64,000 nucleotides of DNA. It comes from an uncultured Clostridium sp. (lineage in GTDB: Bacteria > Bacillota > Clostridia > TANB77 > CAG-508). This document shows positions 1-64,000 of this stretch, in pieces; the stretch's first letter is position 1, and each line of letters starts with the position of its first letter. The notes beneath the pieces are model-generated. The model saw only the letters and a program-made list of their open reading frames with translations. It searched no databases and was not told the DNA's origin. Position numbers and translations under genes: made by a program. The DNA is taken from contig USEX01000002.1 in the NCBI GenBank assembly GCA_900553755.1, positions 16,339-80,338 of the forward strand, given 5' to 3'.

Positions 1-235
1 GTGGGACGAGAACCGTAGGTCGTATATATTGTTGGCTTTCCAATATGCACTAAATCCTGTTACTTGCTTACTTCTATATCTTTTTGTTTCTCCATCCATT
101 ACTGCTGCATTTCCGGTACTATTTGCGTAATTCCCCATGTTGCACTTCATGCATTTATTGGTGTATAGCCTTTTGGTATTATTGGATTATTTATATTTTT
201 ATAAAAGATTCTAATTTTGATTTTCATAAAAGTAT

Positions 236-258
236 CCCTGGCTCGATTTGAGCCAGGG
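236..258 (-). terminator. Rho-independent terminator after the surface-protein gene
   Basis: Perfect 9-bp stem CCCTGGCTC/GAGCCAGGG with a 5-nt loop, about 48 nt past the stop at 306. A T-rich stretch follows on the minus strand. Confidence 0.6.
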
Positions 259-305
259 ATTTGTTACACTATTGCTTTAATCGAAAAGCACAGTGTCAAA
301 GGTTT

Positions 306-2546
306 TTAGAAGTCCTTTTTGCTCCTTCTCTTTTTTTGTATAACCACTACTGTGATTACACCAGTGGCAGCAACGATAAGTGCAGTTGCCCAGTATACTA
401 CAGTATTTGTAGAGCCTGTTTTTGGCATATTATCGTTCTGTCCAGGAGTAGGAGTTGGAGAAGTCGGTTTCTCGCTCGGAACTGCTTCCGGAGTGGAAGT
501 AGGCTTCGGGGTCGGAGTGGACACTGTTGTAGGAGTCGCACTTGGAGTCGGAGTCGGCGTGGGTTCCTCACTCGGTTCAGGAGTGGGGGTTGGCGTCGGT
601 TCCGTGCTCGAGCTCGGCACAGGAGTAGGCGTTGGCGTTGGCTCAACACTCGGCGTAGGTGTCGGTGTAGGAGTAGGTTCCGGTGTAGCTGTGCTATTCG
701 GCACATCTATGATTGTTGTTTCCTTAGACTTTACTGTAAAAGTAATGTCATCAGAAGTAACATATCCACCAGGTGCCTTCACTTCTTTCAGAATGTAATC
801 TACATCTGTCAATAAATATTTAACAGTGAAGGAACCATTTTCAGTGACCAAGAGTGCAGCTGCACTCTCGTCAGTGGTAAAATACCCATTACCATTCTCA
901 TCAATGGCATAGTAGTACGTTACCTGCTGTTCTCCTTCATCTCCAAGCTCCATTTTATAATAATAGAGCTTAAAAGTGGCGGGATCGGTAATTAATTCAC
1001 CGGTCTCACTATCAACTTTATTGATGGTAACATCACCATCAACCTGTTCCATGATGATACTGTTGTACCATCCGAACTTGTAAAGCTGATAGCTGTTTGT
1101 GGTCCACGGACCATCAACGCCGAATACCATCGAGATAGCAATTTTACTTGCTTCCTCTTTGGTCAATCCAGCAGCAGTCGCTTCCGCAAAGTAATCATTT
1201 ACTTTGCTCCATGTTCCAGAAGTGTCCTCCATGTAGTCGCGGACACCCTGATCAAGCAAATGCCACTTGTCTCCGCTGTTAAGGAATTCCTGTCGAGTTT
1301 CTTCGTCACCAAACGCAAAACTCAACAATTCCTTGTAGAACAAATTGTAGCTGGCTTCACCAAGCTCCTTTTCATTCCACTTTACCTGCAGATACAATCT
1401 GCCGTTCCGTCCGGATTTAGTCACGGAATATTTTCCGATTAAATCTGGATACTTTGCCAGAAGATCAGCATATTGTTCTTCCGTTATGGAAAACTGATCA
1501 TCTGCCATGCCCCCCTGCATGTCGGCAACAGCCTCAGGATGTTCTTCAGCCAACTGGCTGAAGTTTGCATAGCTAGTACCAAGTTCATTGTTGTAATAAT
1601 TCAACAAATAATCGGTAAGAGCTGTTTCACCGGTGTAACCGGCGTCTGCCAAATAGTCAGCCATATTCAGAATATGGTTGAGCTTGACTTGTGTGCCGGA
1701 GAACACGTCAAACAACTTACACATTGGCGTAGACTTTGCAATCGCACCAAGAAACGCGATGGGAATTCTTTGCCCATCGAATCCTACGAAATCGCTCAGT
1801 GCTTCCTCATCAGACGTATTTTTGGTTTCCAACCTAAAGGAACCGTCTTGGTATCTATAGGTGTGACCATTGGAGGTGGTTATCTCTATATCCACCATCC
1901 CATAGTCTGAAGGTTGCACTAAATAGTGTGCATTCGGATCTCCCGTCTGGTCCTGATACCATTCATCTATCATGGTCAGAACTGTCGAGAAGTCCAAAAC
2001 AACATCTCCTTCAGCATCTTCTCCGATATCGTAGAAGATCTTGAACTTATCATCTTCCAGTTTGATGCTATAATTAACATCTACACCTGCCGACGTTTTG
2101 GGTTGATTAGCTGGATTAGCATTTTCTGCCTGTACAGCCACCATCAGAGATTCATCTGTAGCAGCATTTACTGTAATCAGATCTTCCTCAGACACGTACA
2201 ATTGTGTGTCTCCTTCGGATTTTTCAGGTTCTTGGGTTGCCCCAGCTTCCTGCTCAGTAGTAAAATCTTCCGATTCTGCCTCTGGTTCCTCAGTTGCCTC
2301 AGGAAAATCTACTTCTTCTTGAGCATTTTCCAGATTCTCATCTTGTTGCTCATTCTCAATAGCAGATGTTTCTTCAGCCTCCTCAGCTTCACCTTCCTTC
2401 AGAACTACTGTTTCTTCCGTACTTAAAGTTACACTTGTGGTGTCTTCAGGTACGGGACCTTCTGCATATGCTGTCGTAGCAGTTATTTGTACGACAAGCA
2501 TAGCAATTGCTAATAAAACAGCAATTCCCTTTTTCCGTCTTTTCAT
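306..2546 (-). CDS. Cell-wall-anchored surface protein (sortase substrate) with acidic N-terminal region, Cna-B/SpaA-like segment and Pro/Thr stalk
   Basis: 746-aa ORF with RBS AAAGGTGGAAAG before the ATG. Signal peptide MKRRKKGIAVLLAIAMLVVQITATTAYA. C-terminal fold segment ...LKEVKAPGGYVTSDDITFTV. PTPTPTP stalk. Sorting signal MPKTG, then a hydrophobic span and a KKRRSKK tail. Confidence 0.9.
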   Translation of the reverse strand: MKRRKKGIAVLLAIAMLVVQITATTAYAEGPVPEDTTSVTLSTEETVVLKEGEAEEAEETSAIENEQQDENLENAQEEVDFPEATEEPEAESEDFTTEQEAGATQEPEKSEGDTQLYVSEEDLITVNAATDESLMVAVQAENANPANQPKTSAGVDVNYSIKLEDDKFKIFYDIGEDAEGDVVLDFSTVLTMIDEWYQDQTGDPNAHYLVQPSDYGMVDIEITTSNGHTYRYQDGSFRLETKNTSDEEALSDFVGFDGQRIPIAFLGAIAKSTPMCKLFDVFSGTQVKLNHILNMADYLADAGYTGETALTDYLLNYYNNELGTSYANFSQLAEEHPEAVADMQGGMADDQFSITEEQYADLLAKYPDLIGKYSVTKSGRNGRLYLQVKWNEKELGEASYNLFYKELLSFAFGDEETRQEFLNSGDKWHLLDQGVRDYMEDTSGTWSKVNDYFAEATAAGLTKEEASKIAISMVFGVDGPWTTNSYQLYKFGWYNSIIMEQVDGDVTINKVDSETGELITDPATFKLYYYKMELGDEGEQQVTYYYAIDENGNGYFTTDESAAALLVTENGSFTVKYLLTDVDYILKEVKAPGGYVTSDDITFTVKSKETTIIDVPNSTATPEPTPTPTPTPSVEPTPTPTPVPSSSTEPTPTPTPEPSEEPTPTPTPSATPTTVSTPTPKPTSTPEAVPSEKPTSPTPTPGQNDNMPKTGSTNTVVYWATALIVAATGVITVVVIQKKRRSKKDF
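440..705 (-). repeat. Coding low-complexity Pro/Thr (PTPTPTP / EPTPTPTP) stalk repeat
   Basis: Translation reads ...TPEPTPTPTPTPSVEPTPTPTPVPSSSTEPTPTPTPEPSEEPTPTPTPSATP... This region also generates the spurious overlapping ORFs 261..815, 319..798 and 398..706. Confidence 0.8.
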
Positions 2547-2597
2547 TCGAACTTTCCACCTTTCGGTATGTATTCATGCCTTTCGGCAAGTATCTAC

Positions 2598-2626
2598 ATT
2601 ATACCCTTTATCCTGCTTTATGTCAA
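2598..2626 (-). promoter_or_regulatory. Sigma-A-type promoter for the surface-protein gene
   Basis: On the minus strand: TTGACA (2626..2621), a 17-nt spacer, then TATAAT (2603..2598), about 50 nt upstream of the ATG at 2546. Confidence 0.6.
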
Positions 2627-2670
2627 CATGTTTACCATATTTTCCCTTCTTTATTTCGACCTCTTTCGAT

Positions 2671-2700
2671 AAAAAACGTGGATATGCTAATCCACGTTTT
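2671..2700 (-). terminator. Rho-independent terminator of nrdDG, overlapping the nrdG stop codon
   Basis: Minus strand reads AAAACGTGGAT-TAGCAT-ATCCACGTTTTTTAT. The stem includes the TAG stop and a T-run follows. Confidence 0.75.
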
Positions 2701-3199
2701 CATTCTTATCATTATAAAGTTCTATTTTATTTTCTTTCAAACTTTTTTGTACATCTATTACCCTTTGGTTTTCGGATCCTTTCCACTCCAATACTGGATT
2801 ATGTAATTCATCTACATATTGGCCATCTACTAATACATCTAGGTATTTCACAACTTCTTTATCCTTTAAATCCTTATCAAACCTATATCCAGACCAAGCC
2901 CATAAGTTTTTATTTGGATATTTTTCTTTAAATTCTTTGGCTAATTTTGTTGTTCCTTCTATATTTTTAGGATTCATTGGTTCTCCGCCTAGTATTGATA
3001 ATCCTTCTATATTTTCGTTGTCACATAGTTTTAGTACTTTATCTATTGTTTCATCTGTAAACTCTTTTCCACCGTTGAAATCATGAGTTTCTGGATTAAA
3101 GCAATTTTTGCAATTAAAAGCACATCCTTGCATAAATATAGAAACTCTAACTCCTGGTCCATCTGAAATATCCATCTTTCTTATTTTGTTGTATCTCAT
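2687..3199 (-). CDS. nrdG: Anaerobic ribonucleoside-triphosphate reductase activating protein (radical SAM)
   Basis: 170 aa with the N-terminal radical-SAM cluster motif GCAFNCKNCFN (CxxxCxxC). It lies 15 nt downstream of nrdD, and its size is typical of NrdG. Confidence 0.9.
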   Translation of the reverse strand: MRYNKIRKMDISDGPGVRVSIFMQGCAFNCKNCFNPETHDFNGGKEFTDETIDKVLKLCDNENIEGLSILGGEPMNPKNIEGTTKLAKEFKEKYPNKNLWAWSGYRFDKDLKDKEVVKYLDVLVDGQYVDELHNPVLEWKGSENQRVIDVQKSLKENKIELYNDKNENVD

Positions 3200-3214
3200 T
3201 TTACATCCTTCTCT

Positions 3215-5374
3215 CTAATCAGCATCTTTATTGTCTATATGTAATACTCTCTCTTTTATTTCTTGTGTTCTTCCCTTATTCCAGAAATTACTTCCTATGT
3301 ATCCACATGTTCTTCTTGCAACATTTAAAGTTCTATGATCTCTATTTCCACAGTTTGGGCAATACCATTCCAAATTATCATCTATTAATATTTCTCCATC
3401 AAATCCACATTTTTGACAGTAATCTGATTTTGTATTTACCTCTGCATACATGATGTTATCATATATGAATTTAATTATTTGAAGAACTACTTCTATATTA
3501 TTTTGTAAGTTTGGAGTTTCTACATATGAGATTGCTCCTCCAGGGCTTAATTGTTGGAATTTACTTTCTAATTTTAATTTAGAGAAAGCATCTATCTCTT
3601 CGAATACTGGCACATGATATGAGTTTGTTATGTAGTTTCTATCGGTAATTCCTGCAATTTTTCCGAATCTTCTTTGTAAGCATTTTGCAAATTTATATGT
3701 TGTAGATTCTATTGGGGTTCCATAAACACTATAATCTATGTTTTCTGCTTCCTTCCACTCATTGCATTTATCATTTAATTTTTGCATTACTTCTATTGCA
3801 AATTTTTCGCCCTTATCGCCATCTGTATGGCTATATCCTGTCATGTATTTAACACATTCATATAAGCCTGCATATCCTAATGATATAGTTGAATATCCAC
3901 CATGTAATAAATCGTGAATGCTTGCTCCTTTTGGTAATCTTGCTAATGCACCATATTGCCATAGAATTGGAGCTACATCACTTGTTGCCTTGCTTAATCT
4001 TTCGTGTCTTGCTTGCAATGCTTTGTGGCATAATTCTAATCTTTCGTCATATATCTTCCAGAATTTTTTCAAATCTTTTCCTGATGATAGTGCAACATCT
4101 ACTAGATTTATTGTTACTACACCTTGGTTAAATCTTCCATAATATTTTGGTTTATTTGTTTTTGGGTCTACATAAGGTGTTAGGAAAGAACGGCATCCCA
4201 TGCATGGATAGCATTGTCCATTTCCGTTTTTATCTATTTTTAGTTCTTTCATTTTCTTTTCCGAAATATAATCTGGCACCATTCTCTTTGCAGTACATTT
4301 TGCAGCTAACTCTGTTAAATACCAATATTTACTATTTTTATGTATGTTATCTTCTTCAAGTACATATAACAATTTTGGAAAAGCTGGAGTTATGTATACT
4401 CCTTTTTCATTTTTCATACCTAAAATTCTTTGTTTTAGTATTTCTTCTATTATCATAGCTAATTCTGCTTTGTATTCTTCTGTTTCTCCTAAATACATAC
4501 ATACACTTAAAAATGGAGATTGTCCATTTGTTGTTGTCATAGAGTTTATTTGGTATTGGAATGTTTGCACTCCATCTTGTATCTCTTTTGCTAAATCTTC
4601 TTTTGCAAATTTTACGCATTGCTCTTCTGGCAATTTTCTGCTTCTATATTTTTTCAAATATATATTGTAGCTATCTCTTACAAATGGTGCTAAATGTGTC
4701 ATGGTAACTGTTGCTCCGCCATATTGGCTAGATGTAACGGCTGTTATTATTTGTGTTGCTATAGTCATTGCTGTTAAAAATTTATGTGGCTTTTCTATTA
4801 AAACGCCATTTATATTTGTTCCGTTTTGTAGCATGTCCTCTAGGTTGATTAAATCGCAGTTATGCAATGCATTTTGTGCAAAATAATCTGCATCATGAAA
4901 GTGTATAATTCCTTCGTCGTGTGCTTTTACAATATCTTCTGGCAATAAAAATCTTCTAGTAATATCTGTGCTTGTAATTCCTGCTAGATAGTCTCTTTGT
5001 GTGGTTACAACTCTAGCATTTTTATTTGAATTTTCATTGTTCCAGTATTCGCTTTCGCCTTCTATTAATTCTTTTATTGATTGATCTGTAGTATTAGCTT
5101 TTCTTACTAAGGCTCTAGTATATCTATATGTAATATATTGTTTTGCAAGCTGATATCTACCTATTTCCATTAACTTTTCTTCTATTATGTCTTGTATATC
5201 TTCAACTAATATTCTAGATTTTTTTAGGTCTTCTATATAATTTATAATTCTCTCAATTTCTTCATCTGTAGCTTTTTCTTTTCTAGATACATCATTGTTT
5301 GCTTTTTTTATAGCTGTTCTTATTTTTTCGCGATCATATTCTACAACTGTTCCATCTCTCTTTATTACTTTCAT
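3215..5374 (-). CDS. nrdD: Anaerobic ribonucleoside-triphosphate reductase (class III, glycyl radical)
   Basis: 719 aa. N-terminal ATP-cone (MKVIKRDGTVVEYDREKIRTAIKKA). C-terminal zinc site CQKCGF...CPNCGN. Glycyl-radical motif RTCGYIG. RBS GGGGAGGAAAAAA before the ATG. Confidence 0.95.
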   Translation of the reverse strand: MKVIKRDGTVVEYDREKIRTAIKKANNDVSRKEKATDEEIERIINYIEDLKKSRILVEDIQDIIEEKLMEIGRYQLAKQYITYRYTRALVRKANTTDQSIKELIEGESEYWNNENSNKNARVVTTQRDYLAGITSTDITRRFLLPEDIVKAHDEGIIHFHDADYFAQNALHNCDLINLEDMLQNGTNINGVLIEKPHKFLTAMTIATQIITAVTSSQYGGATVTMTHLAPFVRDSYNIYLKKYRSRKLPEEQCVKFAKEDLAKEIQDGVQTFQYQINSMTTTNGQSPFLSVCMYLGETEEYKAELAMIIEEILKQRILGMKNEKGVYITPAFPKLLYVLEEDNIHKNSKYWYLTELAAKCTAKRMVPDYISEKKMKELKIDKNGNGQCYPCMGCRSFLTPYVDPKTNKPKYYGRFNQGVVTINLVDVALSSGKDLKKFWKIYDERLELCHKALQARHERLSKATSDVAPILWQYGALARLPKGASIHDLLHGGYSTISLGYAGLYECVKYMTGYSHTDGDKGEKFAIEVMQKLNDKCNEWKEAENIDYSVYGTPIESTTYKFAKCLQRRFGKIAGITDRNYITNSYHVPVFEEIDAFSKLKLESKFQQLSPGGAISYVETPNLQNNIEVVLQIIKFIYDNIMYAEVNTKSDYCQKCGFDGEILIDDNLEWYCPNCGNRDHRTLNVARRTCGYIGSNFWNKGRTQEIKERVLHIDNKDAD

Positions 5375-5409
5375 GTTTTTTCCTCCCCTTATTTTTTTAA
5401 TGTGGCTAA

Positions 5410-5438
5410 ATAATATATTATATTTTTAGTAATGTCAA
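5410..5438 (-). promoter_or_regulatory. Candidate sigma-A promoter of nrdDG
   Basis: On the minus strand: TTGACA (5438..5433), a 17-nt spacer, then TATTAT (5415..5410), about 35 nt upstream of the nrdD ATG. Confidence 0.5.
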
Positions 5439-5464
5439 AGTATATTAATTATGTATAACACTCG

Positions 5465-5492
5465 AAAAAGTGCCTATAAATAGGCACTTTTT
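5465..5492. terminator. Bidirectional stem-loop terminator
   Basis: AAAAAGTGCCTA-TAAA-TAGGCACTTTTT: a perfect 12-bp stem including the flanking A and T runs. Confidence 0.65.
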
Positions 5493-5778
5493 GTATTTAC
5501 ATTTTTTGCCATTTTTCGGTAAAAAATTTATTTTTTCTTTTGTAACCCTACTAATGCAAGCGAAAGCTAATTTTCTCTTAAACCGCAATATTACAATTTT
5601 GTTACATTTTATTTTTCATTTTCTAAAAATCATTTTTTTATTTTTTGCAAATTTTATTTTTATTTTTATTCGTTTTAGTGATTTTTCAGTGTTTTTTTGT
5701 AATAATTATGTTGTTTTTTTATTCTTTTGGAAAAATCATTTTTTATTTTCTTTCAAAATATATTTGTGCAAAATTTAA

Positions 5779-5796
5779 GAGGCTTTTTCAAGCCTC
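5779..5796 (-). terminator. Terminator after the 1384-aa surface-protein gene
   Basis: GAGGCTT-TTTC-AAGCCTC, 16 nt past the stop at 5812. The minus strand continues TTAAATTTT. Confidence 0.6.
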
Positions 5797-5811
5797 CTTT
5801 ATTTTAGTGTT

Positions 5812-8800
5812 TTACTTTTTATTTATTACTTTCTTCTTTATTAGTACAACACCTAAGCCTATTATTGCAGCTAAGCCTAAGCCTAATACGTAGTAAATGT
5901 ATGTTTCACCAAATGGTGGTAATACTGTTACTGTTGTGCTATCAGCATCTATTTCTGCTGTTTTTGCATTAGGGTTTTGATTTCCTACTGTTGAGAATGC
6001 CATTCTTCTTCCAACATCATTAGATACTTTTATTATTTCTGCTAATGTATTATATGATAAGTCATCTGCTGCATTTTGAGCTGACATTACTTGTGATAAT
6101 GTTAATGTAGCATTAGCTTCGTGTGTTCCTGTTGAAGCCATTTGAGGTGTTAAAGCTGTTTCTCCCATTTTGTTTTGTAATATTGTACTGTATTCAGATA
6201 CAGCTCCTGTATAAGTTCCGTTGCTTTGTGTTAATAAATCTTCAGATACAAGTGGATTTGCTTCGCCTTTATATAGGTAATCAAAGTTTACTTGTTCCCA
6301 TCCATTATTTTCACTATTTGAAGCATCAAATCTTAAATTGTTCTTTGTAGCTTTAGCATCATCTGATAAAGCTGCACCAATGTAATTAACTACACCTTTT
6401 ATTGTTGTTCTTACAAGGCTTCCGTTTGCTACATTTCCTTTGTAGTAGAAGTTATATCCTGTATAATCTATTTCACCAACGTTTGTTACTTTTAATGCAT
6501 ATTTTACATTTATAGTTGCACCTTGCATTAATTCCTCGTCCATAGTTAAAACTATTCTTTGTGGATTTTGGCTAACTACTGGTGTTTTTAACTTGTTTCC
6601 ATCATATGATACTTGGTGGTATTTCTTAGCTTGCCATAAAACGTTTGTCGCTTTTCCACTTGCATCAAATAATGTATTTCCATTAGCTAATGTAACTTTT
6701 ACATTTGCAACTTCTTGGCTTAATGTTAATTGTGTTTTTGGTCTTTCTACTACACCAAAATCTATTCCATCCATTCTGTATGTTCTTTGATCTGAATTAC
6801 GATCATTTGGATTTTTCTCTATGTTTATTCCAATCAAACCTGTAACAGCTTGCATTGATTTATCTTGAGTTTCGTATTCTTTTAATTTTCCATTTGTTTC
6901 TTCTGTTAATAAGTTATTAACATATTGTCTATATTGTGTTGATAACGTTTCCAATGTTTTGCCATTGTTTGTTAATTTACCATTGTAAATATCTCTTGCA
7001 TCAGAGTATTTTTGTGTTGTTTCTACATATCTTCCTAATTCATCTGGATTGTTTACATCAAATGTTGCTGATGGGTTATAAATTGTAGATTTATATGTTT
7101 GTCCATCTGCATATATGAATTTCAAATAGTAGTTACCTGGAACGAATCCTGAAAGTGTATAATCACCATTATTTCCTGATGTTACTTGTGCATCTTGCCA
7201 TCCAGAATTTGTCCACATTTTAGCTTTTTGGTTTGTATCTGCATCCCATAACTCTACTTTTACTCCGCTTAGACCAGCTTCTCCATTATCATAAGAACCG
7301 TTTCCTATATCTGCTCCGTTTACAGTATTGTTTCTGTTTTCTATCCAGATATTACCTGTTGTTCTTCTTTCTTCGTTTGCTAATACAAACTTAATGTATG
7401 GAGCTCTATCTGTATCGTCTTCAAAGTTCTTTGTATCTGTTGAGCTTACATTACCTGGATTTGAATCTACATCTACTCTACCTGCAACATCGCCAGCTTT
7501 GTATTCTGTATAAGTGATTCTCGAACCTGCATTTGGAGATGAAATATTATTTGCATAATATGTTTTATATCCCATTATTTCTGCAATGTTTCCTTTTCCA
7601 GTTCCGCTGTTATCCAACTTGATGCCATTACTATCTGTGTTTACTTTAAATGTCACATATACATATAAGTCTCCACTTGGTTGTATTCTGCTGTTTTCTA
7701 AGCCTTTTAAATACAATTTATTGTATCCACTTATTCTAGTTGTATGTGTATACTTGCTTGTGCTTGATGAAGTTAAGTTTGTTATTACTTTACCATTTCT
7801 ATCTCCAATATATGCACTTTCGTAAGTATAATCATCATCAAAATAATCTACTAATTCTGTAACATTTGCTGCTATTCCTTCTGATTGGTTTCTTATAGTA
7901 ATTTTATATACTACTCTTGCTTCCAAGTTATTTGTTCCTTTATAGTTGTAATCAGCTTTTTTTACTTCTCTTGTATAACTTGTAGCATAATAATTTGTAT
8001 CTGACTTTCTTAAAGATATATCCCAATAAGAATTTCCTTTACTATCTGTTTCTAGACCATCTCTTTTATTGTATAAATATTCTTGGCTGTAGCCTTTAAT
8101 ATTTAATATAGCTTTGTACACATCTTTTCTTAATGCTAAATCTGCAACTTCTCTTTTTGTTATTCCTAGGTTGATATCTGAACTTGTCGTGTTATATGTT
8201 TTTATATTTTTTGTATTTCCATATCCACCAGTATAAGCTGATATTGCATATTTAGAAATATATGATGGTTTTTCAGTATTTATACTATATGACACTCCAG
8301 TATTAGGTCCTATTTCTGCTAAGCCTTTATTTAAATTATCTCTAGCAGATTCTGTTTCTGTTGCATTTGAAGTCTTCTTAGCATTGCTTGATGTTGTTGT
8401 CCATTGTGTATATTTTGTATGTTGATAATCTTGTCCATTATATATGAATTCCACATAATATCCACCAGAGTTTCTTTGTTCTACTATAAATTCATAGTAT
8501 CCATTGCTATTTGTTGTAGTAGATTTTGTTGCTTGCCCATATTTTATTGGACTTCCACTTTCAGTGTTCTTTACATATTCGATTGTTTTTCCATCAGAAG
8601 TATGAAGAACTACTTTAATTCCGTTTAAAAACGCTTCATTAGTTCCATCTTTTGTACCATTTAAAGATGTTTCTTTTCCACTTTTAACATCTTCCCATAC
8701 ATAACCGCTTAATTTGATGAACTTAGTAAGTTCTATTCCATCTGTATAAGCAGGTGATTCAATTAACTCTCTTTCACCTTTACCAATAAGACCTGATTGA

Positions 8801-9966
8801 TATTGATTTTGACCTGAATAATCTTTATCACCTATTACAAAAGTGAAATTTGTTTTACACTTTACTTTTGCAAATGTTGCTTTTACTTTTATTGCAGATG
8901 TATCTGCAATATCATCTTTATTTACTATAACATAAAATGTTTTTCCACTCTTTGGATAATTACATGTAGTAAATTTGTTTGATTTCTTTTCATATTCTAC
9001 CATATCTTCTTTAGAATTTGGGAAATATTGAACTGATTTTATGAAATCATTTCCCATTAATAAAGATATTTTATCTTTACTTACAATTGTTTTATTTGTA
9101 TCATTTTTATCTATTAATGATATACCTGATACACCATTAAATCTAAGCTTATAATTATTCACTGTATATTCTGGTTGTTCATATTGTAATTGGAATGGTC
9201 CTATTTTATATTGTGTATTTGAATAATCTTCTACCTTAATAGTTGATTCTACATTTTTAATTGTACCAGTTCCATATCTATTATAGTCGCCACTCATTAC
9301 AAATTGATTGTAAGTTTCTGCTTCTTTTTGCAATTGCTTAGCATCACGATATACAGTTGTTATATCATTTGAATACCAACCTAATGATTCCCATAATGCT
9401 GCTTGTTTCGTTAATGACCATGTTTCGCTATCTTTCATATCTTTTATAGTACTTGAAAGTATATATGATATTTCTTTAGGTTTTATATAGTTTTGTTTAT
9501 TTTCACTATAGTTATAGTTTGCAACTACTTCTCCATCACCAGAAAGTCTCTTTATTCTCCAAGGACCTATCTTTTCATCATCATTTTCAGTAAATATGTA
9601 GTTTACTTTTCTTTCTTGTTTTGTTCCTTTTAAATAAACAGAACTTGTATAATGTGTTCCACTATATTTTCCTTTGTAAGCGCAATACCATGATGCATCT
9701 CCTATATCGTTTGATATTGGAATTCCCGAATCTCCTTTTCTTATGCTCCAATTACCAGTATTACAGTCTTTTACGTAACTATCTTTCTTCGTTAATCTTA
9801 CATTATAATTACCTTTGCTATCTGATTTTATATTTAATTTTCCTGCTTCCCATGCTTCAGTTTTTATATTGTCTGCCAAAATGAGATTTTGGTTATATAT
9901 TATTGCAATTATTGCTGTTAATACTATTAATATAATAAAACTTACAAGGTTTTTTAACTTCTTCAT
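5812..9966 (-). CDS. Giant surface protein with SdrD-B/Cna-B-like and DUF11-like repeats (third gene of the adhesin cluster)
   Basis: 1384 aa, with a 16-nt gap and RBS GGGGAGGGAG after the upstream gene. N-terminal signal/anchor MKKLKNLVSFIILIVLTAIIAII. Two SdrD-B-like segments (GYVWEDVKSGKETSLNG..., GNIWIENRNNTVNG...GNYYLKFIY). C-terminus is LPPFGE, a hydrophobic span, then KKKVINKK. Confidence 0.85.
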   Translation of the reverse strand: MKKLKNLVSFIILIVLTAIIAIIYNQNLILADNIKTEAWEAGKLNIKSDSKGNYNVRLTKKDSYVKDCNTGNWSIRKGDSGIPISNDIGDASWYCAYKGKYSGTHYTSSVYLKGTKQERKVNYIFTENDDEKIGPWRIKRLSGDGEVVANYNYSENKQNYIKPKEISYILSSTIKDMKDSETWSLTKQAALWESLGWYSNDITTVYRDAKQLQKEAETYNQFVMSGDYNRYGTGTIKNVESTIKVEDYSNTQYKIGPFQLQYEQPEYTVNNYKLRFNGVSGISLIDKNDTNKTIVSKDKISLLMGNDFIKSVQYFPNSKEDMVEYEKKSNKFTTCNYPKSGKTFYVIVNKDDIADTSAIKVKATFAKVKCKTNFTFVIGDKDYSGQNQYQSGLIGKGERELIESPAYTDGIELTKFIKLSGYVWEDVKSGKETSLNGTKDGTNEAFLNGIKVVLHTSDGKTIEYVKNTESGSPIKYGQATKSTTTNSNGYYEFIVEQRNSGGYYVEFIYNGQDYQHTKYTQWTTTSSNAKKTSNATETESARDNLNKGLAEIGPNTGVSYSINTEKPSYISKYAISAYTGGYGNTKNIKTYNTTSSDINLGITKREVADLALRKDVYKAILNIKGYSQEYLYNKRDGLETDSKGNSYWDISLRKSDTNYYATSYTREVKKADYNYKGTNNLEARVVYKITIRNQSEGIAANVTELVDYFDDDYTYESAYIGDRNGKVITNLTSSSTSKYTHTTRISGYNKLYLKGLENSRIQPSGDLYVYVTFKVNTDSNGIKLDNSGTGKGNIAEIMGYKTYYANNISSPNAGSRITYTEYKAGDVAGRVDVDSNPGNVSSTDTKNFEDDTDRAPYIKFVLANEERRTTGNIWIENRNNTVNGADIGNGSYDNGEAGLSGVKVELWDADTNQKAKMWTNSGWQDAQVTSGNNGDYTLSGFVPGNYYLKFIYADGQTYKSTIYNPSATFDVNNPDELGRYVETTQKYSDARDIYNGKLTNNGKTLETLSTQYRQYVNNLLTEETNGKLKEYETQDKSMQAVTGLIGINIEKNPNDRNSDQRTYRMDGIDFGVVERPKTQLTLSQEVANVKVTLANGNTLFDASGKATNVLWQAKKYHQVSYDGNKLKTPVVSQNPQRIVLTMDEELMQGATINVKYALKVTNVGEIDYTGYNFYYKGNVANGSLVRTTIKGVVNYIGAALSDDAKATKNNLRFDASNSENNGWEQVNFDYLYKGEANPLVSEDLLTQSNGTYTGAVSEYSTILQNKMGETALTPQMASTGTHEANATLTLSQVMSAQNAADDLSYNTLAEIIKVSNDVGRRMAFSTVGNQNPNAKTAEIDADSTTVTVLPPFGETYIYYVLGLGLAAIIGLGVVLIKKKVINKK

Positions 9967-9982
9967 ATTTCTCCCTCCCCTC

Positions 9983-12900
9983 TTACATTTCTTTCTTTAG
10001 TACTTTAGTATTTATCTCATATATACCTATTCCAATTATTGCTATAACCGCAACTACTATTGCAATATTCATAATTATTTGACCTGTCTTTACAGATAAT
10101 ACTATGTTTGCAGTAGATAAGTCATTTTCTTCACGATTTTGATTTGCTGGAGTAGAGTTTACATCTGCCAATCCCAAATCATTATATGCTTCATAGATTT
10201 CAGCATCATTGCTTATTACTTTACCCATTGCATCACTGTTTAGTTTTTTAGTTAGTGTTAAAGTAATTTCTTTACTTTCACCTGGCTTTATTTCTTGATT
10301 TGCTAAGCTATTGTTGTAAATATTTCCATTTGTAGATTGATACCAATCTTTATTTATTTCTGAACTAAATTTCAAGTCTTCTGGTAAGTAGTCAACTACT
10401 TTTCTTGCATATCCTGAAACATCGCCATTATTTGTTACAATTATTTTGTATTCTATAACTATTGAAGTATTATCTATATCTTTAGCTGGAACTTCTATTT
10501 TTGCTATTTTCTTATTTTCATAATCATATGATTGAGCTGTTTTAGATGATGTTGATACAGTTATTTTGCTTACATATTTTTCTAAGCTTAAATCGAATGT
10601 TTGTGGATTACATAATCCTATATCAATATCTCTAATATTGCTATCTGTTACTATTATTGTATCTGTTATAGCAGCTTTTCTATTTTCTCCATCATACACT
10701 ATATCTGTGCTTACAACATCTGAGTTTACAGAGTTTGCAACTCCATTTTTTCTATAATCTGTTAATATATATTTTTCTGAATCATATAGGAATACTACTA
10801 TATATGTTCCTTGTTCTACATTGTTGAAACTATATTTTCCTTGTTCATCTGTAACAGTTATTTTTTCTTGATTAGTATTTTTATCTACTACAACAGTTCC
10901 ATCTAATTTGTTCATTAATATAACTTGAACATCTTTTAAAAGTGGTTCATCATCTGATCTCTTTCCATCCTTATTGTTATCTAACCAAGCAACACCTGTA
11001 ATTTTATATTTTCCATCCTCTGTTGGGTTGTCAGGATTGTCAGGGTTATTTGGATTATCTGGATCTGTTGAACTTCCATTATGTTCAGAGTTCACATATT
11101 CAATGTAGTTTACTATTGGTGTAGATTTTATTTCTTTATCATTATAATTTACTGTAATATAATTAGAAATTTCTTTTTCATCATCTGCTTTAGATTTTAG
11201 ATGAGGAATTGCAGTTATTTCTATTGTTATTGTAGTTCCAGGTCTTACTGAATCAATTGTCATATTTATAGTATTATCATTACTAGATATTGAAGATGTT
11301 GGTGTATCTTCTTCACTTGTTTGAATAATGATTTTTGTACCAATATACTCTAATTCTTCTGGCAATGTATCTGTTACATTTACTCTTCCTATGTTTCCAA
11401 TTCCATCTGATTTCAATACATATGTATACGTAAATTCTTTTCCTTCTTTTATATATTTAGAATCTTGGTCTATAGATGTAACTGTTAGGTTTGGTTCAGA
11501 AATTTTTAACTTTCTTTCATTTGAATAATGTGTATCTACTCCATCTGCTCTTGCAGATACTCTTGTTGAAATTTCTCCTGTAACATTTTCATTTAATGTA
11601 TATATTAGGTCTCTATACTCAAATTCTCCTACTGCTATATTACCTAAATTTAATATTATTTTATTATTCTCTATTGTATAATTATCTGAGTAGACTGTTA
11701 TTCCATCTTTTTGAGTATTTTCTGGTAATGATACTTCTATTACAACATTTTTTAATTCTTGTTTTGATATATTTTTTGCTGATACACTATATTTTACTTT
11801 TGTGCCTTTTTTAATTACATCTGGCATTTCTACCGTATTATTTAATACACGAATATCTCCTGTTTTTACTGTTAAATCAATCTTATTTGATTCTAATTGT
11901 GTTAATGTATCTGCTGTTATTGTTGCTATATTTGAAACAGTTTCTTCTGTTACGCTATCAGATGATAATTTTACTTGTACATAGTAAGTATTGTTTACTG
12001 TAGTGCCTGCTTTTAAATCTCCTATTGTAAATGTTATTGATTTACGTTCATTTGTGTAATCTTGATATGTAGGGTTGTAATCAACTATTTCTAATCCGCC
12101 TGGTGCTGTTACTGTAGCTTGTACATTTTTTGCATCTACTGTTCCTGCATTTTTTACATTTAAATCAAATCTTATATATTGGTATTCTCTTACTGTTGAA
12201 CCATTTTCTACATCTGCAGTTAATGTTCCTTCAATAACTGGACCTGTTCCTGTTGTTAATGTTATTTGTGTTGATTGTTTTTCTTCTGCCATTGTTCCTA
12301 CTGAAGATTCGTTATTGTAATTTACTTTGTAAGATAATTTATTTTGCTTATTATATGTTAAGTTTGCTGGTATTTTTGCAGAAGTTGTAAATTCTACTTG
12401 TGTTCCTTCTTCCATTTTATCTAATACTATTAGGTATGATTTAACACTGCTATAGTCTTGGATTGATTCTGTCCATCCGTTTGTTGTATCTGTTAAATCA
12501 TTTGTTGCGTTTATTTTTGTTGAATAATATACTTTGGCATTTTCATTTGATACTGTTATAGCTGAGTTTAATTTTATATCAAATGTTTCGTCTTTTGCTG
12601 TAGCTGGCATTCTACCTAATACTTTCATTCCAGAAATATTGTTGCTATAGTTATTTATTATTGTACCTTTATATGTAATATTCTTTTCTGCTGAATAAAT
12701 ATCTATTTTTGCAGTTTGCTCTTTTTCTTCTATTGTAGTTATTGTTTCGCTTCCTGAATATCCTGTTAAGCTGCTTACTGTTACTATTCCTGCAGGAGCT
12801 ACGAAACTAACTGGAATATCTTGTGGTTTTGTATTTGTTCCTTCTATTAACTCTTGTAAAGTATTTTCGTTTTTGTTTTCAACTCTTATTACATCATCTC

Positions 12901-14905
12901 TTGATGTGATAAGTTTGCTTGTAGTCATATCTGCATTGAATATTATTGTTGTGCCTTTTGTTACAGAGTCATTATATTTTGTTTGTGTGCCATTTAATTT
13001 TATCTCTGCTACTTTAGAACCATTCTCTTCTATAATTCTTGAGCTTGCTATTTTTAATTCTTCTGATTGAATTAGGTTATATTGAGCATTTGATACTTCT
13101 TCTATGCAATCTGGTAATGTTATTTTTATTGTTGGGTTTGAATATAAAATATCATCTGCTGAATCTGTTTCTAATGTTGCTCTTATTTCTACATTTGAAT
13201 TTGGTACTATTGTTGATAATGTTTTATTATCCATTGCTACATTTATTTTTGCAGTAGGTTCTACTAATTTTGCAGTTCCATCTACTTTATCTGCTTCTAA
13301 AGTTGTTTGACCGTTTATTGCTTTCATTGAAACATTTGTTGACAATTCATTGAAGCTTTTTATTTGGCTATTTGTATATGATGTATCTTCCTTTATTGCT
13401 TTTTCTACTTCTATTTTCAAGTATCCTTCATCTAATGGTTTGCTTGTTTTTAATGTCATCTTATTTATATCTAGTTTTGATAAATCGTAAGTAATTGTTT
13501 CTTTTCCATTTTGTTGTAATGTTCCTACTTTTGTATCATCAGAATATATTTCTATGTATCCTGCATCTCCTAACATTGCTTTCATCTGGTTCGCATTTAC
13601 TTTTATTGTTTTATTATATGTATTGCTATCTGTTGATATATTTGTTGAATTAGTAAAAAGTTTATCAGCATCTTGTATTACATCTAATTCTTTTACTAAT
13701 TCTGCATCTGTTACATATAAATTGTATTCTTCTGTGTAAGTTGTTTCGATTGTTTTATTATATATGTAACCTTTGTTTATAGAACCTTCAACTATACTTG
13801 CTTCTATTCCATATATGTTACCTATTTGATTTTTTAATCCTACAGTTGCATTTTTTGTTAATGAGCAGCTTTGTTCTGCATTATTACTGTATACTGAATG
13901 TTGTACCTTTGAAGAGATTGTTACATCTGATTCTTGATCTCTTACTGAATCATATACATCTGCAGAATATGTGCTTATTATTTTATATTCGTCTTTAGCA
14001 TCTTTTTTCCATTGGATCATTCCATTTTTTTCTTTATTATTTACTTCTATAGTTATTTTTCCAGTTTTAGAATCATATTGCCAATTATCTGAATAAAAGT
14101 TTTCTCCATTTGCATCGCCATTTGTTGCTACTGTCTGTTTTGCTACAACAATAGTTTTCTCTGGTAATGCGTCTCCTAGTTTTGGTACACTATATTCTAT
14201 ATGTGTTGATTTTATAGGTAATGCTGAATCTTTTACATTAGTTTTTACCGTGGTTTCTACTAGTATTCCTTTTGTGCTCTCTATATTATATGGAACATAT
14301 TTTGTAATTTCCATATCTAATGTACTTTCCACATTTTGTTCCCATTCTGTGTGCAATCTGTTTGTTTTCGTTACTTGCTTTTCTTCTGCATTTGCATCTA
14401 CATATGTTCCTGATACAAATATTGCATTATCTCTTTTAAATGTCGTTGCAACAACTTCATCATCTTTAACAGGTGCTATTGATAATTCTACTGTGCAAGC
14501 TTTACCAGCAACTATTTTGCCCAACACAACTTGATTTGACTCTTCATCAATTTTTTGTACTCCGGCTTGTGTAGCATCTCCTGATATTTTAAAATTAGCA
14601 TCTCTAAAATCCACTGTCATATTCTCTAAATATCCAGTGTTTTTAACATTTACTTTTAACTTAATTTTAGTATCTGTAGAACCTAGATTTATTGTTTTTT
14701 TGTGTGTTCCGTCCTCATATGAAATATCTACTTCTACATTTTTATTACTTGTTGCAAGGTCTTGATTTTCTAATTCTTCTTCAGTTGGCCAGCTTTGCAT
14801 AGCCATACTTACTACAGTTCCAACTGTTGAATACAAAATCATAAATACAAGTAAAATTGCTATTATTTTGTTTGTTTTGTTTAGCATAGGTATACCTCTT
14901 TCCAC
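9983..14905 (-). CDS. Giant surface protein with multiple DUF11/CARDB-like repeats and one SdrD-B-like domain
   Basis: 1640 aa with RBS AAAGAGG and a signal peptide. Repeats such as NAGTVDAKNVQATVTAPGGLEIVDY, VNVTDTLPEELEYIG and VVDYLPEDLKF. SdrD-B-like segment GVAWLDNNKDGKRSDDEPLLKDVQVIL. PDNPNNPDNPDNP linker. C-terminus is SVKTGQ, a hydrophobic span, then a charged tail. Confidence 0.85.
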   Translation of the reverse strand: MERGIPMLNKTNKIIAILLVFMILYSTVGTVVSMAMQSWPTEEELENQDLATSNKNVEVDISYEDGTHKKTINLGSTDTKIKLKVNVKNTGYLENMTVDFRDANFKISGDATQAGVQKIDEESNQVVLGKIVAGKACTVELSIAPVKDDEVVATTFKRDNAIFVSGTYVDANAEEKQVTKTNRLHTEWEQNVESTLDMEITKYVPYNIESTKGILVETTVKTNVKDSALPIKSTHIEYSVPKLGDALPEKTIVVAKQTVATNGDANGENFYSDNWQYDSKTGKITIEVNNKEKNGMIQWKKDAKDEYKIISTYSADVYDSVRDQESDVTISSKVQHSVYSNNAEQSCSLTKNATVGLKNQIGNIYGIEASIVEGSINKGYIYNKTIETTYTEEYNLYVTDAELVKELDVIQDADKLFTNSTNISTDSNTYNKTIKVNANQMKAMLGDAGYIEIYSDDTKVGTLQQNGKETITYDLSKLDINKMTLKTSKPLDEGYLKIEVEKAIKEDTSYTNSQIKSFNELSTNVSMKAINGQTTLEADKVDGTAKLVEPTAKINVAMDNKTLSTIVPNSNVEIRATLETDSADDILYSNPTIKITLPDCIEEVSNAQYNLIQSEELKIASSRIIEENGSKVAEIKLNGTQTKYNDSVTKGTTIIFNADMTTSKLITSRDDVIRVENKNENTLQELIEGTNTKPQDIPVSFVAPAGIVTVSSLTGYSGSETITTIEEKEQTAKIDIYSAEKNITYKGTIINNYSNNISGMKVLGRMPATAKDETFDIKLNSAITVSNENAKVYYSTKINATNDLTDTTNGWTESIQDYSSVKSYLIVLDKMEEGTQVEFTTSAKIPANLTYNKQNKLSYKVNYNNESSVGTMAEEKQSTQITLTTGTGPVIEGTLTADVENGSTVREYQYIRFDLNVKNAGTVDAKNVQATVTAPGGLEIVDYNPTYQDYTNERKSITFTIGDLKAGTTVNNTYYVQVKLSSDSVTEETVSNIATITADTLTQLESNKIDLTVKTGDIRVLNNTVEMPDVIKKGTKVKYSVSAKNISKQELKNVVIEVSLPENTQKDGITVYSDNYTIENNKIILNLGNIAVGEFEYRDLIYTLNENVTGEISTRVSARADGVDTHYSNERKLKISEPNLTVTSIDQDSKYIKEGKEFTYTYVLKSDGIGNIGRVNVTDTLPEELEYIGTKIIIQTSEEDTPTSSISSNDNTINMTIDSVRPGTTITIEITAIPHLKSKADDEKEISNYITVNYNDKEIKSTPIVNYIEYVNSEHNGSSTDPDNPNNPDNPDNPTEDGKYKITGVAWLDNNKDGKRSDDEPLLKDVQVILMNKLDGTVVVDKNTNQEKITVTDEQGKYSFNNVEQGTYIVVFLYDSEKYILTDYRKNGVANSVNSDVVSTDIVYDGENRKAAITDTIIVTDSNIRDIDIGLCNPQTFDLSLEKYVSKITVSTSSKTAQSYDYENKKIAKIEVPAKDIDNTSIVIEYKIIVTNNGDVSGYARKVVDYLPEDLKFSSEINKDWYQSTNGNIYNNSLANQEIKPGESKEITLTLTKKLNSDAMGKVISNDAEIYEAYNDLGLADVNSTPANQNREENDLSTANIVLSVKTGQIIMNIAIVVAVIAIIGIGIYEINTKVLKKEM

Positions 14906-15056
14906 ATATATTTAATTAAATATTAACATTTTTTTACTTCTTTTTCAATGTAAATTTCTTACATGATATTGCTTTACCCGCTATATGTATTACGGATATA
15001 ATCTTTTATAGTTTTTTATTAAATTTAAATTACAATTTCTTGCTTTTATTAGGCGA

Positions 15057-15089
15057 AATATGAGTGTTCCCTACGGAATCACTCATATT
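15057..15089 (-). promoter_or_regulatory. Long imperfect stem-loop between the VWA gene and the 1640-aa gene (partial terminator or attenuator)
   Basis: AATATGAGTGTTCC-CTAC-GGAA(T)CACTCATATT: about 14 bp with one bulge, 10 nt past the stop at 15099. There is no strong U-tract. Confidence 0.45.
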
Positions 15090-15098
15090 CTCCATTTT

Positions 15099-16475
15099 TT
15101 ATCTTTTGATTTTATATATTGTTATCGCACTTACTGTTGCTAAAATTGCTATTCCAATTACTATATAATTAGCTGTATCACCAGTTTGTGGTATTACTTC
15201 TGGTGCCATGGTGTTATCTCCTTTTAATATTATTTTTGGAGATACATCAGATGTTTTTGTTTCTGTTTTGCCTTTTGTGTATGTTATGTCTACCTTTTTG
15301 TTGGTTGGCATTGTAACATTTAGTATTTTTTCATCATAGTTTTCTTTTAATTTTAGTTTGTATTTAAATGATGCTTTTTCTTTTTCTGATAGTTTTTGTA
15401 TTTTCCATGTTATGCTATTATTCTCTGTATTTACTTCACTCGTTACTTCTCCAATATTTGCTTTTTCTACTATTTCAAAATCGTAATTTGCAATTATGTC
15501 ATCTGGGAAATAATCAACCATTGCGATATCTGTTATTTCATTATTAAATGCTTCTTTTATGTCTGCATATGTTGTATTTGCAATTGTATTTGTTACATCT
15601 TTATCTGTTACATAATAGAATTTTCCATAAGTTGGATTTGTTTGTGTACCAAATATTTCTTCTGCTAATTGTTGATATGTTTTACCTGCTGCTTCTGGTG
15701 ACGTTGCACCGTTTGGATCTGGTTGTGCTTGAGAATTTACACCTGTCATTACTGTGATTATATTTATTCCTAAACTCTTGATAGAATTTAAAGTGCTTTT
15801 AGTTTTTGTTGTAACTTCTCCAGAATAAGTCATTGTTGGTCCTCCAACTGCTGTGTTTGGAACTCCATCAGTTAATAGTATCACAAACTTAACAATATCT
15901 TCTCCAGATTTAAAGCTATTCTTTGCTACTTGTAAGCCTGCATCTATATTAGTTCTTGCTCCTGTTGTTTCTATTGAATCTATAACTTGTGCTATTTCTG
16001 TAGCTGAGTTTGTTGGCTCCAATACTAATTTTGCATCTTCTATAGTTCCTTCTTTACTAGTATCAGCATTTGTTGAGAAACTTACTACACCTATTGTTGT
16101 GCTGTTTTGCTCTTTAAATATATTATTAACTAATTGCTTAGCTGCTGAAAACACTGCCGTTTTTCTGGTTTGCCCATCTTCTAATTTGTTATCTGTCATG
16201 CTTTTTGAATTATCTATAACTAAAAATATTTCTGCTGGCATTGCATTCTCATTATTTAAGTTTTCTATATCTATTTGAAGCGTTGCTTCTTTTTTATCGT
16301 TATCTACTGATATAAGCTTTTTTGTTAGCTTACCATCTTTGCCAAGTGCAATTTCACACACGTTATCTTCTGCTTTTTCTAGTGTTACATTTTCACTTGC
16401 AGCATATACTGTTGAAAATAAAAATACACTTATTATTGCTATAATACTAACTAGTACTATACTCTTTTTATTCAT
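15099..16475 (-). CDS. Von Willebrand factor A domain surface protein with sortase-type anchor
   Basis: 458 aa with signal peptide MNKKSIVLVSIIAIISVFLFSTVYA. MIDAS DxSxS motif in FLVIDNSKSMTD, followed by ...ILLTDGVPN. DUF11-like segment MVDYFPDDIIANYDFE. C-terminus is IPQTGD, a hydrophobic span, then KIKR. Confidence 0.9.
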   Translation of the reverse strand: MNKKSIVLVSIIAIISVFLFSTVYAASENVTLEKAEDNVCEIALGKDGKLTKKLISVDNDKKEATLQIDIENLNNENAMPAEIFLVIDNSKSMTDNKLEDGQTRKTAVFSAAKQLVNNIFKEQNSTTIGVVSFSTNADTSKEGTIEDAKLVLEPTNSATEIAQVIDSIETTGARTNIDAGLQVAKNSFKSGEDIVKFVILLTDGVPNTAVGGPTMTYSGEVTTKTKSTLNSIKSLGINIITVMTGVNSQAQPDPNGATSPEAAGKTYQQLAEEIFGTQTNPTYGKFYYVTDKDVTNTIANTTYADIKEAFNNEITDIAMVDYFPDDIIANYDFEIVEKANIGEVTSEVNTENNSITWKIQKLSEKEKASFKYKLKLKENYDEKILNVTMPTNKKVDITYTKGKTETKTSDVSPKIILKGDNTMAPEVIPQTGDTANYIVIGIAILATVSAITIYKIKR

Positions 16476-16572
16476 TCTTTTTCTCCTTTTCTTCTTTAAA
16501 ACTCTACTTTATATTTTAGCACACAATGCCCATTTTTTCAATATTTTTTTGACTTGTTTGCGAACATTTTTG

Positions 16573-17322
16573 CTATTTTTTATATTTCTGTGTTTTATTT
16601 TCAATTTTTTCTTTTTGTTCTTGTACTTGTTCTTTTATTTTTCTTTCTTTCTCCTTTATTTTTATTTTAACCGCTTCTAGTTTTGGATATGCATTTAATA
16701 ATCTTCTATGAAATGCAGATTTATTAGCTAATACCTCTTTTACTTTATTAGTGATTTCTTCAGTGTTATCAAGCTGAGTCCCTAAGCTCTTCTCTGTTTT
16801 CTTTACATATCTAATAACTACCCCTGATACAATATTATCAATTATAAAAATTACTAAAAGTGTTCCTGAAAGTGTATTTAGCCATATTTCTGGTAATTGT
16901 TCTATTTTGCCAAGTAGAAACGGATTAGATACATACATTATAAATATACCTAATATTCCAAAAGGAATTATTGTGTCCAAGCATACTCTTCCATTTATGT
17001 TGAATTTTTTTTGGCTGTAATCCCACCATCTTGCCTTAAATATTTTTTCCATAAAGTAGCTTGTAAGATATTCTAGAACACCGCAGATTATTATTGCCAT
17101 AAAGAATAGTATTATTGGATCATCTGTGTATTTTCTTAATAAAAATGTTATTAAAAGAGCTCCATAACCATAAATCGGGCAATACGGTCCTATCAAGAAG
17201 CCTCTATTAATAAATCTTTTGTATTGAATTAGTTTACATATTACTTCCATCAGCCATCCTGCCATGGCATAAATCATAAATAATAAAAAATATACTCTTA
17301 CATCAAATCCACATATTTGCAT
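16573..17322 (-). CDS. Polytopic membrane protein, PF06541-like (putative ABC-transporter type IV family) with K/E-rich tail
   Basis: 249 aa with multiple hydrophobic spans. The N-terminus YFLLFMIYAMAGWLMEVICKLI...RGFLIGPYCPIYGYGA resembles that family. A paralogue lies at 30394..31071. Confidence 0.7.
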   Translation of the reverse strand: MQICGFDVRVYFLLFMIYAMAGWLMEVICKLIQYKRFINRGFLIGPYCPIYGYGALLITFLLRKYTDDPIILFFMAIIICGVLEYLTSYFMEKIFKARWWDYSQKKFNINGRVCLDTIIPFGILGIFIMYVSNPFLLGKIEQLPEIWLNTLSGTLLVIFIIDNIVSGVVIRYVKKTEKSLGTQLDNTEEITNKVKEVLANKSAFHRRLLNAYPKLEAVKIKIKEKERKIKEQVQEQKEKIENKTQKYKK

Positions 17323-17374
17323 TGGTTTTCTCCTTTTATTTTTGTCACATCATAACATAATTTATTCAATATTT

Positions 17375-18025
17375 CTACTTTATTTTAACTCCAAGTAAAT
17401 TTATCAAGTCAATTGCTTGGAGCTCACTAATGGTAGCTCCTTTTATATCGTCAGTTGATATTGCAATTCCTTCTATTAGATTATCTGACAAATCTACTCC
17501 TTTCAAGGAAGTTTTAAAAAATTGAGCTTGTGTTAAGTCTGACTCTTTAAACACTACATTTTTTAATTTATTTTCTTGAAAGATGCTATTTCGTAGAATT
17601 GATTTCTTGAATAATGTGCTTTTAATATTGCTCATGCTCCAATTTATGTACACCAAATTACATTCTTCAAACTGTGCATTACATATCACACTTTCGCTAA
17701 AATTGCATCCTGTGAATTTGCAATTTCTAAACCTGCATCTTATAAAGCTGCTGCTGTTAAAAGAAGTGTTTGAAAAATTACAATTTTCAAATTCCGTATC
17801 CATAAAGGTGTTATTTTCTAAATTACTATTTAGAATTTCTACGTTATTAAATTTTGCTATTTTTATTGTAATATTTGTTAATTCAATTGCTTCTTCCTTA
17901 TAGCTTTCTACTACTATATTTTCCATAGTATCTGTTTCTTTAAATTCATTTAATAAATCATCTACTTCTTTTATATTATTTTTCAACCTTCCTCCCAGTT
18001 CAAGCAAAATTATATCATTTTCCAA
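17375..18025 (-). CDS. Pentapeptide-repeat protein (Qnr/MfpA-like fold)
   Basis: 216 aa. From about residue 80 there are tandem A(D/N)LxX-type pentapeptides (CNFSNTSFNSSSFIRCRFRNCKFTGCNFSESVICNAQFEECNLVY...). The C-terminal tail is LIEGIAISTDDIKGATISELQAIDLINLLGVKIK. Confidence 0.8.
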   Translation of the reverse strand: MENDIILLELGGRLKNNIKEVDDLLNEFKETDTMENIVVESYKEEAIELTNITIKIAKFNNVEILNSNLENNTFMDTEFENCNFSNTSFNSSSFIRCRFRNCKFTGCNFSESVICNAQFEECNLVYINWSMSNIKSTLFKKSILRNSIFQENKLKNVVFKESDLTQAQFFKTSLKGVDLSDNLIEGIAISTDDIKGATISELQAIDLINLLGVKIK

Positions 18026-18131
18026 ATAGTGTTTTCAGTATTTTCCATTAATTATTTCTTATATTAGTATGCTTATATCTCCTTCCTAATTTATATCATA
18101 CTTTCCTATCTTTCTCAATAAAATTTAAAAC

Positions 18132-18155
18132 AAAAAAGACAGCATTTCTGCTGCC
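18132..18155 (-). terminator. Rho-independent terminator of the 546-aa/66-aa/35-aa operon
   Basis: Minus strand reads GGCAGCA-GAAA-TGCTGTC followed by TTTTTTG, 8 nt after the small-ORF stop at 18163. Confidence 0.7.
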
Positions 18156-18162
18156 TCCTATT

Positions 18163-18270
18163 CTAGTTTATAGCTACTCCGTTTACATATAGTTTATATC
18201 CATTAAAGTCTATGTTGCTGTATGTTGCGTCTGCAATTTTTGCTTCATCCTCTATAATTAAAACTCTCAT
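18163..18270 (-). CDS. Small ORF (35 aa), hypothetical
   Basis: Hand translation gives MRVLIIEDEAKIADATYSNIDFNGYKLYVNGVAIN. RBS AGGA lies 7 nt upstream. The ORF sits 17 nt after the 66-aa ORF and directly before the terminator. It is below the ORF-track cutoff. Confidence 0.4.
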   Translation of the reverse strand: MRVLIIEDEAKIADATYSNIDFNGYKLYVNGVAIN

Positions 18271-18287
18271 ATTTTTCATCCTATATA

Positions 18288-18488
18288 TTAACGTTTTAAC
18301 TTTATAATTCTCTTTTTGTGTTCTTGTAATTTATTATTATACTTAGAAATGTTATCCTCTAAAAATTTTATTTGTTCTTTATATAAAAGTAATAAGCCTT
18401 CCTTTTCCATTTCTGACATTTCTTCTTCTTTTATTTGCCCCATCTCATATTTTTTCTGCAATAATTTAATCTTTGCTTTATTCATCAT
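18288..18488 (-). CDS. Small coiled-coil protein, hypothetical
   Basis: 66 aa, K/E-rich. Its start ATGATG overlaps the stop of the upstream 546-aa gene (ATGATGAATAA), which suggests translational coupling. Confidence 0.55.
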   Translation of the reverse strand: MMNKAKIKLLQKKYEMGQIKEEEMSEMEKEGLLLLYKEQIKFLEDNISKYNNKLQEHKKRIIKLKR

Positions 18489-20118
18489 ATTCCCTTTCAG
18501 ACTGTTCTGCTATCTCTCCCGGCACAACATCTTTATAAAATGCTTCTTTGCTTTCTCTTAATAATCTTTCATATTCTTTTTCTAACTCTTCTGCTTGTCT
18601 ATTTTTCTCTCTCATTTTTTCCAGCTTATCTAATAATTCCTTTTTTCTATTTTTTGCAGTCTCTAATTCTGTTTGTTGCTTCTTTGGGGGATTTTTTTCT
18701 TGCTGCTTTTGAGACAAAGTTATTTGATATTTCTCTAATACTTTTTTTAGTTCTTCATAGCTTCTAGCACCAAATCCATTTATTTGTTTTAATTCTTTTT
18801 CTGTTAAACTTTGTATATCTCCCAATGTATCTATCCCCGCTCTTTTCAAGCGATTAAAACATCCTACAGATAAATTGATTTCTTCTATTGGCAATGATAT
18901 TTTTCTTCTTATATTGTCTTCTTTTATCTTTCTTTGCTTTATAGCATCTTTTAGGTTCTTTAAGAAATTCATTTCTCCTAAAAGTTTACAATCTTCTTTT
19001 AAAAGCTCTTTTCTTATGTCTTTAAAAAGTAATAAATTACTATTATTTATGTCTTGCTCTATTTGTTCCAATAAAATTTTCTCTTCAGCACTTACCAAAG
19101 AATTCGCTTTCATTTGTTCTAAATCATATTCTACTTCTTTTTCTATGGCTTCTTGTCTAATCTTTTTTAGTGCTGATTTTTCCAATACTCTTATTCCTTC
19201 TGGAGAAATATTAAGTTCAGTTCCAATAGCTCTTAGACTAGTTTGCATATCTTCATTCATAAGCCCAAACCTTCTAAAAATTACATATTTACTTTTTTCT
19301 GGTAATGTTTCCATTGCTTCTTCTAATTTTTTACTTGAATAAATTCTTAGCTTAGTATCCGAATCATCTATGTCAAAAATCTTTTGATATAACTGATTAT
19401 ATTTCTCACTCTTAGGGCTTCCATCCATATCTAATACATTCTTAACTAATCCTCTTCCTAATATCTCATCACACTCACTTAGCTGGCTTTTTCTATACAA
19501 GTCCACAAATGTATTCATATTTTTATATTTTTCTATAATATATGAAATTATTTTTTCATTTTCTCCACATTTTCTTGCAATCCATTTTATTGCCTTAGAC
19601 ATACCAAAAACACCACCAATATTAGCTTCTCTACATTTTATTATCTGGTCTTCCTTAAGCTTTCCCTTTGACATTGCGTTTCTTACATCATTGTAATACT
19701 TCTTCATTTTCTCATATTCTTCACATAGGCTTATATATTCTTCTTCACTTGAAGCTATTCCTCTTAATGCTTCGTTTTGCTTTTTACCTGTTGACACATG
19801 CAACATTGGATATCTCTTTTGCCACTTTACTATTTCTTCTACTTTTTCAGCAACTGTAGGTCCTACTTGCCTTTCAAGTATCCCCATACTCTTTAATTTT
19901 TCTAATTGTTCTTCTGTAGGGTTTAATGATATTTTATTTTTTCTTGTTCCTTTCTGCAAAGCATTAATTTCACTTCTAATTCCTATTGCCCAAACACCTA
20001 CTGGATATCCTTCAAAAACTGAAGCTCCATTTAATTTTTCTCCTGTATTTAAATATTGCTCAAATAGTTCAATCTTACGTTCTAAGCTAACTGCTTTTTT
20101 TCTTTTTCTATTTTCCAT
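18478..20118 (-). CDS. Multidomain protein: helicase-associated (HA)-like repeats + sigma-70 region-4-like HTH + RNA polymerase alpha-CTD-like helix-hairpin-helix + acidic coiled-coil tail
   Basis: 546 aa. HA-like segment FEQYLNTGEKLNGASVFEGYPVGVWAIGIRSE...LEKLKSMGI. Sigma r4.2-like segment LPEKSKYVIFRRFGLMNEDMQTSLRAIGTELNISPEGIRVLEKSALKKIR. Alpha-CTD-like segment PIEEINLSVGCFNRLKRAGIDTLGDIQSLTEKELKQINGFGARSYEELKKVLEKYQI. Confidence 0.75.
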   Translation of the reverse strand: MENRKRKKAVSLERKIELFEQYLNTGEKLNGASVFEGYPVGVWAIGIRSEINALQKGTRKNKISLNPTEEQLEKLKSMGILERQVGPTVAEKVEEIVKWQKRYPMLHVSTGKKQNEALRGIASSEEEYISLCEEYEKMKKYYNDVRNAMSKGKLKEDQIIKCREANIGGVFGMSKAIKWIARKCGENEKIISYIIEKYKNMNTFVDLYRKSQLSECDEILGRGLVKNVLDMDGSPKSEKYNQLYQKIFDIDDSDTKLRIYSSKKLEEAMETLPEKSKYVIFRRFGLMNEDMQTSLRAIGTELNISPEGIRVLEKSALKKIRQEAIEKEVEYDLEQMKANSLVSAEEKILLEQIEQDINNSNLLLFKDIRKELLKEDCKLLGEMNFLKNLKDAIKQRKIKEDNIRRKISLPIEEINLSVGCFNRLKRAGIDTLGDIQSLTEKELKQINGFGARSYEELKKVLEKYQITLSQKQQEKNPPKKQQTELETAKNRKKELLDKLEKMREKNRQAEELEKEYERLLRESKEAFYKDVVPGEIAEQSEREYDE

Positions 20119-20211
20119 TTTGTACTCCTATTCAGTATTATATTTACATAATATCTATCATTTATATAAAAAATAAGCATTTCGCTTTTTTGTTGAAATG
20201 CTTCCTCGTTT

Positions 20212-20287
20212 TGGTTGCGGGGGTAAGATTCGAACTTACGACCTTTGGGTTATGAGCCCAACGAGCTGCCAGCTGCTCCACCCCGCG
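20212..20287 (-). tRNA. tRNA-Met, initiator type (anticodon CAT)
   Basis: Minus strand reads CGCGGGGTGGAGCAGCTGGCAGCTCGTTGGGCTCATAACCCAAAGGTCGTAAGTTCGAATCTTACCCCCGCAACCA. C1/A72 are unpaired, three G-C pairs close the anticodon stem, and CCA is encoded. Confidence 0.93.
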
Positions 20288-20302
20288 ATGTATTACTTTT
20301 TT

Positions 20303-20332
20303 ATTATACTACTAAATATATATTCGTGTCAA
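20303..20332 (-). promoter_or_regulatory. Sigma-A promoter of tRNA-fMet
   Basis: On the minus strand: TTGACA (20332..20327), an 18-nt spacer, then TATAAT (20308..20303), 15 nt upstream of the tRNA 5' end. Confidence 0.7.
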
Positions 20333-20393
20333 CCCTATAATAGAACTTTTATGGGCAATTTCTTGATTAAAACTGCCCATAAAGTATTTTTAA

Positions 20394-21005
20394 TTAAACA
20401 CTTAGTTTTTCTTTCATGTTTTGAAACTTTGAATCGCCTATTCCTGGCACACTTTTTATGTCTTCTATCTTTTGAAACTTACCATTACTTTTTCTATAAT
20501 CTATAATTTTTATTGCAGTAGATTCCCCCACTCCGGGCAAAGTCATTAATTCCTCTTTTGTTGCTGTATTTATATTTACGGTTTCCTTTTTTCCATCGAC
20601 TTTATCTGTATTTCCAGCTCCTTCAGTAATCACATTTTCTCCATTTTCTGCTGTTACATATTCCTTCTCCTCAGTATCATTAATAGAAGGCACATACAAT
20701 TTCTCACCATCTTGCAAAATATATGCTAAGTTTAATTTACTTAAATCAGCATCTTCTGTTTCTCCTCCAGCAGCTTCTATAGCATCTATAATTCTATCTC
20801 CAGAATTCAATATAACCACACCTTCTGCTTTAACACTTCCAGTAATATGTATTAAAATCTTGTTTTCCTCTTCATTATCTGTCCCTCCGTTTTCCACTGA
20901 GTTTAAAATTTCATTTTCACTTAAAAATATATCTTTATCTTCTTTATTCATAGTTTTAAGTATATATGCTCCAATTGTTATAATAACAATTAAACCAATT
21001 CCCAT
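20394..21005 (-). CDS. comEA: Competence protein ComEA (membrane-anchored DNA-binding helix-hairpin-helix protein)
   Basis: 203 aa with an N-terminal TM segment and an SLBB-like middle region. C-terminal tandem HhH: VNINTATKEELMTLPGVGESTAIKIIDYRKSNGKFQKIEDIKSVPGIGDSKFQNMKEKL. Confidence 0.9.
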   Translation of the reverse strand: MGIGLIVIITIGAYILKTMNKEDKDIFLSENEILNSVENGGTDNEEENKILIHITGSVKAEGVVILNSGDRIIDAIEAAGGETEDADLSKLNLAYILQDGEKLYVPSINDTEEKEYVTAENGENVITEGAGNTDKVDGKKETVNINTATKEELMTLPGVGESTAIKIIDYRKSNGKFQKIEDIKSVPGIGDSKFQNMKEKLSV

Positions 21006-21143
21006 AAAAATTCCTATTTGCTTAATATTTAAATTTTTAATATTATCACCTTCTTTTAAATTATTTACGTTTTTCCAATATTCGATTGAATTTTCATCAA
21101 AATTAATATATTATTTATATAAAATTTTTAAGGAGATTCATCA

Positions 21144-22463
21144 ATGCCGCACATCAAAAAATTAAAAAAACTAATTATTTTAATATGCATTTTAATTTTT
21201 TCTTTATGCTTCAATTATTCAGCTGTATTTGCTAACGAAAATATTTTAGTAGACGTTTATGCCCCTGCAGCTATTTTAATGGAGTCCACTACAGGGAAAA
21301 TCTTATATAGTAAAAATGCTAATCAAAAAATGTACCCAGCAAGCACCACAAAAATAATGACAGCTATTCTAACTTTAGAAAATTGTGATTTATCAGATAT
21401 TGTAACAGTTAGCCACAACGCTATCTTTTCCGTTCCTGTTGGATATTCTAATGCCAATCTGCAAGAGGGAGAAGAACTTACCGTAGAGCAATTACTAAAT
21501 GTATTATTAATTCCATCTGCAAATGATGCAGCATTTGCCTTGGCAGAGCATATAGCCAGCTCTGTTGATGCATTTTCCGATATGATGAACAAAAAAGCTG
21601 AAGAAATCGGATGTAAAAATACACATTTTGTTAATCCCAATGGTATACACAATGAAAACCATTATTCTACTGCATATGATTTAGCTCTAATCGGAAATTA
21701 TGCAATGAAATTTGATACCTATAGAAAAATAACAACCACAGTGACCTATACATTACCAGCTACAAATAAATATGATAAGGAAGATAGAATTTTCAGCAAC
21801 ACAAATGATTTAATTAAGTCATCTTCCACATATTATTACCCATATATTACAGGTGGAAAAACTGGATATACAGATGCAGCTTTAAATTGCATTGTTACTA
21901 CTGCTCAGAAAAATGATATGGAATTAACTGTTGTAATATTGCATGATGAGAAAGTTAATGGCTTAAATACACGATCACTTGATTGTAAAAGTTTATTTGA
22001 ATATGGTTTTGATAATTACATTGTAGACACAATAGTATTGAAAGGAACCGTAGAAAAAAATATAAATGTCGAAAATGGAACTGTGAATTCTAAAAACTTA
22101 GATTTAATTATTGATAAAGATGTAACTGCTGTTGTTCCCATAAATTTTGATGCTACAACGTCAACCCCAAATATAGTATTAAACGAAGATATTAAAGCTC
22201 CTATTCACGAAGGAGATGTGCTAGGGACTGTCTCTTATTACATTAATAATGAAACATATTCTGCAAATTTAGTAGCTGCACATTCAGTTGCAGAACATCA
22301 AATAATATTAACATTAATAGAACTAATATCAATTACTTTATTTTTAATAATATTGTCAAAATTTTTGAAGCATATTAATAATAAAAAACGAAAAAAGCGC
22401 AGTAATAAAGGAAATAAAAAATCCTCAAAATATGTTAAAAACTTTTATCCAAAATACAAATAG
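21144..22463 (+). CDS. D-alanyl-D-alanine carboxypeptidase (S11, PBP5-type low-molecular-weight PBP)
   Basis: 439 aa with RBS AAGGAGA and a signal peptide. It carries the SxxK (PASTTKIMTA), SxN (PSANDAA) and KTG (GGKTGYT) motifs, plus a C-terminal TM segment and a Lys-rich tail. Confidence 0.92.
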   Translation: MPHIKKLKKLIILICILIFSLCFNYSAVFANENILVDVYAPAAILMESTTGKILYSKNANQKMYPASTTKIMTAILTLENCDLSDIVTVSHNAIFSVPVGYSNANLQEGEELTVEQLLNVLLIPSANDAAFALAEHIASSVDAFSDMMNKKAEEIGCKNTHFVNPNGIHNENHYSTAYDLALIGNYAMKFDTYRKITTTVTYTLPATNKYDKEDRIFSNTNDLIKSSSTYYYPYITGGKTGYTDAALNCIVTTAQKNDMELTVVILHDEKVNGLNTRSLDCKSLFEYGFDNYIVDTIVLKGTVEKNINVENGTVNSKNLDLIIDKDVTAVVPINFDATTSTPNIVLNEDIKAPIHEGDVLGTVSYYINNETYSANLVAAHSVAEHQIILTLIELISITLFLIILSKFLKHINNKKRKKRSNKGNKKSSKYVKNFYPKYK

Positions 22464-22490
22464 GGAAACAAATATATGCTTCCCTATTTT
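22461..22490 (+). terminator. Terminator after the carboxypeptidase gene
   Basis: TAGGGAA-(12 nt)-TTCCCTA followed by TTTTATATTTT. The stem includes the TAG stop. Confidence 0.55.
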
Positions 22491-22514
22491 ATATTTTATT
22501 AGTTTGAATCAATT

Positions 22515-23576
22515 TTATTTCGCTACATTTGTTTTTTCTTCTTCCGTTATTTCGGTTTCAGTTTTTGGAAATAGTTCTTTAACTAGTTTCTTTGTATCTG
22601 CTTCATCTGCTACATATATTGAAACTCCATTACACATTTCAGATCTTCCAGGTACAACTCCTGTATTTAAATTCTCTGTATTAAATTCCACTATTTTAGG
22701 AATATACTTTTTCAATGATGCAAAATCTAAATTTGTTTTTACATCTGTTGACATTATATCCATTACATCTCTTATTTTAAATATATTCTCTACCCTTAAA
22801 GTTTGTTTTAGTGTAGCTGAGATAAACTCCCTTTGCGTTTTCATTCTTCCTATATCTTGTTGACCATAAGAAGAAGGATATGTAGAGCCATCATTATTAT
22901 GCCTAAATCTTAATAATTGTTCTGCTTTTGCTCCATCTATTAGCTGCTCACCTGCTTTTAAAGATATATGTAAATTTTGTGAATCATCATCATATTCCAT
23001 ATCAATTGGTACGTCAAATGTTACACCACCTATCGCATCAACCAATTTTATTAATGCTTTTGTATCTATTATTACATAATTTTCTAATTCCAATCCCGTC
23101 AACTTGTTAATTCTACTTAGTGCATCTGGAATATTCGTTCCATTTCTAAAAACAGTATTTATTTTATAGCTTGCAATATAATTTTGAGTAGCATTTTTTC
23201 TGTCTTTTCTTCCAACATATGTATCTCTTGGTATCGACATTAAAGATGCAGATTGGTTTTTAGGATTATATGAAGCAACCATAATTGAATCAGCTAATTT
23301 GTAATCATCTACTCCACTTATTCCCATTATTAATATTTGTATTGGCTCTAGATTTTCCTGTGATTCTTTGCTCTCTCCTAGTACTGTTGCTAAAACTCCA
23401 GATAGTCCACCACCATTGCTTTGAATCTTATATGTTATAAACAAAATTCCTGCAATTATTGCTGCAACTAATATTGTTAGAACAGATTTCATTAAGGCTC
23501 TAGATTTTTTCTTTTTATATCTCCTCTTTTTATTTTCTTTGGTTTTATCTATATCACCCAATTTTCTCACTCCCAT
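22515..23576 (-). CDS. LytR-CpsA-Psr (LCP) family cell-wall polymer transferase
   Basis: LCP core ILIMGISGVDDYKLADSIMVASYNPKNQSASLMSIPRDTYV...INTVFRNG. A K-rich cytoplasmic tail is followed by one TM segment. The start is taken at MGVRK (23576); the ORF is open to 23621, but that extension looks non-coding. Confidence 0.85.
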   Translation of the reverse strand: MGVRKLGDIDKTKENKKRRYKKKKSRALMKSVLTILVAAIIAGILFITYKIQSNGGGLSGVLATVLGESKESQENLEPIQILIMGISGVDDYKLADSIMVASYNPKNQSASLMSIPRDTYVGRKDRKNATQNYIASYKINTVFRNGTNIPDALSRINKLTGLELENYVIIDTKALIKLVDAIGGVTFDVPIDMEYDDDSQNLHISLKAGEQLIDGAKAEQLLRFRHNNDGSTYPSSYGQQDIGRMKTQREFISATLKQTLRVENIFKIRDVMDIMSTDVKTNLDFASLKKYIPKIVEFNTENLNTGVVPGRSEMCNGVSIYVADEADTKKLVKELFPKTETEITEEEKTNVAK

Positions 23577-23692
23577 ATGTTTTATAGCACTTAGTATATC
23601 AAAATATATTATAAAGCGCAATATATAAACATAAAAAATATGAATAAGGTTTCAAAAACATAGTGTAAACTAATCAAAAAATATTGGCATAT

Positions 23693-23736
23693 AAAAAAAG
23701 TGCCATTTAAGCCGTCAAAATTCTGCTTAAATGGCA
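23693..23736 (-). terminator. Terminator after cvpA
   Basis: TGCCATTTAAGC-(12 nt)-GCTTAAATGGCA: a perfect 12-bp stem 7 nt after the stop at 23743. The minus strand continues CTTTTTTTAT. Confidence 0.7.
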
Positions 23737-23742
23737 TTTATT

Positions 23743-24396
23743 TTATTTAACAAATAAATTTATCAATATATTATTATTATACAAATTATTTCCTAAAACC
23801 GATTTGTTTATTGCTTGAATCATAGTGCTATCTGTCCATACTAGGCTTGCAAATGATATTATTGCTAATACAGCATATATTATTATTAATCCTTCCACTA
23901 CGCCGTAAGCAATTCCTCCCAATTTATCTATTTGTTTTATTATTGGAAATGAGGCAACTCCTTTTATGAAGAAACTAATTACCCATAATATAACTTTTGC
24001 AATTAGGAAAACTATTATCGCACAGCCCAAATTTATAATCGTTGTTGATATTCTTTCTGCTGATTGTTCTACTATTGTGTTTTTTGCTTCTGTTGTTGCA
24101 TTCTCTATTTCTTTGTTTACATTATTTAAAATTGAGTTTTGTATTTTATTTTGCTCTTCGCTATTTTCATTTTTGTTTTCGCTGAAATTATTTATTATAG
24201 CACTTTTTATGTTTTCATTTATTTGTGTATTATTTATAATAATATTTGAAACCGGCTTATACAACACAAACGCTATTACAATTGATAGTGCAAAAGAAAT
24301 TAGCTTTAATAAGCTTCCAGTTAATCCTTTTTTATATCCTGCAAGTATAAAAACTAATAAAATTCCTATTAAAATTAAATCTACTATAATTCCCAT
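23743..24396 (-). CDS. cvpA: CvpA family membrane protein
   Basis: 217 aa. The N-terminus MGIIVDLILIGILLVFILAGYKKGLTGSLLKLISFALSIVIAFVLY is typical of CvpA, and there are four or more TM spans. Confidence 0.8.
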   Translation of the reverse strand: MGIIVDLILIGILLVFILAGYKKGLTGSLLKLISFALSIVIAFVLYKPVSNIIINNTQINENIKSAIINNFSENKNENSEEQNKIQNSILNNVNKEIENATTEAKNTIVEQSAERISTTIINLGCAIIVFLIAKVILWVISFFIKGVASFPIIKQIDKLGGIAYGVVEGLIIIYAVLAIISFASLVWTDSTMIQAINKSVLGNNLYNNNILINLFVK

Positions 24397-24406
24397 TTTT
24401 CCTCCT

Positions 24407-25603
24407 CTATAAATTTATAATATCTATTTTATTTTTATAGATAATTCCTGCTATTTTGTTATTCATTGCTATTCCTCTTATTTCTTGTGTAGACACATAT
24501 TTTTTAATTAACCAGCCATTGCTATCTATAAAATGAACTTCTGCTCCTAAGTTAATGCTTATTCTGTTTCCATAGCAATTTACAGATTTGACAGCCCCTT
24601 CAACATTATACACACTAGATTTTAAGCTTGACGTATTTATTAATTGAACTTCAGTTTTTGTATTAAATAACCCTTCATTATTTTCTACTATTTTTAATGC
24701 TGTATCAAATAAATTTATATCTGCAAATGTAATTTTTTTGTCGTTTTCCTTTAATAGTGTAACCTCTTTATTCTCATTATTCTCTATTTCTTGTATTGAA
24801 TCTTCATACATACACACTAATCTATTTTTATGATATTTTATATTGGTTACCAAACTATTTTCGTTTGCTTTGTATGTATATATCACAGCATCTGCTGGCA
24901 TCTGCTTTGCTTTCTCTATTGATATTATTTTTATATTTGATTGTATTAAAGTTCCTGATGTATTAACCTCTGCAAAACTTAGATATTTATTATCAGAAGA
25001 GATTTCAGAGCTAATTGCAATTGTGTTAGATAAGTATGTTTTAAATAACTCATTGCCATTTTCATCATATAAAATAATTACAGATTTATATGAAGTTCCT
25101 GACAAAGTCACCGATACATATCCGTTTTCATTTACATCTACTGTTGATATATTTCCAGACAAAGTATTTTCCCAAACAATCTCATTATTTTTAACCAAAT
25201 ATATCTTTTGTCCTAATTTTTCTGCTATTGCTGCATAATTTCCATTCGTATCAATTAAAGGTTTCGTTATTTCAATTTTAAGAGTTGACTCCTCATTACC
25301 GGCAGAATTATATTTTGTCATTACATTGTCTTTAATTACTGCAATATAATTTGAAAAAGCAAATACATTCGAAACATTTATATCTGATATTTTAACCTGC
25401 GTAGCATTATTTTCTTCTATTTCTTTTCTAAAAATATAAATATCGCAGAACATTCTAAATTGAGCATTAAATGCATATATAATAAAGCATATAAGCCAAA
25501 TTAATATTATAGCCCCTAAGATTCCAGCTATTATTAGCTTCTTTTTATTTATCTTTTTATTAAAATCATTTATATATGTTACATTGTCTTTCTTTGGTTT
25601 CAT
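24407..25603 (-). CDS. N-terminally anchored hypothetical protein (beta-rich extracellular domain, DUF5711-like)
   Basis: 398 aa with a single TM segment (LIIAGILGAIILIWLICFIIYAF), then a repetitive beta-strand-like sequence. It lies 10 nt upstream of cvpA. No catalytic motif was recognised. Confidence 0.65.
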   Translation of the reverse strand: MKPKKDNVTYINDFNKKINKKKLIIAGILGAIILIWLICFIIYAFNAQFRMFCDIYIFRKEIEENNATQVKISDINVSNVFAFSNYIAVIKDNVMTKYNSAGNEESTLKIEITKPLIDTNGNYAAIAEKLGQKIYLVKNNEIVWENTLSGNISTVDVNENGYVSVTLSGTSYKSVIILYDENGNELFKTYLSNTIAISSEISSDNKYLSFAEVNTSGTLIQSNIKIISIEKAKQMPADAVIYTYKANENSLVTNIKYHKNRLVCMYEDSIQEIENNENKEVTLLKENDKKITFADINLFDTALKIVENNEGLFNTKTEVQLINTSSLKSSVYNVEGAVKSVNCYGNRISINLGAEVHFIDSNGWLIKKYVSTQEIRGIAMNNKIAGIIYKNKIDIINL

Positions 25604-25651
25604 TTTTACCTCTTTAAAATATATAATTCTTATTATTTTATACCAGTTTTG

Positions 25652-26668
25652 CTATACTTTTGCAACACTATTTTTTAATATTAATACAATTTGCAAAATT
25701 CCTAAAGCTCCAAAAAGTGGATACAAAGTTTTAATTAGATTGCCAAAACCTATTGTAGATATCGGAATACTTATTATACACATAATAGCAACTATTCTCT
25801 TATATTTTTTATTATCTACAATTGTTTTTTCTTTTACATTTTCTAGTACACCATATCCTGCAGCTACTGCTGAAGTTAATATTGCAACCTCTATGGCTAT
25901 TGAGTATGTTATTTTTTCTATTTTATTATTTAATATCATAATTGTTGGCAATTCAACATTTTTAATATTCATATTAGAATTTATTAGCATGCCAAAAATT
26001 CCAAATGCCAATATTATAATAAATATCGCAGATAAAATACTAACAATCACTTTTTCCTTTTTTCTCTGTACTAAATCATTTAATGTAATCAAAATTGGAA
26101 TTAATGTGATGCCATTATAGCTAGCATATAGAATTGCACTTATCGTGCAAGGTAAGACCTTTGTAGATTCTGTACCTAAAGCTTGCAAATTTCCATATTT
26201 AAGGCTGATAAAAAGCATCGCTACTATTAGTAACGGAACAAGAAGAACATTTATTTTTATAATTCCAGACATTTTATGTGATAAAATAAAATACATGAAA
26301 ATTGCTAGTAAAGAGCTAGTAATATATGTAGAAATATCATATTCCTGCTTAAAAAAACTGCTAAATCCTGCTATCATAATGTAAAAAGATATTAATAAAA
26401 AAATATTAACAATATTATATAAGAATTGCGGCTCATTTATATTTTCCATCAATTCTTTATTATTTTTAATTTTTCTTTTCTCACATACATTTAATGTGCT
26501 GTATATTATAATTCCTGCTAATATTCCAGCTATATTAATTCCTAATATTCCCATATATCCATATACAGCAAAGAAATTATATATTTCTTTTCCAGATGCA
26601 AATCCTGCACCTATAATTGTTCCTAATACAACAAATAATACCTTTAATATATTTTTATAATTGCACAT
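25652..26668 (-). CDS. YkvI family polytopic membrane protein (putative transporter)
   Basis: Hallmark motif GTIIGAGFASGKEIYNFF near the N-terminus and about 10 hydrophobic spans. The start is taken at the second ATG (26668), 6 nt after AGGGGG; the ORF is open from 26683. Confidence 0.8.
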   Translation of the reverse strand: MCNYKNILKVLFVVLGTIIGAGFASGKEIYNFFAVYGYMGILGINIAGILAGIIIYSTLNVCEKRKIKNNKELMENINEPQFLYNIVNIFLLISFYIMIAGFSSFFKQEYDISTYITSSLLAIFMYFILSHKMSGIIKINVLLVPLLIVAMLFISLKYGNLQALGTESTKVLPCTISAILYASYNGITLIPILITLNDLVQRKKEKVIVSILSAIFIIILAFGIFGMLINSNMNIKNVELPTIMILNNKIEKITYSIAIEVAILTSAVAAGYGVLENVKEKTIVDNKKYKRIVAIMCIISIPISTIGFGNLIKTLYPLFGALGILQIVLILKNSVAKV

Positions 26669-26669
26669 A

Positions 26670-26698
26670 AAAAGCCCCCTCATAATATTTATGAGGGG
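26670..26698 (-). terminator. Terminator after the GldG-like gene, overlapping the ykvI RBS
   Basis: Minus strand reads CCCCTCATA-AATAT-TATGAGGGG followed by GCTTTTT. The 3' arm supplies the AGGGGG RBS of ykvI. Confidence 0.6.
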
Positions 26699-26712
26699 AT
26701 TTTAGTTTTATA

Positions 26713-28224
26713 CTATTTATTTCTTTTTCTTACAGCTTTTACAACTAAGCCTATAGCTATTATTACAAATGGAGTAATAAATATAATGCACATTACTACT
26801 TTTTGTTCAGCTTTAGTAGGAGTATATGTTACTGTATCATAATTTTTTCTAATTGTTATTGTATTTTCTTTTTCGTTTAAATATGCAACTGCATTTGCTG
26901 CTATATCATTATTATTACATATACTTATAAATGTATATTGATAATTTCCTATTTGGATTGGCATATCTGTTGTAAAAAATTCATCGGAATATACTATTAA
27001 TTTTGATGTTGTGTTATCATCTATTTCTTTTGTTGCTAATACTCCTATAGTTTGTGTCCCTGCTTCACTATCTTGGCTAGTTCTATTTGCAGATGTTATA
27101 TTTAAGTTTGTTCTTACAAATGCTGTGCTAGAAGTTGTAGCCAATGTTTCATAAGATACTCCTAATTCATCCTGTTTATCAGAATCTTCTATAACTTTTA
27201 TTGGTGCTGCATCTACAAAGCAACCTTTTAGTGTCATATTCATATTTGTATTGCTTATAGATTGAGTATTTTCTATTATCATGTCTGGATATTGGTATAA
27301 CATATTTGTATCAGTGCCTTCAAATACAACTCCATCTTCTATTGTTATTCCATATAAATCCAATACTTGTTGGAAATTAGTGAATACCACATTTCTTGTG
27401 TTTGATCCAGATAGTAATAATATTTTTCCACCTTTGTTTATATATTCTATTATGCTATCTTTCTCTGCTTCTGTTATATCCTCTTTTAAAGTTGTTATAA
27501 CCAAGCAACTGCAATCATCAGGAACTTTACCTGTTACAAATAAATCAAATGTTTCTACATCATTTGCATCATCTTTTAGTTCTTGCATAAATGTTGAATA
27601 ATAACTTGTTGGGTATGCCATATGATTATTCATCATAATATATACTTTAGGTTTTACATCAGAAGTAACTTCTATTATTGCATTTGTAATTGCTTCCTCT
27701 GTTGTATCAATTTGTTTTCCTGTTGTGTAATCATATGTATATAAGCTATATTCATCAATTGTTGATTCTTTATCTCCAGAGCTTACTATAATTAGTGTAT
27801 CCGTAGATTTTAAAGAATATTCTGTCATCAAATCAGACCTTGAAGATAAATTATCTATAGTTTCAACACTTATATTATTATTTAATGCTTTATATTTTTT
27901 TATTATATCATTCATATTTTCATTACTGCTGTAATTTATTAATGTAATTTTTATATCTTTATCAATTCCAGATATTTTTGTTTTAGTTTCTTCTGATAAT
28001 GAATATATTTTATCTGATGTGCAATCTATTTCTGGTAAATTAACATTTTTTAGTAAAACTGTTATACCCACACAAATTAAGATAATTATTGCAACTAGCA
28101 ACAATGTATTTATGCCATTTCTTAGCCATTTTTTATTTAACACATCTATACATTTATGAAAGAATTTCTTTATTTTTCCATCTGGCTTATCTTGTATTTT
28201 TGTTAATTCTTTACTCTTTTTCAC
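26713..28224 (-). CDS. ABC-transporter auxiliary component, GldG-like (N- and C-terminally anchored extracytoplasmic protein)
   Basis: 503 aa with TM segments at both ends. It follows an ABC-2 permease and an ATPase in the same orientation. The family call rests on architecture and context. Confidence 0.65.
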   Translation of the reverse strand: MKKSKELTKIQDKPDGKIKKFFHKCIDVLNKKWLRNGINTLLLVAIIILICVGITVLLKNVNLPEIDCTSDKIYSLSEETKTKISGIDKDIKITLINYSSNENMNDIIKKYKALNNNISVETIDNLSSRSDLMTEYSLKSTDTLIIVSSGDKESTIDEYSLYTYDYTTGKQIDTTEEAITNAIIEVTSDVKPKVYIMMNNHMAYPTSYYSTFMQELKDDANDVETFDLFVTGKVPDDCSCLVITTLKEDITEAEKDSIIEYINKGGKILLLSGSNTRNVVFTNFQQVLDLYGITIEDGVVFEGTDTNMLYQYPDMIIENTQSISNTNMNMTLKGCFVDAAPIKVIEDSDKQDELGVSYETLATTSSTAFVRTNLNITSANRTSQDSEAGTQTIGVLATKEIDDNTTSKLIVYSDEFFTTDMPIQIGNYQYTFISICNNNDIAANAVAYLNEKENTITIRKNYDTVTYTPTKAEQKVVMCIIFITPFVIIAIGLVVKAVRKRNK

Positions 28225-28237
28225 TTTTTCTCTCTCC

Positions 28238-28921
28238 TTACTTCACTAATTTTCTTCTTTGCATTACGATTATCGTTAAACTAATAAATAAAAATGTAAA
28301 CAATAGCAATGAAATTATATTTTCAATTGATATTATTCCTTGTGCAAATTTTGTATAATAATCAATTAGTGTTATTCCTTCTAAAGATGAGCTAATATTG
28401 TTTGTAAATAAAGATATTACTAAAAATGCAACTGTAATTACCCCTGCAATCATTTGGTTTTCAGTTAAGCTTGATGCAAACATTCCTACAGATATTGCAG
28501 CCATGCTTAAAAATATAAATCCTAAAATTGCTACTAATGTTGTTCCAATGTTTGGTTTTCCAAAATAACTTATTATCGCAAAAAACATTAGTGATATTAA
28601 TAAAGTAATTAATATTACAGATAGTGCTGCAAAAAATTTTCCAAACACTACTTTTAGCATTCCCGTTGGAGAAGTTAATAGCAATTGTTCTGTGCCATTT
28701 TTCCTTTCCTCTGCAAATATTCTCATTGTTAATATTGGTATTATAATTATTAAACCATATAAAGCTGTATAATAATATAATGCTCCTAAATCTACAGTAT
28801 TTGAATTAAATACCGTTAAATAGAAAAACACACTAAAGCATAATAAAAATATTCCTATCACAACATAGCCAATTGGAGATAAGAAATAGCTTTTTAATTC
28901 TTTTTTATATACCGCAAACAT
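28238..28921 (-). CDS. ABC-2 type transporter permease (GldF-like)
   Basis: 227 aa with six hydrophobic spans. Its start overlaps the ATPase stop by 1 nt. Confidence 0.8.
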   Translation of the reverse strand: MFAVYKKELKSYFLSPIGYVVIGIFLLCFSVFFYLTVFNSNTVDLGALYYYTALYGLIIIIPILTMRIFAEERKNGTEQLLLTSPTGMLKVVFGKFFAALSVILITLLISLMFFAIISYFGKPNIGTTLVAILGFIFLSMAAISVGMFASSLTENQMIAGVITVAFLVISLFTNNISSSLEGITLIDYYTKFAQGIISIENIISLLLFTFLFISLTIIVMQRRKLVK

Positions 28922-29904
28922 TATTTTTTACCTCCTTCTTTTTTTGCTTTTTCTGAGCTTTTATTTATTAAAGTTATAAATGCATCTTCTAAAGATGTTT
29001 CTGCCTTCTTTAATTCGAATATTGTAATATCATTTTTAGGCAATACTTCGAATAATTGCTTACGCAAATCTGCATTTTCTTTGGCTTCTATCATGTATTG
29101 CTTTGTTCCATCGCCATTATCTTTTACTTCTTCACATTTTGCTATCTCTGGAATTAAAGTATTTATTTCTTTCATTTTATTTTGTTTATCTTCAACAGTT
29201 ACTAAAATAATATTCTTTTCTTGTGTAGCTTTTTCTAGATTTTCTGGAGTATCAATTGCTACTATTTTTCCTTTATTTATAATTATTACTCTTTCACACA
29301 ATTGGCTTACTTCAGATAAAATATGTGAGCTTAATATTACTGTATGTTCTTTCCCTAATTCTTTTATTAAGCTTCTTATTTCTGTTATTTGCTTTGGGTC
29401 CAAGCCTACTGTTGGCTCATCTAGTATAAGTACATCTGGGCTTCCTACTAAGGCTCCTGCCATGCTTACTCTTTGCTTATAACCTCTAGATAAATTTCTA
29501 ATTAGCTTCTTTTCAACATCTTTTATTCCAGTTTCTGTTAAGGCTTTTTCTACTTCTTCTTTCTTTACTTTTTTGTCTACTTTTTTTAATTCAGCCATAT
29601 ATGTTACAAATTCTTTTACTGTTAAATCTTGGTATAATGGCACCCCCTCTGGCATATAACCTATTTGTTTTTTTGCTTTTTGAGGTTTTTTCTGAATATC
29701 ATAACCATTTACAGTAATTGTACCTTCTGTTGGCTCTATGTAGCCTGTTATCATATTCATTGTAGTGCTTTTCCCTGCACCGTTTGGTCCAAGAAATCCA
29801 ATGATTTCTCCATTTTGTATGGTAAAGCTTATATCATCTACTGCTGTAAAATTACCATACTTTTTTGTAACATTAGTAATTTCTATCACTGTTTTTTCCT
29901 CCAA
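28921..29904 (-). CDS. ABC transporter ATP-binding protein
   Basis: 327 aa with Walker A GPNGAGKST, signature LSRGYKQRV and Walker B LILDEPTVGLD. Confidence 0.95.
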   Translation of the reverse strand: MEEKTVIEITNVTKKYGNFTAVDDISFTIQNGEIIGFLGPNGAGKSTTMNMITGYIEPTEGTITVNGYDIQKKPQKAKKQIGYMPEGVPLYQDLTVKEFVTYMAELKKVDKKVKKEEVEKALTETGIKDVEKKLIRNLSRGYKQRVSMAGALVGSPDVLILDEPTVGLDPKQITEIRSLIKELGKEHTVILSSHILSEVSQLCERVIIINKGKIVAIDTPENLEKATQEKNIILVTVEDKQNKMKEINTLIPEIAKCEEVKDNGDGTKQYMIEAKENADLRKQLFEVLPKNDITIFELKKAETSLEDAFITLINKSSEKAKKEGGKK

Positions 29905-30064
29905 TCTCTTATTTCCCTAAATAATAATTAAATATTATCACTATAATTTTACTGGTGCAATATACTTCTATAATTTTTCACAAAGATTTCACACAATAAT
30001 TAAACTGTTGCAAAAAATTCATTTTTTTGGTATTATATTAAGTATTAAAATAGTGGAGGAAATT

Positions 30065-30355
30065 ATGACAAGTAAACAAAGAGCTTATTTAAGAGGATTA
30101 GCAAATTCTATAACTCCTATTTTTCAAATAGGAAAAAATGGAATATCTGAAAATTTAATAAAACAAATAGATGATGCTCTAGAAGCAAGAGAGCTAATTA
30201 AAATTAGTGTTTTAGATACTGCCCCTGATGCTGTTAAACCATTAGGAATAGAAATATCTGAAGCCACAAATTCTATTTTTGTGCAATCAGTTGGTAATAA
30301 AATAACTTTATATAGAGCTAGAAAAAAAAATTCAAAAATTGTTTTACCAAAATAA
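30065..30355 (+). CDS. yhbY: Ribosome-assembly RNA-binding protein YhbY (CRM domain)
   Basis: MTSKQRAYLRGLANSITPIFQIGKNGISENLIKQIDDALEARELIKISVL matches the YhbY/YqeI signature. GGAGGA lies 5 nt upstream of the ATG at 30065. The track ORF start at 30008 is an upstream extension. Confidence 0.9.
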   Translation: MTSKQRAYLRGLANSITPIFQIGKNGISENLIKQIDDALEARELIKISVLDTAPDAVKPLGIEISEATNSIFVQSVGNKITLYRARKKNSKIVLPK

Positions 30356-30359
30356 AAGA

Positions 30360-30388
30360 GGGATTATAAGTTTTATGCTTATAACCCC
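30360..30388. terminator. Bidirectional terminator between yhbY and the PF06541-like gene
   Basis: GGGATTATAAG-(7 nt)-CTTATAACCCC: an 11-bp stem with one mismatch, flanked by an A-run and a T-run. Confidence 0.55.
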
Positions 30389-30393
30389 TTTTC

Positions 30394-31071
30394 TTATTTC
30401 ATCAATTCTTTTATCCATACTTCATTTTTTTCTTCATCTAAAAATCTTATATTAGGAAATACTTTTTTCATTATTTCATTCGTAAATATTTTATCTCCCA
30501 ATTTTCCAATTGCATTTTTTTCTTCAAATATTACAACATCATTATATACCATTTTTGCCCTTGCTTTATACACATATATACCCCAAACTGTGAATAAGGT
30601 TTCTGCAACGATTAATATTGTTAGTATTGTATCTATAATTACTTTTTTTCTTCCTTGGATTTTATCTATTGCTTTATCAAGTATTTTGCTTGCAATTTCA
30701 ACTAATACTATTGAAATTGCTCCCCACAAGACTGCATACGCAATACATATTCTTCCATTTACGTTTCCCATATTAGTATAATTCCAAAATCTTATTCCAA
30801 ACGCTGCCTCAAATGCAAAACTTATCAAAAATTGCATTAACGTTCCTTCTGCAGCTCCCCAAATAAATATTTTAACTATGCTATTTTTAAAATTTTGAAG
30901 TGAGAATATTAAAACCGTAGCGCAAATTCCATATATTACGCATAGAGGTCCTAATATACATCCTCTTCTATTATCTGTTGATAAAAATCCCATCATTATT
31001 TCTATAAACAAGCCTATTAAGCTAAAAATTACTATATACCATATTATTTTGTGAAATACGTTTTTCTTCAT
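30394..31071 (-). CDS. Polytopic membrane protein, PF06541-like (paralogue of 16573..17322)
   Basis: 225 aa with several TM spans. The segment GFLSTDNRRGCILGPLCVIYGICATVLIF parallels RGFLIGPYCPIYGYGALLITF of the paralogue. Confidence 0.7.
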   Translation of the reverse strand: MKKNVFHKIIWYIVIFSLIGLFIEIMMGFLSTDNRRGCILGPLCVIYGICATVLIFSLQNFKNSIVKIFIWGAAEGTLMQFLISFAFEAAFGIRFWNYTNMGNVNGRICIAYAVLWGAISIVLVEIASKILDKAIDKIQGRKKVIIDTILTILIVAETLFTVWGIYVYKARAKMVYNDVVIFEEKNAIGKLGDKIFTNEIMKKVFPNIRFLDEEKNEVWIKELMK

Positions 31072-31156
31072 CAGATACTCCCTTAATATTTTATATAGTA
31101 TATTCTATACTATATTTCAAAAAATTTCTATATTTTTTGAAATTTTATTTAAACCA

Positions 31157-31185
31157 TTGACAAATGTATTTTTTCGCATTATAAT
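31157..31185 (+). promoter_or_regulatory. Consensus sigma-A promoter of tRNA-Arg(UCU)
   Basis: TTGACA (31157..31162), a 17-nt spacer, then TATAAT (31180..31185), 20 nt upstream of the tRNA. Confidence 0.8.
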
Positions 31186-31205
31186 ATATCTTGCATTTGA
31201 GTTAT

Positions 31206-31282
<77 letters not shown>

Positions 31283-31304
31283 TAAAATTTTATGCAAAAC
31301 CTAT

Positions 31305-31335
31305 AAAAAAGCCACTCGTAAAACGGGTGGTTTTT
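31305..31335. terminator. Bidirectional terminator (tRNA-Arg on plus, aminopeptidase on minus)
   Basis: AAAAAAGCCACTCG-TAAAA-CGGGTGGTTTTT. Confidence 0.7.
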
Positions 31336-31351
31336 ATTTATATTTTTTAAC

Positions 31352-32770
31352 TTAAGCTTTGAAAAAAGCTTCATATCCTCTATATGCTTGGTAAACGTCA
31401 TATTTACTTGTTACTTCATAAGGTGCATGCATTGATAATACTGGAACTCCACAATCCAACACATCAACTCCTTTATTAGCTAAAATGTATGCGATTGTTC
31501 CGCCACCTCCCAAATCAACTCTTCCAAGTTCTGCAATTTGATATGTTACTCCTTTTGTTTCAAATATATTGCGAACATATGCTACAAATTCCGCGTTTGC
31601 ATCTGAGCCATTAGCTTTTCCAGCAACTCCAGTGTATTTAGCAATTCCAACTCCTTTATTTAAATAAGAAGCATTGTGTGTATCTGATACTGATGCATAA
31701 ATTGGATCAAAACCAGCATCTACATCTGCTGATAGCATTTTTGAGTTACAAAACATTTTATCCAATAAATTTGGTCTGTTTGCATTCATTTTATTTAATA
31801 TTTCTGACATAAATGTGCTAAACACATTTGATTCCATTCCTGTATTGCCCATGCTACCTATTTCTTCTTTGTCTGCAAATATACATACAGCTGTTTTTTC
31901 TGGATTTTCTATATTTAATATTGCTGTTAAAGAAGTATATACTGATACTTTATCATCTTGTCCGTATCCTGCAATTAAGCTCTCGTCAAATCCTAGGCTT
32001 CTGCATTTAAATGCTGGTACCAATTCTATTTCTGCACTTAAAAAGTCTTTTTCTACTATTCCATATTTTTTATTTAGTAAATTTAATATATTTAATTTTA
32101 CTTTTTCTGAAATATCTTTACAATCAAATGGTATGCTTCCTATTAATAAGTTTAGATTCTCGCCCTCAACACCATCTTTTAATTTTTTTTGCATTTGTTC
32201 TTGAGCCAAATGTGGTAATAAATCTGTAATTGTAAATATTGGATCTTCTTCATTTTCACCAATATTTATCTTTATTTTTTCACCATTAGCCTTTGCTATA
32301 ACCCCATGAATTGCAAGTGGTATAGTTGTCCATTGATATTTCTTTATACCACCATAGTAGTGTGTTTTAAAATAAGCAAATCCATTGTCTTCATATACTG
32401 GGTTTGGTTTTAAATCCAATCTTGGTGAATCTGCATGTGATCCTATTATATTTATTCCATTTTCTATATCTTCTTTTCCTATTACTGCTAAAAACAAATT
32501 CTTCTCTCTATTTACGAAATACACTTTGTCTCCTGATTCTAGCGTTTCGTACTCTTCTATGTCTTTAAATCCATTTGCTATTGCAATTTCTAATGAATTT
32601 GCCACAATCTCTCTTTCTGTTTTAGAACTGTTTAAAAATTCCATATATTTATCGCAGTACTCAAATATTTGTTTTTTCTCTTCTTCTGAAGTGTTTTCCC
32701 AGCCATTATTTTTTTCATCAAATAATTTTTTTCTTAACTCTTCAGCTTGTTCTTTTTCAATCATATTCAA
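31352..32770 (-). CDS. M18 family aminopeptidase (aminopeptidase 1 type)
   Basis: 472 aa. Motifs IGSHADSPRLDLKPNP and YYGGIKKYQWT, with a C-terminal ...GGGGTIAYILANKGV...LSMHAPYE. The N-terminal region resembles clostridial aminopeptidase 1. Confidence 0.85.
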   Translation of the reverse strand: MNMIEKEQAEELRKKLFDEKNNGWENTSEEEKKQIFEYCDKYMEFLNSSKTEREIVANSLEIAIANGFKDIEEYETLESGDKVYFVNREKNLFLAVIGKEDIENGINIIGSHADSPRLDLKPNPVYEDNGFAYFKTHYYGGIKKYQWTTIPLAIHGVIAKANGEKIKINIGENEEDPIFTITDLLPHLAQEQMQKKLKDGVEGENLNLLIGSIPFDCKDISEKVKLNILNLLNKKYGIVEKDFLSAEIELVPAFKCRSLGFDESLIAGYGQDDKVSVYTSLTAILNIENPEKTAVCIFADKEEIGSMGNTGMESNVFSTFMSEILNKMNANRPNLLDKMFCNSKMLSADVDAGFDPIYASVSDTHNASYLNKGVGIAKYTGVAGKANGSDANAEFVAYVRNIFETKGVTYQIAELGRVDLGGGGTIAYILANKGVDVLDCGVPVLSMHAPYEVTSKYDVYQAYRGYEAFFKA

Positions 32771-32925
32771 TTTCTCCTCTCTTTTTTTGTTGAAAGTATA
32801 TCATTTTATTATTACTTTTTCTAGTATTATTTTCATTTTTTATAATATTTATTATTAATAATACATATTCTTTACAAATGTTATTTTTTATAGTTTAATA
32901 TAGAAGAATAAAATTTTGGAGAAAT

Positions 32926-34587
32926 ATGATGAATAAATTACAAGATAGTCAAATAAGCACGGATTTTGAAGAATTATCTGAGGAACAACAGATTTTACAA
33001 GATGCAGAGCAAATAATAAAACAAACGCAATCTGAAAAAAAACATAAAGGCAAAAAGGTTTTTCTTTTTGTTTTTTTGCCTTTATCAATATTAATTATAA
33101 TAGCCCTATTTTTTTCTACTATATTTGCTTTGTTGAATATACATAAAGATACCATTATTTCAGGTATTTACATACAAGGTATTTCTGTTTCTGGATTAAC
33201 AAAAGATGAAGCAAAAGCAAAAATTTCTGAAGAAATAAAAAAACAATTATCTAAGGAAATTACTCTATCTCACGAAGATTATTCTATTACCATATCGCCT
33301 TCTCAAATTAATATGTCTTTTGATACAGACCTTGCTGTAGAAAATGCTTTTGCTTTAGGCAGATCAAGCAATATTTTTATAAACAATTTCACAATTCTTA
33401 ATGCCTTAAGCACCAATCTTAATATAGGACCTAGCATTTACTATGATACCGAATTATATGATAATTTAGTAACTGAAATAAATTCAAATTTGCCAGATGC
33501 AGTAATTAATCCTAGCTATTCTATTGATGGAACTTCCTTAATTATTTCTAATGGCAAGGACGGTTTCGTTGTAGATTCTGATTCACTAATACATGAAATA
33601 TTATTTTTATTAACAAATAGTACCAATAATATTTCAATATCTATACCTGTAACTCCTGTTTCAGCCAAGAGTATTGATATTGATTCTATCTACGCAGAAG
33701 TTTATAAACAACCTGTTGATGCTTACTACCAAACAAATCCATATGTTGTTTATCCTTCATCAAATGGATTAGATTTCAATATTTCTCTAGATGAAGCTAA
33801 AAATATAGTTAGTACATATCAAGAAGAATATACTATACCTTTAAAAATTTTATATCCTTCCGTGACTACAAATCAATTAGGCGCAGAGGCTTTTCCAGAT
33901 TTATTATCTAGCTTCTCTACTTCTTTTACGAGCAGTAATAGTAACCGTTCTACCAATATTTCGCTTTCTGCTTCGAAGATAAACGGAGTTGTTTTAATGC
34001 CTGGAGAAACATTTTCTTATAACCAAGTTGTTGGCCAGCGTACTAAAGCTGCTGGATTTAAAGAAGCTCCTGCTTATTTAAATGGAAAAGTAGTTCAAGA
34101 ATACGGTGGAGGAATATGCCAAGTTTCATCAACTCTTTATAATGCAGTATTATATGCAAACTTGGAAATCACCGAAAGAACAAATCATGGCTTTAAACCT
34201 TCATATGTAAAACCTGGTTTAGATGCTACCGTATCATGGGGTGGTCCAGATTTTAAATTTACAAATAATAGAAATTATCCAATAAAAATAGTTTGTGATA
34301 CTTCTGGCAAAATTCTAAGAATCTATATTTACGGATTAAAAACTGACAACGATTACAAAGTAGTAATAGATGCACAATATCTTTCAACAGTTTATGCACA
34401 AACAGTTTATCAAACCGATTCATCTTTAGCCACTGGTCAAACTCGTGTAATTTCTAACGGTTCAAACGGTTGCAAAACCGCCACATACAAAACATTATAC
34501 AATTCTGCTGGGAATGTAGTTTCTACCGAATGTATCTCAAGAGATACCTACAATCCACATAATAAGATAGTGGCAGTGGGCCCATAA
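32926..34587 (+). CDS. VanW family protein with N-terminal membrane anchor and C-terminal G5 domain
   Basis: 553 aa. VanW core is GETFSYNQVVGQRTKAAGFKEAPAYLNGKVVQEYGGGICQVSSTLYNAVLYANLEITERTNH. The G5-like C-terminus is ...LATGQTRVISNGSNGCKTATYKTLYN. Confidence 0.88.
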   Translation: MMNKLQDSQISTDFEELSEEQQILQDAEQIIKQTQSEKKHKGKKVFLFVFLPLSILIIIALFFSTIFALLNIHKDTIISGIYIQGISVSGLTKDEAKAKISEEIKKQLSKEITLSHEDYSITISPSQINMSFDTDLAVENAFALGRSSNIFINNFTILNALSTNLNIGPSIYYDTELYDNLVTEINSNLPDAVINPSYSIDGTSLIISNGKDGFVVDSDSLIHEILFLLTNSTNNISISIPVTPVSAKSIDIDSIYAEVYKQPVDAYYQTNPYVVYPSSNGLDFNISLDEAKNIVSTYQEEYTIPLKILYPSVTTNQLGAEAFPDLLSSFSTSFTSSNSNRSTNISLSASKINGVVLMPGETFSYNQVVGQRTKAAGFKEAPAYLNGKVVQEYGGGICQVSSTLYNAVLYANLEITERTNHGFKPSYVKPGLDATVSWGGPDFKFTNNRNYPIKIVCDTSGKILRIYIYGLKTDNDYKVVIDAQYLSTVYAQTVYQTDSSLATGQTRVISNGSNGCKTATYKTLYNSAGNVVSTECISRDTYNPHNKIVAVGP

Positions 34588-34596
34588 CATTAAAAT

Positions 34597-34618
34597 AAAG
34601 TGTAGGCTTCTACACTTT
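34597..34618. terminator. Bidirectional terminator between the convergent vanW-like and LD-carboxypeptidase genes
   Basis: AAAGTGTAG-GCTT-CTACACTTT: a perfect 9-bp stem with flanking A and T runs. It overlaps the stop at 34617. Confidence 0.7.
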
Positions 34619-35633
34619 ATTTTAATTTGAATTCTATGCTTCCTTTTCCTGCATTCAATTCTATTCTAGCTATTGCACCATTTATAATAGTCATTTGTGG
34701 TGGCTTATGCCCAATATCAGCATTAATTATAATAGGAACATTCAGTTCTTCTAATGAACTTTTTATCGCATTTTTAAAGCTAATATTATAATAACTTTTT
34801 TCTATTCCACTCCTTCCAAAAACAATTCCTTTCGTATATTTAAAATATCCTGCTTCCTTTAATTGAAACATTGCTCTTACTAAACTTTCACTACTTAATT
34901 CACAATTATCAAAGAACCATATAATTCCATCTTTCTTATATTTTTCAATAAAATTTTTTGTATTATCATATTTTGTTCCAATTAAGCACAAAATCACATC
35001 TAAGCAACCGCCTATCATTCTACCTTGCATTTTAATATTTTCTTCTCCATTTATTCCTTCCCATCTAACCTTTTCCGTTAAGTTATATGGTTCATCACCA
35101 TTAATTCTCTCTGCTCTTATACCTTCATATAAATCATAACTATATTGCTTGATTAAATTTCCCTGTAATATTTCTAAATTTTCCTTTATAGCCCTGTGCC
35201 AATCCTTCATAGCAAATGTTTTAAAGTTATTTGAATAGATTGTAGCCATGTCTAACATTGTAGTAATTGGAAACAATAAGCCTGTTATATCTGAATAACC
35301 TTGCATCCATTTAGGATTATTTAAAATATTTTTAAAATTCACATATGGAAGCATTTCTATTAAAAACTCGCCTCCAGCTAATCCAATTATTGCTTTTGTT
35401 TTCTCATCTATAAACAGCTTGTTCAATTGCTTTGCTCTTTCTTCTTTACTTGCACTTCTACCTGTTCCAGTATCTTTTCTGCAATTCTCGGTTTCTTCTA
35501 TTGTAAAACCTAGATCTTTAAGCTTTTCTTCCGCCATATCTAATTTTTTTATATCTATCTCATTTTCACTTCCAGCTGATGGAGCTGTAACTCCTATCGT
35601 ATCGCCTTTTTTTATAAATTCAGGATATATCAT
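34617..35633 (-). CDS. S66 family LD-carboxypeptidase (LdcA/MccF-like)
   Basis: 338 aa. N-terminus is LKKGDTIGVTAPS-like (FIKKGDTIGVTAPSAGS). The nucleophile context is QGYSDITGL, and the C-terminus carries ...ADIGHKPP. Confidence 0.85.
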   Translation of the reverse strand: MIYPEFIKKGDTIGVTAPSAGSENEIDIKKLDMAEEKLKDLGFTIEETENCRKDTGTGRSASKEERAKQLNKLFIDEKTKAIIGLAGGEFLIEMLPYVNFKNILNNPKWMQGYSDITGLLFPITTMLDMATIYSNNFKTFAMKDWHRAIKENLEILQGNLIKQYSYDLYEGIRAERINGDEPYNLTEKVRWEGINGEENIKMQGRMIGGCLDVILCLIGTKYDNTKNFIEKYKKDGIIWFFDNCELSSESLVRAMFQLKEAGYFKYTKGIVFGRSGIEKSYYNISFKNAIKSSLEELNVPIIINADIGHKPPQMTIINGAIARIELNAGKGSIEFKLK

Positions 35634-35712
35634 ATTTTCCTCCTAATAAAAAATACCAATTTCTCTTTTGAAATTGGCAAATAATTGTTAAATGTATATA
35701 AAAATTATATAA

Positions 35713-35789
<77 letters not shown>

Positions 35790-35801
35790 ATTTGCCTATT
35801 T

Positions 35802-35830
35802 ATTATACTTGTATTTTGTTTTTTTTTCAA
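35802..35830 (-). promoter_or_regulatory. Sigma-A promoter of tRNA-Arg(ACG)
   Basis: On the minus strand: TTGAAA (35830..35825), a 17-nt spacer, then TATAAT (35807..35802), 12 nt upstream of the tRNA. Confidence 0.75.
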
Positions 35831-35879
35831 TAGTTTTATTAGTTTTTTGAGAAATTTATTTATTTTTTATAAAAACATC

Positions 35880-35908
35880 TTGCAAATCGCTCATATTTGT
35901 GCTATATT
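35880..35908 (+). promoter_or_regulatory. Sigma-A promoter of tRNA-Pro
   Basis: TTGCAA (35880..35885), a 17-nt spacer, then TATATT (35903..35908), 27 nt upstream of the tRNA. It is divergent from the tRNA-Arg promoter. Confidence 0.65.
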
Positions 35909-35935
35909 TAATAAGTACTTGTTACAAATAATAAC

Positions 35936-36011
35936 CGAGGTGTAGCGCAGTTGGTAGCGCGCGTGGTTTGGGACCATGAGGTCGCAGGTTCGATCCCTGT
36001 CACCTCGACCA
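35936..36011 (+). tRNA. tRNA-Pro (anticodon TGG); integration target of the mobile element
   Basis: CGAGGTGTAGCGCAGTTGGTAGCGCGCGTGGTTTGGGACCATGAGGTCGCAGGTTCGATCCCTGTCACCTCGACCA. The anticodon loop is TTTGGGA and CCA is encoded. Confidence 0.92.
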
Positions 36012-36016
36012 TATTT
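36000..36016 (+). repeat. attL core: 17-bp direct repeat TCACCTCGACCATATTT (last 12 nt of tRNA-Pro plus 5 nt)
   Basis: An exact second copy lies at 46706..46722. The flanking bases differ on both sides. Confidence 0.85.
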
Positions 36017-36193
36017 AAGCAGTAAATTAAATTTACTGTTTATTTTTTTATCAAAATTCAAGAGAATTTATAAAAAGTTAAAAGACGGGAAACGTGCTAT
36101 TTTCAAAGCAATTTTGAAGATTAGCATATTTTTTATATTCTCATAAAAATTTTTTTGACTGCTTATAAATTCTAGAAAATTACCCTATTTCTC

Positions 36194-36245
36194 TCTGGAA
36201 AGGATTTCTGGAAAAATATTATATTCATCTCTGGAATTTCTGGAA
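36194..36245 (+). repeat. Four direct copies of TCTGGAA (arm-type recombinase sites or Rep iterons)
   Basis: Copies at 36194, 36207, 36230 and 36239, in the context (C/T)TCTGGAA(A/T). Two more copies lie near attR at 46626 and 46639. Confidence 0.6.
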
Positions 36246-36311
36246 AGTCAAAAATTATTTATTTCAAACAGATTTATAGTTTTCCAAATATTTTGAAAGG
36301 AGAACTAATCT

Positions 36312-36878
36312 ATGGAATTTACTCCATACAAAATTACAGAAACATTAAATTATATGTTTTATCAAATTCCAATGGAATTATTTTTTAATACTAATTATAA
36401 AGATGCATTATCACTTGAAGCTAAAGTATTATATGGACTTTTACTAAGTCAATTAACATTATCAATAAAAAACAACTGGCAAGATGAAAATGGAGATGTT
36501 TATATAATTCTTACAAGAGAAAAAGTGCAGAAAATGCTTAATATTTCCGATAAAACTGCAACTAAAGCATTTAAACAATTAAGTAAATGCAAACTTATTT
36601 ATGAAAAGAAACAAGGACAAACTAAGCCTAATCTTATTTATGTTGGAAAAATCAAACATGATGATACTATTCCAAATATGACTCGTAAAAATTCCGATTC
36701 TAGAGTCGGAAATAATACGATTCATGACTCGGAAAATTTACGACCTAACTATAATAATAAAAACTATAATAATAGAACTAATAAGAATTTTTCGAATTTT
36801 GAACAAAGAAATTACCCTGAAGGAACATTAGAACATTTATATGCAAATACAGATTGGAATTTATTATATGATAATTAA
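36312..36878 (+). CDS. Replication initiator protein, RepA_N family
   Basis: 188 aa with RBS AAAGGAGAA. The segment FYQIPMELFFNTNYKDALSLEAKVLYGLLLSQLTLSIKNNWQDENGDVYIILTREKVQKMLNISDKTATKAFKQLSKCKLIYEKKQGQTKPNLIYV matches the RepA_N pattern. Confidence 0.85.
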   Translation: MEFTPYKITETLNYMFYQIPMELFFNTNYKDALSLEAKVLYGLLLSQLTLSIKNNWQDENGDVYIILTREKVQKMLNISDKTATKAFKQLSKCKLIYEKKQGQTKPNLIYVGKIKHDDTIPNMTRKNSDSRVGNNTIHDSENLRPNYNNKNYNNRTNKNFSNFEQRNYPEGTLEHLYANTDWNLLYDN

Positions 36879-36954
36879 AAAGTTTATTTTTTTTAACAAA
36901 TTTAGCAATTTTTGTAGTATAATAAGTCAAATGTTAAAATAAGGAGGATTAAAA

Positions 36955-37533
36955 ATGTCAGTAAAAGAAGAAAATGAAATTACAATCAAAGTTACTTGTT
37001 CAAATGATGAATTAATAAAACACTTAACTAATAAAGGATTTAATGAGGGCAGAAAATTTACACTTGATGATTATTATTTAATCCCAAAAGATATAGATAT
37101 CGAGAAATTAACAACAAGAGAAATATTAGCAAAATCTGTAATTATAAGATATATTGTTGATGATGGTAAAATAATTCAAAAAATAACTTTTAAAAAGAAG
37201 GACATTAATGCTGATGGTGAGATTTTAAGTCAAAAAGCAATTAATTGTGATGTATTGGACTATAAAGCAGGAATAAATTTATTTAATGAACTTGGATATT
37301 ACCAAATTATGAACATTAAAGAAAGTGATGTAATTTATTATAAAGATAGGCTTGAATTAGCTATAAAATTTATAGAAAATAGTAATACTTTAATAGAAAT
37401 TGAAACTGATGATAATTTTAAGACAATTGATGAATTAAAAAAATTGGTAACTGAATTAGAAATACCAATTGAAAAAGGTAATTATTTCGTAAAGAAAGCA
37501 GAAGATGAATTGAATAAAATTTTAAAAAAATAA
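36955..37533 (+). CDS. CYTH-like (CyaB / triphosphate tunnel metalloenzyme fold) protein
   Basis: 192 aa with RBS AAGGAGGA. N-terminal strand is NEITIKV (ExExK with the second Glu replaced by Thr). Further segments are IIRYIVDDGKIIQKITFKKK and the C-terminal LELAIKFIENSNTLIEIETDD (GxxxEIE-like). The call comes from pattern recognition only. Confidence 0.5.
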   Translation: MSVKEENEITIKVTCSNDELIKHLTNKGFNEGRKFTLDDYYLIPKDIDIEKLTTREILAKSVIIRYIVDDGKIIQKITFKKKDINADGEILSQKAINCDVLDYKAGINLFNELGYYQIMNIKESDVIYYKDRLELAIKFIENSNTLIEIETDDNFKTIDELKKLVTELEIPIEKGNYFVKKAEDELNKILKK

Positions 37534-37576
37534 AAATTATAAAAATGTAAAATTGATTCTATGAAGGAGAATGATA

Positions 37577-38095
37577 ATGTACAATAAAATTTGTATAATT
37601 GGTGGAAGTGGTAGTGGAAAAACAACATTATCAAGAAATCTAGGAAAATTACTGAATATTCCAGTTTATAATATTGATGGAATACACTATTTGAAAGATT
37701 GGAAACCAAGAGATAAAAAAGAAAGGGACAGTATTATTTTAGATAAAATCAATACAACAAGATGGATTATGGATGGAACATATAGTTCAACCTTAGATGC
37801 AAGAATGAATGCTTCTGATTTAGTAATCTTCCTTGACTATTCATCTTTTGCAAGATTCTGCGGAGTATTAAAGAGATTTATTAAAAATCATGGAAAAGAA
37901 AAAGAAGAAATTCCAGGTTGTAAAGAAAAAATGGATATTGATTTTATAAAGATTCTATTTAAATGGAAAAATAAAAGAATTAGTATTATAGATAAATTAT
38001 CTAAAGTTAATAATGAAAAAATAATTATTTTTAAAAACAGAAAACAGTTAAATGAATGGTATAAAAAACAATTTAATAAAAATATAGAAAAATAG
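37577..38095 (+). CDS. P-loop NTPase, topology-modulation (FlaR)/adenylate-kinase-like
   Basis: Walker A in KICIIGGSGSGKTTLSRNLGKLLNIPVYNIDGIHY, then ...WIMDGTYSSTLDARMNASDLVIFLDYS. The start is taken at 37577, 7 nt after GGAG; the ORF is open from 37571. Confidence 0.75.
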   Translation: MYNKICIIGGSGSGKTTLSRNLGKLLNIPVYNIDGIHYLKDWKPRDKKERDSIILDKINTTRWIMDGTYSSTLDARMNASDLVIFLDYSSFARFCGVLKRFIKNHGKEKEEIPGCKEKMDIDFIKILFKWKNKRISIIDKLSKVNNEKIIIFKNRKQLNEWYKKQFNKNIEK

Positions 38096-38164
38096 ATGTG
38101 AGATGTTAGCTTTTATAACTTAACGTCTTTTTTTGTGTAAAAAATAAATATGGAGGAACTGAAA

Positions 38165-38545
38165 ATGAAAAATGAAGTGAATAATAAAATAACATATCAT
38201 CAAGAAGGGGAATATTTAATACCAGATGTAAAACTACCTGAAGAAAATCCTAAATATAAAAATAAAACAATAGGAAAATATGGACAATTAAGATTGAATT
38301 ATTTGAAAGAATATAAAAAAGGATTGTATCAGCAATTGTTAATGGAGAACAAATTATTTGAGCATTTAGTTGATACAAATAAAGAAGCGAAATCAAGAGT
38401 GAGATTAATTACAAATCAAATTGCAAAGCAAGAACATATTAATGAATATCAAAAAGGAAGAGATGCTTTAGATTGGGTTTGTGCTATGAATAATGCACAG
38501 GCAAGAGCAGAAGAAATAGTTTATAAAGAAATAATTTATGTATAG
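38165..38545 (+). CDS. tnpV: TnpV-like transposon-associated protein
   Basis: ITYHQEGEYLIPDVKLPEE...IGKYGQLRLNYLKEYKKGLYQQLLMENKLFEHLVDTNKEAKSR matches the TnpV pattern of clostridial mobile elements. The start is taken at 38165, 7 nt after GGAGG. Confidence 0.75.
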   Translation: MKNEVNNKITYHQEGEYLIPDVKLPEENPKYKNKTIGKYGQLRLNYLKEYKKGLYQQLLMENKLFEHLVDTNKEAKSRVRLITNQIAKQEHINEYQKGRDALDWVCAMNNAQARAEEIVYKEIIYV

Positions 38546-38560
38546 AAAGAGGTAATAAAA

Positions 38561-38884
38561 ATGGAAGAAACAAGATTATATGATATGGATTCAGTTGAAT
38601 TATATGAGTTAATTGATCAAACAAGAATTGAGCTTAAAAAGAATAATATTGAGTACAAGAAATTGTCAGATAAATTGCATAAGATTATGGATAAATATAC
38701 AAATTTACAATTACTTTTAGAAGATGAAAAATTAGTAGAATTGAACACTGAAGAATGCAAACAATTGCAAGAAGTCGTGTCATTAGAAATGCAATTAAGG
38801 AACTTTGAAGAAAGACAAATATTCTTTTTAGGTGCAAGAGAAAATTACTTTTATTTGCAAAATCTTGGGTTAATAAAAAGATGA
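38561..38884 (+). CDS. Hypothetical element protein (coiled-coil)
   Basis: 107 aa with RBS AGAGG. Its C-terminus ERQIFFLGARENYFYLQNLGLIKR has a homologous fragment in the neighbouring remnant (EKEIFFLGGKEVYFFFKHLGILR, about 47526-47600). Confidence 0.65.
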   Translation: MEETRLYDMDSVELYELIDQTRIELKKNNIEYKKLSDKLHKIMDKYTNLQLLLEDEKLVELNTEECKQLQEVVSLEMQLRNFEERQIFFLGARENYFYLQNLGLIKR

Positions 38885-38961
38885 TTTTCAGCAACTATAA
38901 ATTTAAAAGTAAATAATTGGTTGTGAGTACAGCTATATATTTTCTGTATAATGCAAGCAAC

Positions 38962-38986
38962 GTATTTGTACTCACGCCACAAATAC
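38962..38986 (+). other. Candidate oriT hairpin upstream of mobC
   Basis: GTATTTGT-ACTCACGCC-ACAAATAC: a perfect 8-bp inverted repeat inside the block ATGCAAGCAACGTATTTGTACTCACGCCACAAATAC. That block is conserved with a single base difference at 47627..47661 in the remnant, whereas the flanking non-coding DNA diverges. Confidence 0.55.
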
Positions 38987-39044
38987 AATTAAAGAATGGG
39001 ATAAATCCCAAACCCTATTTAAAATTAGAAAGTGAGATGAAAAT

Positions 39045-39410
39045 ATGAGAGATAGAACAATAAAAATTAATGTATTTTTAAATGAAAGTGAAAAGAAAAT
39101 CTTTGATGAAAAAGCAAAAAAATCTGGATTAAATAAGTCGGAATTTTTTCGAAAAATCATTTTAGATTATCAATTAAGTGAAAAGCCAGATGAAAGATTT
39201 TATGAGTTCTTACATCAATTAAGAGGTATGGCAACAAATTTAAAGCAAATGGCTAAAATATATAATCAAAATTATGGATATATTAATACAAGTAAATATA
39301 AAACAATGCTTGATGAAATAGAAGCATTTATTTTAGGTTTAAATGAAGTTTATGTATTACCTAAAAAGATTGGAGGTACTAATGGCAACAACAAGTCTAT
39401 GGAAATTTAG
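39045..39410 (+). CDS. mobC: Mobilization relaxosome accessory protein MobC
   Basis: 121 aa. An RHH-like N-terminus (RTIKINVFLNESEKKIFDEKAKKSGLNKSEFFRKIIL) is followed by LHQLRGMATNLKQMAKIYN (the NLNQ-type MobC motif). Confidence 0.85.
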   Translation: MRDRTIKINVFLNESEKKIFDEKAKKSGLNKSEFFRKIILDYQLSEKPDERFYEFLHQLRGMATNLKQMAKIYNQNYGYINTSKYKTMLDEIEAFILGLNEVYVLPKKIGGTNGNNKSMEI

Positions 39411-40665
39411 TAGTAGATTAAAAGGTTTAATTGATTATGTTTCAAATGATAAAAAAACAAATAATAAGAATTTAGTATCTGGTATAAATTGCTTACCCAA
39501 TATAGCATATCAAGAAATGATGAATACTAAAAAACAATTTTTTAAGACTGATGGCATTGAATGTTTTCATGGCTATCAGTCTTTTGTTTCAGGCGAAGTT
39601 ACACCCGAAATAGCTCATGAAATTGGTATAAAACTTGCTGAAAAACTATGGGGAGATAAATATCAAGTAATAGTTGCAACACATACAAATACAGATAATA
39701 TTCATAATCATTTCGTGCTAAATTCTGTTTCATTTAAAGATGGGAAGAAATTCACTAATAGAAATAAAGACTATAATAACATGCAATATGAATCAGATAA
39801 TTTGTGCAAAGAATATGGATTAAGTGTATTACCTAAAAAATATGATTATTCAAAATATGCAACAAATAACTTATATAAAGAATTAATGAAAGATTCAATT
39901 GACTATGCTATTGAAAATGCTAATAGTTATGATGAATTTATTTCTATATTAAATGATTTGGATTATGAAATAACAATTAGAAATGATGAACTTTCTATTA
40001 GGCGAGAACCTTATAAAAGAAACACAAGAATATTAAAACAATTTGGAGCAGATTACTCTTTAGAAAATATTAAAAAGAGAATTTTAGAAGAGCAACCATT
40101 GTTTAAGCATTTTCCAGAAGCATATTTAACTATAAATGCTAGATTAAATTATTATAATAATTCGAAAAACAAATTATTATCAAATAAATCCATTTATAGC
40201 TTTTTATTTTTATCTAATGAAAAAGTATTCATGTTAGGTATAGAAAATGCTTTAAAAAACAATATGACGAAATATACACCAGAATTAATTAGAGAAATAA
40301 AACAAATGCATGAATATTCAAAACAAGCAGATTTTTTAACTAAATATAATATTAAAACTGAAGCAGAATTAAATAATTTTGAAAAATCGGTATATGAGAA
40401 ATTAAATCCTTTAAAAAGTGAACGTGAAAATTTATGGAAAAAACATAAAAGATTAAAAACTAAAGATGAAAAATTAGAAATTGAAAATAGAATTGCTGAA
40501 ATTTCTAGAGAGATTTTTTCACTTACAGAAGATTTGAAATATTGTAAGCAAATTCAAGAAAGAATGGATAATTATAAAAAAGAACAGCTTTATCAACAAA
40601 TGGTTGAAGAAAAGAATGAAATGGAAAAAGAATTAAAAAGTAAAAAGAAAAAGAGAGTAAGATAG
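39382..40665 (+). CDS. Relaxase / mobilization nuclease (MobA/VirD2 family)
   Basis: The start MATTSLWKF lies 5 nt after GGAGG and overlaps the mobC end. Histidine triad in VATHTNTDNIHNHFVLNSV. The C-terminal half is coiled-coil. Confidence 0.88.
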   Translation: MATTSLWKFSSRLKGLIDYVSNDKKTNNKNLVSGINCLPNIAYQEMMNTKKQFFKTDGIECFHGYQSFVSGEVTPEIAHEIGIKLAEKLWGDKYQVIVATHTNTDNIHNHFVLNSVSFKDGKKFTNRNKDYNNMQYESDNLCKEYGLSVLPKKYDYSKYATNNLYKELMKDSIDYAIENANSYDEFISILNDLDYEITIRNDELSIRREPYKRNTRILKQFGADYSLENIKKRILEEQPLFKHFPEAYLTINARLNYYNNSKNKLLSNKSIYSFLFLSNEKVFMLGIENALKNNMTKYTPELIREIKQMHEYSKQADFLTKYNIKTEAELNNFEKSVYEKLNPLKSERENLWKKHKRLKTKDEKLEIENRIAEISREIFSLTEDLKYCKQIQERMDNYKKEQLYQQMVEEKNEMEKELKSKKKKRVR

Positions 40666-40764
40666 GAAAAGGAGCAGTTGTTATCTGCTCCAAACAAAAA
40701 AATTTAGATTAAATCATTAATAAAAATTGTAATAATGTGAAAAATCATATTTAAGCAAATATTA

Positions 40765-41301
40765 TTATTCGCAATTTTTTTTATACAACTTTTGCAATGT
40801 TTTTTTATTCAAAACCTCATATACTCCATTTTCAGCCATTTCATTATAAACATCTGTTAAAAAATTAGCTGTTTTCTGATTAACTTGTGCAGTTTTTCTG
40901 TTCTTTTCCCAATATTCAATTTGATTTTGAATTTTCCATCCTTTTCCTGTATAGATCATACTTGCAGATAAAGAATCACAAATCATTTCAACAGCATATT
41001 TATAAGGAATCATTATTGTTTTATCTGTTGTTTTATCATCATACCAATATTCATAATGATGTTTATTTCTTCCTTTATGATGTAACCAAGCTTCAGAATA
41101 TCCATTTACTTTTTTACATTCAGAAATTGGACTATAATTCCCATTATAGTATTTTGCAGATTCAAAAAATTCTATTGGACTATATTTTGATAAATCATGT
41201 ACAAATCCTCTCCATGGTATACCTGCTTTACAACATAATTTAAATACTTTTATTCTATGTCTTGTTATCAATATAAAATGTTTTACCATATTTTTTACCA
41301 T
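40765..41301 (-). CDS. Hypothetical cargo protein (His-rich, DUF5662-like)
   Basis: 178 aa containing HRIKVFKLCCKAGIPWRGFVHDLSKYSP...AWLHHKGRNKHHYEYWYD. No function can be read from the sequence. Confidence 0.6.
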   Translation of the reverse strand: MVKNMVKHFILITRHRIKVFKLCCKAGIPWRGFVHDLSKYSPIEFFESAKYYNGNYSPISECKKVNGYSEAWLHHKGRNKHHYEYWYDDKTTDKTIMIPYKYAVEMICDSLSASMIYTGKGWKIQNQIEYWEKNRKTAQVNQKTANFLTDVYNEMAENGVYEVLNKKTLQKLYKKNCE

Positions 41302-41659
41302 ATTTTACGTCCCCTTTTTATCTCTGTATTTCTTAATTTTTTCTATATCAAAATCAACTTACATTACTTCTATAATTATGTTCTCATTTTCTGGATTTGC
41401 TTTTAGTCTTTCTACATACTCTGTTATTATTTCCCTAATTTCCTGTTGTCCTTTTCGGTAATACGAATTTACGAAAAATGCAAGCACATACTTTTTTCAT
41501 CGTGATTTTTCTCGTTAGAGAATTACTATTTTTCTTAATAATTAAATTATATAATACATACGATTTAAGTACAAGTATTATATAATATTTTCGGCGATAC
41601 TTTTGACAATTTAGGCTAAACTTCGGCGGTACTTTATCCAAAGTTCAGTAAAATTATAA

Positions 41660-43156
41660 TTATTTTATTTTCCAATATCCACCATTATCTGGTCCAATTC
41701 TTTCAATTAAATTATTATCCTTTAATTTTCGGATATGATTTGTTATTGTTGTTCTTCCTAAAGAAAGTTCTTTGCTCATTTTAGCCTGTGTAATATAAGG
41801 ATTTTGTTTAATTAACAATATAATTTTATAGTCTATGCTATCATCTGATATCTGTCCATCTCTATCCACTTCTGTCCACTTCTGTCCATACACTTTCTGT
41901 TCATTTTTGTCCACTTCTGTCCAAGATTTATAAAATGTAACTTTAAAATCTCCTCTTAATGATTCGAATTTCGGCTCTGGCAAATTCATTTTTTTCATTT
42001 CATCAATCATTGTAGCAATTCCAGTATGTCGATTTTCAATAATACTATTATTAATTTCAAGTAATTTAACAATACTTTTATTTCTAACTTCTAACATAAT
42101 ATCAGTACCTAATGCTTCTAATCGATTATTACCATATAAATCACCAGGATTAATTATTTCAATTCTATCTGTAAAAATCTTAATATAAATATAAGCACTT
42201 TCTCTACTTATACTATAATCCCTATGAACTAATGCATTTGCAATAGCTTCTCTTAATGCTTTCATAGGATATTCTGGAATATCAGTTCTTTTCCCATTAT
42301 CATCTATTATTACTTTTGTAGAAATATTTCGTCTTATAAAAGCAAGAGCTTGATCTAACATTTCATCAAGAGTTCCTTCAATACTTTGATTGTCATTAAA
42401 TCTCTGACCAACTTCTCCTGTTTCAGCCCATTTTGTACCTGGAACAAATACACATGCAATAAATAATTGTGGAAGAAAACCTTGAGGATATTCACCAAAT
42501 AACATAAGTCCAGCTAGTGTTGGATAGATTATACCTGTGCTATTATCAATAACACCACATAATTTTAATATTTTCTCATCTGAAAATTTTGCAAAATTAG
42601 GCTTATCTTTTTTGGCCTTTTCTAAAAATGCATTAATTTTTTCTTTATCCAAATCTTCAAGTGTTGCAATCTTTATAGGTCGTTTATCTTCTTGAACACC
42701 ATCTTTATAACTATTTAAACAATAAATTTCGTATTCAGTCATATGTTCATCTGAATCTCCTATTCTAATATAGGAACCTTTATGCATTCCGAGGTCTTTA
42801 TAGTAACAAGGTTTTTGCACTTGAGGAATTTCATCTATTTTTACAGCTAATAATGTCTTATTGTTATATTTTATTGGTAAAAATGTTGGACGAACTTTAG
42901 GTTCCATACAATTAGTACATAATGCTGTGACTTTCTTTTGCAAATCATTAACATCATATACATCCTGTTCTATAAAATTATTATTCTCATTTATTCCAAA
43001 TATTATTATTCCACCATATTTATTTGAAAATGCAGATATTGTATCATAACATTTTTTAGGAAAATCTATTTCAGCAGTTTTTGCTTCAATTTGATCTGTT
43101 TCTGTTTGATACTTTTGCATATATTCTATTTTTTCTATTACTTCTTGCTCGGTCAT
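41660..43156 (-). CDS. AlbA_2 (Schlafen-like) + HATPase_c_4-like + C-terminal winged-HTH protein
   Basis: 498 aa. N-terminus is DQIEAKTAEIDFPKKCYDTISAFSNKYGGIIIFGINE. The middle region carries ALREAIANALVHRDYS. The C-terminus is ELSLGRTTITNHIRKLKDNNLIERIGPDNGGYWKI. Confidence 0.75.
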   Translation of the reverse strand: MTEQEVIEKIEYMQKYQTETDQIEAKTAEIDFPKKCYDTISAFSNKYGGIIIFGINENNNFIEQDVYDVNDLQKKVTALCTNCMEPKVRPTFLPIKYNNKTLLAVKIDEIPQVQKPCYYKDLGMHKGSYIRIGDSDEHMTEYEIYCLNSYKDGVQEDKRPIKIATLEDLDKEKINAFLEKAKKDKPNFAKFSDEKILKLCGVIDNSTGIIYPTLAGLMLFGEYPQGFLPQLFIACVFVPGTKWAETGEVGQRFNDNQSIEGTLDEMLDQALAFIRRNISTKVIIDDNGKRTDIPEYPMKALREAIANALVHRDYSISRESAYIYIKIFTDRIEIINPGDLYGNNRLEALGTDIMLEVRNKSIVKLLEINNSIIENRHTGIATMIDEMKKMNLPEPKFESLRGDFKVTFYKSWTEVDKNEQKVYGQKWTEVDRDGQISDDSIDYKIILLIKQNPYITQAKMSKELSLGRTTITNHIRKLKDNNLIERIGPDNGGYWKIK

Positions 43157-43174
43157 CTATCTAACCTCCAGATG

Positions 43175-44095
43175 TTATTTATTCTTTTCTCTATTCTTAT
43201 AAACATTAGCAACATTCCTACAACTAATAGAATCATATTCAGCCTTTAGATTCTTAGCAATAAAAGGTCTGCCACAATGTTTACATATCTTTAATTCTTT
43301 TCTATCATTAGCTTCATTTAAACCTAATAATACTTCCATAGCTTGTTTTAAAGAATTAAATTGCCAATCTAATGAAACTTTATTATTATCAAAACTAAAA
43401 GAAAAGGCTATATTATTTGGTATGAATTCACTAGCATACTTTTGATAAATTGCTTTTTTATCTTCATTTTCTTCTGAAATACTATTTTCAGTTGATTCAA
43501 AAATCTTATATAGTAATTTAGAATAAAATAAAATTCGAGCAATTTTTTCAGTATATCTTTCAGAAAATACTAAATTAAAATCTTCTTGTAGGTTTGGTAA
43601 TTCATCTGTTGGATTATTACCATAAACATATTTTATAATATTCTCATTTAATCCATTATTAAAATCAATATTCATAATATTTTCATCTTCAACAAAGAAA
43701 GGTTTTATATAATTATTAGCTGAAACCTTCGTAATTTCTGAATATCCTTGTAAATAAACTTCTCCCGCTGAAATTAATTTAGTATTAAGAGGACTATAAG
43801 TTAAATCGCCTAATAAACCATATTTTTTTACAAATTCTAATACCATTTCTTGATATTTAGCTTCTGTACTCATTAGATTACATTCAATATCTCTATTATT
43901 GGTATAATTCAATGTTTCTCTACCTATAAGAAGAAAGTCTTTTAATATTTCTTTATCTACATCATACACATCATAAATTGTATATTCAGAGTTTTTAACA
44001 GGTCTAATATAAAATTCATTATTACTTTTTATGATTTCATAATCATTGTATTTAGCCCAAAACCCTTTAAAATTAAAGTTATTCTCTTTTATCAT
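43175..44095 (-). CDS. Hypothetical protein with C-terminal Cys4 zinc-ribbon (paralogue at 49667..50668)
   Basis: 306 aa ending ...KICKHCGRPFIAKNLKAEYDSISCRNVANVYKNREKNK. It lies 18 nt upstream of the AlbA_2-type gene on the same strand. Confidence 0.65.
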   Translation of the reverse strand: MIKENNFNFKGFWAKYNDYEIIKSNNEFYIRPVKNSEYTIYDVYDVDKEILKDFLLIGRETLNYTNNRDIECNLMSTEAKYQEMVLEFVKKYGLLGDLTYSPLNTKLISAGEVYLQGYSEITKVSANNYIKPFFVEDENIMNIDFNNGLNENIIKYVYGNNPTDELPNLQEDFNLVFSERYTEKIARILFYSKLLYKIFESTENSISEENEDKKAIYQKYASEFIPNNIAFSFSFDNNKVSLDWQFNSLKQAMEVLLGLNEANDRKELKICKHCGRPFIAKNLKAEYDSISCRNVANVYKNREKNK

Positions 44096-44138
44096 ATTTC
44101 TACCCTCAAAAAATTCTTTTAAATTTTCACAAAACTAC

Positions 44139-44167
44139 TTGACAGTTATTTCCTCACAGAGTATACT
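44139..44167 (+). promoter_or_regulatory. Sigma-A promoter for the HTH-xis-int module
   Basis: TTGACA (44139..44144), a 17-nt spacer, then TATACT (44162..44167). An imperfect palindrome follows at about 44211..44243 (TCTTGAATGTAATGT...ACATTACAACAAGA). Confidence 0.6.
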
Positions 44168-44309
44168 GTTAATAGTTCGGTTAACTTAAATAATAACAAG
44201 TTAATTAAATCTTGAATGTAATGTAATAACATTACAACAAGATTATATAACTTTTATTAAAAGTTATCAAGTACTTTAAGAAAAAAAGAAAGGAGGCAAT
44301 AGGAGAACT

Positions 44310-44795
44310 ATGTCAAAAAATGAACAAGTAAAAAAGTCAACCAACAAAGAAGAAATTAAAAGATTATATTTTGAAGAACATTTATCTCAAGTCGAAATAG
44401 CAGAAATATTCAAAGTATCAAAACAAGCAATAAATAAGGTAATAAAAAAAGATCCAAGATTAGCTGAAGAAAAAGAATATAGACATATTTTATCAATTGA
44501 AAATACAAAGAATTACAATAATGAATATTCAAAGACATATAAAAGAAAGAAATCAACTGATACAGAAGAATATTATGCTATGCAAGCACAATTAAATGAA
44601 GATTATAAAATGTTATCTACTCATCATGAAATGAGTGATGAAGCTTTTGCTCAATCAAATAGTAGTATTTATAAATATGATAGCAAAGGAAATAAAGTTT
44701 TAATAGATAGCATAAAATCAAAAATTACAAATGATGTACCTAGATTTATACCTGCTATAAAAATTCCAGTACTAGCACATGGACATCATGTATAA
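44310..44795 (+). CDS. HTH (sigma-70 region-4-like) element regulator
   Basis: 161 aa with RBS AAAGGAGG. The HTH is IKRLYFEEHLSQVEIAEIFKVSKQAINKVIKK. Confidence 0.65.
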   Translation: MSKNEQVKKSTNKEEIKRLYFEEHLSQVEIAEIFKVSKQAINKVIKKDPRLAEEKEYRHILSIENTKNYNNEYSKTYKRKKSTDTEEYYAMQAQLNEDYKMLSTHHEMSDEAFAQSNSSIYKYDSKGNKVLIDSIKSKITNDVPRFIPAIKIPVLAHGHHV

Positions 44796-44822
44796 AAATA
44801 TGAACGAAAGGAGGAAAACACT

Positions 44823-45014
44823 ATGGAAGAAGATATCAAATTCTACAAAACGGAAGATGTTAGAAGAATACTAGGCATAGGAGATAAAAAATGTTTAGAA
44901 TTATTTCATAGAGAAGATTTTCCGTGTATTAAAATTGGAAAGTCTTTTTTAATTGCAGTTAGTGCTTTTAATGAATATGTAAGCACTAGAAGAGTTTTTA
45001 ATGAAACTCGATAA
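44823..45014 (+). CDS. xis: Excisionase-type HTH DNA-binding protein
   Basis: 63 aa with RBS AAAGGAGGA. The segment YKTEDVRRILGIGDKKCLELFHREDFPCIKIGKSFLIAVSAFNEYV matches the MerR-like excisionase pattern. It lies directly upstream of int. Confidence 0.75.
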   Translation: MEEDIKFYKTEDVRRILGIGDKKCLELFHREDFPCIKIGKSFLIAVSAFNEYVSTRRVFNETR

Positions 45015-45163
45015 AAAGAAAAAGATTTAAATATGCCCATTTAAATCTTAAAAATACTATTTAACACACAAAGAAAACCTTGTTATAGTATGTAAGTATT
45101 TTACAACTTATAATGCTAAATAGCAAGGGTTTTCTTTTGTTTTTTTGAGAAAGGAAGGAAAAT

Positions 45164-46546
45164 ATGAATGTAATAAGTGGAATTTCTTATGGTGTTTATT
45201 TAAATAAGAAAATAAAAACTAATAAGATACAACAATTTAAAAATATGACAGCTTTAGAAGTCTGTCAACAATGTGAACATTATAAAATTTGCAAATACGG
45301 AAAAATAAGTAAGTTTGAAAAAGAAAAAATATTTGAAAACAATATTGAATGTGAAAATCTATATTTTTCAATTAATAGAAAAGCAACTTTAACAACAATT
45401 AGAGATACAACTACAGGAAAAGAAACTAAAAAAAGCTTTTCTGGAAAAACAAAAGATGAAGCAATAAGTAAAGCTCTTGCTGCAAAAGTAGAAATTGAGC
45501 AAAATGGAGGAATAAGAGTTATAACTAAAAGTAATAAAACAATGTATGACTTGATTATTGAAATTCTAAATGAAGATCATAAATTAGGAAAAATAAAAGA
45601 TTCAACTTATAAAAGAAAAACAGATAGTTTAAAAAAGTTATCCTTAGAAAAATTTGTGAATAAACCAATATCAAAAGTTACAAGAACAGATATAATCAAT
45701 TATCTTGAAAGCTTAAGAGAATATTCAGCAAGCACAATAAAACAAACTTATGAATTAATATGTATGGCTTTTGGAAAAGCAAAATATGAAAATATAATTG
45801 AAGATAATTTTATGGAAGGATACAATAAAGTTGAAAAACCTAAAAGCAGTTATGTTTCAAAAGAAAGAATTGCTTTAACACTAGATGAACAAAGAATATT
45901 TGTAAATTATCTTAATTCTGTAGATTATGAAGAATGTAGATATAAATATTTATTTTTACTATTATTAAGTACAGGTATGAGAATAGGAGAAGCTTTAGCA
46001 TTAGATTATGAAAAAGATATTGATTTAGAAAACGGAGCAATTACAATAAGAAAAACTTTAACTAAAGATAAAAATGGTAAATATATTATTGGAGATACAA
46101 CTAAAACTTCTAATGGTGTAAGAACAATATATTTAAATAATACTAGCAAGCAAATATTAGAAAATGCATATAAAACAAGAATTGAAAATAAACAACATTT
46201 ATTATTTTGTAGTAAAAATAAAACTTTATATGCACCAAATACAATTAATAGTACATTAAAAAGATTAGCTATTAAATTAAATATTGGTGTTTATGAAGAA
46301 GAAAATAAAAAAGGTAAAATTATAAAGAATACAGATGCCCATACTCACATGCTAAGAGGAACATTTGCAACAAGATGTGCAGAAGCTAAAATTGCACCAG
46401 CAGTGCTTAAAAAAATACTAGGTCATAAAGATATTTCAATCACTATGAAATACTATGTTGATGTTGATAAAGAATTTGAGATTTCAGAAGGTAAAAATAT
46501 AGAAAATTATTTGATGAATAAAGATATTTTTGCTATTGAAAATTAG
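45164..46546 (+). CDS. int: Tyrosine site-specific integrase
   Basis: 460 aa with RBS AAAGGAAGGA. Catalytic residues are in context: TGMRIGEALAL (Arg), HMLRGTFAT (HxxR) and LGHKDISITMKYYVDV (His...Tyr). There is a Cys-rich N-terminal extension, CQQCEHYKICKYG. Confidence 0.92.
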   Translation: MNVISGISYGVYLNKKIKTNKIQQFKNMTALEVCQQCEHYKICKYGKISKFEKEKIFENNIECENLYFSINRKATLTTIRDTTTGKETKKSFSGKTKDEAISKALAAKVEIEQNGGIRVITKSNKTMYDLIIEILNEDHKLGKIKDSTYKRKTDSLKKLSLEKFVNKPISKVTRTDIINYLESLREYSASTIKQTYELICMAFGKAKYENIIEDNFMEGYNKVEKPKSSYVSKERIALTLDEQRIFVNYLNSVDYEECRYKYLFLLLLSTGMRIGEALALDYEKDIDLENGAITIRKTLTKDKNGKYIIGDTTKTSNGVRTIYLNNTSKQILENAYKTRIENKQHLLFCSKNKTLYAPNTINSTLKRLAIKLNIGVYEEENKKGKIIKNTDAHTHMLRGTFATRCAEAKIAPAVLKKILGHKDISITMKYYVDVDKEFEISEGKNIENYLMNKDIFAIEN

Positions 46547-46625
46547 AGCCTTTAAACTACTGAAAATACTAAAGAAAAACAGAAAGAATTTTAGAGAATT
46601 TATTGGAATTATTTACTAAAAATTC

Positions 46626-46645
46626 TCTGGAATATATTTCTGGAA
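46626..46645 (+). repeat. Two direct TCTGGAA copies near attR
   Basis: TTCTCTGGAATATATTTCTGGAATT: the same motif and orientation as the four copies at 36194..36245. Confidence 0.55.
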
Positions 46646-46705
46646 TTAAGTTTAAAACTATAAAACTATTGAAATATAAAGAAATTTAGAGGTTTGTAAT
46701 CTAAC

Positions 46706-46722
46706 TCACCTCGACCATATTT
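46706..46722 (+). repeat. attR core: second copy of TCACCTCGACCATATTT
   Basis: Exact 17/17 match to 36000..36016. Confidence 0.85.
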
Positions 46723-46855
46723 TACCCTTTTTCAAGGGAATTTAAGAGAATTTATAAAAATTCAAAAGTTATGAATTATGCTATTTTTCAAAGAAATTTG
46801 AGAATAGCATAATTTTTTTGCGTTCTAAAAAATTCTAAAAAATATGCTCATTTTC

Positions 46856-46919
46856 TTCAACAAAAAATTTCAACAAAAATATTTTCAAGTTCAAAAAAAT
46901 TTCAACAATATTTCAACAA
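46856..46919 (+). repeat. Four direct copies of TTCAACAA upstream of the remnant rep gene
   Basis: Copies at 46856, 46869, 46901 and 46912. The position and the 13-bp spacing of the first pair match the TCTGGAA set of the intact element, but the motif is different. Confidence 0.55.
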
Positions 46920-46987
46920 AAGAATTTTTAGTTGTATACCAATATTTTTCAAAGTTCTTCATATTGCAAAGAAAGGAGAACTTGCTT

Positions 46988-47560
46988 ATGAAATTTATAC
47001 CATATAAAGCTAATGAATGCTTTGAACATTTATATTATCAGATACCCATGGAATTATTTTTTAATAAAAATTATAAGGATAAATTAAGTTCAGATAGTAA
47101 AATTCTTTATGGTTTTTTATTAAACAGGTTAACTTTGTCAGCTAAAAATAATTGTATTGATGAAGAAAGCAATGTATTCTTAATATTTACTAGAAAAGAA
47201 GTTCAAGAATTATTGAATTTATCAGATAAAACTGTTACCAAATCATTTAAACAATTAAAAGAATGTAAGCTAATACATGAGAAAAAACAGGGCTCTACTA
47301 AACCTAATTTGATTTATGTAGGAAAAATAGAGCATGATAAAAATCTTATAAAAGTGATTCGTAAAAATTACGATTCAAGAGCCGTAAATTCTACGAGTCA
47401 TGACACGGAAAATTTACGACCTAACTATAACAATAATAATTATAACTATAAAGGAAAAAGCAAGTATAGTTTTCAAAATTATGAACAAAGGCATTATGAT
47501 AATTTAGATTTTTTATATGCAATCAATAGAAGAAAAAGAAATTTTCTTTTTAGGTGGTAA
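46988..47560 (+). CDS. RepA_N family replication initiator of the remnant element (3' end replaced at a deletion junction)
   Basis: The start MKFIPYK lies 8 nt after AAAGGAGAA. The sequence is collinear with 36312..36878 up to ...NYEQRHY, after which the tail INRRKRNFLFRW is unrelated. The track start at 46844 is a spurious extension over the repeats. Confidence 0.7.
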   Translation: MKFIPYKANECFEHLYYQIPMELFFNKNYKDKLSSDSKILYGFLLNRLTLSAKNNCIDEESNVFLIFTRKEVQELLNLSDKTVTKSFKQLKECKLIHEKKQGSTKPNLIYVGKIEHDKNLIKVIRKNYDSRAVNSTSHDTENLRPNYNNNNYNYKGKSKYSFQNYEQRHYDNLDFLYAINRRKRNFLFRW

Positions 47561-47636
47561 AGAAGTATACTTTTTCTTTAAACATCTTGGTATTTTGAGG
47601 TGGGTACTTTGTAGATTTCTTGAATATGCAAGCAAC

Positions 47637-47661
47637 GTATTTGTACTCACGCTACAAATAC
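47637..47661 (+). other. oriT-like hairpin of the remnant element
   Basis: GTATTTGT-ACTCACGCT-ACAAATAC: same stem as 38962..38986, with one loop base changed. Confidence 0.5.
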
Positions 47662-47719
47662 ACATAAGAATGGGAAGAATCCCAAACCCAAAGAAAAAAA
47701 TAGAAAGTGAGATAAAAAA

Positions 47720-48085
47720 ATGAGAGCTAGAAATATAAAAATTAATATATTTTTAAATGAAGATGAAAAAAGAATTTTGGATGAAAAGGTAAAAAAGTCT
47801 GGATTAAATAAATCAGAATTTTTTATAAAAATAATTTTAGATTATAAGTTAAAAGAACAACCAGATGAAAGATTTTATGAAATACTTGCTCAATTGAGAG
47901 GTATGGCAAATAACTTAAATCAAATGGCAAGAACTTATAACAGATATCAGGGTTATATGAGAGAAGACAAGTTTACTCCATTGCTACATCAGATACAAGA
48001 TTTTGTTTTAAGTTTAGAGCAAGTTTATTTTTCCCCTCAAAAGAAAGGAACTTTATATGGCAACAACAAAACTATGGAAATTTAA
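47720..48085 (+). CDS. mobC: MobC of the remnant element
   Basis: 121 aa, collinear with 39045..39410 (LAQLRGMANNLNQMARTYN). Confidence 0.8.
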   Translation: MRARNIKINIFLNEDEKRILDEKVKKSGLNKSEFFIKIILDYKLKEQPDERFYEILAQLRGMANNLNQMARTYNRYQGYMREDKFTPLLHQIQDFVLSLEQVYFSPQKKGTLYGNNKTMEI

Positions 48086-48152
48086 AAGTAGATTAGATAG
48101 GCTTATAGATTATGCAATTAATGGAGAACTTAGTTCATTTTCCTTTTTGTGA
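48057..48152 (+). pseudogene. Truncated relaxase (first ~21 codons only)
   Basis: MATTKLWKFKSRLDRLIDYAI matches MATTSLWKFSSRLKGLIDYVS of the intact relaxase. Homology is then lost, with a stop at 48150..48152. Confidence 0.75.
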
Positions 48153-48318
48153 TTTATCTCAATAAAATTTCCTAGTAATTTCCTTTTAATTTCCTCTGTT
48201 TCCTTTATATCATAATATTCTTCTGTTTTATTTTTTGAATCGTAAACTCTTGAGCCAAAATACTCATCAACAATAAAATACCTTTTAATTTTTTTATCAA
48301 TTCTCCTTTTTATTATGA

Positions 48319-48783
48319 TTAATTACATGCTTTAGTTCTTTTATTAAGTTTTTCATTTAATTCCCATAAAGCTGTCTTATTACTATCATACTTTAGTTTT
48401 TTTAATGCTTCATCATATTCTACCCATTTGTATTCTTTGTGCTCATTTGAAAGTTGGATATTATCATCCTCGTCTTTTATTTCTATAGCGTATGAGTATT
48501 CTGGTACAACATATACATTTGGCCCCCAAGTATATTCTCCCGTTATATTTAATACTGGAATAGTAGTTTTAGAATCTAATTGTTCTATTTTTATTTTTTC
48601 GACAATTAATGATGTTTCTTCCTTTATTTCCCTAATCACCGTTTCAAGAGGCTTCTCATTATTTTCTCCCCCTCCTGATATAAATTGCCATATAGGGTGT
48701 GAATTTCTATAAAATATACCATATAGGATTCTATTATTTTCTCTTTTATATAGGATTGTTAAAATTTGATATGGCGCTCTCAT
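48319..48783 (-). CDS. NUDIX hydrolase
   Basis: Nudix box GGGENNEKPLETVIREIKEETSL (Gx5Ex7REUxEExGU). The start is taken at MRAPYQ (48783), 8 nt after GGAGGG; the ORF is open from 48831. Confidence 0.85.
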   Translation of the reverse strand: MRAPYQILTILYKRENNRILYGIFYRNSHPIWQFISGGGENNEKPLETVIREIKEETSLIVEKIKIEQLDSKTTIPVLNITGEYTWGPNVYVVPEYSYAIEIKDEDDNIQLSNEHKEYKWVEYDEALKKLKYDSNKTALWELNEKLNKRTKACN

Positions 48784-49117
48784 AAGATATTCCCTCCTAG
48801 CTCTTTTATTGTAATGACTTAAGTATACCACATTTTCCTATTAAAAGTTTAGTTATTTTCACTACTTGCATAATTATTTATTTTTCTCTATCCAATCACA
48901 AAATTCATTTTTAGAAATCTTGTTTTCCCTATATAATTTTAATTGCTCTCTGGCTTTGACTTTCCATTCTTTTTCTAAAGTCATCTCTTTGCATTGCCTG
49001 TGAAATATTAATCATTTGGAATGTTTCAAATAATCCATAAGGAGTAGTCTTGTCAATCCATTCAGAATTAAATTTAATATTAATTTTGTCAAGGTTTAAC
49101 TTATTTTGTCAACATAA

Positions 49118-49603
49118 TTAGTTAATTTTTTGCTCAAATCTTATATTTTTAATATTCATGCCTAAATTTTTATAAAAATTTATAGCATTTTCATTAAATC
49201 CCCACACCAATAGTTCTATATTATCAATATTTCTTTCCTTGGCTAATTGTACAATTTGCTCATATAATTTTTTACCAATTCCTTTTTTTTGATAATTTTT
49301 GTCAACGCAAATATTTTCAATATGTAAAATTTTTCTGTCTTTCATAATTTTATTATTTGATATTTCCTTTATTTGAGAAAAACAAATCCCTACAATTTCA
49401 TTTTTAAATTCAGCAATTAAATATATATTATTGCTATTTGATAATTCATTTTTAAATTCATCAAAATTTATGGGATCAACATCTTTATATATATCATTTC
49501 TCTCATTTATATGTAATTTATGTACTTGCATCATTAGTTTATGAACGCCTTGAAAATCAACTGTTTCAGGCTTTCTTATAATGATTTTCTCTTCCATACT
49601 CAT
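49118..49603 (-). CDS. GNAT family N-acetyltransferase
   Basis: 161 aa with the acetyl-CoA binding motif NICVDKNYQKKGIGKKLYEQIVQLAKERN...ENAINFYKNLGM. Confidence 0.88.
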   Translation of the reverse strand: MSMEEKIIIRKPETVDFQGVHKLMMQVHKLHINERNDIYKDVDPINFDEFKNELSNSNNIYLIAEFKNEIVGICFSQIKEISNNKIMKDRKILHIENICVDKNYQKKGIGKKLYEQIVQLAKERNIDNIELLVWGFNENAINFYKNLGMNIKNIRFEQKIN

Positions 49604-49666
49604 TTCTCCAATCTATTTTTATATTATTCTTATCTATTATATTAAATCTAAATTTAAAAAAATTTA

Positions 49667-50668
49667 TTACTGCTTATTTAGCCATTCCATATATTCAGTT
49701 TGAGTTAATTTTCCTTTTTCAACTTTTTCTCTTAATTGAATATTTTTATTTTTGAATTCATTAAAATCATTTTCATATTGGGTATTATCAGGATTTCTTC
49801 TTGTCCTTAATAGTAATTTCTGATAAACATTCCTATAAATTCTTAAATCATCATTTTCTTGCATTAACTTTTGTTTTGTTCTAAATGTTCCAACTTCTTT
49901 ACAAGTTTTATTGTTTTCATAAATATTATTGCAATATAATTCATCAACTCTATTATCGGGAACAAAGAATCTTCCGCAATTCTTACATTTTTTAATTGCA
50001 GTACTTTCTATTTCAGTCATTTCAAATAATTCAATTATAAATGTTTGTATTATATCAATGCTCTCAAAACAATATGAATTTAAATAATCTGCATTAACGT
50101 TTTTTGCAATTTCTTGCGCATTATCTTCTCTTGTTACAGAAAACTCTGTAAAATCTCCAAAATTATTTAAAGTTAATTTCAAATTATTTGAATCATATAA
50201 TTTTCTTATTTCAGATTCCTTTTTACTATCTCTTAATATATGTAATCTCTGTATAGGAGTTAAGTCATTCAATTCTTCTAAGTCATTTAAATTATATATA
50301 TATGTAATATCAGAAATGAAAGCATTTTTATACAGTTCTAATTTGTTTTTTAAATTATTTATAACATCATCAACCATTTCGTTGTATTCTTTTTCGGAAT
50401 AATACTGATAAATTTTCATATCAAATAGATGAGCTATTGTTGTAATACCATATGTGTTGATAAATTCCTTGATACTAGCTAAATCTGAAAAATCAGTATT
50501 TAAAAAGTCACATAATTGAACTCCTAGTTTGATTTTATCATATCTATTATAAAATTCATAATTTTTATGATTTTGATTAAATCTTAAATCTTGATATGCC
50601 ATAAATTTGTATTTAGTAAACTTATTTATAAAAAATTGATTTTTTAAGCGTAATTCAAATCTTTCCAA
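49667..50668 (-). CDS. Hypothetical protein with Cys-rich zinc-ribbon (paralogue of 43175..44095)
   Basis: 333 aa containing ...KKCKNCGRFFVPDNRVDELYCNNIYENNKTCKEVG, followed by a helical tail. The CxxCGRxF motif is shared with the IME cargo protein. Confidence 0.65.
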   Translation of the reverse strand: MERFELRLKNQFFINKFTKYKFMAYQDLRFNQNHKNYEFYNRYDKIKLGVQLCDFLNTDFSDLASIKEFINTYGITTIAHLFDMKIYQYYSEKEYNEMVDDVINNLKNKLELYKNAFISDITYIYNLNDLEELNDLTPIQRLHILRDSKKESEIRKLYDSNNLKLTLNNFGDFTEFSVTREDNAQEIAKNVNADYLNSYCFESIDIIQTFIIELFEMTEIESTAIKKCKNCGRFFVPDNRVDELYCNNIYENNKTCKEVGTFRTKQKLMQENDDLRIYRNVYQKLLLRTRRNPDNTQYENDFNEFKNKNIQLREKVEKGKLTQTEYMEWLNKQ

Positions 50669-50967
50669 ATGCCCTCATCATCGCTCATTGTTATTTGTTG
50701 AAAATATTTTATCACAAACTATCGACATACGCAATAGGTAATGCTAAAATAATTGTTAGTAGTTAATAAATAACTAGTAAAAACTAATTGTGAATAGCAC
50801 ATTGAAAATTTAATAATCCGTTACTGGATAGAAGCAGAAATGCTCTTCTACACAGTCTCAGCTTGAGTGATTTAAAAGTACCATCGCACGCTTAATATAA
50901 AAAATTAAATTTACTATTTTCAAAATTAAAATTTCAATCAAAATAATTAATACCTTTTAGTTTTCTA

Positions 50968-52128
50968 TTATTTTTTTGCTAATTTTAATTTTGTTTCTGT
51001 TTTTTTATTATTTTTTAAATATATAATTCTCACCTCATCTCCAGGTTTCTTAGAATATATATATTCTCTCAATTCAGCCATTTTTTCCAGTTTCACATCA
51101 TCTATTTGTAATATAATATCTCCCTCTTTTATTCCCTCTTTATATGCTGGTGAATTCTTTATTACTTTTGCCACATATATTCCACTATCAAAATTTTGTG
51201 ATATTCCTAAATCTTGATTAATATATGGAATTATATTTTTGTCATAAGCAAATACACCTAAAGTAGCTTGATTAAAATCTTCTCCATTTATTAATTTATT
51301 TAAAATCGGCTTTACTATATTTATTGGAGAGGCAAATCCAATTCCCTCTGCAGATGTAATTTTTACAGTATTTATTCCTATCACTTCTCCATCTATATTA
51401 ATCAGCGGTCCCCCGCTATTTCCAGGATTTATAGTTGCATCAGTCTGAATTAAATCTTCCATATAAGAAGTGTTGTTATTCTCCTCTAATTTTATAGTTC
51501 TATTTAATCCGCTTATTATCCCTGCCGTTACAGTCCTTTGAAACTCTGAACCTATAGGATTACCTATAGCATAAACACTCTGAGCTATTTTTAAATTATT
51601 AGAATCACCTAATCCCAAAAAATGTAAATTATTTGCAGAAATTTTTACTATACTAATATCTATAGCATTATCCGACCAAACTACACTCCCTGTATATGTT
51701 TTTCCATCTTCTAGTGTGACATAACAAGAGGAATATTTACTGCCTGATACGTGTTCATTTGTTAATATATATCCGTCATCAGAAACGATAAAACCCGTAC
51801 CTAATCCCAAAGATTCTACTCCATCACTCAAAAAAATCGTGCTACCTATATTTCTAAGTTTAGCAACTCCAACAACAGCACTATTTACTTTTTCAATTGT
51901 ATTAGAAATATCTGTATTTTCCTTTAGAGCATTGTTAGCTCCCACTTGAGTTGAAAGTTCTGTTGCCTTATAACTAGAATTCTCTGTAGATTTATCAAAT
52001 TTAAATGAAACATATACACAATATGCTAATACTGCAAATGATATTATTAATATAATTAAAACAATTATTTCTAACGACTTTATTATCCCTAATTTTTTCT
52101 TTGTTCTTTTATTTTCGTATTTTCTCAT
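50968..52128 (-). CDS. htrA: HtrA/DegP-type S1C serine protease with PDZ domain
   Basis: 386 aa with an N-terminal TM segment. Catalytic context is GTGFIVSDDGYILTNEHV ... DIS ... GNSGGPLINIDGEVIGINT. The C-terminal PDZ region carries GIYVAKVIKNSPAYKEGIKEGDIILQIDD. Confidence 0.92.
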   Translation of the reverse strand: MRKYENKRTKKKLGIIKSLEIIVLIILIISFAVLAYCVYVSFKFDKSTENSSYKATELSTQVGANNALKENTDISNTIEKVNSAVVGVAKLRNIGSTIFLSDGVESLGLGTGFIVSDDGYILTNEHVSGSKYSSCYVTLEDGKTYTGSVVWSDNAIDISIVKISANNLHFLGLGDSNNLKIAQSVYAIGNPIGSEFQRTVTAGIISGLNRTIKLEENNNTSYMEDLIQTDATINPGNSGGPLINIDGEVIGINTVKITSAEGIGFASPINIVKPILNKLINGEDFNQATLGVFAYDKNIIPYINQDLGISQNFDSGIYVAKVIKNSPAYKEGIKEGDIILQIDDVKLEKMAELREYIYSKKPGDEVRIIYLKNNKKTETKLKLAKK

Positions 52129-52245
52129 ATAACCTCACCTTGTTTATGTTTTTCCCTATTTTTCCATATCTATTCAATTATATTTTTTATTTATCAGTAA
52201 ATTAATACTTATTCATTTTGTTTTTACCATGTTTTTCCAAAACTA

Positions 52246-52275
52246 TTGATATTTCGACTGTTTTTATGCTATAAT
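52246..52275 (+). promoter_or_regulatory. Sigma-A promoter (extended -10) of the NRPS gene
   Basis: TTGATA (52246..52251), an 18-nt spacer, then TGCTATAAT (-10 at 52270..52275). RBS AAGGTGA lies 5 nt before the ATG at 52322. Confidence 0.65.
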
Positions 52276-52321
52276 GAAAAAGTGATACAAATAAGGAATA
52301 TTAAAAAATTAAGGTGATTAT

Positions 52322-64000: not shown

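Follow-up and report, generated by a model that had tools for sequence, protein, structure and literature searches.

A helicase-less member of an unnamed protein family that joins helicase-associated repeats with sigma-70 region 4 and RNA polymerase alpha-CTD modules

The minus strand of the window (the whole 64-kb stretch of DNA analysed here) carries, at 18478–20118, the gene for a 546-aa protein that the original prediction had placed there. According to the list of open reading frames and the domain searches, this protein is composed of two helicase-associated (HA) repeats, HA1 and HA2, a family-specific region (MID), a sigma-70 region 4 (r4) module, a structured linker, an RNA polymerase (RNAP) alpha-CTD module, and a coiled-coil tail. 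Judged by this composition, it belongs to an unnamed modular family, as one of the members without a helicase. The layout of the family, as read from the sequences, is an optional SF2 helicase of the ResIII type followed by HA, HA, MID, r4, zero to five alpha-CTDs, and a coiled-coil tail.

Each module is individually familiar, and the novelty lies in the combination. Two promoter-reading modules of RNAP are copied onto one non-polymerase protein that is conserved in uncultured gut Clostridia, and sequences of the family are plentiful in gut metagenomes. The up to five tandem alpha-CTDs, the SF2 helicase fusions, and a small partner gene that is almost always at hand suggest an undescribed way in which a DNA motor or a regulator would be brought to the transcription machinery or to DNA resembling promoters. 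With a probability of about 0.5, we consider the 546-aa protein to be a helicase-less arm with several DNA-binding heads, whose target would be AT-rich DNA of promoter-like character. The impact is limited, in that no cultured host is known and the function can be deduced only from domain identity and fusions.

Domain structure of the 546-aa protein

The r4 module extends over aa 263–326 (19141–19332, minus strand). Pfam Sigma70_r4 (PF04545) matched aa 268–322 with an E-value of 9e-8 and 31.9 bits, against a cut-off of 24.1; the module also matched RpoD_Cterm (E = 1e-9) and the region 4 of Thermotoga maritima RpoD (1tty_A; E = 1.6e-4), and its model was superposed on Staphylococcus aureus sigmaA domain 4 (4g6d_A) with a TM of 0.79. 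The sigma region 4 segment that had been claimed is therefore upheld, and its r4.1–4.2 helix-turn-helix matches those of primary sigma factors. The setting is different from that in sigma-70 factors: in the model, r4 is flanked by the confidently predicted helices of MID and of the linker, and regions 1–3 are missing, which excludes it from the sigma factors. For region 2 (Sigma70_r2), no match was found by Pfam at E ≤ 1 and none by NCBIfam. The recognition helix is also altered. In the Escherichia coli numbering, the protein has the changes R584P, R586G, and Q589V, with E585 and R588 kept. Most family copies, in contrast, retain the canonical recognition helix of sigma-70 factors (R586 in 64%, R588 in 59%, and Q589 in 65%).

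The alpha-CTD module occupies aa 398–467 (18718–18927, minus strand). Pfam RNA_pol_A_CTD (PF03118) matched aa 400–463 with an E-value of 1.4e-16 and 60.4 bits, far above the cut-off of 23.8, and the Bacillus subtilis alpha-CTD 3gfk_B was matched with an E-value of 1.4e-9. Superposition of the model on B. subtilis 1z3e_B gave a TM of 0.95–0.96 and an rmsd of 0.6–0.7 Å; the fold is common to this module and the alpha-CTD of RpoA (TM 0.96, rmsd 0.6 Å), and the alpha-CTD assignment made earlier thus holds. The DNA-binding determinant of RpoA is retained in most family copies (R265 in 80%, G296 in 85%, N268 in 69%, and K298 in 59%, with Arg at the last position in a further 13 of 86 copies), whereas the 546-aa protein has Gly at R265, the position of the DNA-contact Arg in the E. 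coli domain. N268, G296, and S299 are kept there, and K298 is replaced by Arg. Pfam found neither RNA_pol_A_bac nor RNA_pol_L, the marks of the RpoA N-terminal domain, in the 546-aa protein, and the rpoA equivalog models reached about 55 bits on it, far under their cut-offs of 228–523. The family proteins also differ from RpoA in carrying the alpha-CTD in 0 to 5 copies. Since the N-terminal assembly domain of RpoA is absent, the 546-aa protein is not an RNAP subunit. With sigma region 2 and the RpoA N-terminal domain both missing, the proposal that two RNAP-derived modules reside on one non-RNAP polypeptide is borne out.

The two HA-like repeats had been predicted in the N-terminal part, and they are supported by profile–profile comparison only. 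HA1, a PF03457-type repeat, covers aa 8–86 (19861–20097, minus strand), and HA2, a divergent HA-like repeat into which a long helix is inserted, covers aa 88–172 (19603–19857, minus strand). Pfam HA did not match the 546-aa protein directly even at E ≤ 1, and its homologs gave sub-threshold Pfam HA matches (E = 0.004–0.02). The bridge to the HA assignment was provided by the relative P0138, a classical helicase with six HA repeats: the family profile of HA1 (86 sequences) was aligned by hhalign with the six Pfam-certified repeats of P0138 at 98.9% (E = 1.4e-17). The assignment of HA2 is weaker (75% and E = 2.4e-5 against the HA repeats; 61% and E = 8e-5 against HA1). The best-conserved motifs of the family, TIDEKI, W..KYP, and YY.Y..R..GKL..EQ..KCKEGN, are found in HA2. 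In the model, HA1 has a pLDDT of 68–89 per 10-residue block, mainly 82–89.

To our knowledge, the HA-domain SF2 helicases (PF03457 with ResIII/Helicase_C) are functionally uncharacterised. One of them is BVU_0683 of Bacteroides vulgatus, for whose HA domain an NMR structure exists. The DNA binding of HA is reported by Mills et al. 2013, as cited in PMC12191111 (its reference 64). The 546-aa protein has an HA1 homologous to the HA repeats of the P0138 helicase, and the order of HA after a ResIII-type helicase is also seen in 17 of 150 family members. It differs from the HA helicases in having no helicase core and in continuing from HA into MID, sigma r4, and alpha-CTD; for HA helicases, no description of these three modules after HA was found.

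MID (aa 173–262; 19333–19602, minus strand) is a helical region specific to the family. It is predicted with a pLDDT of about 88–94, and its C-terminal end bears the conserved D.D...Y and YSS motifs. A family profile of aa 88–262 (20 sequences) found no significant match in the PDB sequences or Pfam. A cryptic sigma2/sigma3 in HA2 and MID was considered and rejected, because the Foldseek alignments with sigmaA, about 340 columns long, have a TM of only about 0.2 and this profile finds no sigma factor. Between r4 and the alpha-CTD lies a structured helical linker (aa 327–397; 18928–19140, minus strand), which matches no family and has a pLDDT of 82–95 in the model built on a 29-sequence alignment. 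The tail (aa 468–546; 18478–18717, minus strand) comprises a disordered stretch rich in Lys and Gln, then a long helix with many charges at aa 481–529, and finally an acidic end. It had been described as an acidic coiled coil: the coiled coil stands, as the helix is long, confidently predicted, and of heptad periodicity, but the helix is charge-balanced and the acidity is confined to the last 17 residues (net −6).

HA1, HA2, MID, r4, and the alpha-CTD thus follow one another in the collinear order by which the family is defined here. The whole protein was modelled by AlphaFold with a pLDDT of 84 on the 29-sequence alignment; this model supersedes one from a 5-sequence alignment, in which the r4 region had a pLDDT below 50. 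An SF2 helicase core (ResIII/DEAD with Helicase_C) is absent from the protein as judged by Pfam, and within the 64-kb window neither a helicase homolog nor a second family member was found.

Distribution and architecture of the family

At E ≤ 1e-30, the exhaustive search recovered 163 clusters, defined at 50% identity. A word-indexed homolog search strongly under-reports the family, returning 5–8 matches where the exhaustive one gave the 163 clusters. The architecture is therefore not that of a one-off protein, since it recurs in at least about 160 sequence clusters. Among the best 150 of the 163 representatives, HA was found in 132, r4 in 117, and the alpha-CTD in 109; r4 occurs together with the alpha-CTD in 97, and all three are present in 82. 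The SF2 helicase is carried by 17 of these 150, and the helicase-less form is the norm, 115 of them beginning directly at HA1 or HA2. The number of alpha-CTD copies ranges across the family from 0 to 5.

In the helicase-bearing relatives, a ResIII/Helicase_C SF2 helicase is fused directly in front of HA-HA-MID-r4-alpha-CTD. A link to a helicase had been no more than guessed, and these fusions lend it strong support of the "Rosetta-stone" kind. The closest solved relatives of this helicase module are SauUSI, a type IV restriction enzyme (7clg_A; E = 1.4e-14), and RadD (E = 2.4e-5). The fused members have neither a PLD nuclease domain nor a target-recognition domain, and the likeness to SauUSI concerns the relatives, not the 546-aa protein.

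The RNAP-derived modules are reused elsewhere. PglW has an alpha-CTD-like segment and MzaA an r4-like C-terminus, which illustrates the portable use of these modules outside RNAP, and stand-alone alpha-CTD or r4 proteins of phages do likewise. The likeness is in every case one of a single domain, and none of these proteins joins both modules with HA and a helicase. PADLOC returned single-domain matches only, to PglW, MzaA, and mREase_IV, and no system-level match for the 546-aa protein. No source searched gave a name for any family member, and full-text literature searches yielded nothing relevant on this layout. The earlier statement that no characterised protein with this layout was known is therefore in agreement with the databases and the literature searched, where no named or characterised one was found.

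All the genomic loci found belong to uncultured gut Clostridia, as seen by pattern-based scans that detect the closer relatives only. INPHARED, PLSDB, and IMG/VR contained no family members. A phage or plasmid origin was rejected, as tblastn against phages and plasmids gave matches at the level of the alpha-CTD only and IMG/VR held no relatives. By its absence from these phage and plasmid records, the family is not mobile.

Gene organization and surroundings

The 546-aa gene is preceded by an AGGAG ribosome-binding site 8 nt upstream, and its stop codon overlaps the start of a gene for a small coiled-coil partner of 66 aa (18288–18488, minus strand). The overlap, which had been noticed originally, can be read directly in GAATATGATGAATAAAG. 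The second ATG of the small gene, giving 65 aa, is the conserved start, because most members of its cluster are 65 aa long. Homologs of the small partner adjoin family members at L001, L006, L007, L011, L015, L016, and L018, that is, at eight loci with the window; they include two subgroups that were joined by hhalign at 90.7%, and the partner is repeatedly annotated as a gene in public assemblies. A 148-aa ORF located 3′ of P0005 was rejected as a further homolog (hhalign below 4%), and no SHOCT match was found in the small partner by Pfam at E ≤ 1.

Both genes are under purifying selection. Compared with L006, a 96%-identical MAG locus, dN/dS was 0.33 for the 546-aa gene and 0.48 for the small partner. 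The 90% cluster of the 546-aa protein has 178 members, and among the 15 listed, 14 have the full length of 546 aa; the frame is intact at five strain loci. Seven amino-acid differences from L006 are concentrated at aa 412–423, in the alpha-CTD.

The operon had been described as one of three genes. The third is a mini-ORF (18163–18279, minus strand) of 38 aa from its first ATG, or 35 aa from the ATG at 18270 that is kept in relatives; the latter agrees with the size originally reported. It lies in a segment of about 115 nt that the window shares with L012 and L013 and that L006 and L014 lack. As the mini-ORF is strain-variable, the conserved operon has two genes. The mini-ORF resembles the first 30 or so residues of a receiver domain, with weak matches to NCBIfam response-regulator models (E = 0.014–0.1), and it does not hold a complete receiver domain (about 115 aa); it is probably a remnant outside the conserved unit. 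The operon ends with an intrinsic terminator-like hairpin and T-run (18134–18159, minus strand), which confirms the terminator recognised earlier, and in L006, too, a terminator hairpin is located directly 3′ of the small ORF.

Directly upstream of the operon lies an initiator-type tRNA-Met gene (20212–20287, minus strand) with a consensus promoter at 20332–20303. An AT-rich hairpin with a T-run, read by eye, is situated at 20203–20168 between the two. An integrative island at the tRNA-Met gene was considered and rejected: att-like repeats of the tRNA are missing from the window, and in L006 the operon keeps its synteny with the tRNA gene and comEA. The family loci are set among ordinary chromosomal genes, with dnaE, pyk, murA, topA-like, and tuf as examples; no neighbour except the small partner is common to these loci, and neither a nuclease nor another effector is evident near them. 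At the P0002 locus, genes for PolA, a 5′–3′ exonuclease, an SLT, and a methyltransferase are found nearby, in a context that is not recurrent. An ORF of about 360 aa follows in both L016 and L018.

Possible functions

Sigma r4 and the alpha-CTD are the parts of RNAP that read the −35 and the AT-rich UP elements and that receive the signals of activators. The HA repeats, the helix-turn-helix of r4, and the helix-hairpin-helix of the alpha-CTD are all DNA-binding modules, which together would constitute one multi-headed DNA-binding arm; given what r4 and the alpha-CTD read in RNAP, this arm would most likely be aimed at promoter-like, AT-rich DNA. Where a helicase is fused to it, the arm would serve to anchor or target this motor, an SF2 DNA translocase with SauUSI and RadD as relatives. 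The helicase-less members, including the 546-aa protein, would act as stand-alone DNA-binding adaptors or regulators; they would oligomerise, probably by means of the tail together with the small partner, and helicase-bearing paralogs may be their collaborators or their competitors.

That the DNA-contact residues are retained across the family speaks for selection on DNA binding. In the 546-aa protein itself, the loss of R265, R584, R586, and Q589 weakens the simple reading that it binds a −35 plus a UP element as RNAP does, and DNA binding by its two RNAP-derived modules may be weak or of a different kind. Because several base-contact residues of both modules are replaced, contacts by HA and MID, by the backbone, or between proteins may dominate in this member. 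Moreover, since r4 and the alpha-CTD also make protein–protein contacts in RNAP, DNA binding is not their sole possible role. The decoy, competitor, and scaffold proposed originally would be candidate roles.

This leads to an alternative that we regard as unlikely, yet worth weighing, namely that the proteins dock on RNAP rather than on DNA: r4 would attach to the beta-flap tip in the way known from sigma r4, and the alpha-CTD would contact activators or sigma. The helicase-fused forms would then be RNAP-associated remodelers like RapA or HelD. Forms lacking the helicase would compete for or regulate the sigma or alpha contacts. RapA and HelD bind RNAP via domains unrelated to those of this family, to which no relationship in sequence was detected, and the comparison would be one of functional analogy only, an ATPase or helicase being aimed at transcription in either case. 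The modules are indeed closest to genuine RNAP parts and not to generic HTH or HhH domains (RpoD_Cterm, as above; rpoA equivalogs, E of about 1e-15), and "RKLRHP"-like ends are seen in relatives; the persistence of purifying selection on a protein that has lost DNA-contact residues is also in line with docking. Foldseek, furthermore, aligns the 546-aa model along whole sigmaA chains with a probability of 0.98, but these are the long alignments with the low TM of about 0.2, and neither sigma2 nor sigma3 is seen by the profiles within aa 88–262. Most family members, however, keep DNA-contact residues that pure protein docking would not need, and arrays of up to five alpha-CTDs fit multivalent DNA binding better.

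It is improbable, by analogy with integrated decoys, that the family serves as an immune sensor in which copies of r4 and the alpha-CTD mimic the RNAP surfaces attacked by phages. Phage factors of this kind include the anti-sigma proteins AsiA and ORF67 and modifiers of the alpha-CTD. Capture of the attacker would switch on the helicase or the partner and, just as improbably, would be coupled to an immune reaction or to a rescue of transcription, by way of the coiled-coil partner and of a helicase located in cis or supplied by a paralog. Defence proteins do carry the same modules (E = 7e-6 for the alpha-CTD segment against PglW; E = 1e-8 for r4 against MzaA), the helicase of the relatives resembles a type IV restriction enzyme, the alpha-CTD copy number is highly variable, and the structural matches include the complex of phage G1 ORF67 with sigmaA domain 4. 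The operon also adjoins a hypervariable region with defence-like genes in L006, but the other loci are mostly housekeeping neighbourhoods and not defence islands. The substitutions between near-identical strains are concentrated in helix 1 of the alpha-CTD, as a decoy might show; nevertheless, dS rises along with dN in this region, which indicates recombination and not positive selection. The absence of a nuclease or other effector domain and of a system-level PADLOC match also speaks against this idea. In a milder variant, a promoter-anchored SF2 translocase would clear or remodel complexes at strong promoters of the UP-element type.

There is very little chance that the 546-aa gene is a decaying remnant, the C-terminal half of a helicase gene that has lost its motor and is drifting. 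Such decay would explain the missing canonical contact residues, and the relatives do carry a helicase directly upstream of the same region, but it accords neither with the dN/dS of 0.33 and the frame kept intact in the listed cluster members and strain loci, nor with helicase-less forms being the majority (115 of the best 150 of 163). The good ribosome-binding site, the translational coupling to a conserved partner, and the confident AlphaFold model are likewise at odds with it.

Finally, an unorthodox alternative sigma factor guiding RNAP to promoters is effectively refuted: the region 4 match, the sigmaA matches of Foldseek, and a match of TIGR02937 (sigma70-ECF) on aa 192–323 (E = 6e-9, below its cut-off) would suit it, but region 2 is undetectable by Pfam, NCBIfam, or the family profile, so that neither core binding nor −10 recognition is expected, and neither HA repeats nor helicase fusions belong in a sigma factor.

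Modules of the 546-aa protein

Profile searches on the full protein (Pfam, NCBIfam) supported the sigma region 4 (r4) and RNA polymerase alpha-CTD segments of the original prediction: Sigma70_r4 matches aa 268-322 (E 9e-8, 31.9 bits; curated cut-off 24.1), and RNA_pol_A_CTD matches aa 400-463 (E 1.4e-16, 60.4 bits; curated cut-off 23.8). Solved structures agree for both. The r4 segment matches region 4 of T. maritima RpoD (1tty_A, E 1.6e-4), and its model fits domain 4 of S. aureus sigmaA (4g6d_A) with a TM of 0.79; for alpha-CTD, the segment matches the B. subtilis domain (3gfk_B, E 1.4e-9), and its model fits 1z3e_B with a TM of 0.95-0.96 and an rmsd of 0.6-0.7 A. The rpoA equivalog models (~1e-15) and RpoD_Cterm (1e-9) of NCBIfam score far under their whole-protein cut-offs, and the protein is therefore neither RpoA nor a sigma factor.

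The helicase-associated (HA) repeats were the weakest item predicted. The HA domain is a small helical domain with reported DNA binding, according to a passage of PMC12191111 citing Mills et al. 2013. Pfam HA does not match the 546-aa protein, and its matches to the homologs are recurrent and sub-threshold. A relative, P0138, carries the same type of helicase as other relatives, followed by six Pfam-certified HA repeats (E 3.8e-37). The HA1 profile, built from 86 family sequences with P0138 left out, matches these repeats at 98.9% (hhalign, E 1.4e-17), and HA2 matches them at 75% (E 2.4e-5), which upholds the assignment. The following segment, MID (aa 173-262), and the linker between r4 and alpha-CTD match nothing known; both are confidently structured in the AlphaFold model (29-sequence alignment; mean pLDDT 84.3, pTM 0.59). 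As for the tail, described earlier as an acidic coiled coil, aa 481-529 are modelled as a confident long helix with heptad periodicity, but the acidic character is confined to the last 17 residues. Foldseek also gave long alignments of the model to whole sigmaA chains; sequence profiles do not back this likeness, which we treated as r4-anchored helical noise.

Family architecture and distribution

A word-indexed search returned five relatives only, whereas an exhaustive profile search, run against 1.84 billion representatives, yielded 163 clusters at E ≤ 1e-30. When family-built domain HMMs were scored on the best 150 of the 163 representatives, HA was found in 132, r4 in 117 and alpha-CTD in 109, with r4 and alpha-CTD together in 97 and all three in 82. 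An N-terminal ResIII/Helicase_C helicase is present in 17 of the 150, in support of the helicase connection that had been guessed; 71 start directly at HA1 and 44 at HA2, and alpha-CTD occurs in 0 to 5 copies per protein. These counts give the architecture [helicase]-HA-HA-MID-r4-(alpha-CTD)n-coiled coil, with a helicase-less majority. Among solved structures, this helicase most resembles those of SauUSI (7clg_A, E 1.4e-14) and RadD.

One MAG contig, CANRED010000004.1, carries two complementary paralogs separated by ~18 kb: the first, helicase-HA-HA-MID-r4, has no alpha-CTD, and the second, HA2-MID-r4 plus four alpha-CTDs, has no helicase or HA1. The second is split over two overlapping ORFs, possibly by a frameshift.

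A pattern-based scan of 185,579 species-representative genomes found six loci, all in MAGs of uncultured Clostridia from human (Hadza) or rabbit gut, and the metagenome matches come from the same kind of source. No members were found in deposited phages, plasmids or IMG/VR. The neighbourhoods are ordinary chromosomal ones (dnaE, pyk, rpmF, murA, a topA-like gene, tuf). The HA/r4/alpha-CTD combination did not turn up in full-text literature searches, and no source searched gives any member a name, in line with the original statement that no characterised protein is known to have this layout. PglW, MzaA and phage stand-alone alpha-CTD or r4 proteins carry some of the same modules singly. HA helicases share the HA module, but their helicase core is missing from the window protein; RpoA likewise shares only alpha-CTD, its N-terminal domain being missing. 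The architecture, striking and abundant in gut metagenomes, is undescribed but recurrent, and its individual modules are already known.

Operon and small partner

An AGGAG ribosome-binding site lies 8 nt 5' of the 546-aa ORF (18478-20118, minus strand), whose stop, as claimed, overlaps with the beginning of the 66-aa ORF (18288-18488, minus): GAATATGATGAATAAAG. The predicted terminator is also present, as a hairpin with a T-run at 18159-18134 (minus), 3' of the ORFs. The third gene, a mini-ORF at 18163-18279 (minus; 35 or 38 aa, beginning MRVLIIEDEAKIAD), did not hold as part of the unit. Its segment of ~115 nt occurs in the window and in the strain loci L012 and L013 and is missing in L006 and L014; because of this variability, the conserved unit has two genes, not three. 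All three close strains have the mini-ORF intact, L013 with two amino-acid changes; ~30 residues of its product look like the beginning of a response-regulator receiver. In L010, a distant locus, the helicase-fused homolog is followed by a full OmpR-type regulator.

An initiator-type tRNA-Met (20212-20287, minus) lies 5' of the operon, with a perfect TTGACA-18-TATAAT promoter at 20332-20303 and, after it, an AT-rich hairpin with a T-run at 20203-20168 (minus). Since no convincing candidate for a separate operon promoter was found, the operon may be reached by read-through from the tRNA promoter.

The small coiled-coil ORF is the sole neighbour recurring across the family loci, adjoining members in eight distinct ones. 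Its homologs from distinct loci are related by pairwise BLASTP down to 1e-11, and two subgroups are joined at 90.7% (hhalign). Long forms (115-127 aa) carry an N-terminal basic amphipathic motif, IFNKI..FFKNIF, which the window's 65/66-aa partner lacks. In two loci, the partner ORF comes directly after the gene of an acidic coiled-coil protein, of 363 aa in L016 and of 681 aa in L018; the two genes lie after the helicase-fused gene in L016 and before it in L018, where a 362-aa transglutaminase-core-like protein comes after the helicase-fused gene. These large neighbours (L016 9450-10541; L018 3453-5498 and 8948-10036) could be extra lineage-specific partners.

DNA-contact residues and proposed role

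In known polymerases, the -35 element is recognised by sigma r4, which also docks on the beta flap, and alpha-CTD contacts AT-rich UP elements via R265, N268, G296, K298 and S299. By E. coli numbering and reference sequences, most family members keep the canonical contact residues: in alpha-CTD, R265 in 80%, G296 in 85% and N268 in 69% of copies; in r4, R586 in 64%, R588 in 59% and Q589 in 65%. The window copy has R265G in alpha-CTD and R584P, R586G and Q589V in r4, and its DNA-reading residues are, judging by sequence, degenerate.

The identity and order of the modules, the helicase fusions and the partner gene are established by these results. From them we infer that members of the family form a multi-headed DNA-binding arm directed at promoter-like, AT-rich DNA. 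In fused forms the arm would target an SF2 translocase; helicase-less members would act as adaptors or regulators, oligomerising via the tail and the partner. For the window copy, contacts by HA/MID or with proteins may be the dominant ones.

Among the alternatives, an RNAP-docking factor is the best supported, and it is unlikely. An integrated decoy sensing phage anti-RNAP proteins is a good deal less probable. That the 546-aa gene is a decaying remnant is very improbable, being contradicted by the prevalence of helicase-less forms and by selection: against L006, a 96%-identical MAG locus, dN/dS is 0.33 for the 546-aa gene and 0.48 for the small ORF, and both genes are under purifying selection. 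An odd sigma factor is refuted, as region 2 is absent; r4 is the one module shared with sigma factors.

Strain variation around the operon

Relative to L006, dS climbs toward the 3' end, from 0.03-0.04 (HA to linker) to 0.13 (alpha-CTD) and 0.29 (tail and small ORF), and seven substitutions cluster in helix 1 of alpha-CTD. Because dS climbs along with dN, a recombination tract is a likelier explanation than positive selection. The terminator is shared; immediately beyond it the genomes are completely divergent, and the pattern of dS suggests that a tract across 18288-19000 enters from this variable junction.

The hypervariable junction covers ~17989-18130 and downstream in the window and 11850-21596 in L006, and is also seen in L012 and L013. 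In the window it encodes one pentapeptide-repeat, one membrane and one VWA protein, plus a surface protein of 1640 aa; L006 and L012 carry NUDIX, followed in L006 by ITPase, two proteins of 913 and 764 aa, the second UvrD-like, and an HsdS-like protein; the arrangement in L013 is different again. Compared with the window site 23637-23649, L006 has a 2.1-kb insertion (4366-6482) between cvpA-like and lytR-like genes, encoding a prepilin-like protein of 483 aa; 127 nt of the insertion are 88% identical to window 16-142. The window start is GC-rich (0.44 vs ~0.27) and holds the gene (306-2546, minus) of a 746-aa surface protein, whose stalk is long and Pro/Thr-rich (PTPTPTP) and whose anchor, MPKTG, is LPXTG-like.

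Follow-up and report, generated by a model that had tools for sequence, protein, structure and literature searches.

A 10.7-kb island at the 3' end of a tRNA-Pro gene in an uncultured gut Clostridia bacterium is probably a canonical integrative mobilizable element

Downstream of the tRNA-Pro(UGG) gene of an uncultured gut Clostridia bacterium, two exact copies of a short repeat enclose a block of genes, which raises the question of whether this block is a discrete mobile element, of what kind, and whether its machinery is still intact. In the window (the whole stretch of DNA analysed, 64,000 nucleotides), we interpret the segment 36000/36017-46705/46722, with a probability of about 0.85, as a 10.7-kb canonical integrative mobilizable element (IME); it is classed as canonical because it combines mobilization genes and an intact tyrosine integrase without T4SS or coupling-protein genes. 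The preliminary description had likewise proposed a tyrosine-recombinase IME in the tRNA-Pro 3' end, and this agrees with a conspecific empty site, relatives at tRNA-Pro elsewhere, intact int, xis, mobC and relaxase genes, and no transfer-apparatus gene in the ORFs scanned. The island is an ordinary example of a well-known kind of mobile DNA, although previously unnamed. Its features are summarized in Table 1.

Table 1. Window coordinates of the island, its target gene and the adjoining decayed element
Feature	Position	Strand	Evidence and remarks
tRNA-Pro(UGG), integration target	35936..36011	+	ARAGORN tRNA-Pro(tgg); Rfam RF00005, 67 bits
attL core, repeat copy 1	36000..36016	+	last 12 nt of tRNA + TATTT; left insertion edge relative to empty-site contigs L013/L019
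Element-borne terminator-like hairpin + U7	36016..36049	+	stem 36016-36027/36031-36042 (12 bp), U7 36043-36049
Four direct TCTGGAA repeats, P' arm	36194..36245	+	36194, 36207, 36230, 36239; candidate arm-type Int sites
RepA_N-domain protein, 188 aa	36312..36878	+	Pfam PF06970, 1.7e-22
Cargo slot 1, 192-aa protein, weakly CYTH/CyaB-like	36955..37533	+	NCBIfam TIGR00318, E 2.6e-5, far below cutoff
Cargo slot 1, 174-aa P-loop kinase-like protein	37571..38095	+	NCBIfam NF005994, 6e-42, below cutoff; AAA_18/AAA_28
TnpV-family protein, backbone	38150..38545	+	Pfam PF14198, 4.5e-35; in L017, L021, L024, L028
DUF6664 protein, backbone	38561..38884	+	Pfam PF20369, 4.9e-12; in L021, L028
Candidate oriT	38951..39010	+	block ATGCAAGCAACGTATTTGTACTCACGCCACAAATAC, inverted repeat 38962-38969/38979-38986, palindrome TGGGATAAATCCCA 38997-39010
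Relaxosome accessory protein, NikA-like RHH + MobC	39045..39410	+	Pfam PF21983, 3e-19, and PF05713
Relaxase, MOBP-type	39343..40665	+	Pfam PF03432, 4.8e-40; probable start 39382, 427 aa
Cargo slot 2, DUF5662 protein	40765..41301	-	Pfam PF18907, 3.4e-36; not in L021
Cargo slot 2, SLFN_AlbA_2 + HATPase_c_4 + winged-HTH, 498 aa	41660..43156	-	Pfam; not conserved in L021
306-aa backbone protein	43175..44095	-	C-terminal Cys motif; same position in L021, L032-34
HTH protein, 161 aa, YlxM/sigma-70 region 4-like	44310..44795	+	first gene of HTH-xis-int operon
Excisionase-type HTH_17 protein, 63 aa	44823..45014	+	Pfam PF12728, 3.6e-6
Tyrosine integrase (Int), 460 aa	45164..46546	+	Pfam PF00589 (Phage_integrase); PDB Tn1549 Int, 3e-16
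Two direct TCTGGAA repeats, P arm	46626..46645	+	46626, 46639; candidate arm-type sites; conserved in L021, L023
attR core, repeat copy 2	46706..46722	+	doubles as left junction of remnant (hybrid site)
Decayed related element, tandem	46723..50892	+	right breakpoint 50892/50893
Remnant RepA_N'	46988-47560
Remnant DUF6664'			C-terminal stub only
Remnant oriT'	47629-47661
Remnant MobC'	47720-48085
Remnant relaxase stub	to about 48114
Remnant NUDIX	48319-48831	-
Remnant GNAT	49118-49603	-
Remnant DUF6076	49667-50668	-

The boundaries of the island are given by the 17-bp direct repeat TCACCTCGACCATATTT, whose two copies lie 10,706 bp apart and which, as the preliminary description had observed, comprises the end of the tRNA with its CCA plus 5 nt. 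No third copy was found in the window with up to three mismatches allowed, and a shuffled-sequence control gave a mean of 0.01 matches at two or fewer mismatches. The tRNA gene itself is complete, with CCA encoded. Two same-species metagenome contigs, L013 (ERZ4963561) and L019 (ERZ925522), join window positions 33001-36017 (99.6-99.7% identity) directly to 46706-53000 (98.2-98.6%) over a single att copy, the 10.7 kb being wholly absent. In these contigs the site is empty, and its edges fall exactly where the repeats predict, which is the decisive evidence for insertion. They also decide in favor of the island the other objection named in the preliminary description, a 10.7-kb core segment with no empty site in relatives. 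Compared with attB in the empty-site strains, attR has one indel and two substitutions directly after CCA, so that the crossover can be placed only approximately. The same element, with identical junctions, was found in two other metagenomes (L001/L011 and L003/L012) at 99.98-100% identity, while other strains carry different elements at this site.

The hairpin and T-run noted earlier immediately after attL are real by RNA folding (dG -10.3 kcal/mol, z = -5.6). The hairpin is conserved in the related element L021, where one G-U pair has become A-U, and L017 keeps this pair as G-U. A simple terminator scan made no call here because the stem holds only two G-C pairs; the structure is terminator-like and may serve as a terminator.

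The region to the right of attR contains a decayed relative of the island, arranged in tandem with it: positions 46739-47496 are 73-80% similar to 36055-36814, and 47616-48114 are 79% similar to 38941-39439. This remnant has no full relaxase, xis, int or right att within 46723-50892, and it adjoins the tRNA directly in both empty-site contigs. The island does lie inside the 17-bp repeats, as first described, and of the elements arranged in tandem here it is the one nearer the tRNA. Accretion of this kind, in which decayed elements take part, has been described as common (PMC5357655, PMC5704250). The similarity running past the second repeat was also considered as a duplicated tRNA flank, the finding that the preliminary description had named as counting against an island, and was rejected, as the repeat takes in no more than 12 nt of the tRNA and the similar region belongs to the left end of another element, which carries RepA_N' and MobC'. 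The precise empty site speaks against such a duplication and against a prophage remnant or phage satellite. Phages target tRNA 3' ends too, but none of the 13 element ORFs matched capsid, terminase, portal or primase-helicase families (Pfam; 10 also searched against PHROGs), and IMG/VR viral contigs contained no close Int relative (best 36-37% identical). Both explanations are thus extremely improbable, and the reading as an IME stands.

The integrase retains all catalytic residues (R273, K314, H395, R398, H421 and Y430/431, invariant) and has an arm-binding-like N-terminal domain with an invariant Cys4 motif (C34, C37, C43, C63). Foldseek analysis of its AF2 model returned Tn1549 Int and lambda Int, which it also resembles in sequence. 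Tn1549/Tn916 Int (PDB 6EMY, 6EN0) is the best match, with TM scores of 0.76-0.78 normalised to the target, and shares the catalytic residues, the heterobivalent architecture with an N-terminal arm-binding-type domain, and a small HTH excisionase encoded upstream of int. Sequence identity is, however, just 22-24%, and the N-terminal domain here carries the Cys4 segment as an extra. Furthermore, Tn916 and Tn1549 enter AT-rich sites with little specificity and form heteroduplex coupling sequences, whereas this element is specific for a tRNA 3' end and generates direct repeats of 12-17 bp. The HTH_17 gene is kept upstream of int in L021, L024 and L028, and the 161-aa HTH protein has counterparts at 90% amino-acid identity in L021 and 42% in L032. 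Six of the 27 TCTGGAA copies in the window fall within about 480 bp. The P'-arm repeats, conserved in L017 and L021, are candidate Int arm sites, and elements with other integrases have other repeats at the same arm positions; alternatively, the TCTGGAA copies may act as operators or iterons for RepA_N, whose gene they directly precede.

The island also encodes mobilization functions. The candidate oriT block is nearly invariant in the element (el.1), the remnant, L017, L021 and L013, in surroundings just 70-80% identical. The NikA/MobC protein has a sub-threshold NCBIfam MbpA/MobA match, and the relaxase has sub-threshold matches to TraI_MobP and SAG1250; the relaxase motifs LIDYVSN (Tyr) and HTNTDNIHNH (3-His) can be read in its sequence. 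Its plasmid relatives are typed MOBP, and no solved-structure relative was found by sequence. As previously proposed, T4SS and T4CP (coupling-protein) domains are missing from the element ORFs scanned (annotated, at least 60 aa) and from 10 sampled flanking ORFs; no helper conjugative element occurs in the window, and no T4SS or T4CP was seen in family members L017, L021, L024 and L028. An ICE that has lost its T4SS, as opposed to an element built for mobilization, might be suspected where the closest full-length plasmid relative of the relaxase adjoins PcfB and a VirD4-like coupling protein. This origin is very improbable, given that the members examined (L017, L021, L024, L028, L032-34) are all small, share the same compact backbone, and include none with a T4SS gene or pseudogene.

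The gene labelled "rep" in the preliminary description does encode a RepA N-terminal DNA-binding domain, but not a full replication protein: residues 7-113 match the N-terminal domains of pSK41/pTZ2162 RepA (PDB 4PTA/4PT7/5KBJ), and the remainder is an Asn-rich tail. With this domain alone, it is at most a putative replication protein, and short RepA_N proteins of IMEs probably have another function (PMC5357655). Both points weigh against an integrating plasmid, that is, an episome replicating autonomously through RepA_N after excision, in place of a transfer-only IME. Such an episome is unlikely, despite the conservation of the RepA_N domain protein as the first backbone gene, its PHROG matches, which point to families of DnaD-like helicase loaders and of replication initiators, and the repeats upstream; a search of PLSDB with the relaxase found no plasmid above 60% identity (best 38%), with five records covering at least 80% of the protein.

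The remaining genes divide into conserved backbone and variable cargo. All genes named in the preliminary description are present by Pfam, but the CYTH/CyaB-like, P-loop kinase and DUF6664 genes had been missed. The slot-1 CYTH/CyaB-like protein has no Pfam match and a homologue at 61% amino-acid identity in the L002 element; its neighbor falls, sub-threshold, into a 'DNA topology modulation protein' family, and both are absent from L017 and L021. The three minus-strand genes described as cargo all exist, and two are cargo. PADLOC matched the 498-aa protein to pAgo and Aga-associated profiles covering its SLFN_AlbA_2, HATPase_c_4 and winged-HTH domains. The third, encoding the 306-aa protein, belongs to the backbone, with about 181 unnamed homologues (97% amino-acid identity in L021, 38% in L032-34). 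No Pfam, NCBIfam or PADLOC match was obtained for it, and its AF2 model (pLDDT 86.8) had no PDB match, so that neither a known family nor a known fold was found.

Closely related elements occupy tRNA-Pro in other genomes. In L021, a different MAG, an element with a 96%-identical Int lies at tRNA-Pro within flanks unrelated to those of the window, bounded by the 14-bp repeat TCACCTCGACCATA, and all nine backbone proteins are shared at 80-98% amino-acid identity. Integrases 55-97% identical are numerous in a metagenome-dominated protein database, nearly all unnamed. The combination of modules, initially regarded as a mosaic, is not an odd one but the standard backbone of this large unnamed family. 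Decay in place does occur in the family, as the neighboring remnant shows, and the island could be a fixed relic that arose by site-specific integration and has since lost excision and transfer. We regard this as quite unlikely, as the nine backbone genes are full-length and conserved in another genome, both att cores are exact, the arm repeats and oriT block are intact, and strains with >98% identical flanks differ in whether they carry the element.

Taken as an IME, the island suggests the following cycle. On entry, Int recombined the chromosomal tRNA-Pro(UGG) gene, at its 3' end, with an attP site in which the final 12 nt of tRNA-Pro are duplicated and followed by TATTT. This regenerated the tRNA at attL, left a partial copy at attR and placed the element's hairpin and U-run 3' of the tRNA. 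For excision, Int and the HTH_17 excisionase would recombine attL with attR into a circle, presumably guided by the TCTGGAA repeats (four on P', two on P) bound by the Int N-terminal domain. NikA/MobC and the relaxase may then assemble on the circle at the candidate oriT upstream of mobC and nick it, and a conjugative element in the same cell would take over the relaxase-DNA complex through its coupling protein and T4SS; the most plausible helper is an ICE or plasmid of Firmicutes, of the Tn1549 family or otherwise MOBP-type. Historically, the island probably entered a site already held by an older relative. The latter has since lost its relaxase, xis and int genes and its right att, so that the tRNA is now followed by the new IME, the remnant and the chromosome, in that order.

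Comparable elements are known. IMEs of the MOBP7/PF03432 type with upstream mobC have been described in gut Clostridia (PMC12084326). Like the island, the Faecalibacterium examples, and canonical IMEs in general (PMC5704250), are small (about 10 kb), have the tyrosine integrase gene at an end, place the PF03432 relaxase gene after mobC with a putative oriT preceding the pair, lack T4SS and coupling protein, carry defence/stress cargo, and often form composite and tandem structures; the relaxase here is classed as MOBP-type. The island differs from the Faecalibacterium set in its host, an uncultured Clostridia MAG of low GC content (about 27-30%), in its Int family, which is tRNA-Pro-specific with an N-terminal Cys4 insertion, and in the short RepA_N, TnpV, DUF6664, and 306-aa/HTH or DUF6076 backbone genes, which are undescribed there. 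Streptococcal IMEs in tandem accretion (Coluzzi 2017, PMC5357655) lie at tRNA or ribosomal-protein genes; like the island they integrate at tRNA-gene 3' ends, in some cases encode short RepA_N proteins, and accrete similarly (Coluzzi 2017; Pavlovic 2004 model), the newcomer using the att site beside the intact target of a decaying resident relative. However, they mostly carry non-canonical (Rep-like/MOBT) or MOBV/MOBQ relaxases, with a single PF03432 IME, and the targets listed for them do not include tRNA-Pro; having lost its right att, the remnant described here is not a CIME. Tn4451/Tn4453, the source of the TnpV name, are likewise clostridial mobilizable integrated elements encoding TnpV, but Tn4451 (PMC5704250) uses the large serine recombinase TnpX and the MOBV (Mob_Pre) protein TnpZ, with insertion at many GA sites, whereas the element described here has a tyrosine integrase, a MOBP relaxase and a single tRNA target.

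The 10.7-kb island at tRNA-Pro(UGG) is a well-delimited, canonical integrative mobilizable element (IME), combining a tyrosine integrase, a tRNA 3'-end target, and MobC with a MOBP relaxase, and carrying no mating secretion system (T4SS). The tRNA-Pro(tgg) gene lies at 35936-36011 on the + strand (ARAGORN, with Rfam concordant), and the preliminary description had proposed that a 17-bp direct repeat at its 3' end bounds the element. The repeat TCACCTCGACCATATTT is exact at 36000-36016 (attL) and 46706-46722 (attR), 10,706 bp apart, with no other copy in the window when up to three mismatches are allowed; shuffles produce 0.01 matches on average when two mismatches are tolerated. Twelve nucleotides of the repeat are the end of the tRNA (a T, then the 3' strand of the acceptor stem, the discriminator A and the encoded CCA), and TATTT completes it. 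Contigs that encode proteins identical to those flanking the element (S66 peptidase to the left, HtrA to the right) were searched for an empty site by BLAST against the window and by junction alignment. In the case of L013 (ERZ4963561) and L019 (ERZ925522), the two window segments overlap by a single att copy, with 99.6-99.7% identity to window positions 33001-36017 and 98.2-98.6% identity to 46706-53000 (L013) or 46706-49146 (the shorter L019). A precise empty site thus exists, with boundaries exactly as predicted, and the occupied site recurs with the same junctions in two further metagenomes (contigs L001/L011 and L003/L012; 99.98-100% identity). The competing possibility, that the repeat belongs to a longer duplicated tRNA-flank segment, is contradicted by the similarity past attR, which is to element sequence and not to tRNA flank.

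Across the family the att core reads TC(A/G)CCTCGACCA, and the repeat measures 17 bp in this element, 14 bp in L021 (a related element in another MAG) and 12 bp in L022 (a relative with another integrase). The 10 bp after CCA are TATTTTACCC at the window attR (46718-46727) and ATTTAGCCC at attB of the empty-site strains (L013 9610-9622), differing by one indel and two substitutions in flanks otherwise 98.6% identical, so that the crossover position, or the ancestral attB of this strain, cannot be fixed. This difference may be a junction scar of past integration-excision cycles or a strain polymorphism. The G+C content is 23-25% in most of the element, 27-28% over the minus-strand cargo (41-43 kb) and 29-32% in the left flank, and the GC skew reverses at the tRNA.

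Gene families were assigned by Pfam and NCBIfam profile searches, and the resulting features are collected in the table.

Genes of the element, and the NUDIX gene of the adjoining remnant, with their family assignments
Feature	Position	Strand	Assignment
RepA_N	36312-36878	+	Pfam
192-aa ORF	36955-37533	+	weak CyaB/CYTH match only
174-aa P-loop kinase-like ORF	37571-38095	+	Pfam/NCBIfam
TnpV	38150-38545	+	Pfam
DUF6664	38561-38884	+	Pfam
NikA-like/MobC	39045-39410	+	Pfam
Relaxase PF03432	39343-40665	+	Pfam; on other contigs called from M14 (427 aa)
DUF5662	40765-41301	-	Pfam
498-aa SLFN_AlbA_2 / HATPase_c_4 / winged-HTH protein	41660-43156	-	Pfam
306-aa ORF, no family	43175-44095	-	none in Pfam or NCBIfam
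161-aa HTH protein	44310-44795	+	Pfam/NCBIfam
HTH_17 excisionase-type protein, 63 aa	44823-45014	+	Pfam
Tyrosine integrase, 460 aa	45164-46546	+	Pfam
NUDIX (remnant)	48319-48831	-	

The earlier reading of the element as a tyrosine-recombinase IME is borne out by its content: it encodes its own recombinase, is bounded by att repeats with an empty site, and carries a PF03432 relaxase with NikA/MobC, the oriT being represented by a conserved hairpin candidate. The reported absence of T4SS and coupling-protein genes also holds, as no such domain was found in the element ORFs scanned or in the 10 flanking ORFs scanned. Lacking a T4SS, it depends on a helper; its present activity, the nick site and the helper element itself we infer. 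The assignment of a rep gene stands in part: a RepA_N domain is present, limited to residues 7-113, which match the N-terminal DNA-binding domain of staphylococcal RepA (4PTA, E 1e-22), and the rest of the 188-aa protein is an Asn-rich tail. The C-terminal host-factor recruitment domain is absent, and the length compares with about 300 aa or more for replication initiators. Published work reports short RepA_N forms of this sort in IMEs and ascribes a different, presumed role to them (PMC5357655); because of this, and because only the N-terminal domain matches, the protein is not called a replication initiator. The 192-aa ORF gave no match in a sequence search of the PDB. Tn4451/Tn4453 have only TnpV in common with the element, since they encode a TnpX large serine recombinase and TnpZ (Mob_Pre), whereas the element has a PF00589 tyrosine recombinase and a PF03432 relaxase. 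IMEs of this kind are well known, while the literature searched appears to contain no description of this family or of its target.

The relaxase contains the PF03432 domain at residues 32-160 (E 4.8e-40), and its translation includes LIDYVSN (the motif I Tyr) and HTNTDNIHNH (the His triad), in agreement with the N-terminal catalytic Tyr motif and H-x-D-x(2-3)-H-x-H metal-binding motif of MOBP (PF03432). NCBIfam matches to TraI/MobA(P) (TraI_MobP) and the SAG1250 family fall below cutoff, and a PDB sequence search returned no match for the relaxase. A tblastn search of PLSDB found relatives in 1348 plasmids, most of which are mobilizable and come from Enterococcus, Staphylococcus, Lactococcus and Clostridium; no match exceeds 60% identity, and the best ones reach 30-38%. 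Among the plasmid relatives checked, the two with a typed relaxase (one a 4.2-kb staphylococcal plasmid with mobC and relaxase, the other from C. botulinum) are both MOBP according to MOB-suite. Of the annotated full-length relatives, the best is encoded on a Cohnella plasmid that has no relaxase typing and is called non-mobilizable; the neighbouring genes there encode PcfB and a coupling protein resembling VirD4. A PF03432 relaxase with an upstream mobC corresponds to the MOBP7 IME and Tn1549-ICE type of gut Clostridia (PMC12084326). The block ATGCAAGCAACGTATTTGTACTCACGCCACAAATAC (38951-38986) precedes mobC; it contains the inverted repeat GTATTTGT(9)ACAAATAC, and the palindrome TGGGATAAATCCCA comes after it at 38997-39010. 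Block and palindrome are almost invariant across this element, the remnant to its right, L017 (a variant at the same locus), L021 and L013, in neighbouring sequence only 70-80% identical, and 38951-39010 is a candidate oriT on the strength of this conservation.

The closest solved structure to the integrase (Int) is Tn1549 Int (phmmer E 3e-16), in which the residue mutated in the R225K crystal variant aligns with R273. An alignment of 18 family members (55-90% identity) shows R273, K314, H395, R398, H421 and Y430/Y431 to be invariant, together with C34-x2-C37-x5-C43-x19-C63 in the N-terminal part. The AlphaFold model (mean pLDDT 77.5) matches Tn1549 Int in Foldseek with a TM of 0.76-0.78 normalised to target, and full-length lambda Int is also aligned. 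In this model, strands 7-17, 66-81 and 87-94 (a three-stranded sheet) and helix 97-113 look like an arm-binding domain with a Cys-rich insertion. Residues 1-130 (45164-45560) carry this invariant CxxC-x5-C-x19-C motif as an insertion into what otherwise looks like the arm-binding N-terminal domain of lambda or Tn916 integrases. The four cysteines may form a zinc site, a feature not known to have been described for integrases of this kind. The protein may belong to the heterobivalent integrases of lambda/Tn916 type, which combine an arm-binding domain with arm sites on both sides; candidate repeats are located on both arms of the element and covary with Int.

These repeats consist of TCTGGAA, all on the + strand, with four copies at 36194-36245 and two at 46626-46645. 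The expectation is about 0.2 copies in those ~480 bp, a figure that is indicative only as the motif was picked post hoc, and the two strands of the 64 kb together hold 27 copies. L017, L021 and L023 (the last with a 95%-identical Int) have the same repeats. The same positions in elements with other integrases are occupied by different repeats, TTTCAAGAAA in L022 (Int 69%) and TTCTAGAAT in L002 (Int 31%). TCTGGAA is read as a candidate arm-type Int site; alternatively, the repeats could be bound by the RepA_N protein, whose gene starts at 36312, just past the copies at 36194-36245.

The preliminary description had also noted an element-borne hairpin and T-run directly after attL, and folding recovers it as a 12-bp stem at 36016-36042 (dG -10.3 kcal/mol, z -5.6) followed by U7. 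It was not called by a simple terminator scan, because it has only two G-C pairs. The hairpin is conserved in L017 and L021, and would act as a terminator. The remnant-side sequence after the tRNA in empty-site strains forms a weak 5-bp hairpin only, with no U run. In L023, a closely similar hairpin and T-run (495-530) follow the att core and precede chromosomal-looking genes (OYE-type reductase), which suggests that the element's terminator may be derived from, or mimic, the native tRNA-Pro terminator.

The segment immediately right of attR, 46723-50892, is a decayed relative of the element. Nucleotide identity is 73-80% between 46739-47496 and 36055-36814 and 79% between 47616-48114 and 38941-39439. 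The remnant holds a RepA_N' (59% aa identity to that of the element), the last 28 residues of DUF6664, an oriT', an intact MobC' (64% aa identity) and a relaxase stub, the nucleotide similarity ending in the relaxase gene start ~29 bp past the mobC' stop. NUDIX, GNAT and DUF6076 genes lie on its minus strand, and no xis or int was found in it. It stays homologous to an interior stretch of the L002 element, the DUF6076-to-xis spacer, as far as 50892/50893, 75 bp before the HtrA stop codon. A right-hand att was sought without success: the window has no third copy at up to three mismatches, and six attR arms aligned locally to 50669-50967 yielded nothing beyond AT-rich matches of low score. The segment 50861-50877 was considered as a decayed att core and rejected, as 50669-50892 is collinear with the L002 interior. 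The remnant does not qualify as a cis-mobilizable element (CIME), which keeps both attL and attR, because its right att is gone; its left junction is the attR of the 10.7-kb element. Since the remnant already adjoins the tRNA in the empty-site contigs, the 10.7-kb element came later, inserting between the tRNA and the resident remnant. Such an accretion pathway has been described for ICEs and IMEs (PMC5357655, PMC5704250). Within the remnant, a 76-bp block (50817-50892) is identical at 74/76 positions to the L002 DUF6076-to-xis spacer, in surroundings of ~83% identity, and five independent metagenome contigs (L006-L010) end at 50818-50840, at its start. The block has no Rfam match and could be a regulatory leader upstream of xis or a simple multi-copy repeat.

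At least four different elements, this one included, as well as tandem arrays, occupy tRNA-Pro(UGG) in different strains, which makes the gene a polymorphic insertion hotspot in the host species. L017 is a cargo-less variant, 98% identical at the left end and 92-93% in TnpV, mobC and relaxase, in which DUF6664 is missing, as is 36882-38145 with the 192-aa and kinase genes. The element of L002 is a different one that shares the junction at 46706; its Int is 31% identical, and its cargo is DUF6076 plus Ham1p/pyrophosphatase. Yet another adjoins the tRNA in L014, where RepA_N is 309 aa long and the relaxase is of Mob_Pre type. Two to three att cores mark tandem arrays in L022, L024 and L027, the last being the same tRNA-Pro locus in another metagenome; L024 (Int 61%), with a radical-SAM cluster, has two further att cores and is a multi-element array. 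In the family member L028 (Int 59%), the backbone has the order RepA_N-TnpV-DUF6664-NikA-relaxase-[MmeI restriction-modification, AAA_15 ATPase]-DUF6076-Xis-Int.

At E<=1e-20 the protein database yields 873 relatives of Int; the 120 best listed are mostly full-length, 54-97% identical and nearly all unnamed metagenome proteins. A scan of genome contigs gave only three loci, so that the distribution within the species is judged from metagenome contigs. The host belongs to an uncultured lineage of low-GC gut Clostridia, from the human gut wherever the sample names are explicit. In L021, from a Hadza-gut Clostridia MAG with flanks unrelated to those of the window, 9/9 backbone proteins are shared (80-98% aa) and 0/4 cargo genes, a pattern that indicates horizontal spread and defines two cargo slots. 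A phage or satellite origin was considered and rejected, as the IMG/VR integrases are only distant (up to 37% identical). Nucleotide-handling cargo recurs in the family (36955-38095; 48319-48831; L002, L024, L028), including a weakly CYTH/CyaB-like protein with a P-loop kinase, NUDIX, Ham1p/pyrophosphatase, His_Phos_1, dCMP deaminase and HD proteins. Defence-type cargo is likewise recurrent (SLFN_AlbA_2, MmeI restriction-modification, AAA_15, AbiEii). Judged by these families, a defence or counter-defence role of the cargo is possible.

The 306-aa protein behaves as backbone. It is 97% identical in L021, and a 38% homologue occupies the same position, divergent from HTH-xis-int, in L032-34 (IMEs with a different integrase), so that the position is kept in IMEs of two different integrase families. 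There are ~181 unnamed homologues, and no Pfam, NCBIfam or PADLOC family matches; the C-terminal C271, C274 and C292 are invariant. The AlphaFold model is confident (pLDDT 86.8, pTM 0.88); a structure search with it returned no PDB match at E<=1e-3, and BFVD yielded one unnamed match at 2.8e-5 and otherwise short zinc-ribbon-like local matches. A PDB sequence search gave a single marginal partial match. Other family members, such as L028, have DUF6076 in this position; identity of the two proteins is not demonstrable, the alignment being confined to the CxxC...C segment. A literature search for DUF6076 and DUF6664 found nothing.

Together with its empty site, the element offers a cleanly delimited example of its family of IMEs in uncultured gut Clostridia of low GC; public assemblies contain hundreds of integrase clusters (55-97% identity), nearly all unnamed. 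The conserved backbone, which automated annotation would miss, comprises a short RepA_N, TnpV, DUF6664, mobC, the MOBP relaxase, the 306-aa/HTH pair or DUF6076, xis and a Cys4-bearing Int, and includes in the 306-aa protein a confidently folded protein without a known fold. The current understanding of how IMEs work is unchanged by these findings. A broader proposal, which we hold tentatively and consider unlikely, would make the element one representative of a large unnamed superfamily of tRNA-Pro-targeting gut-Clostridia IMEs. If it were true, the 306-aa protein (or its positional counterpart DUF6076) and the adjacent HTH protein would form a new type of switch controlling excision and transfer. 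The two cargo slots would be exchangeable platforms for defence or counter-defence genes; slot 1 (between RepA_N and TnpV) would be on the leading side of oriT, the first to pass into the recipient, and slot 2 is between the relaxase and the 306-aa gene. Their cargo includes nucleotide-handling enzymes (weakly CYTH/CyaB-like, P-loop kinase, NUDIX, Ham1, His_Phos_1), SLFN/AlbA_2 and MmeI restriction-modification.

The 10 flanking ORFs scanned represent ordinary-looking chromosome (NrdD, surface proteins, PBP5, NRPS and a two-component system). The first 2 kb of the window have 43-45% G+C, well above the window average, and very large surface-protein genes (SpaA, SdrD_B, DUF11; 746, 1384 and 1640 aa) with a VWA protein are found at 306-2546 and 5812-16475 on the minus strand. 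A 546-aa ORF at 18478-20118 (minus strand) combines Sigma70_r4 with the RNA polymerase alpha C-terminal domain, an unusual pairing. On the right, 52322-62393 encodes an NRPS of 2482 aa, which has two modules and ends in a reductase-type domain, and after it a 7TM histidine kinase with a response regulator; this block next to HtrA is conserved in all related contigs.
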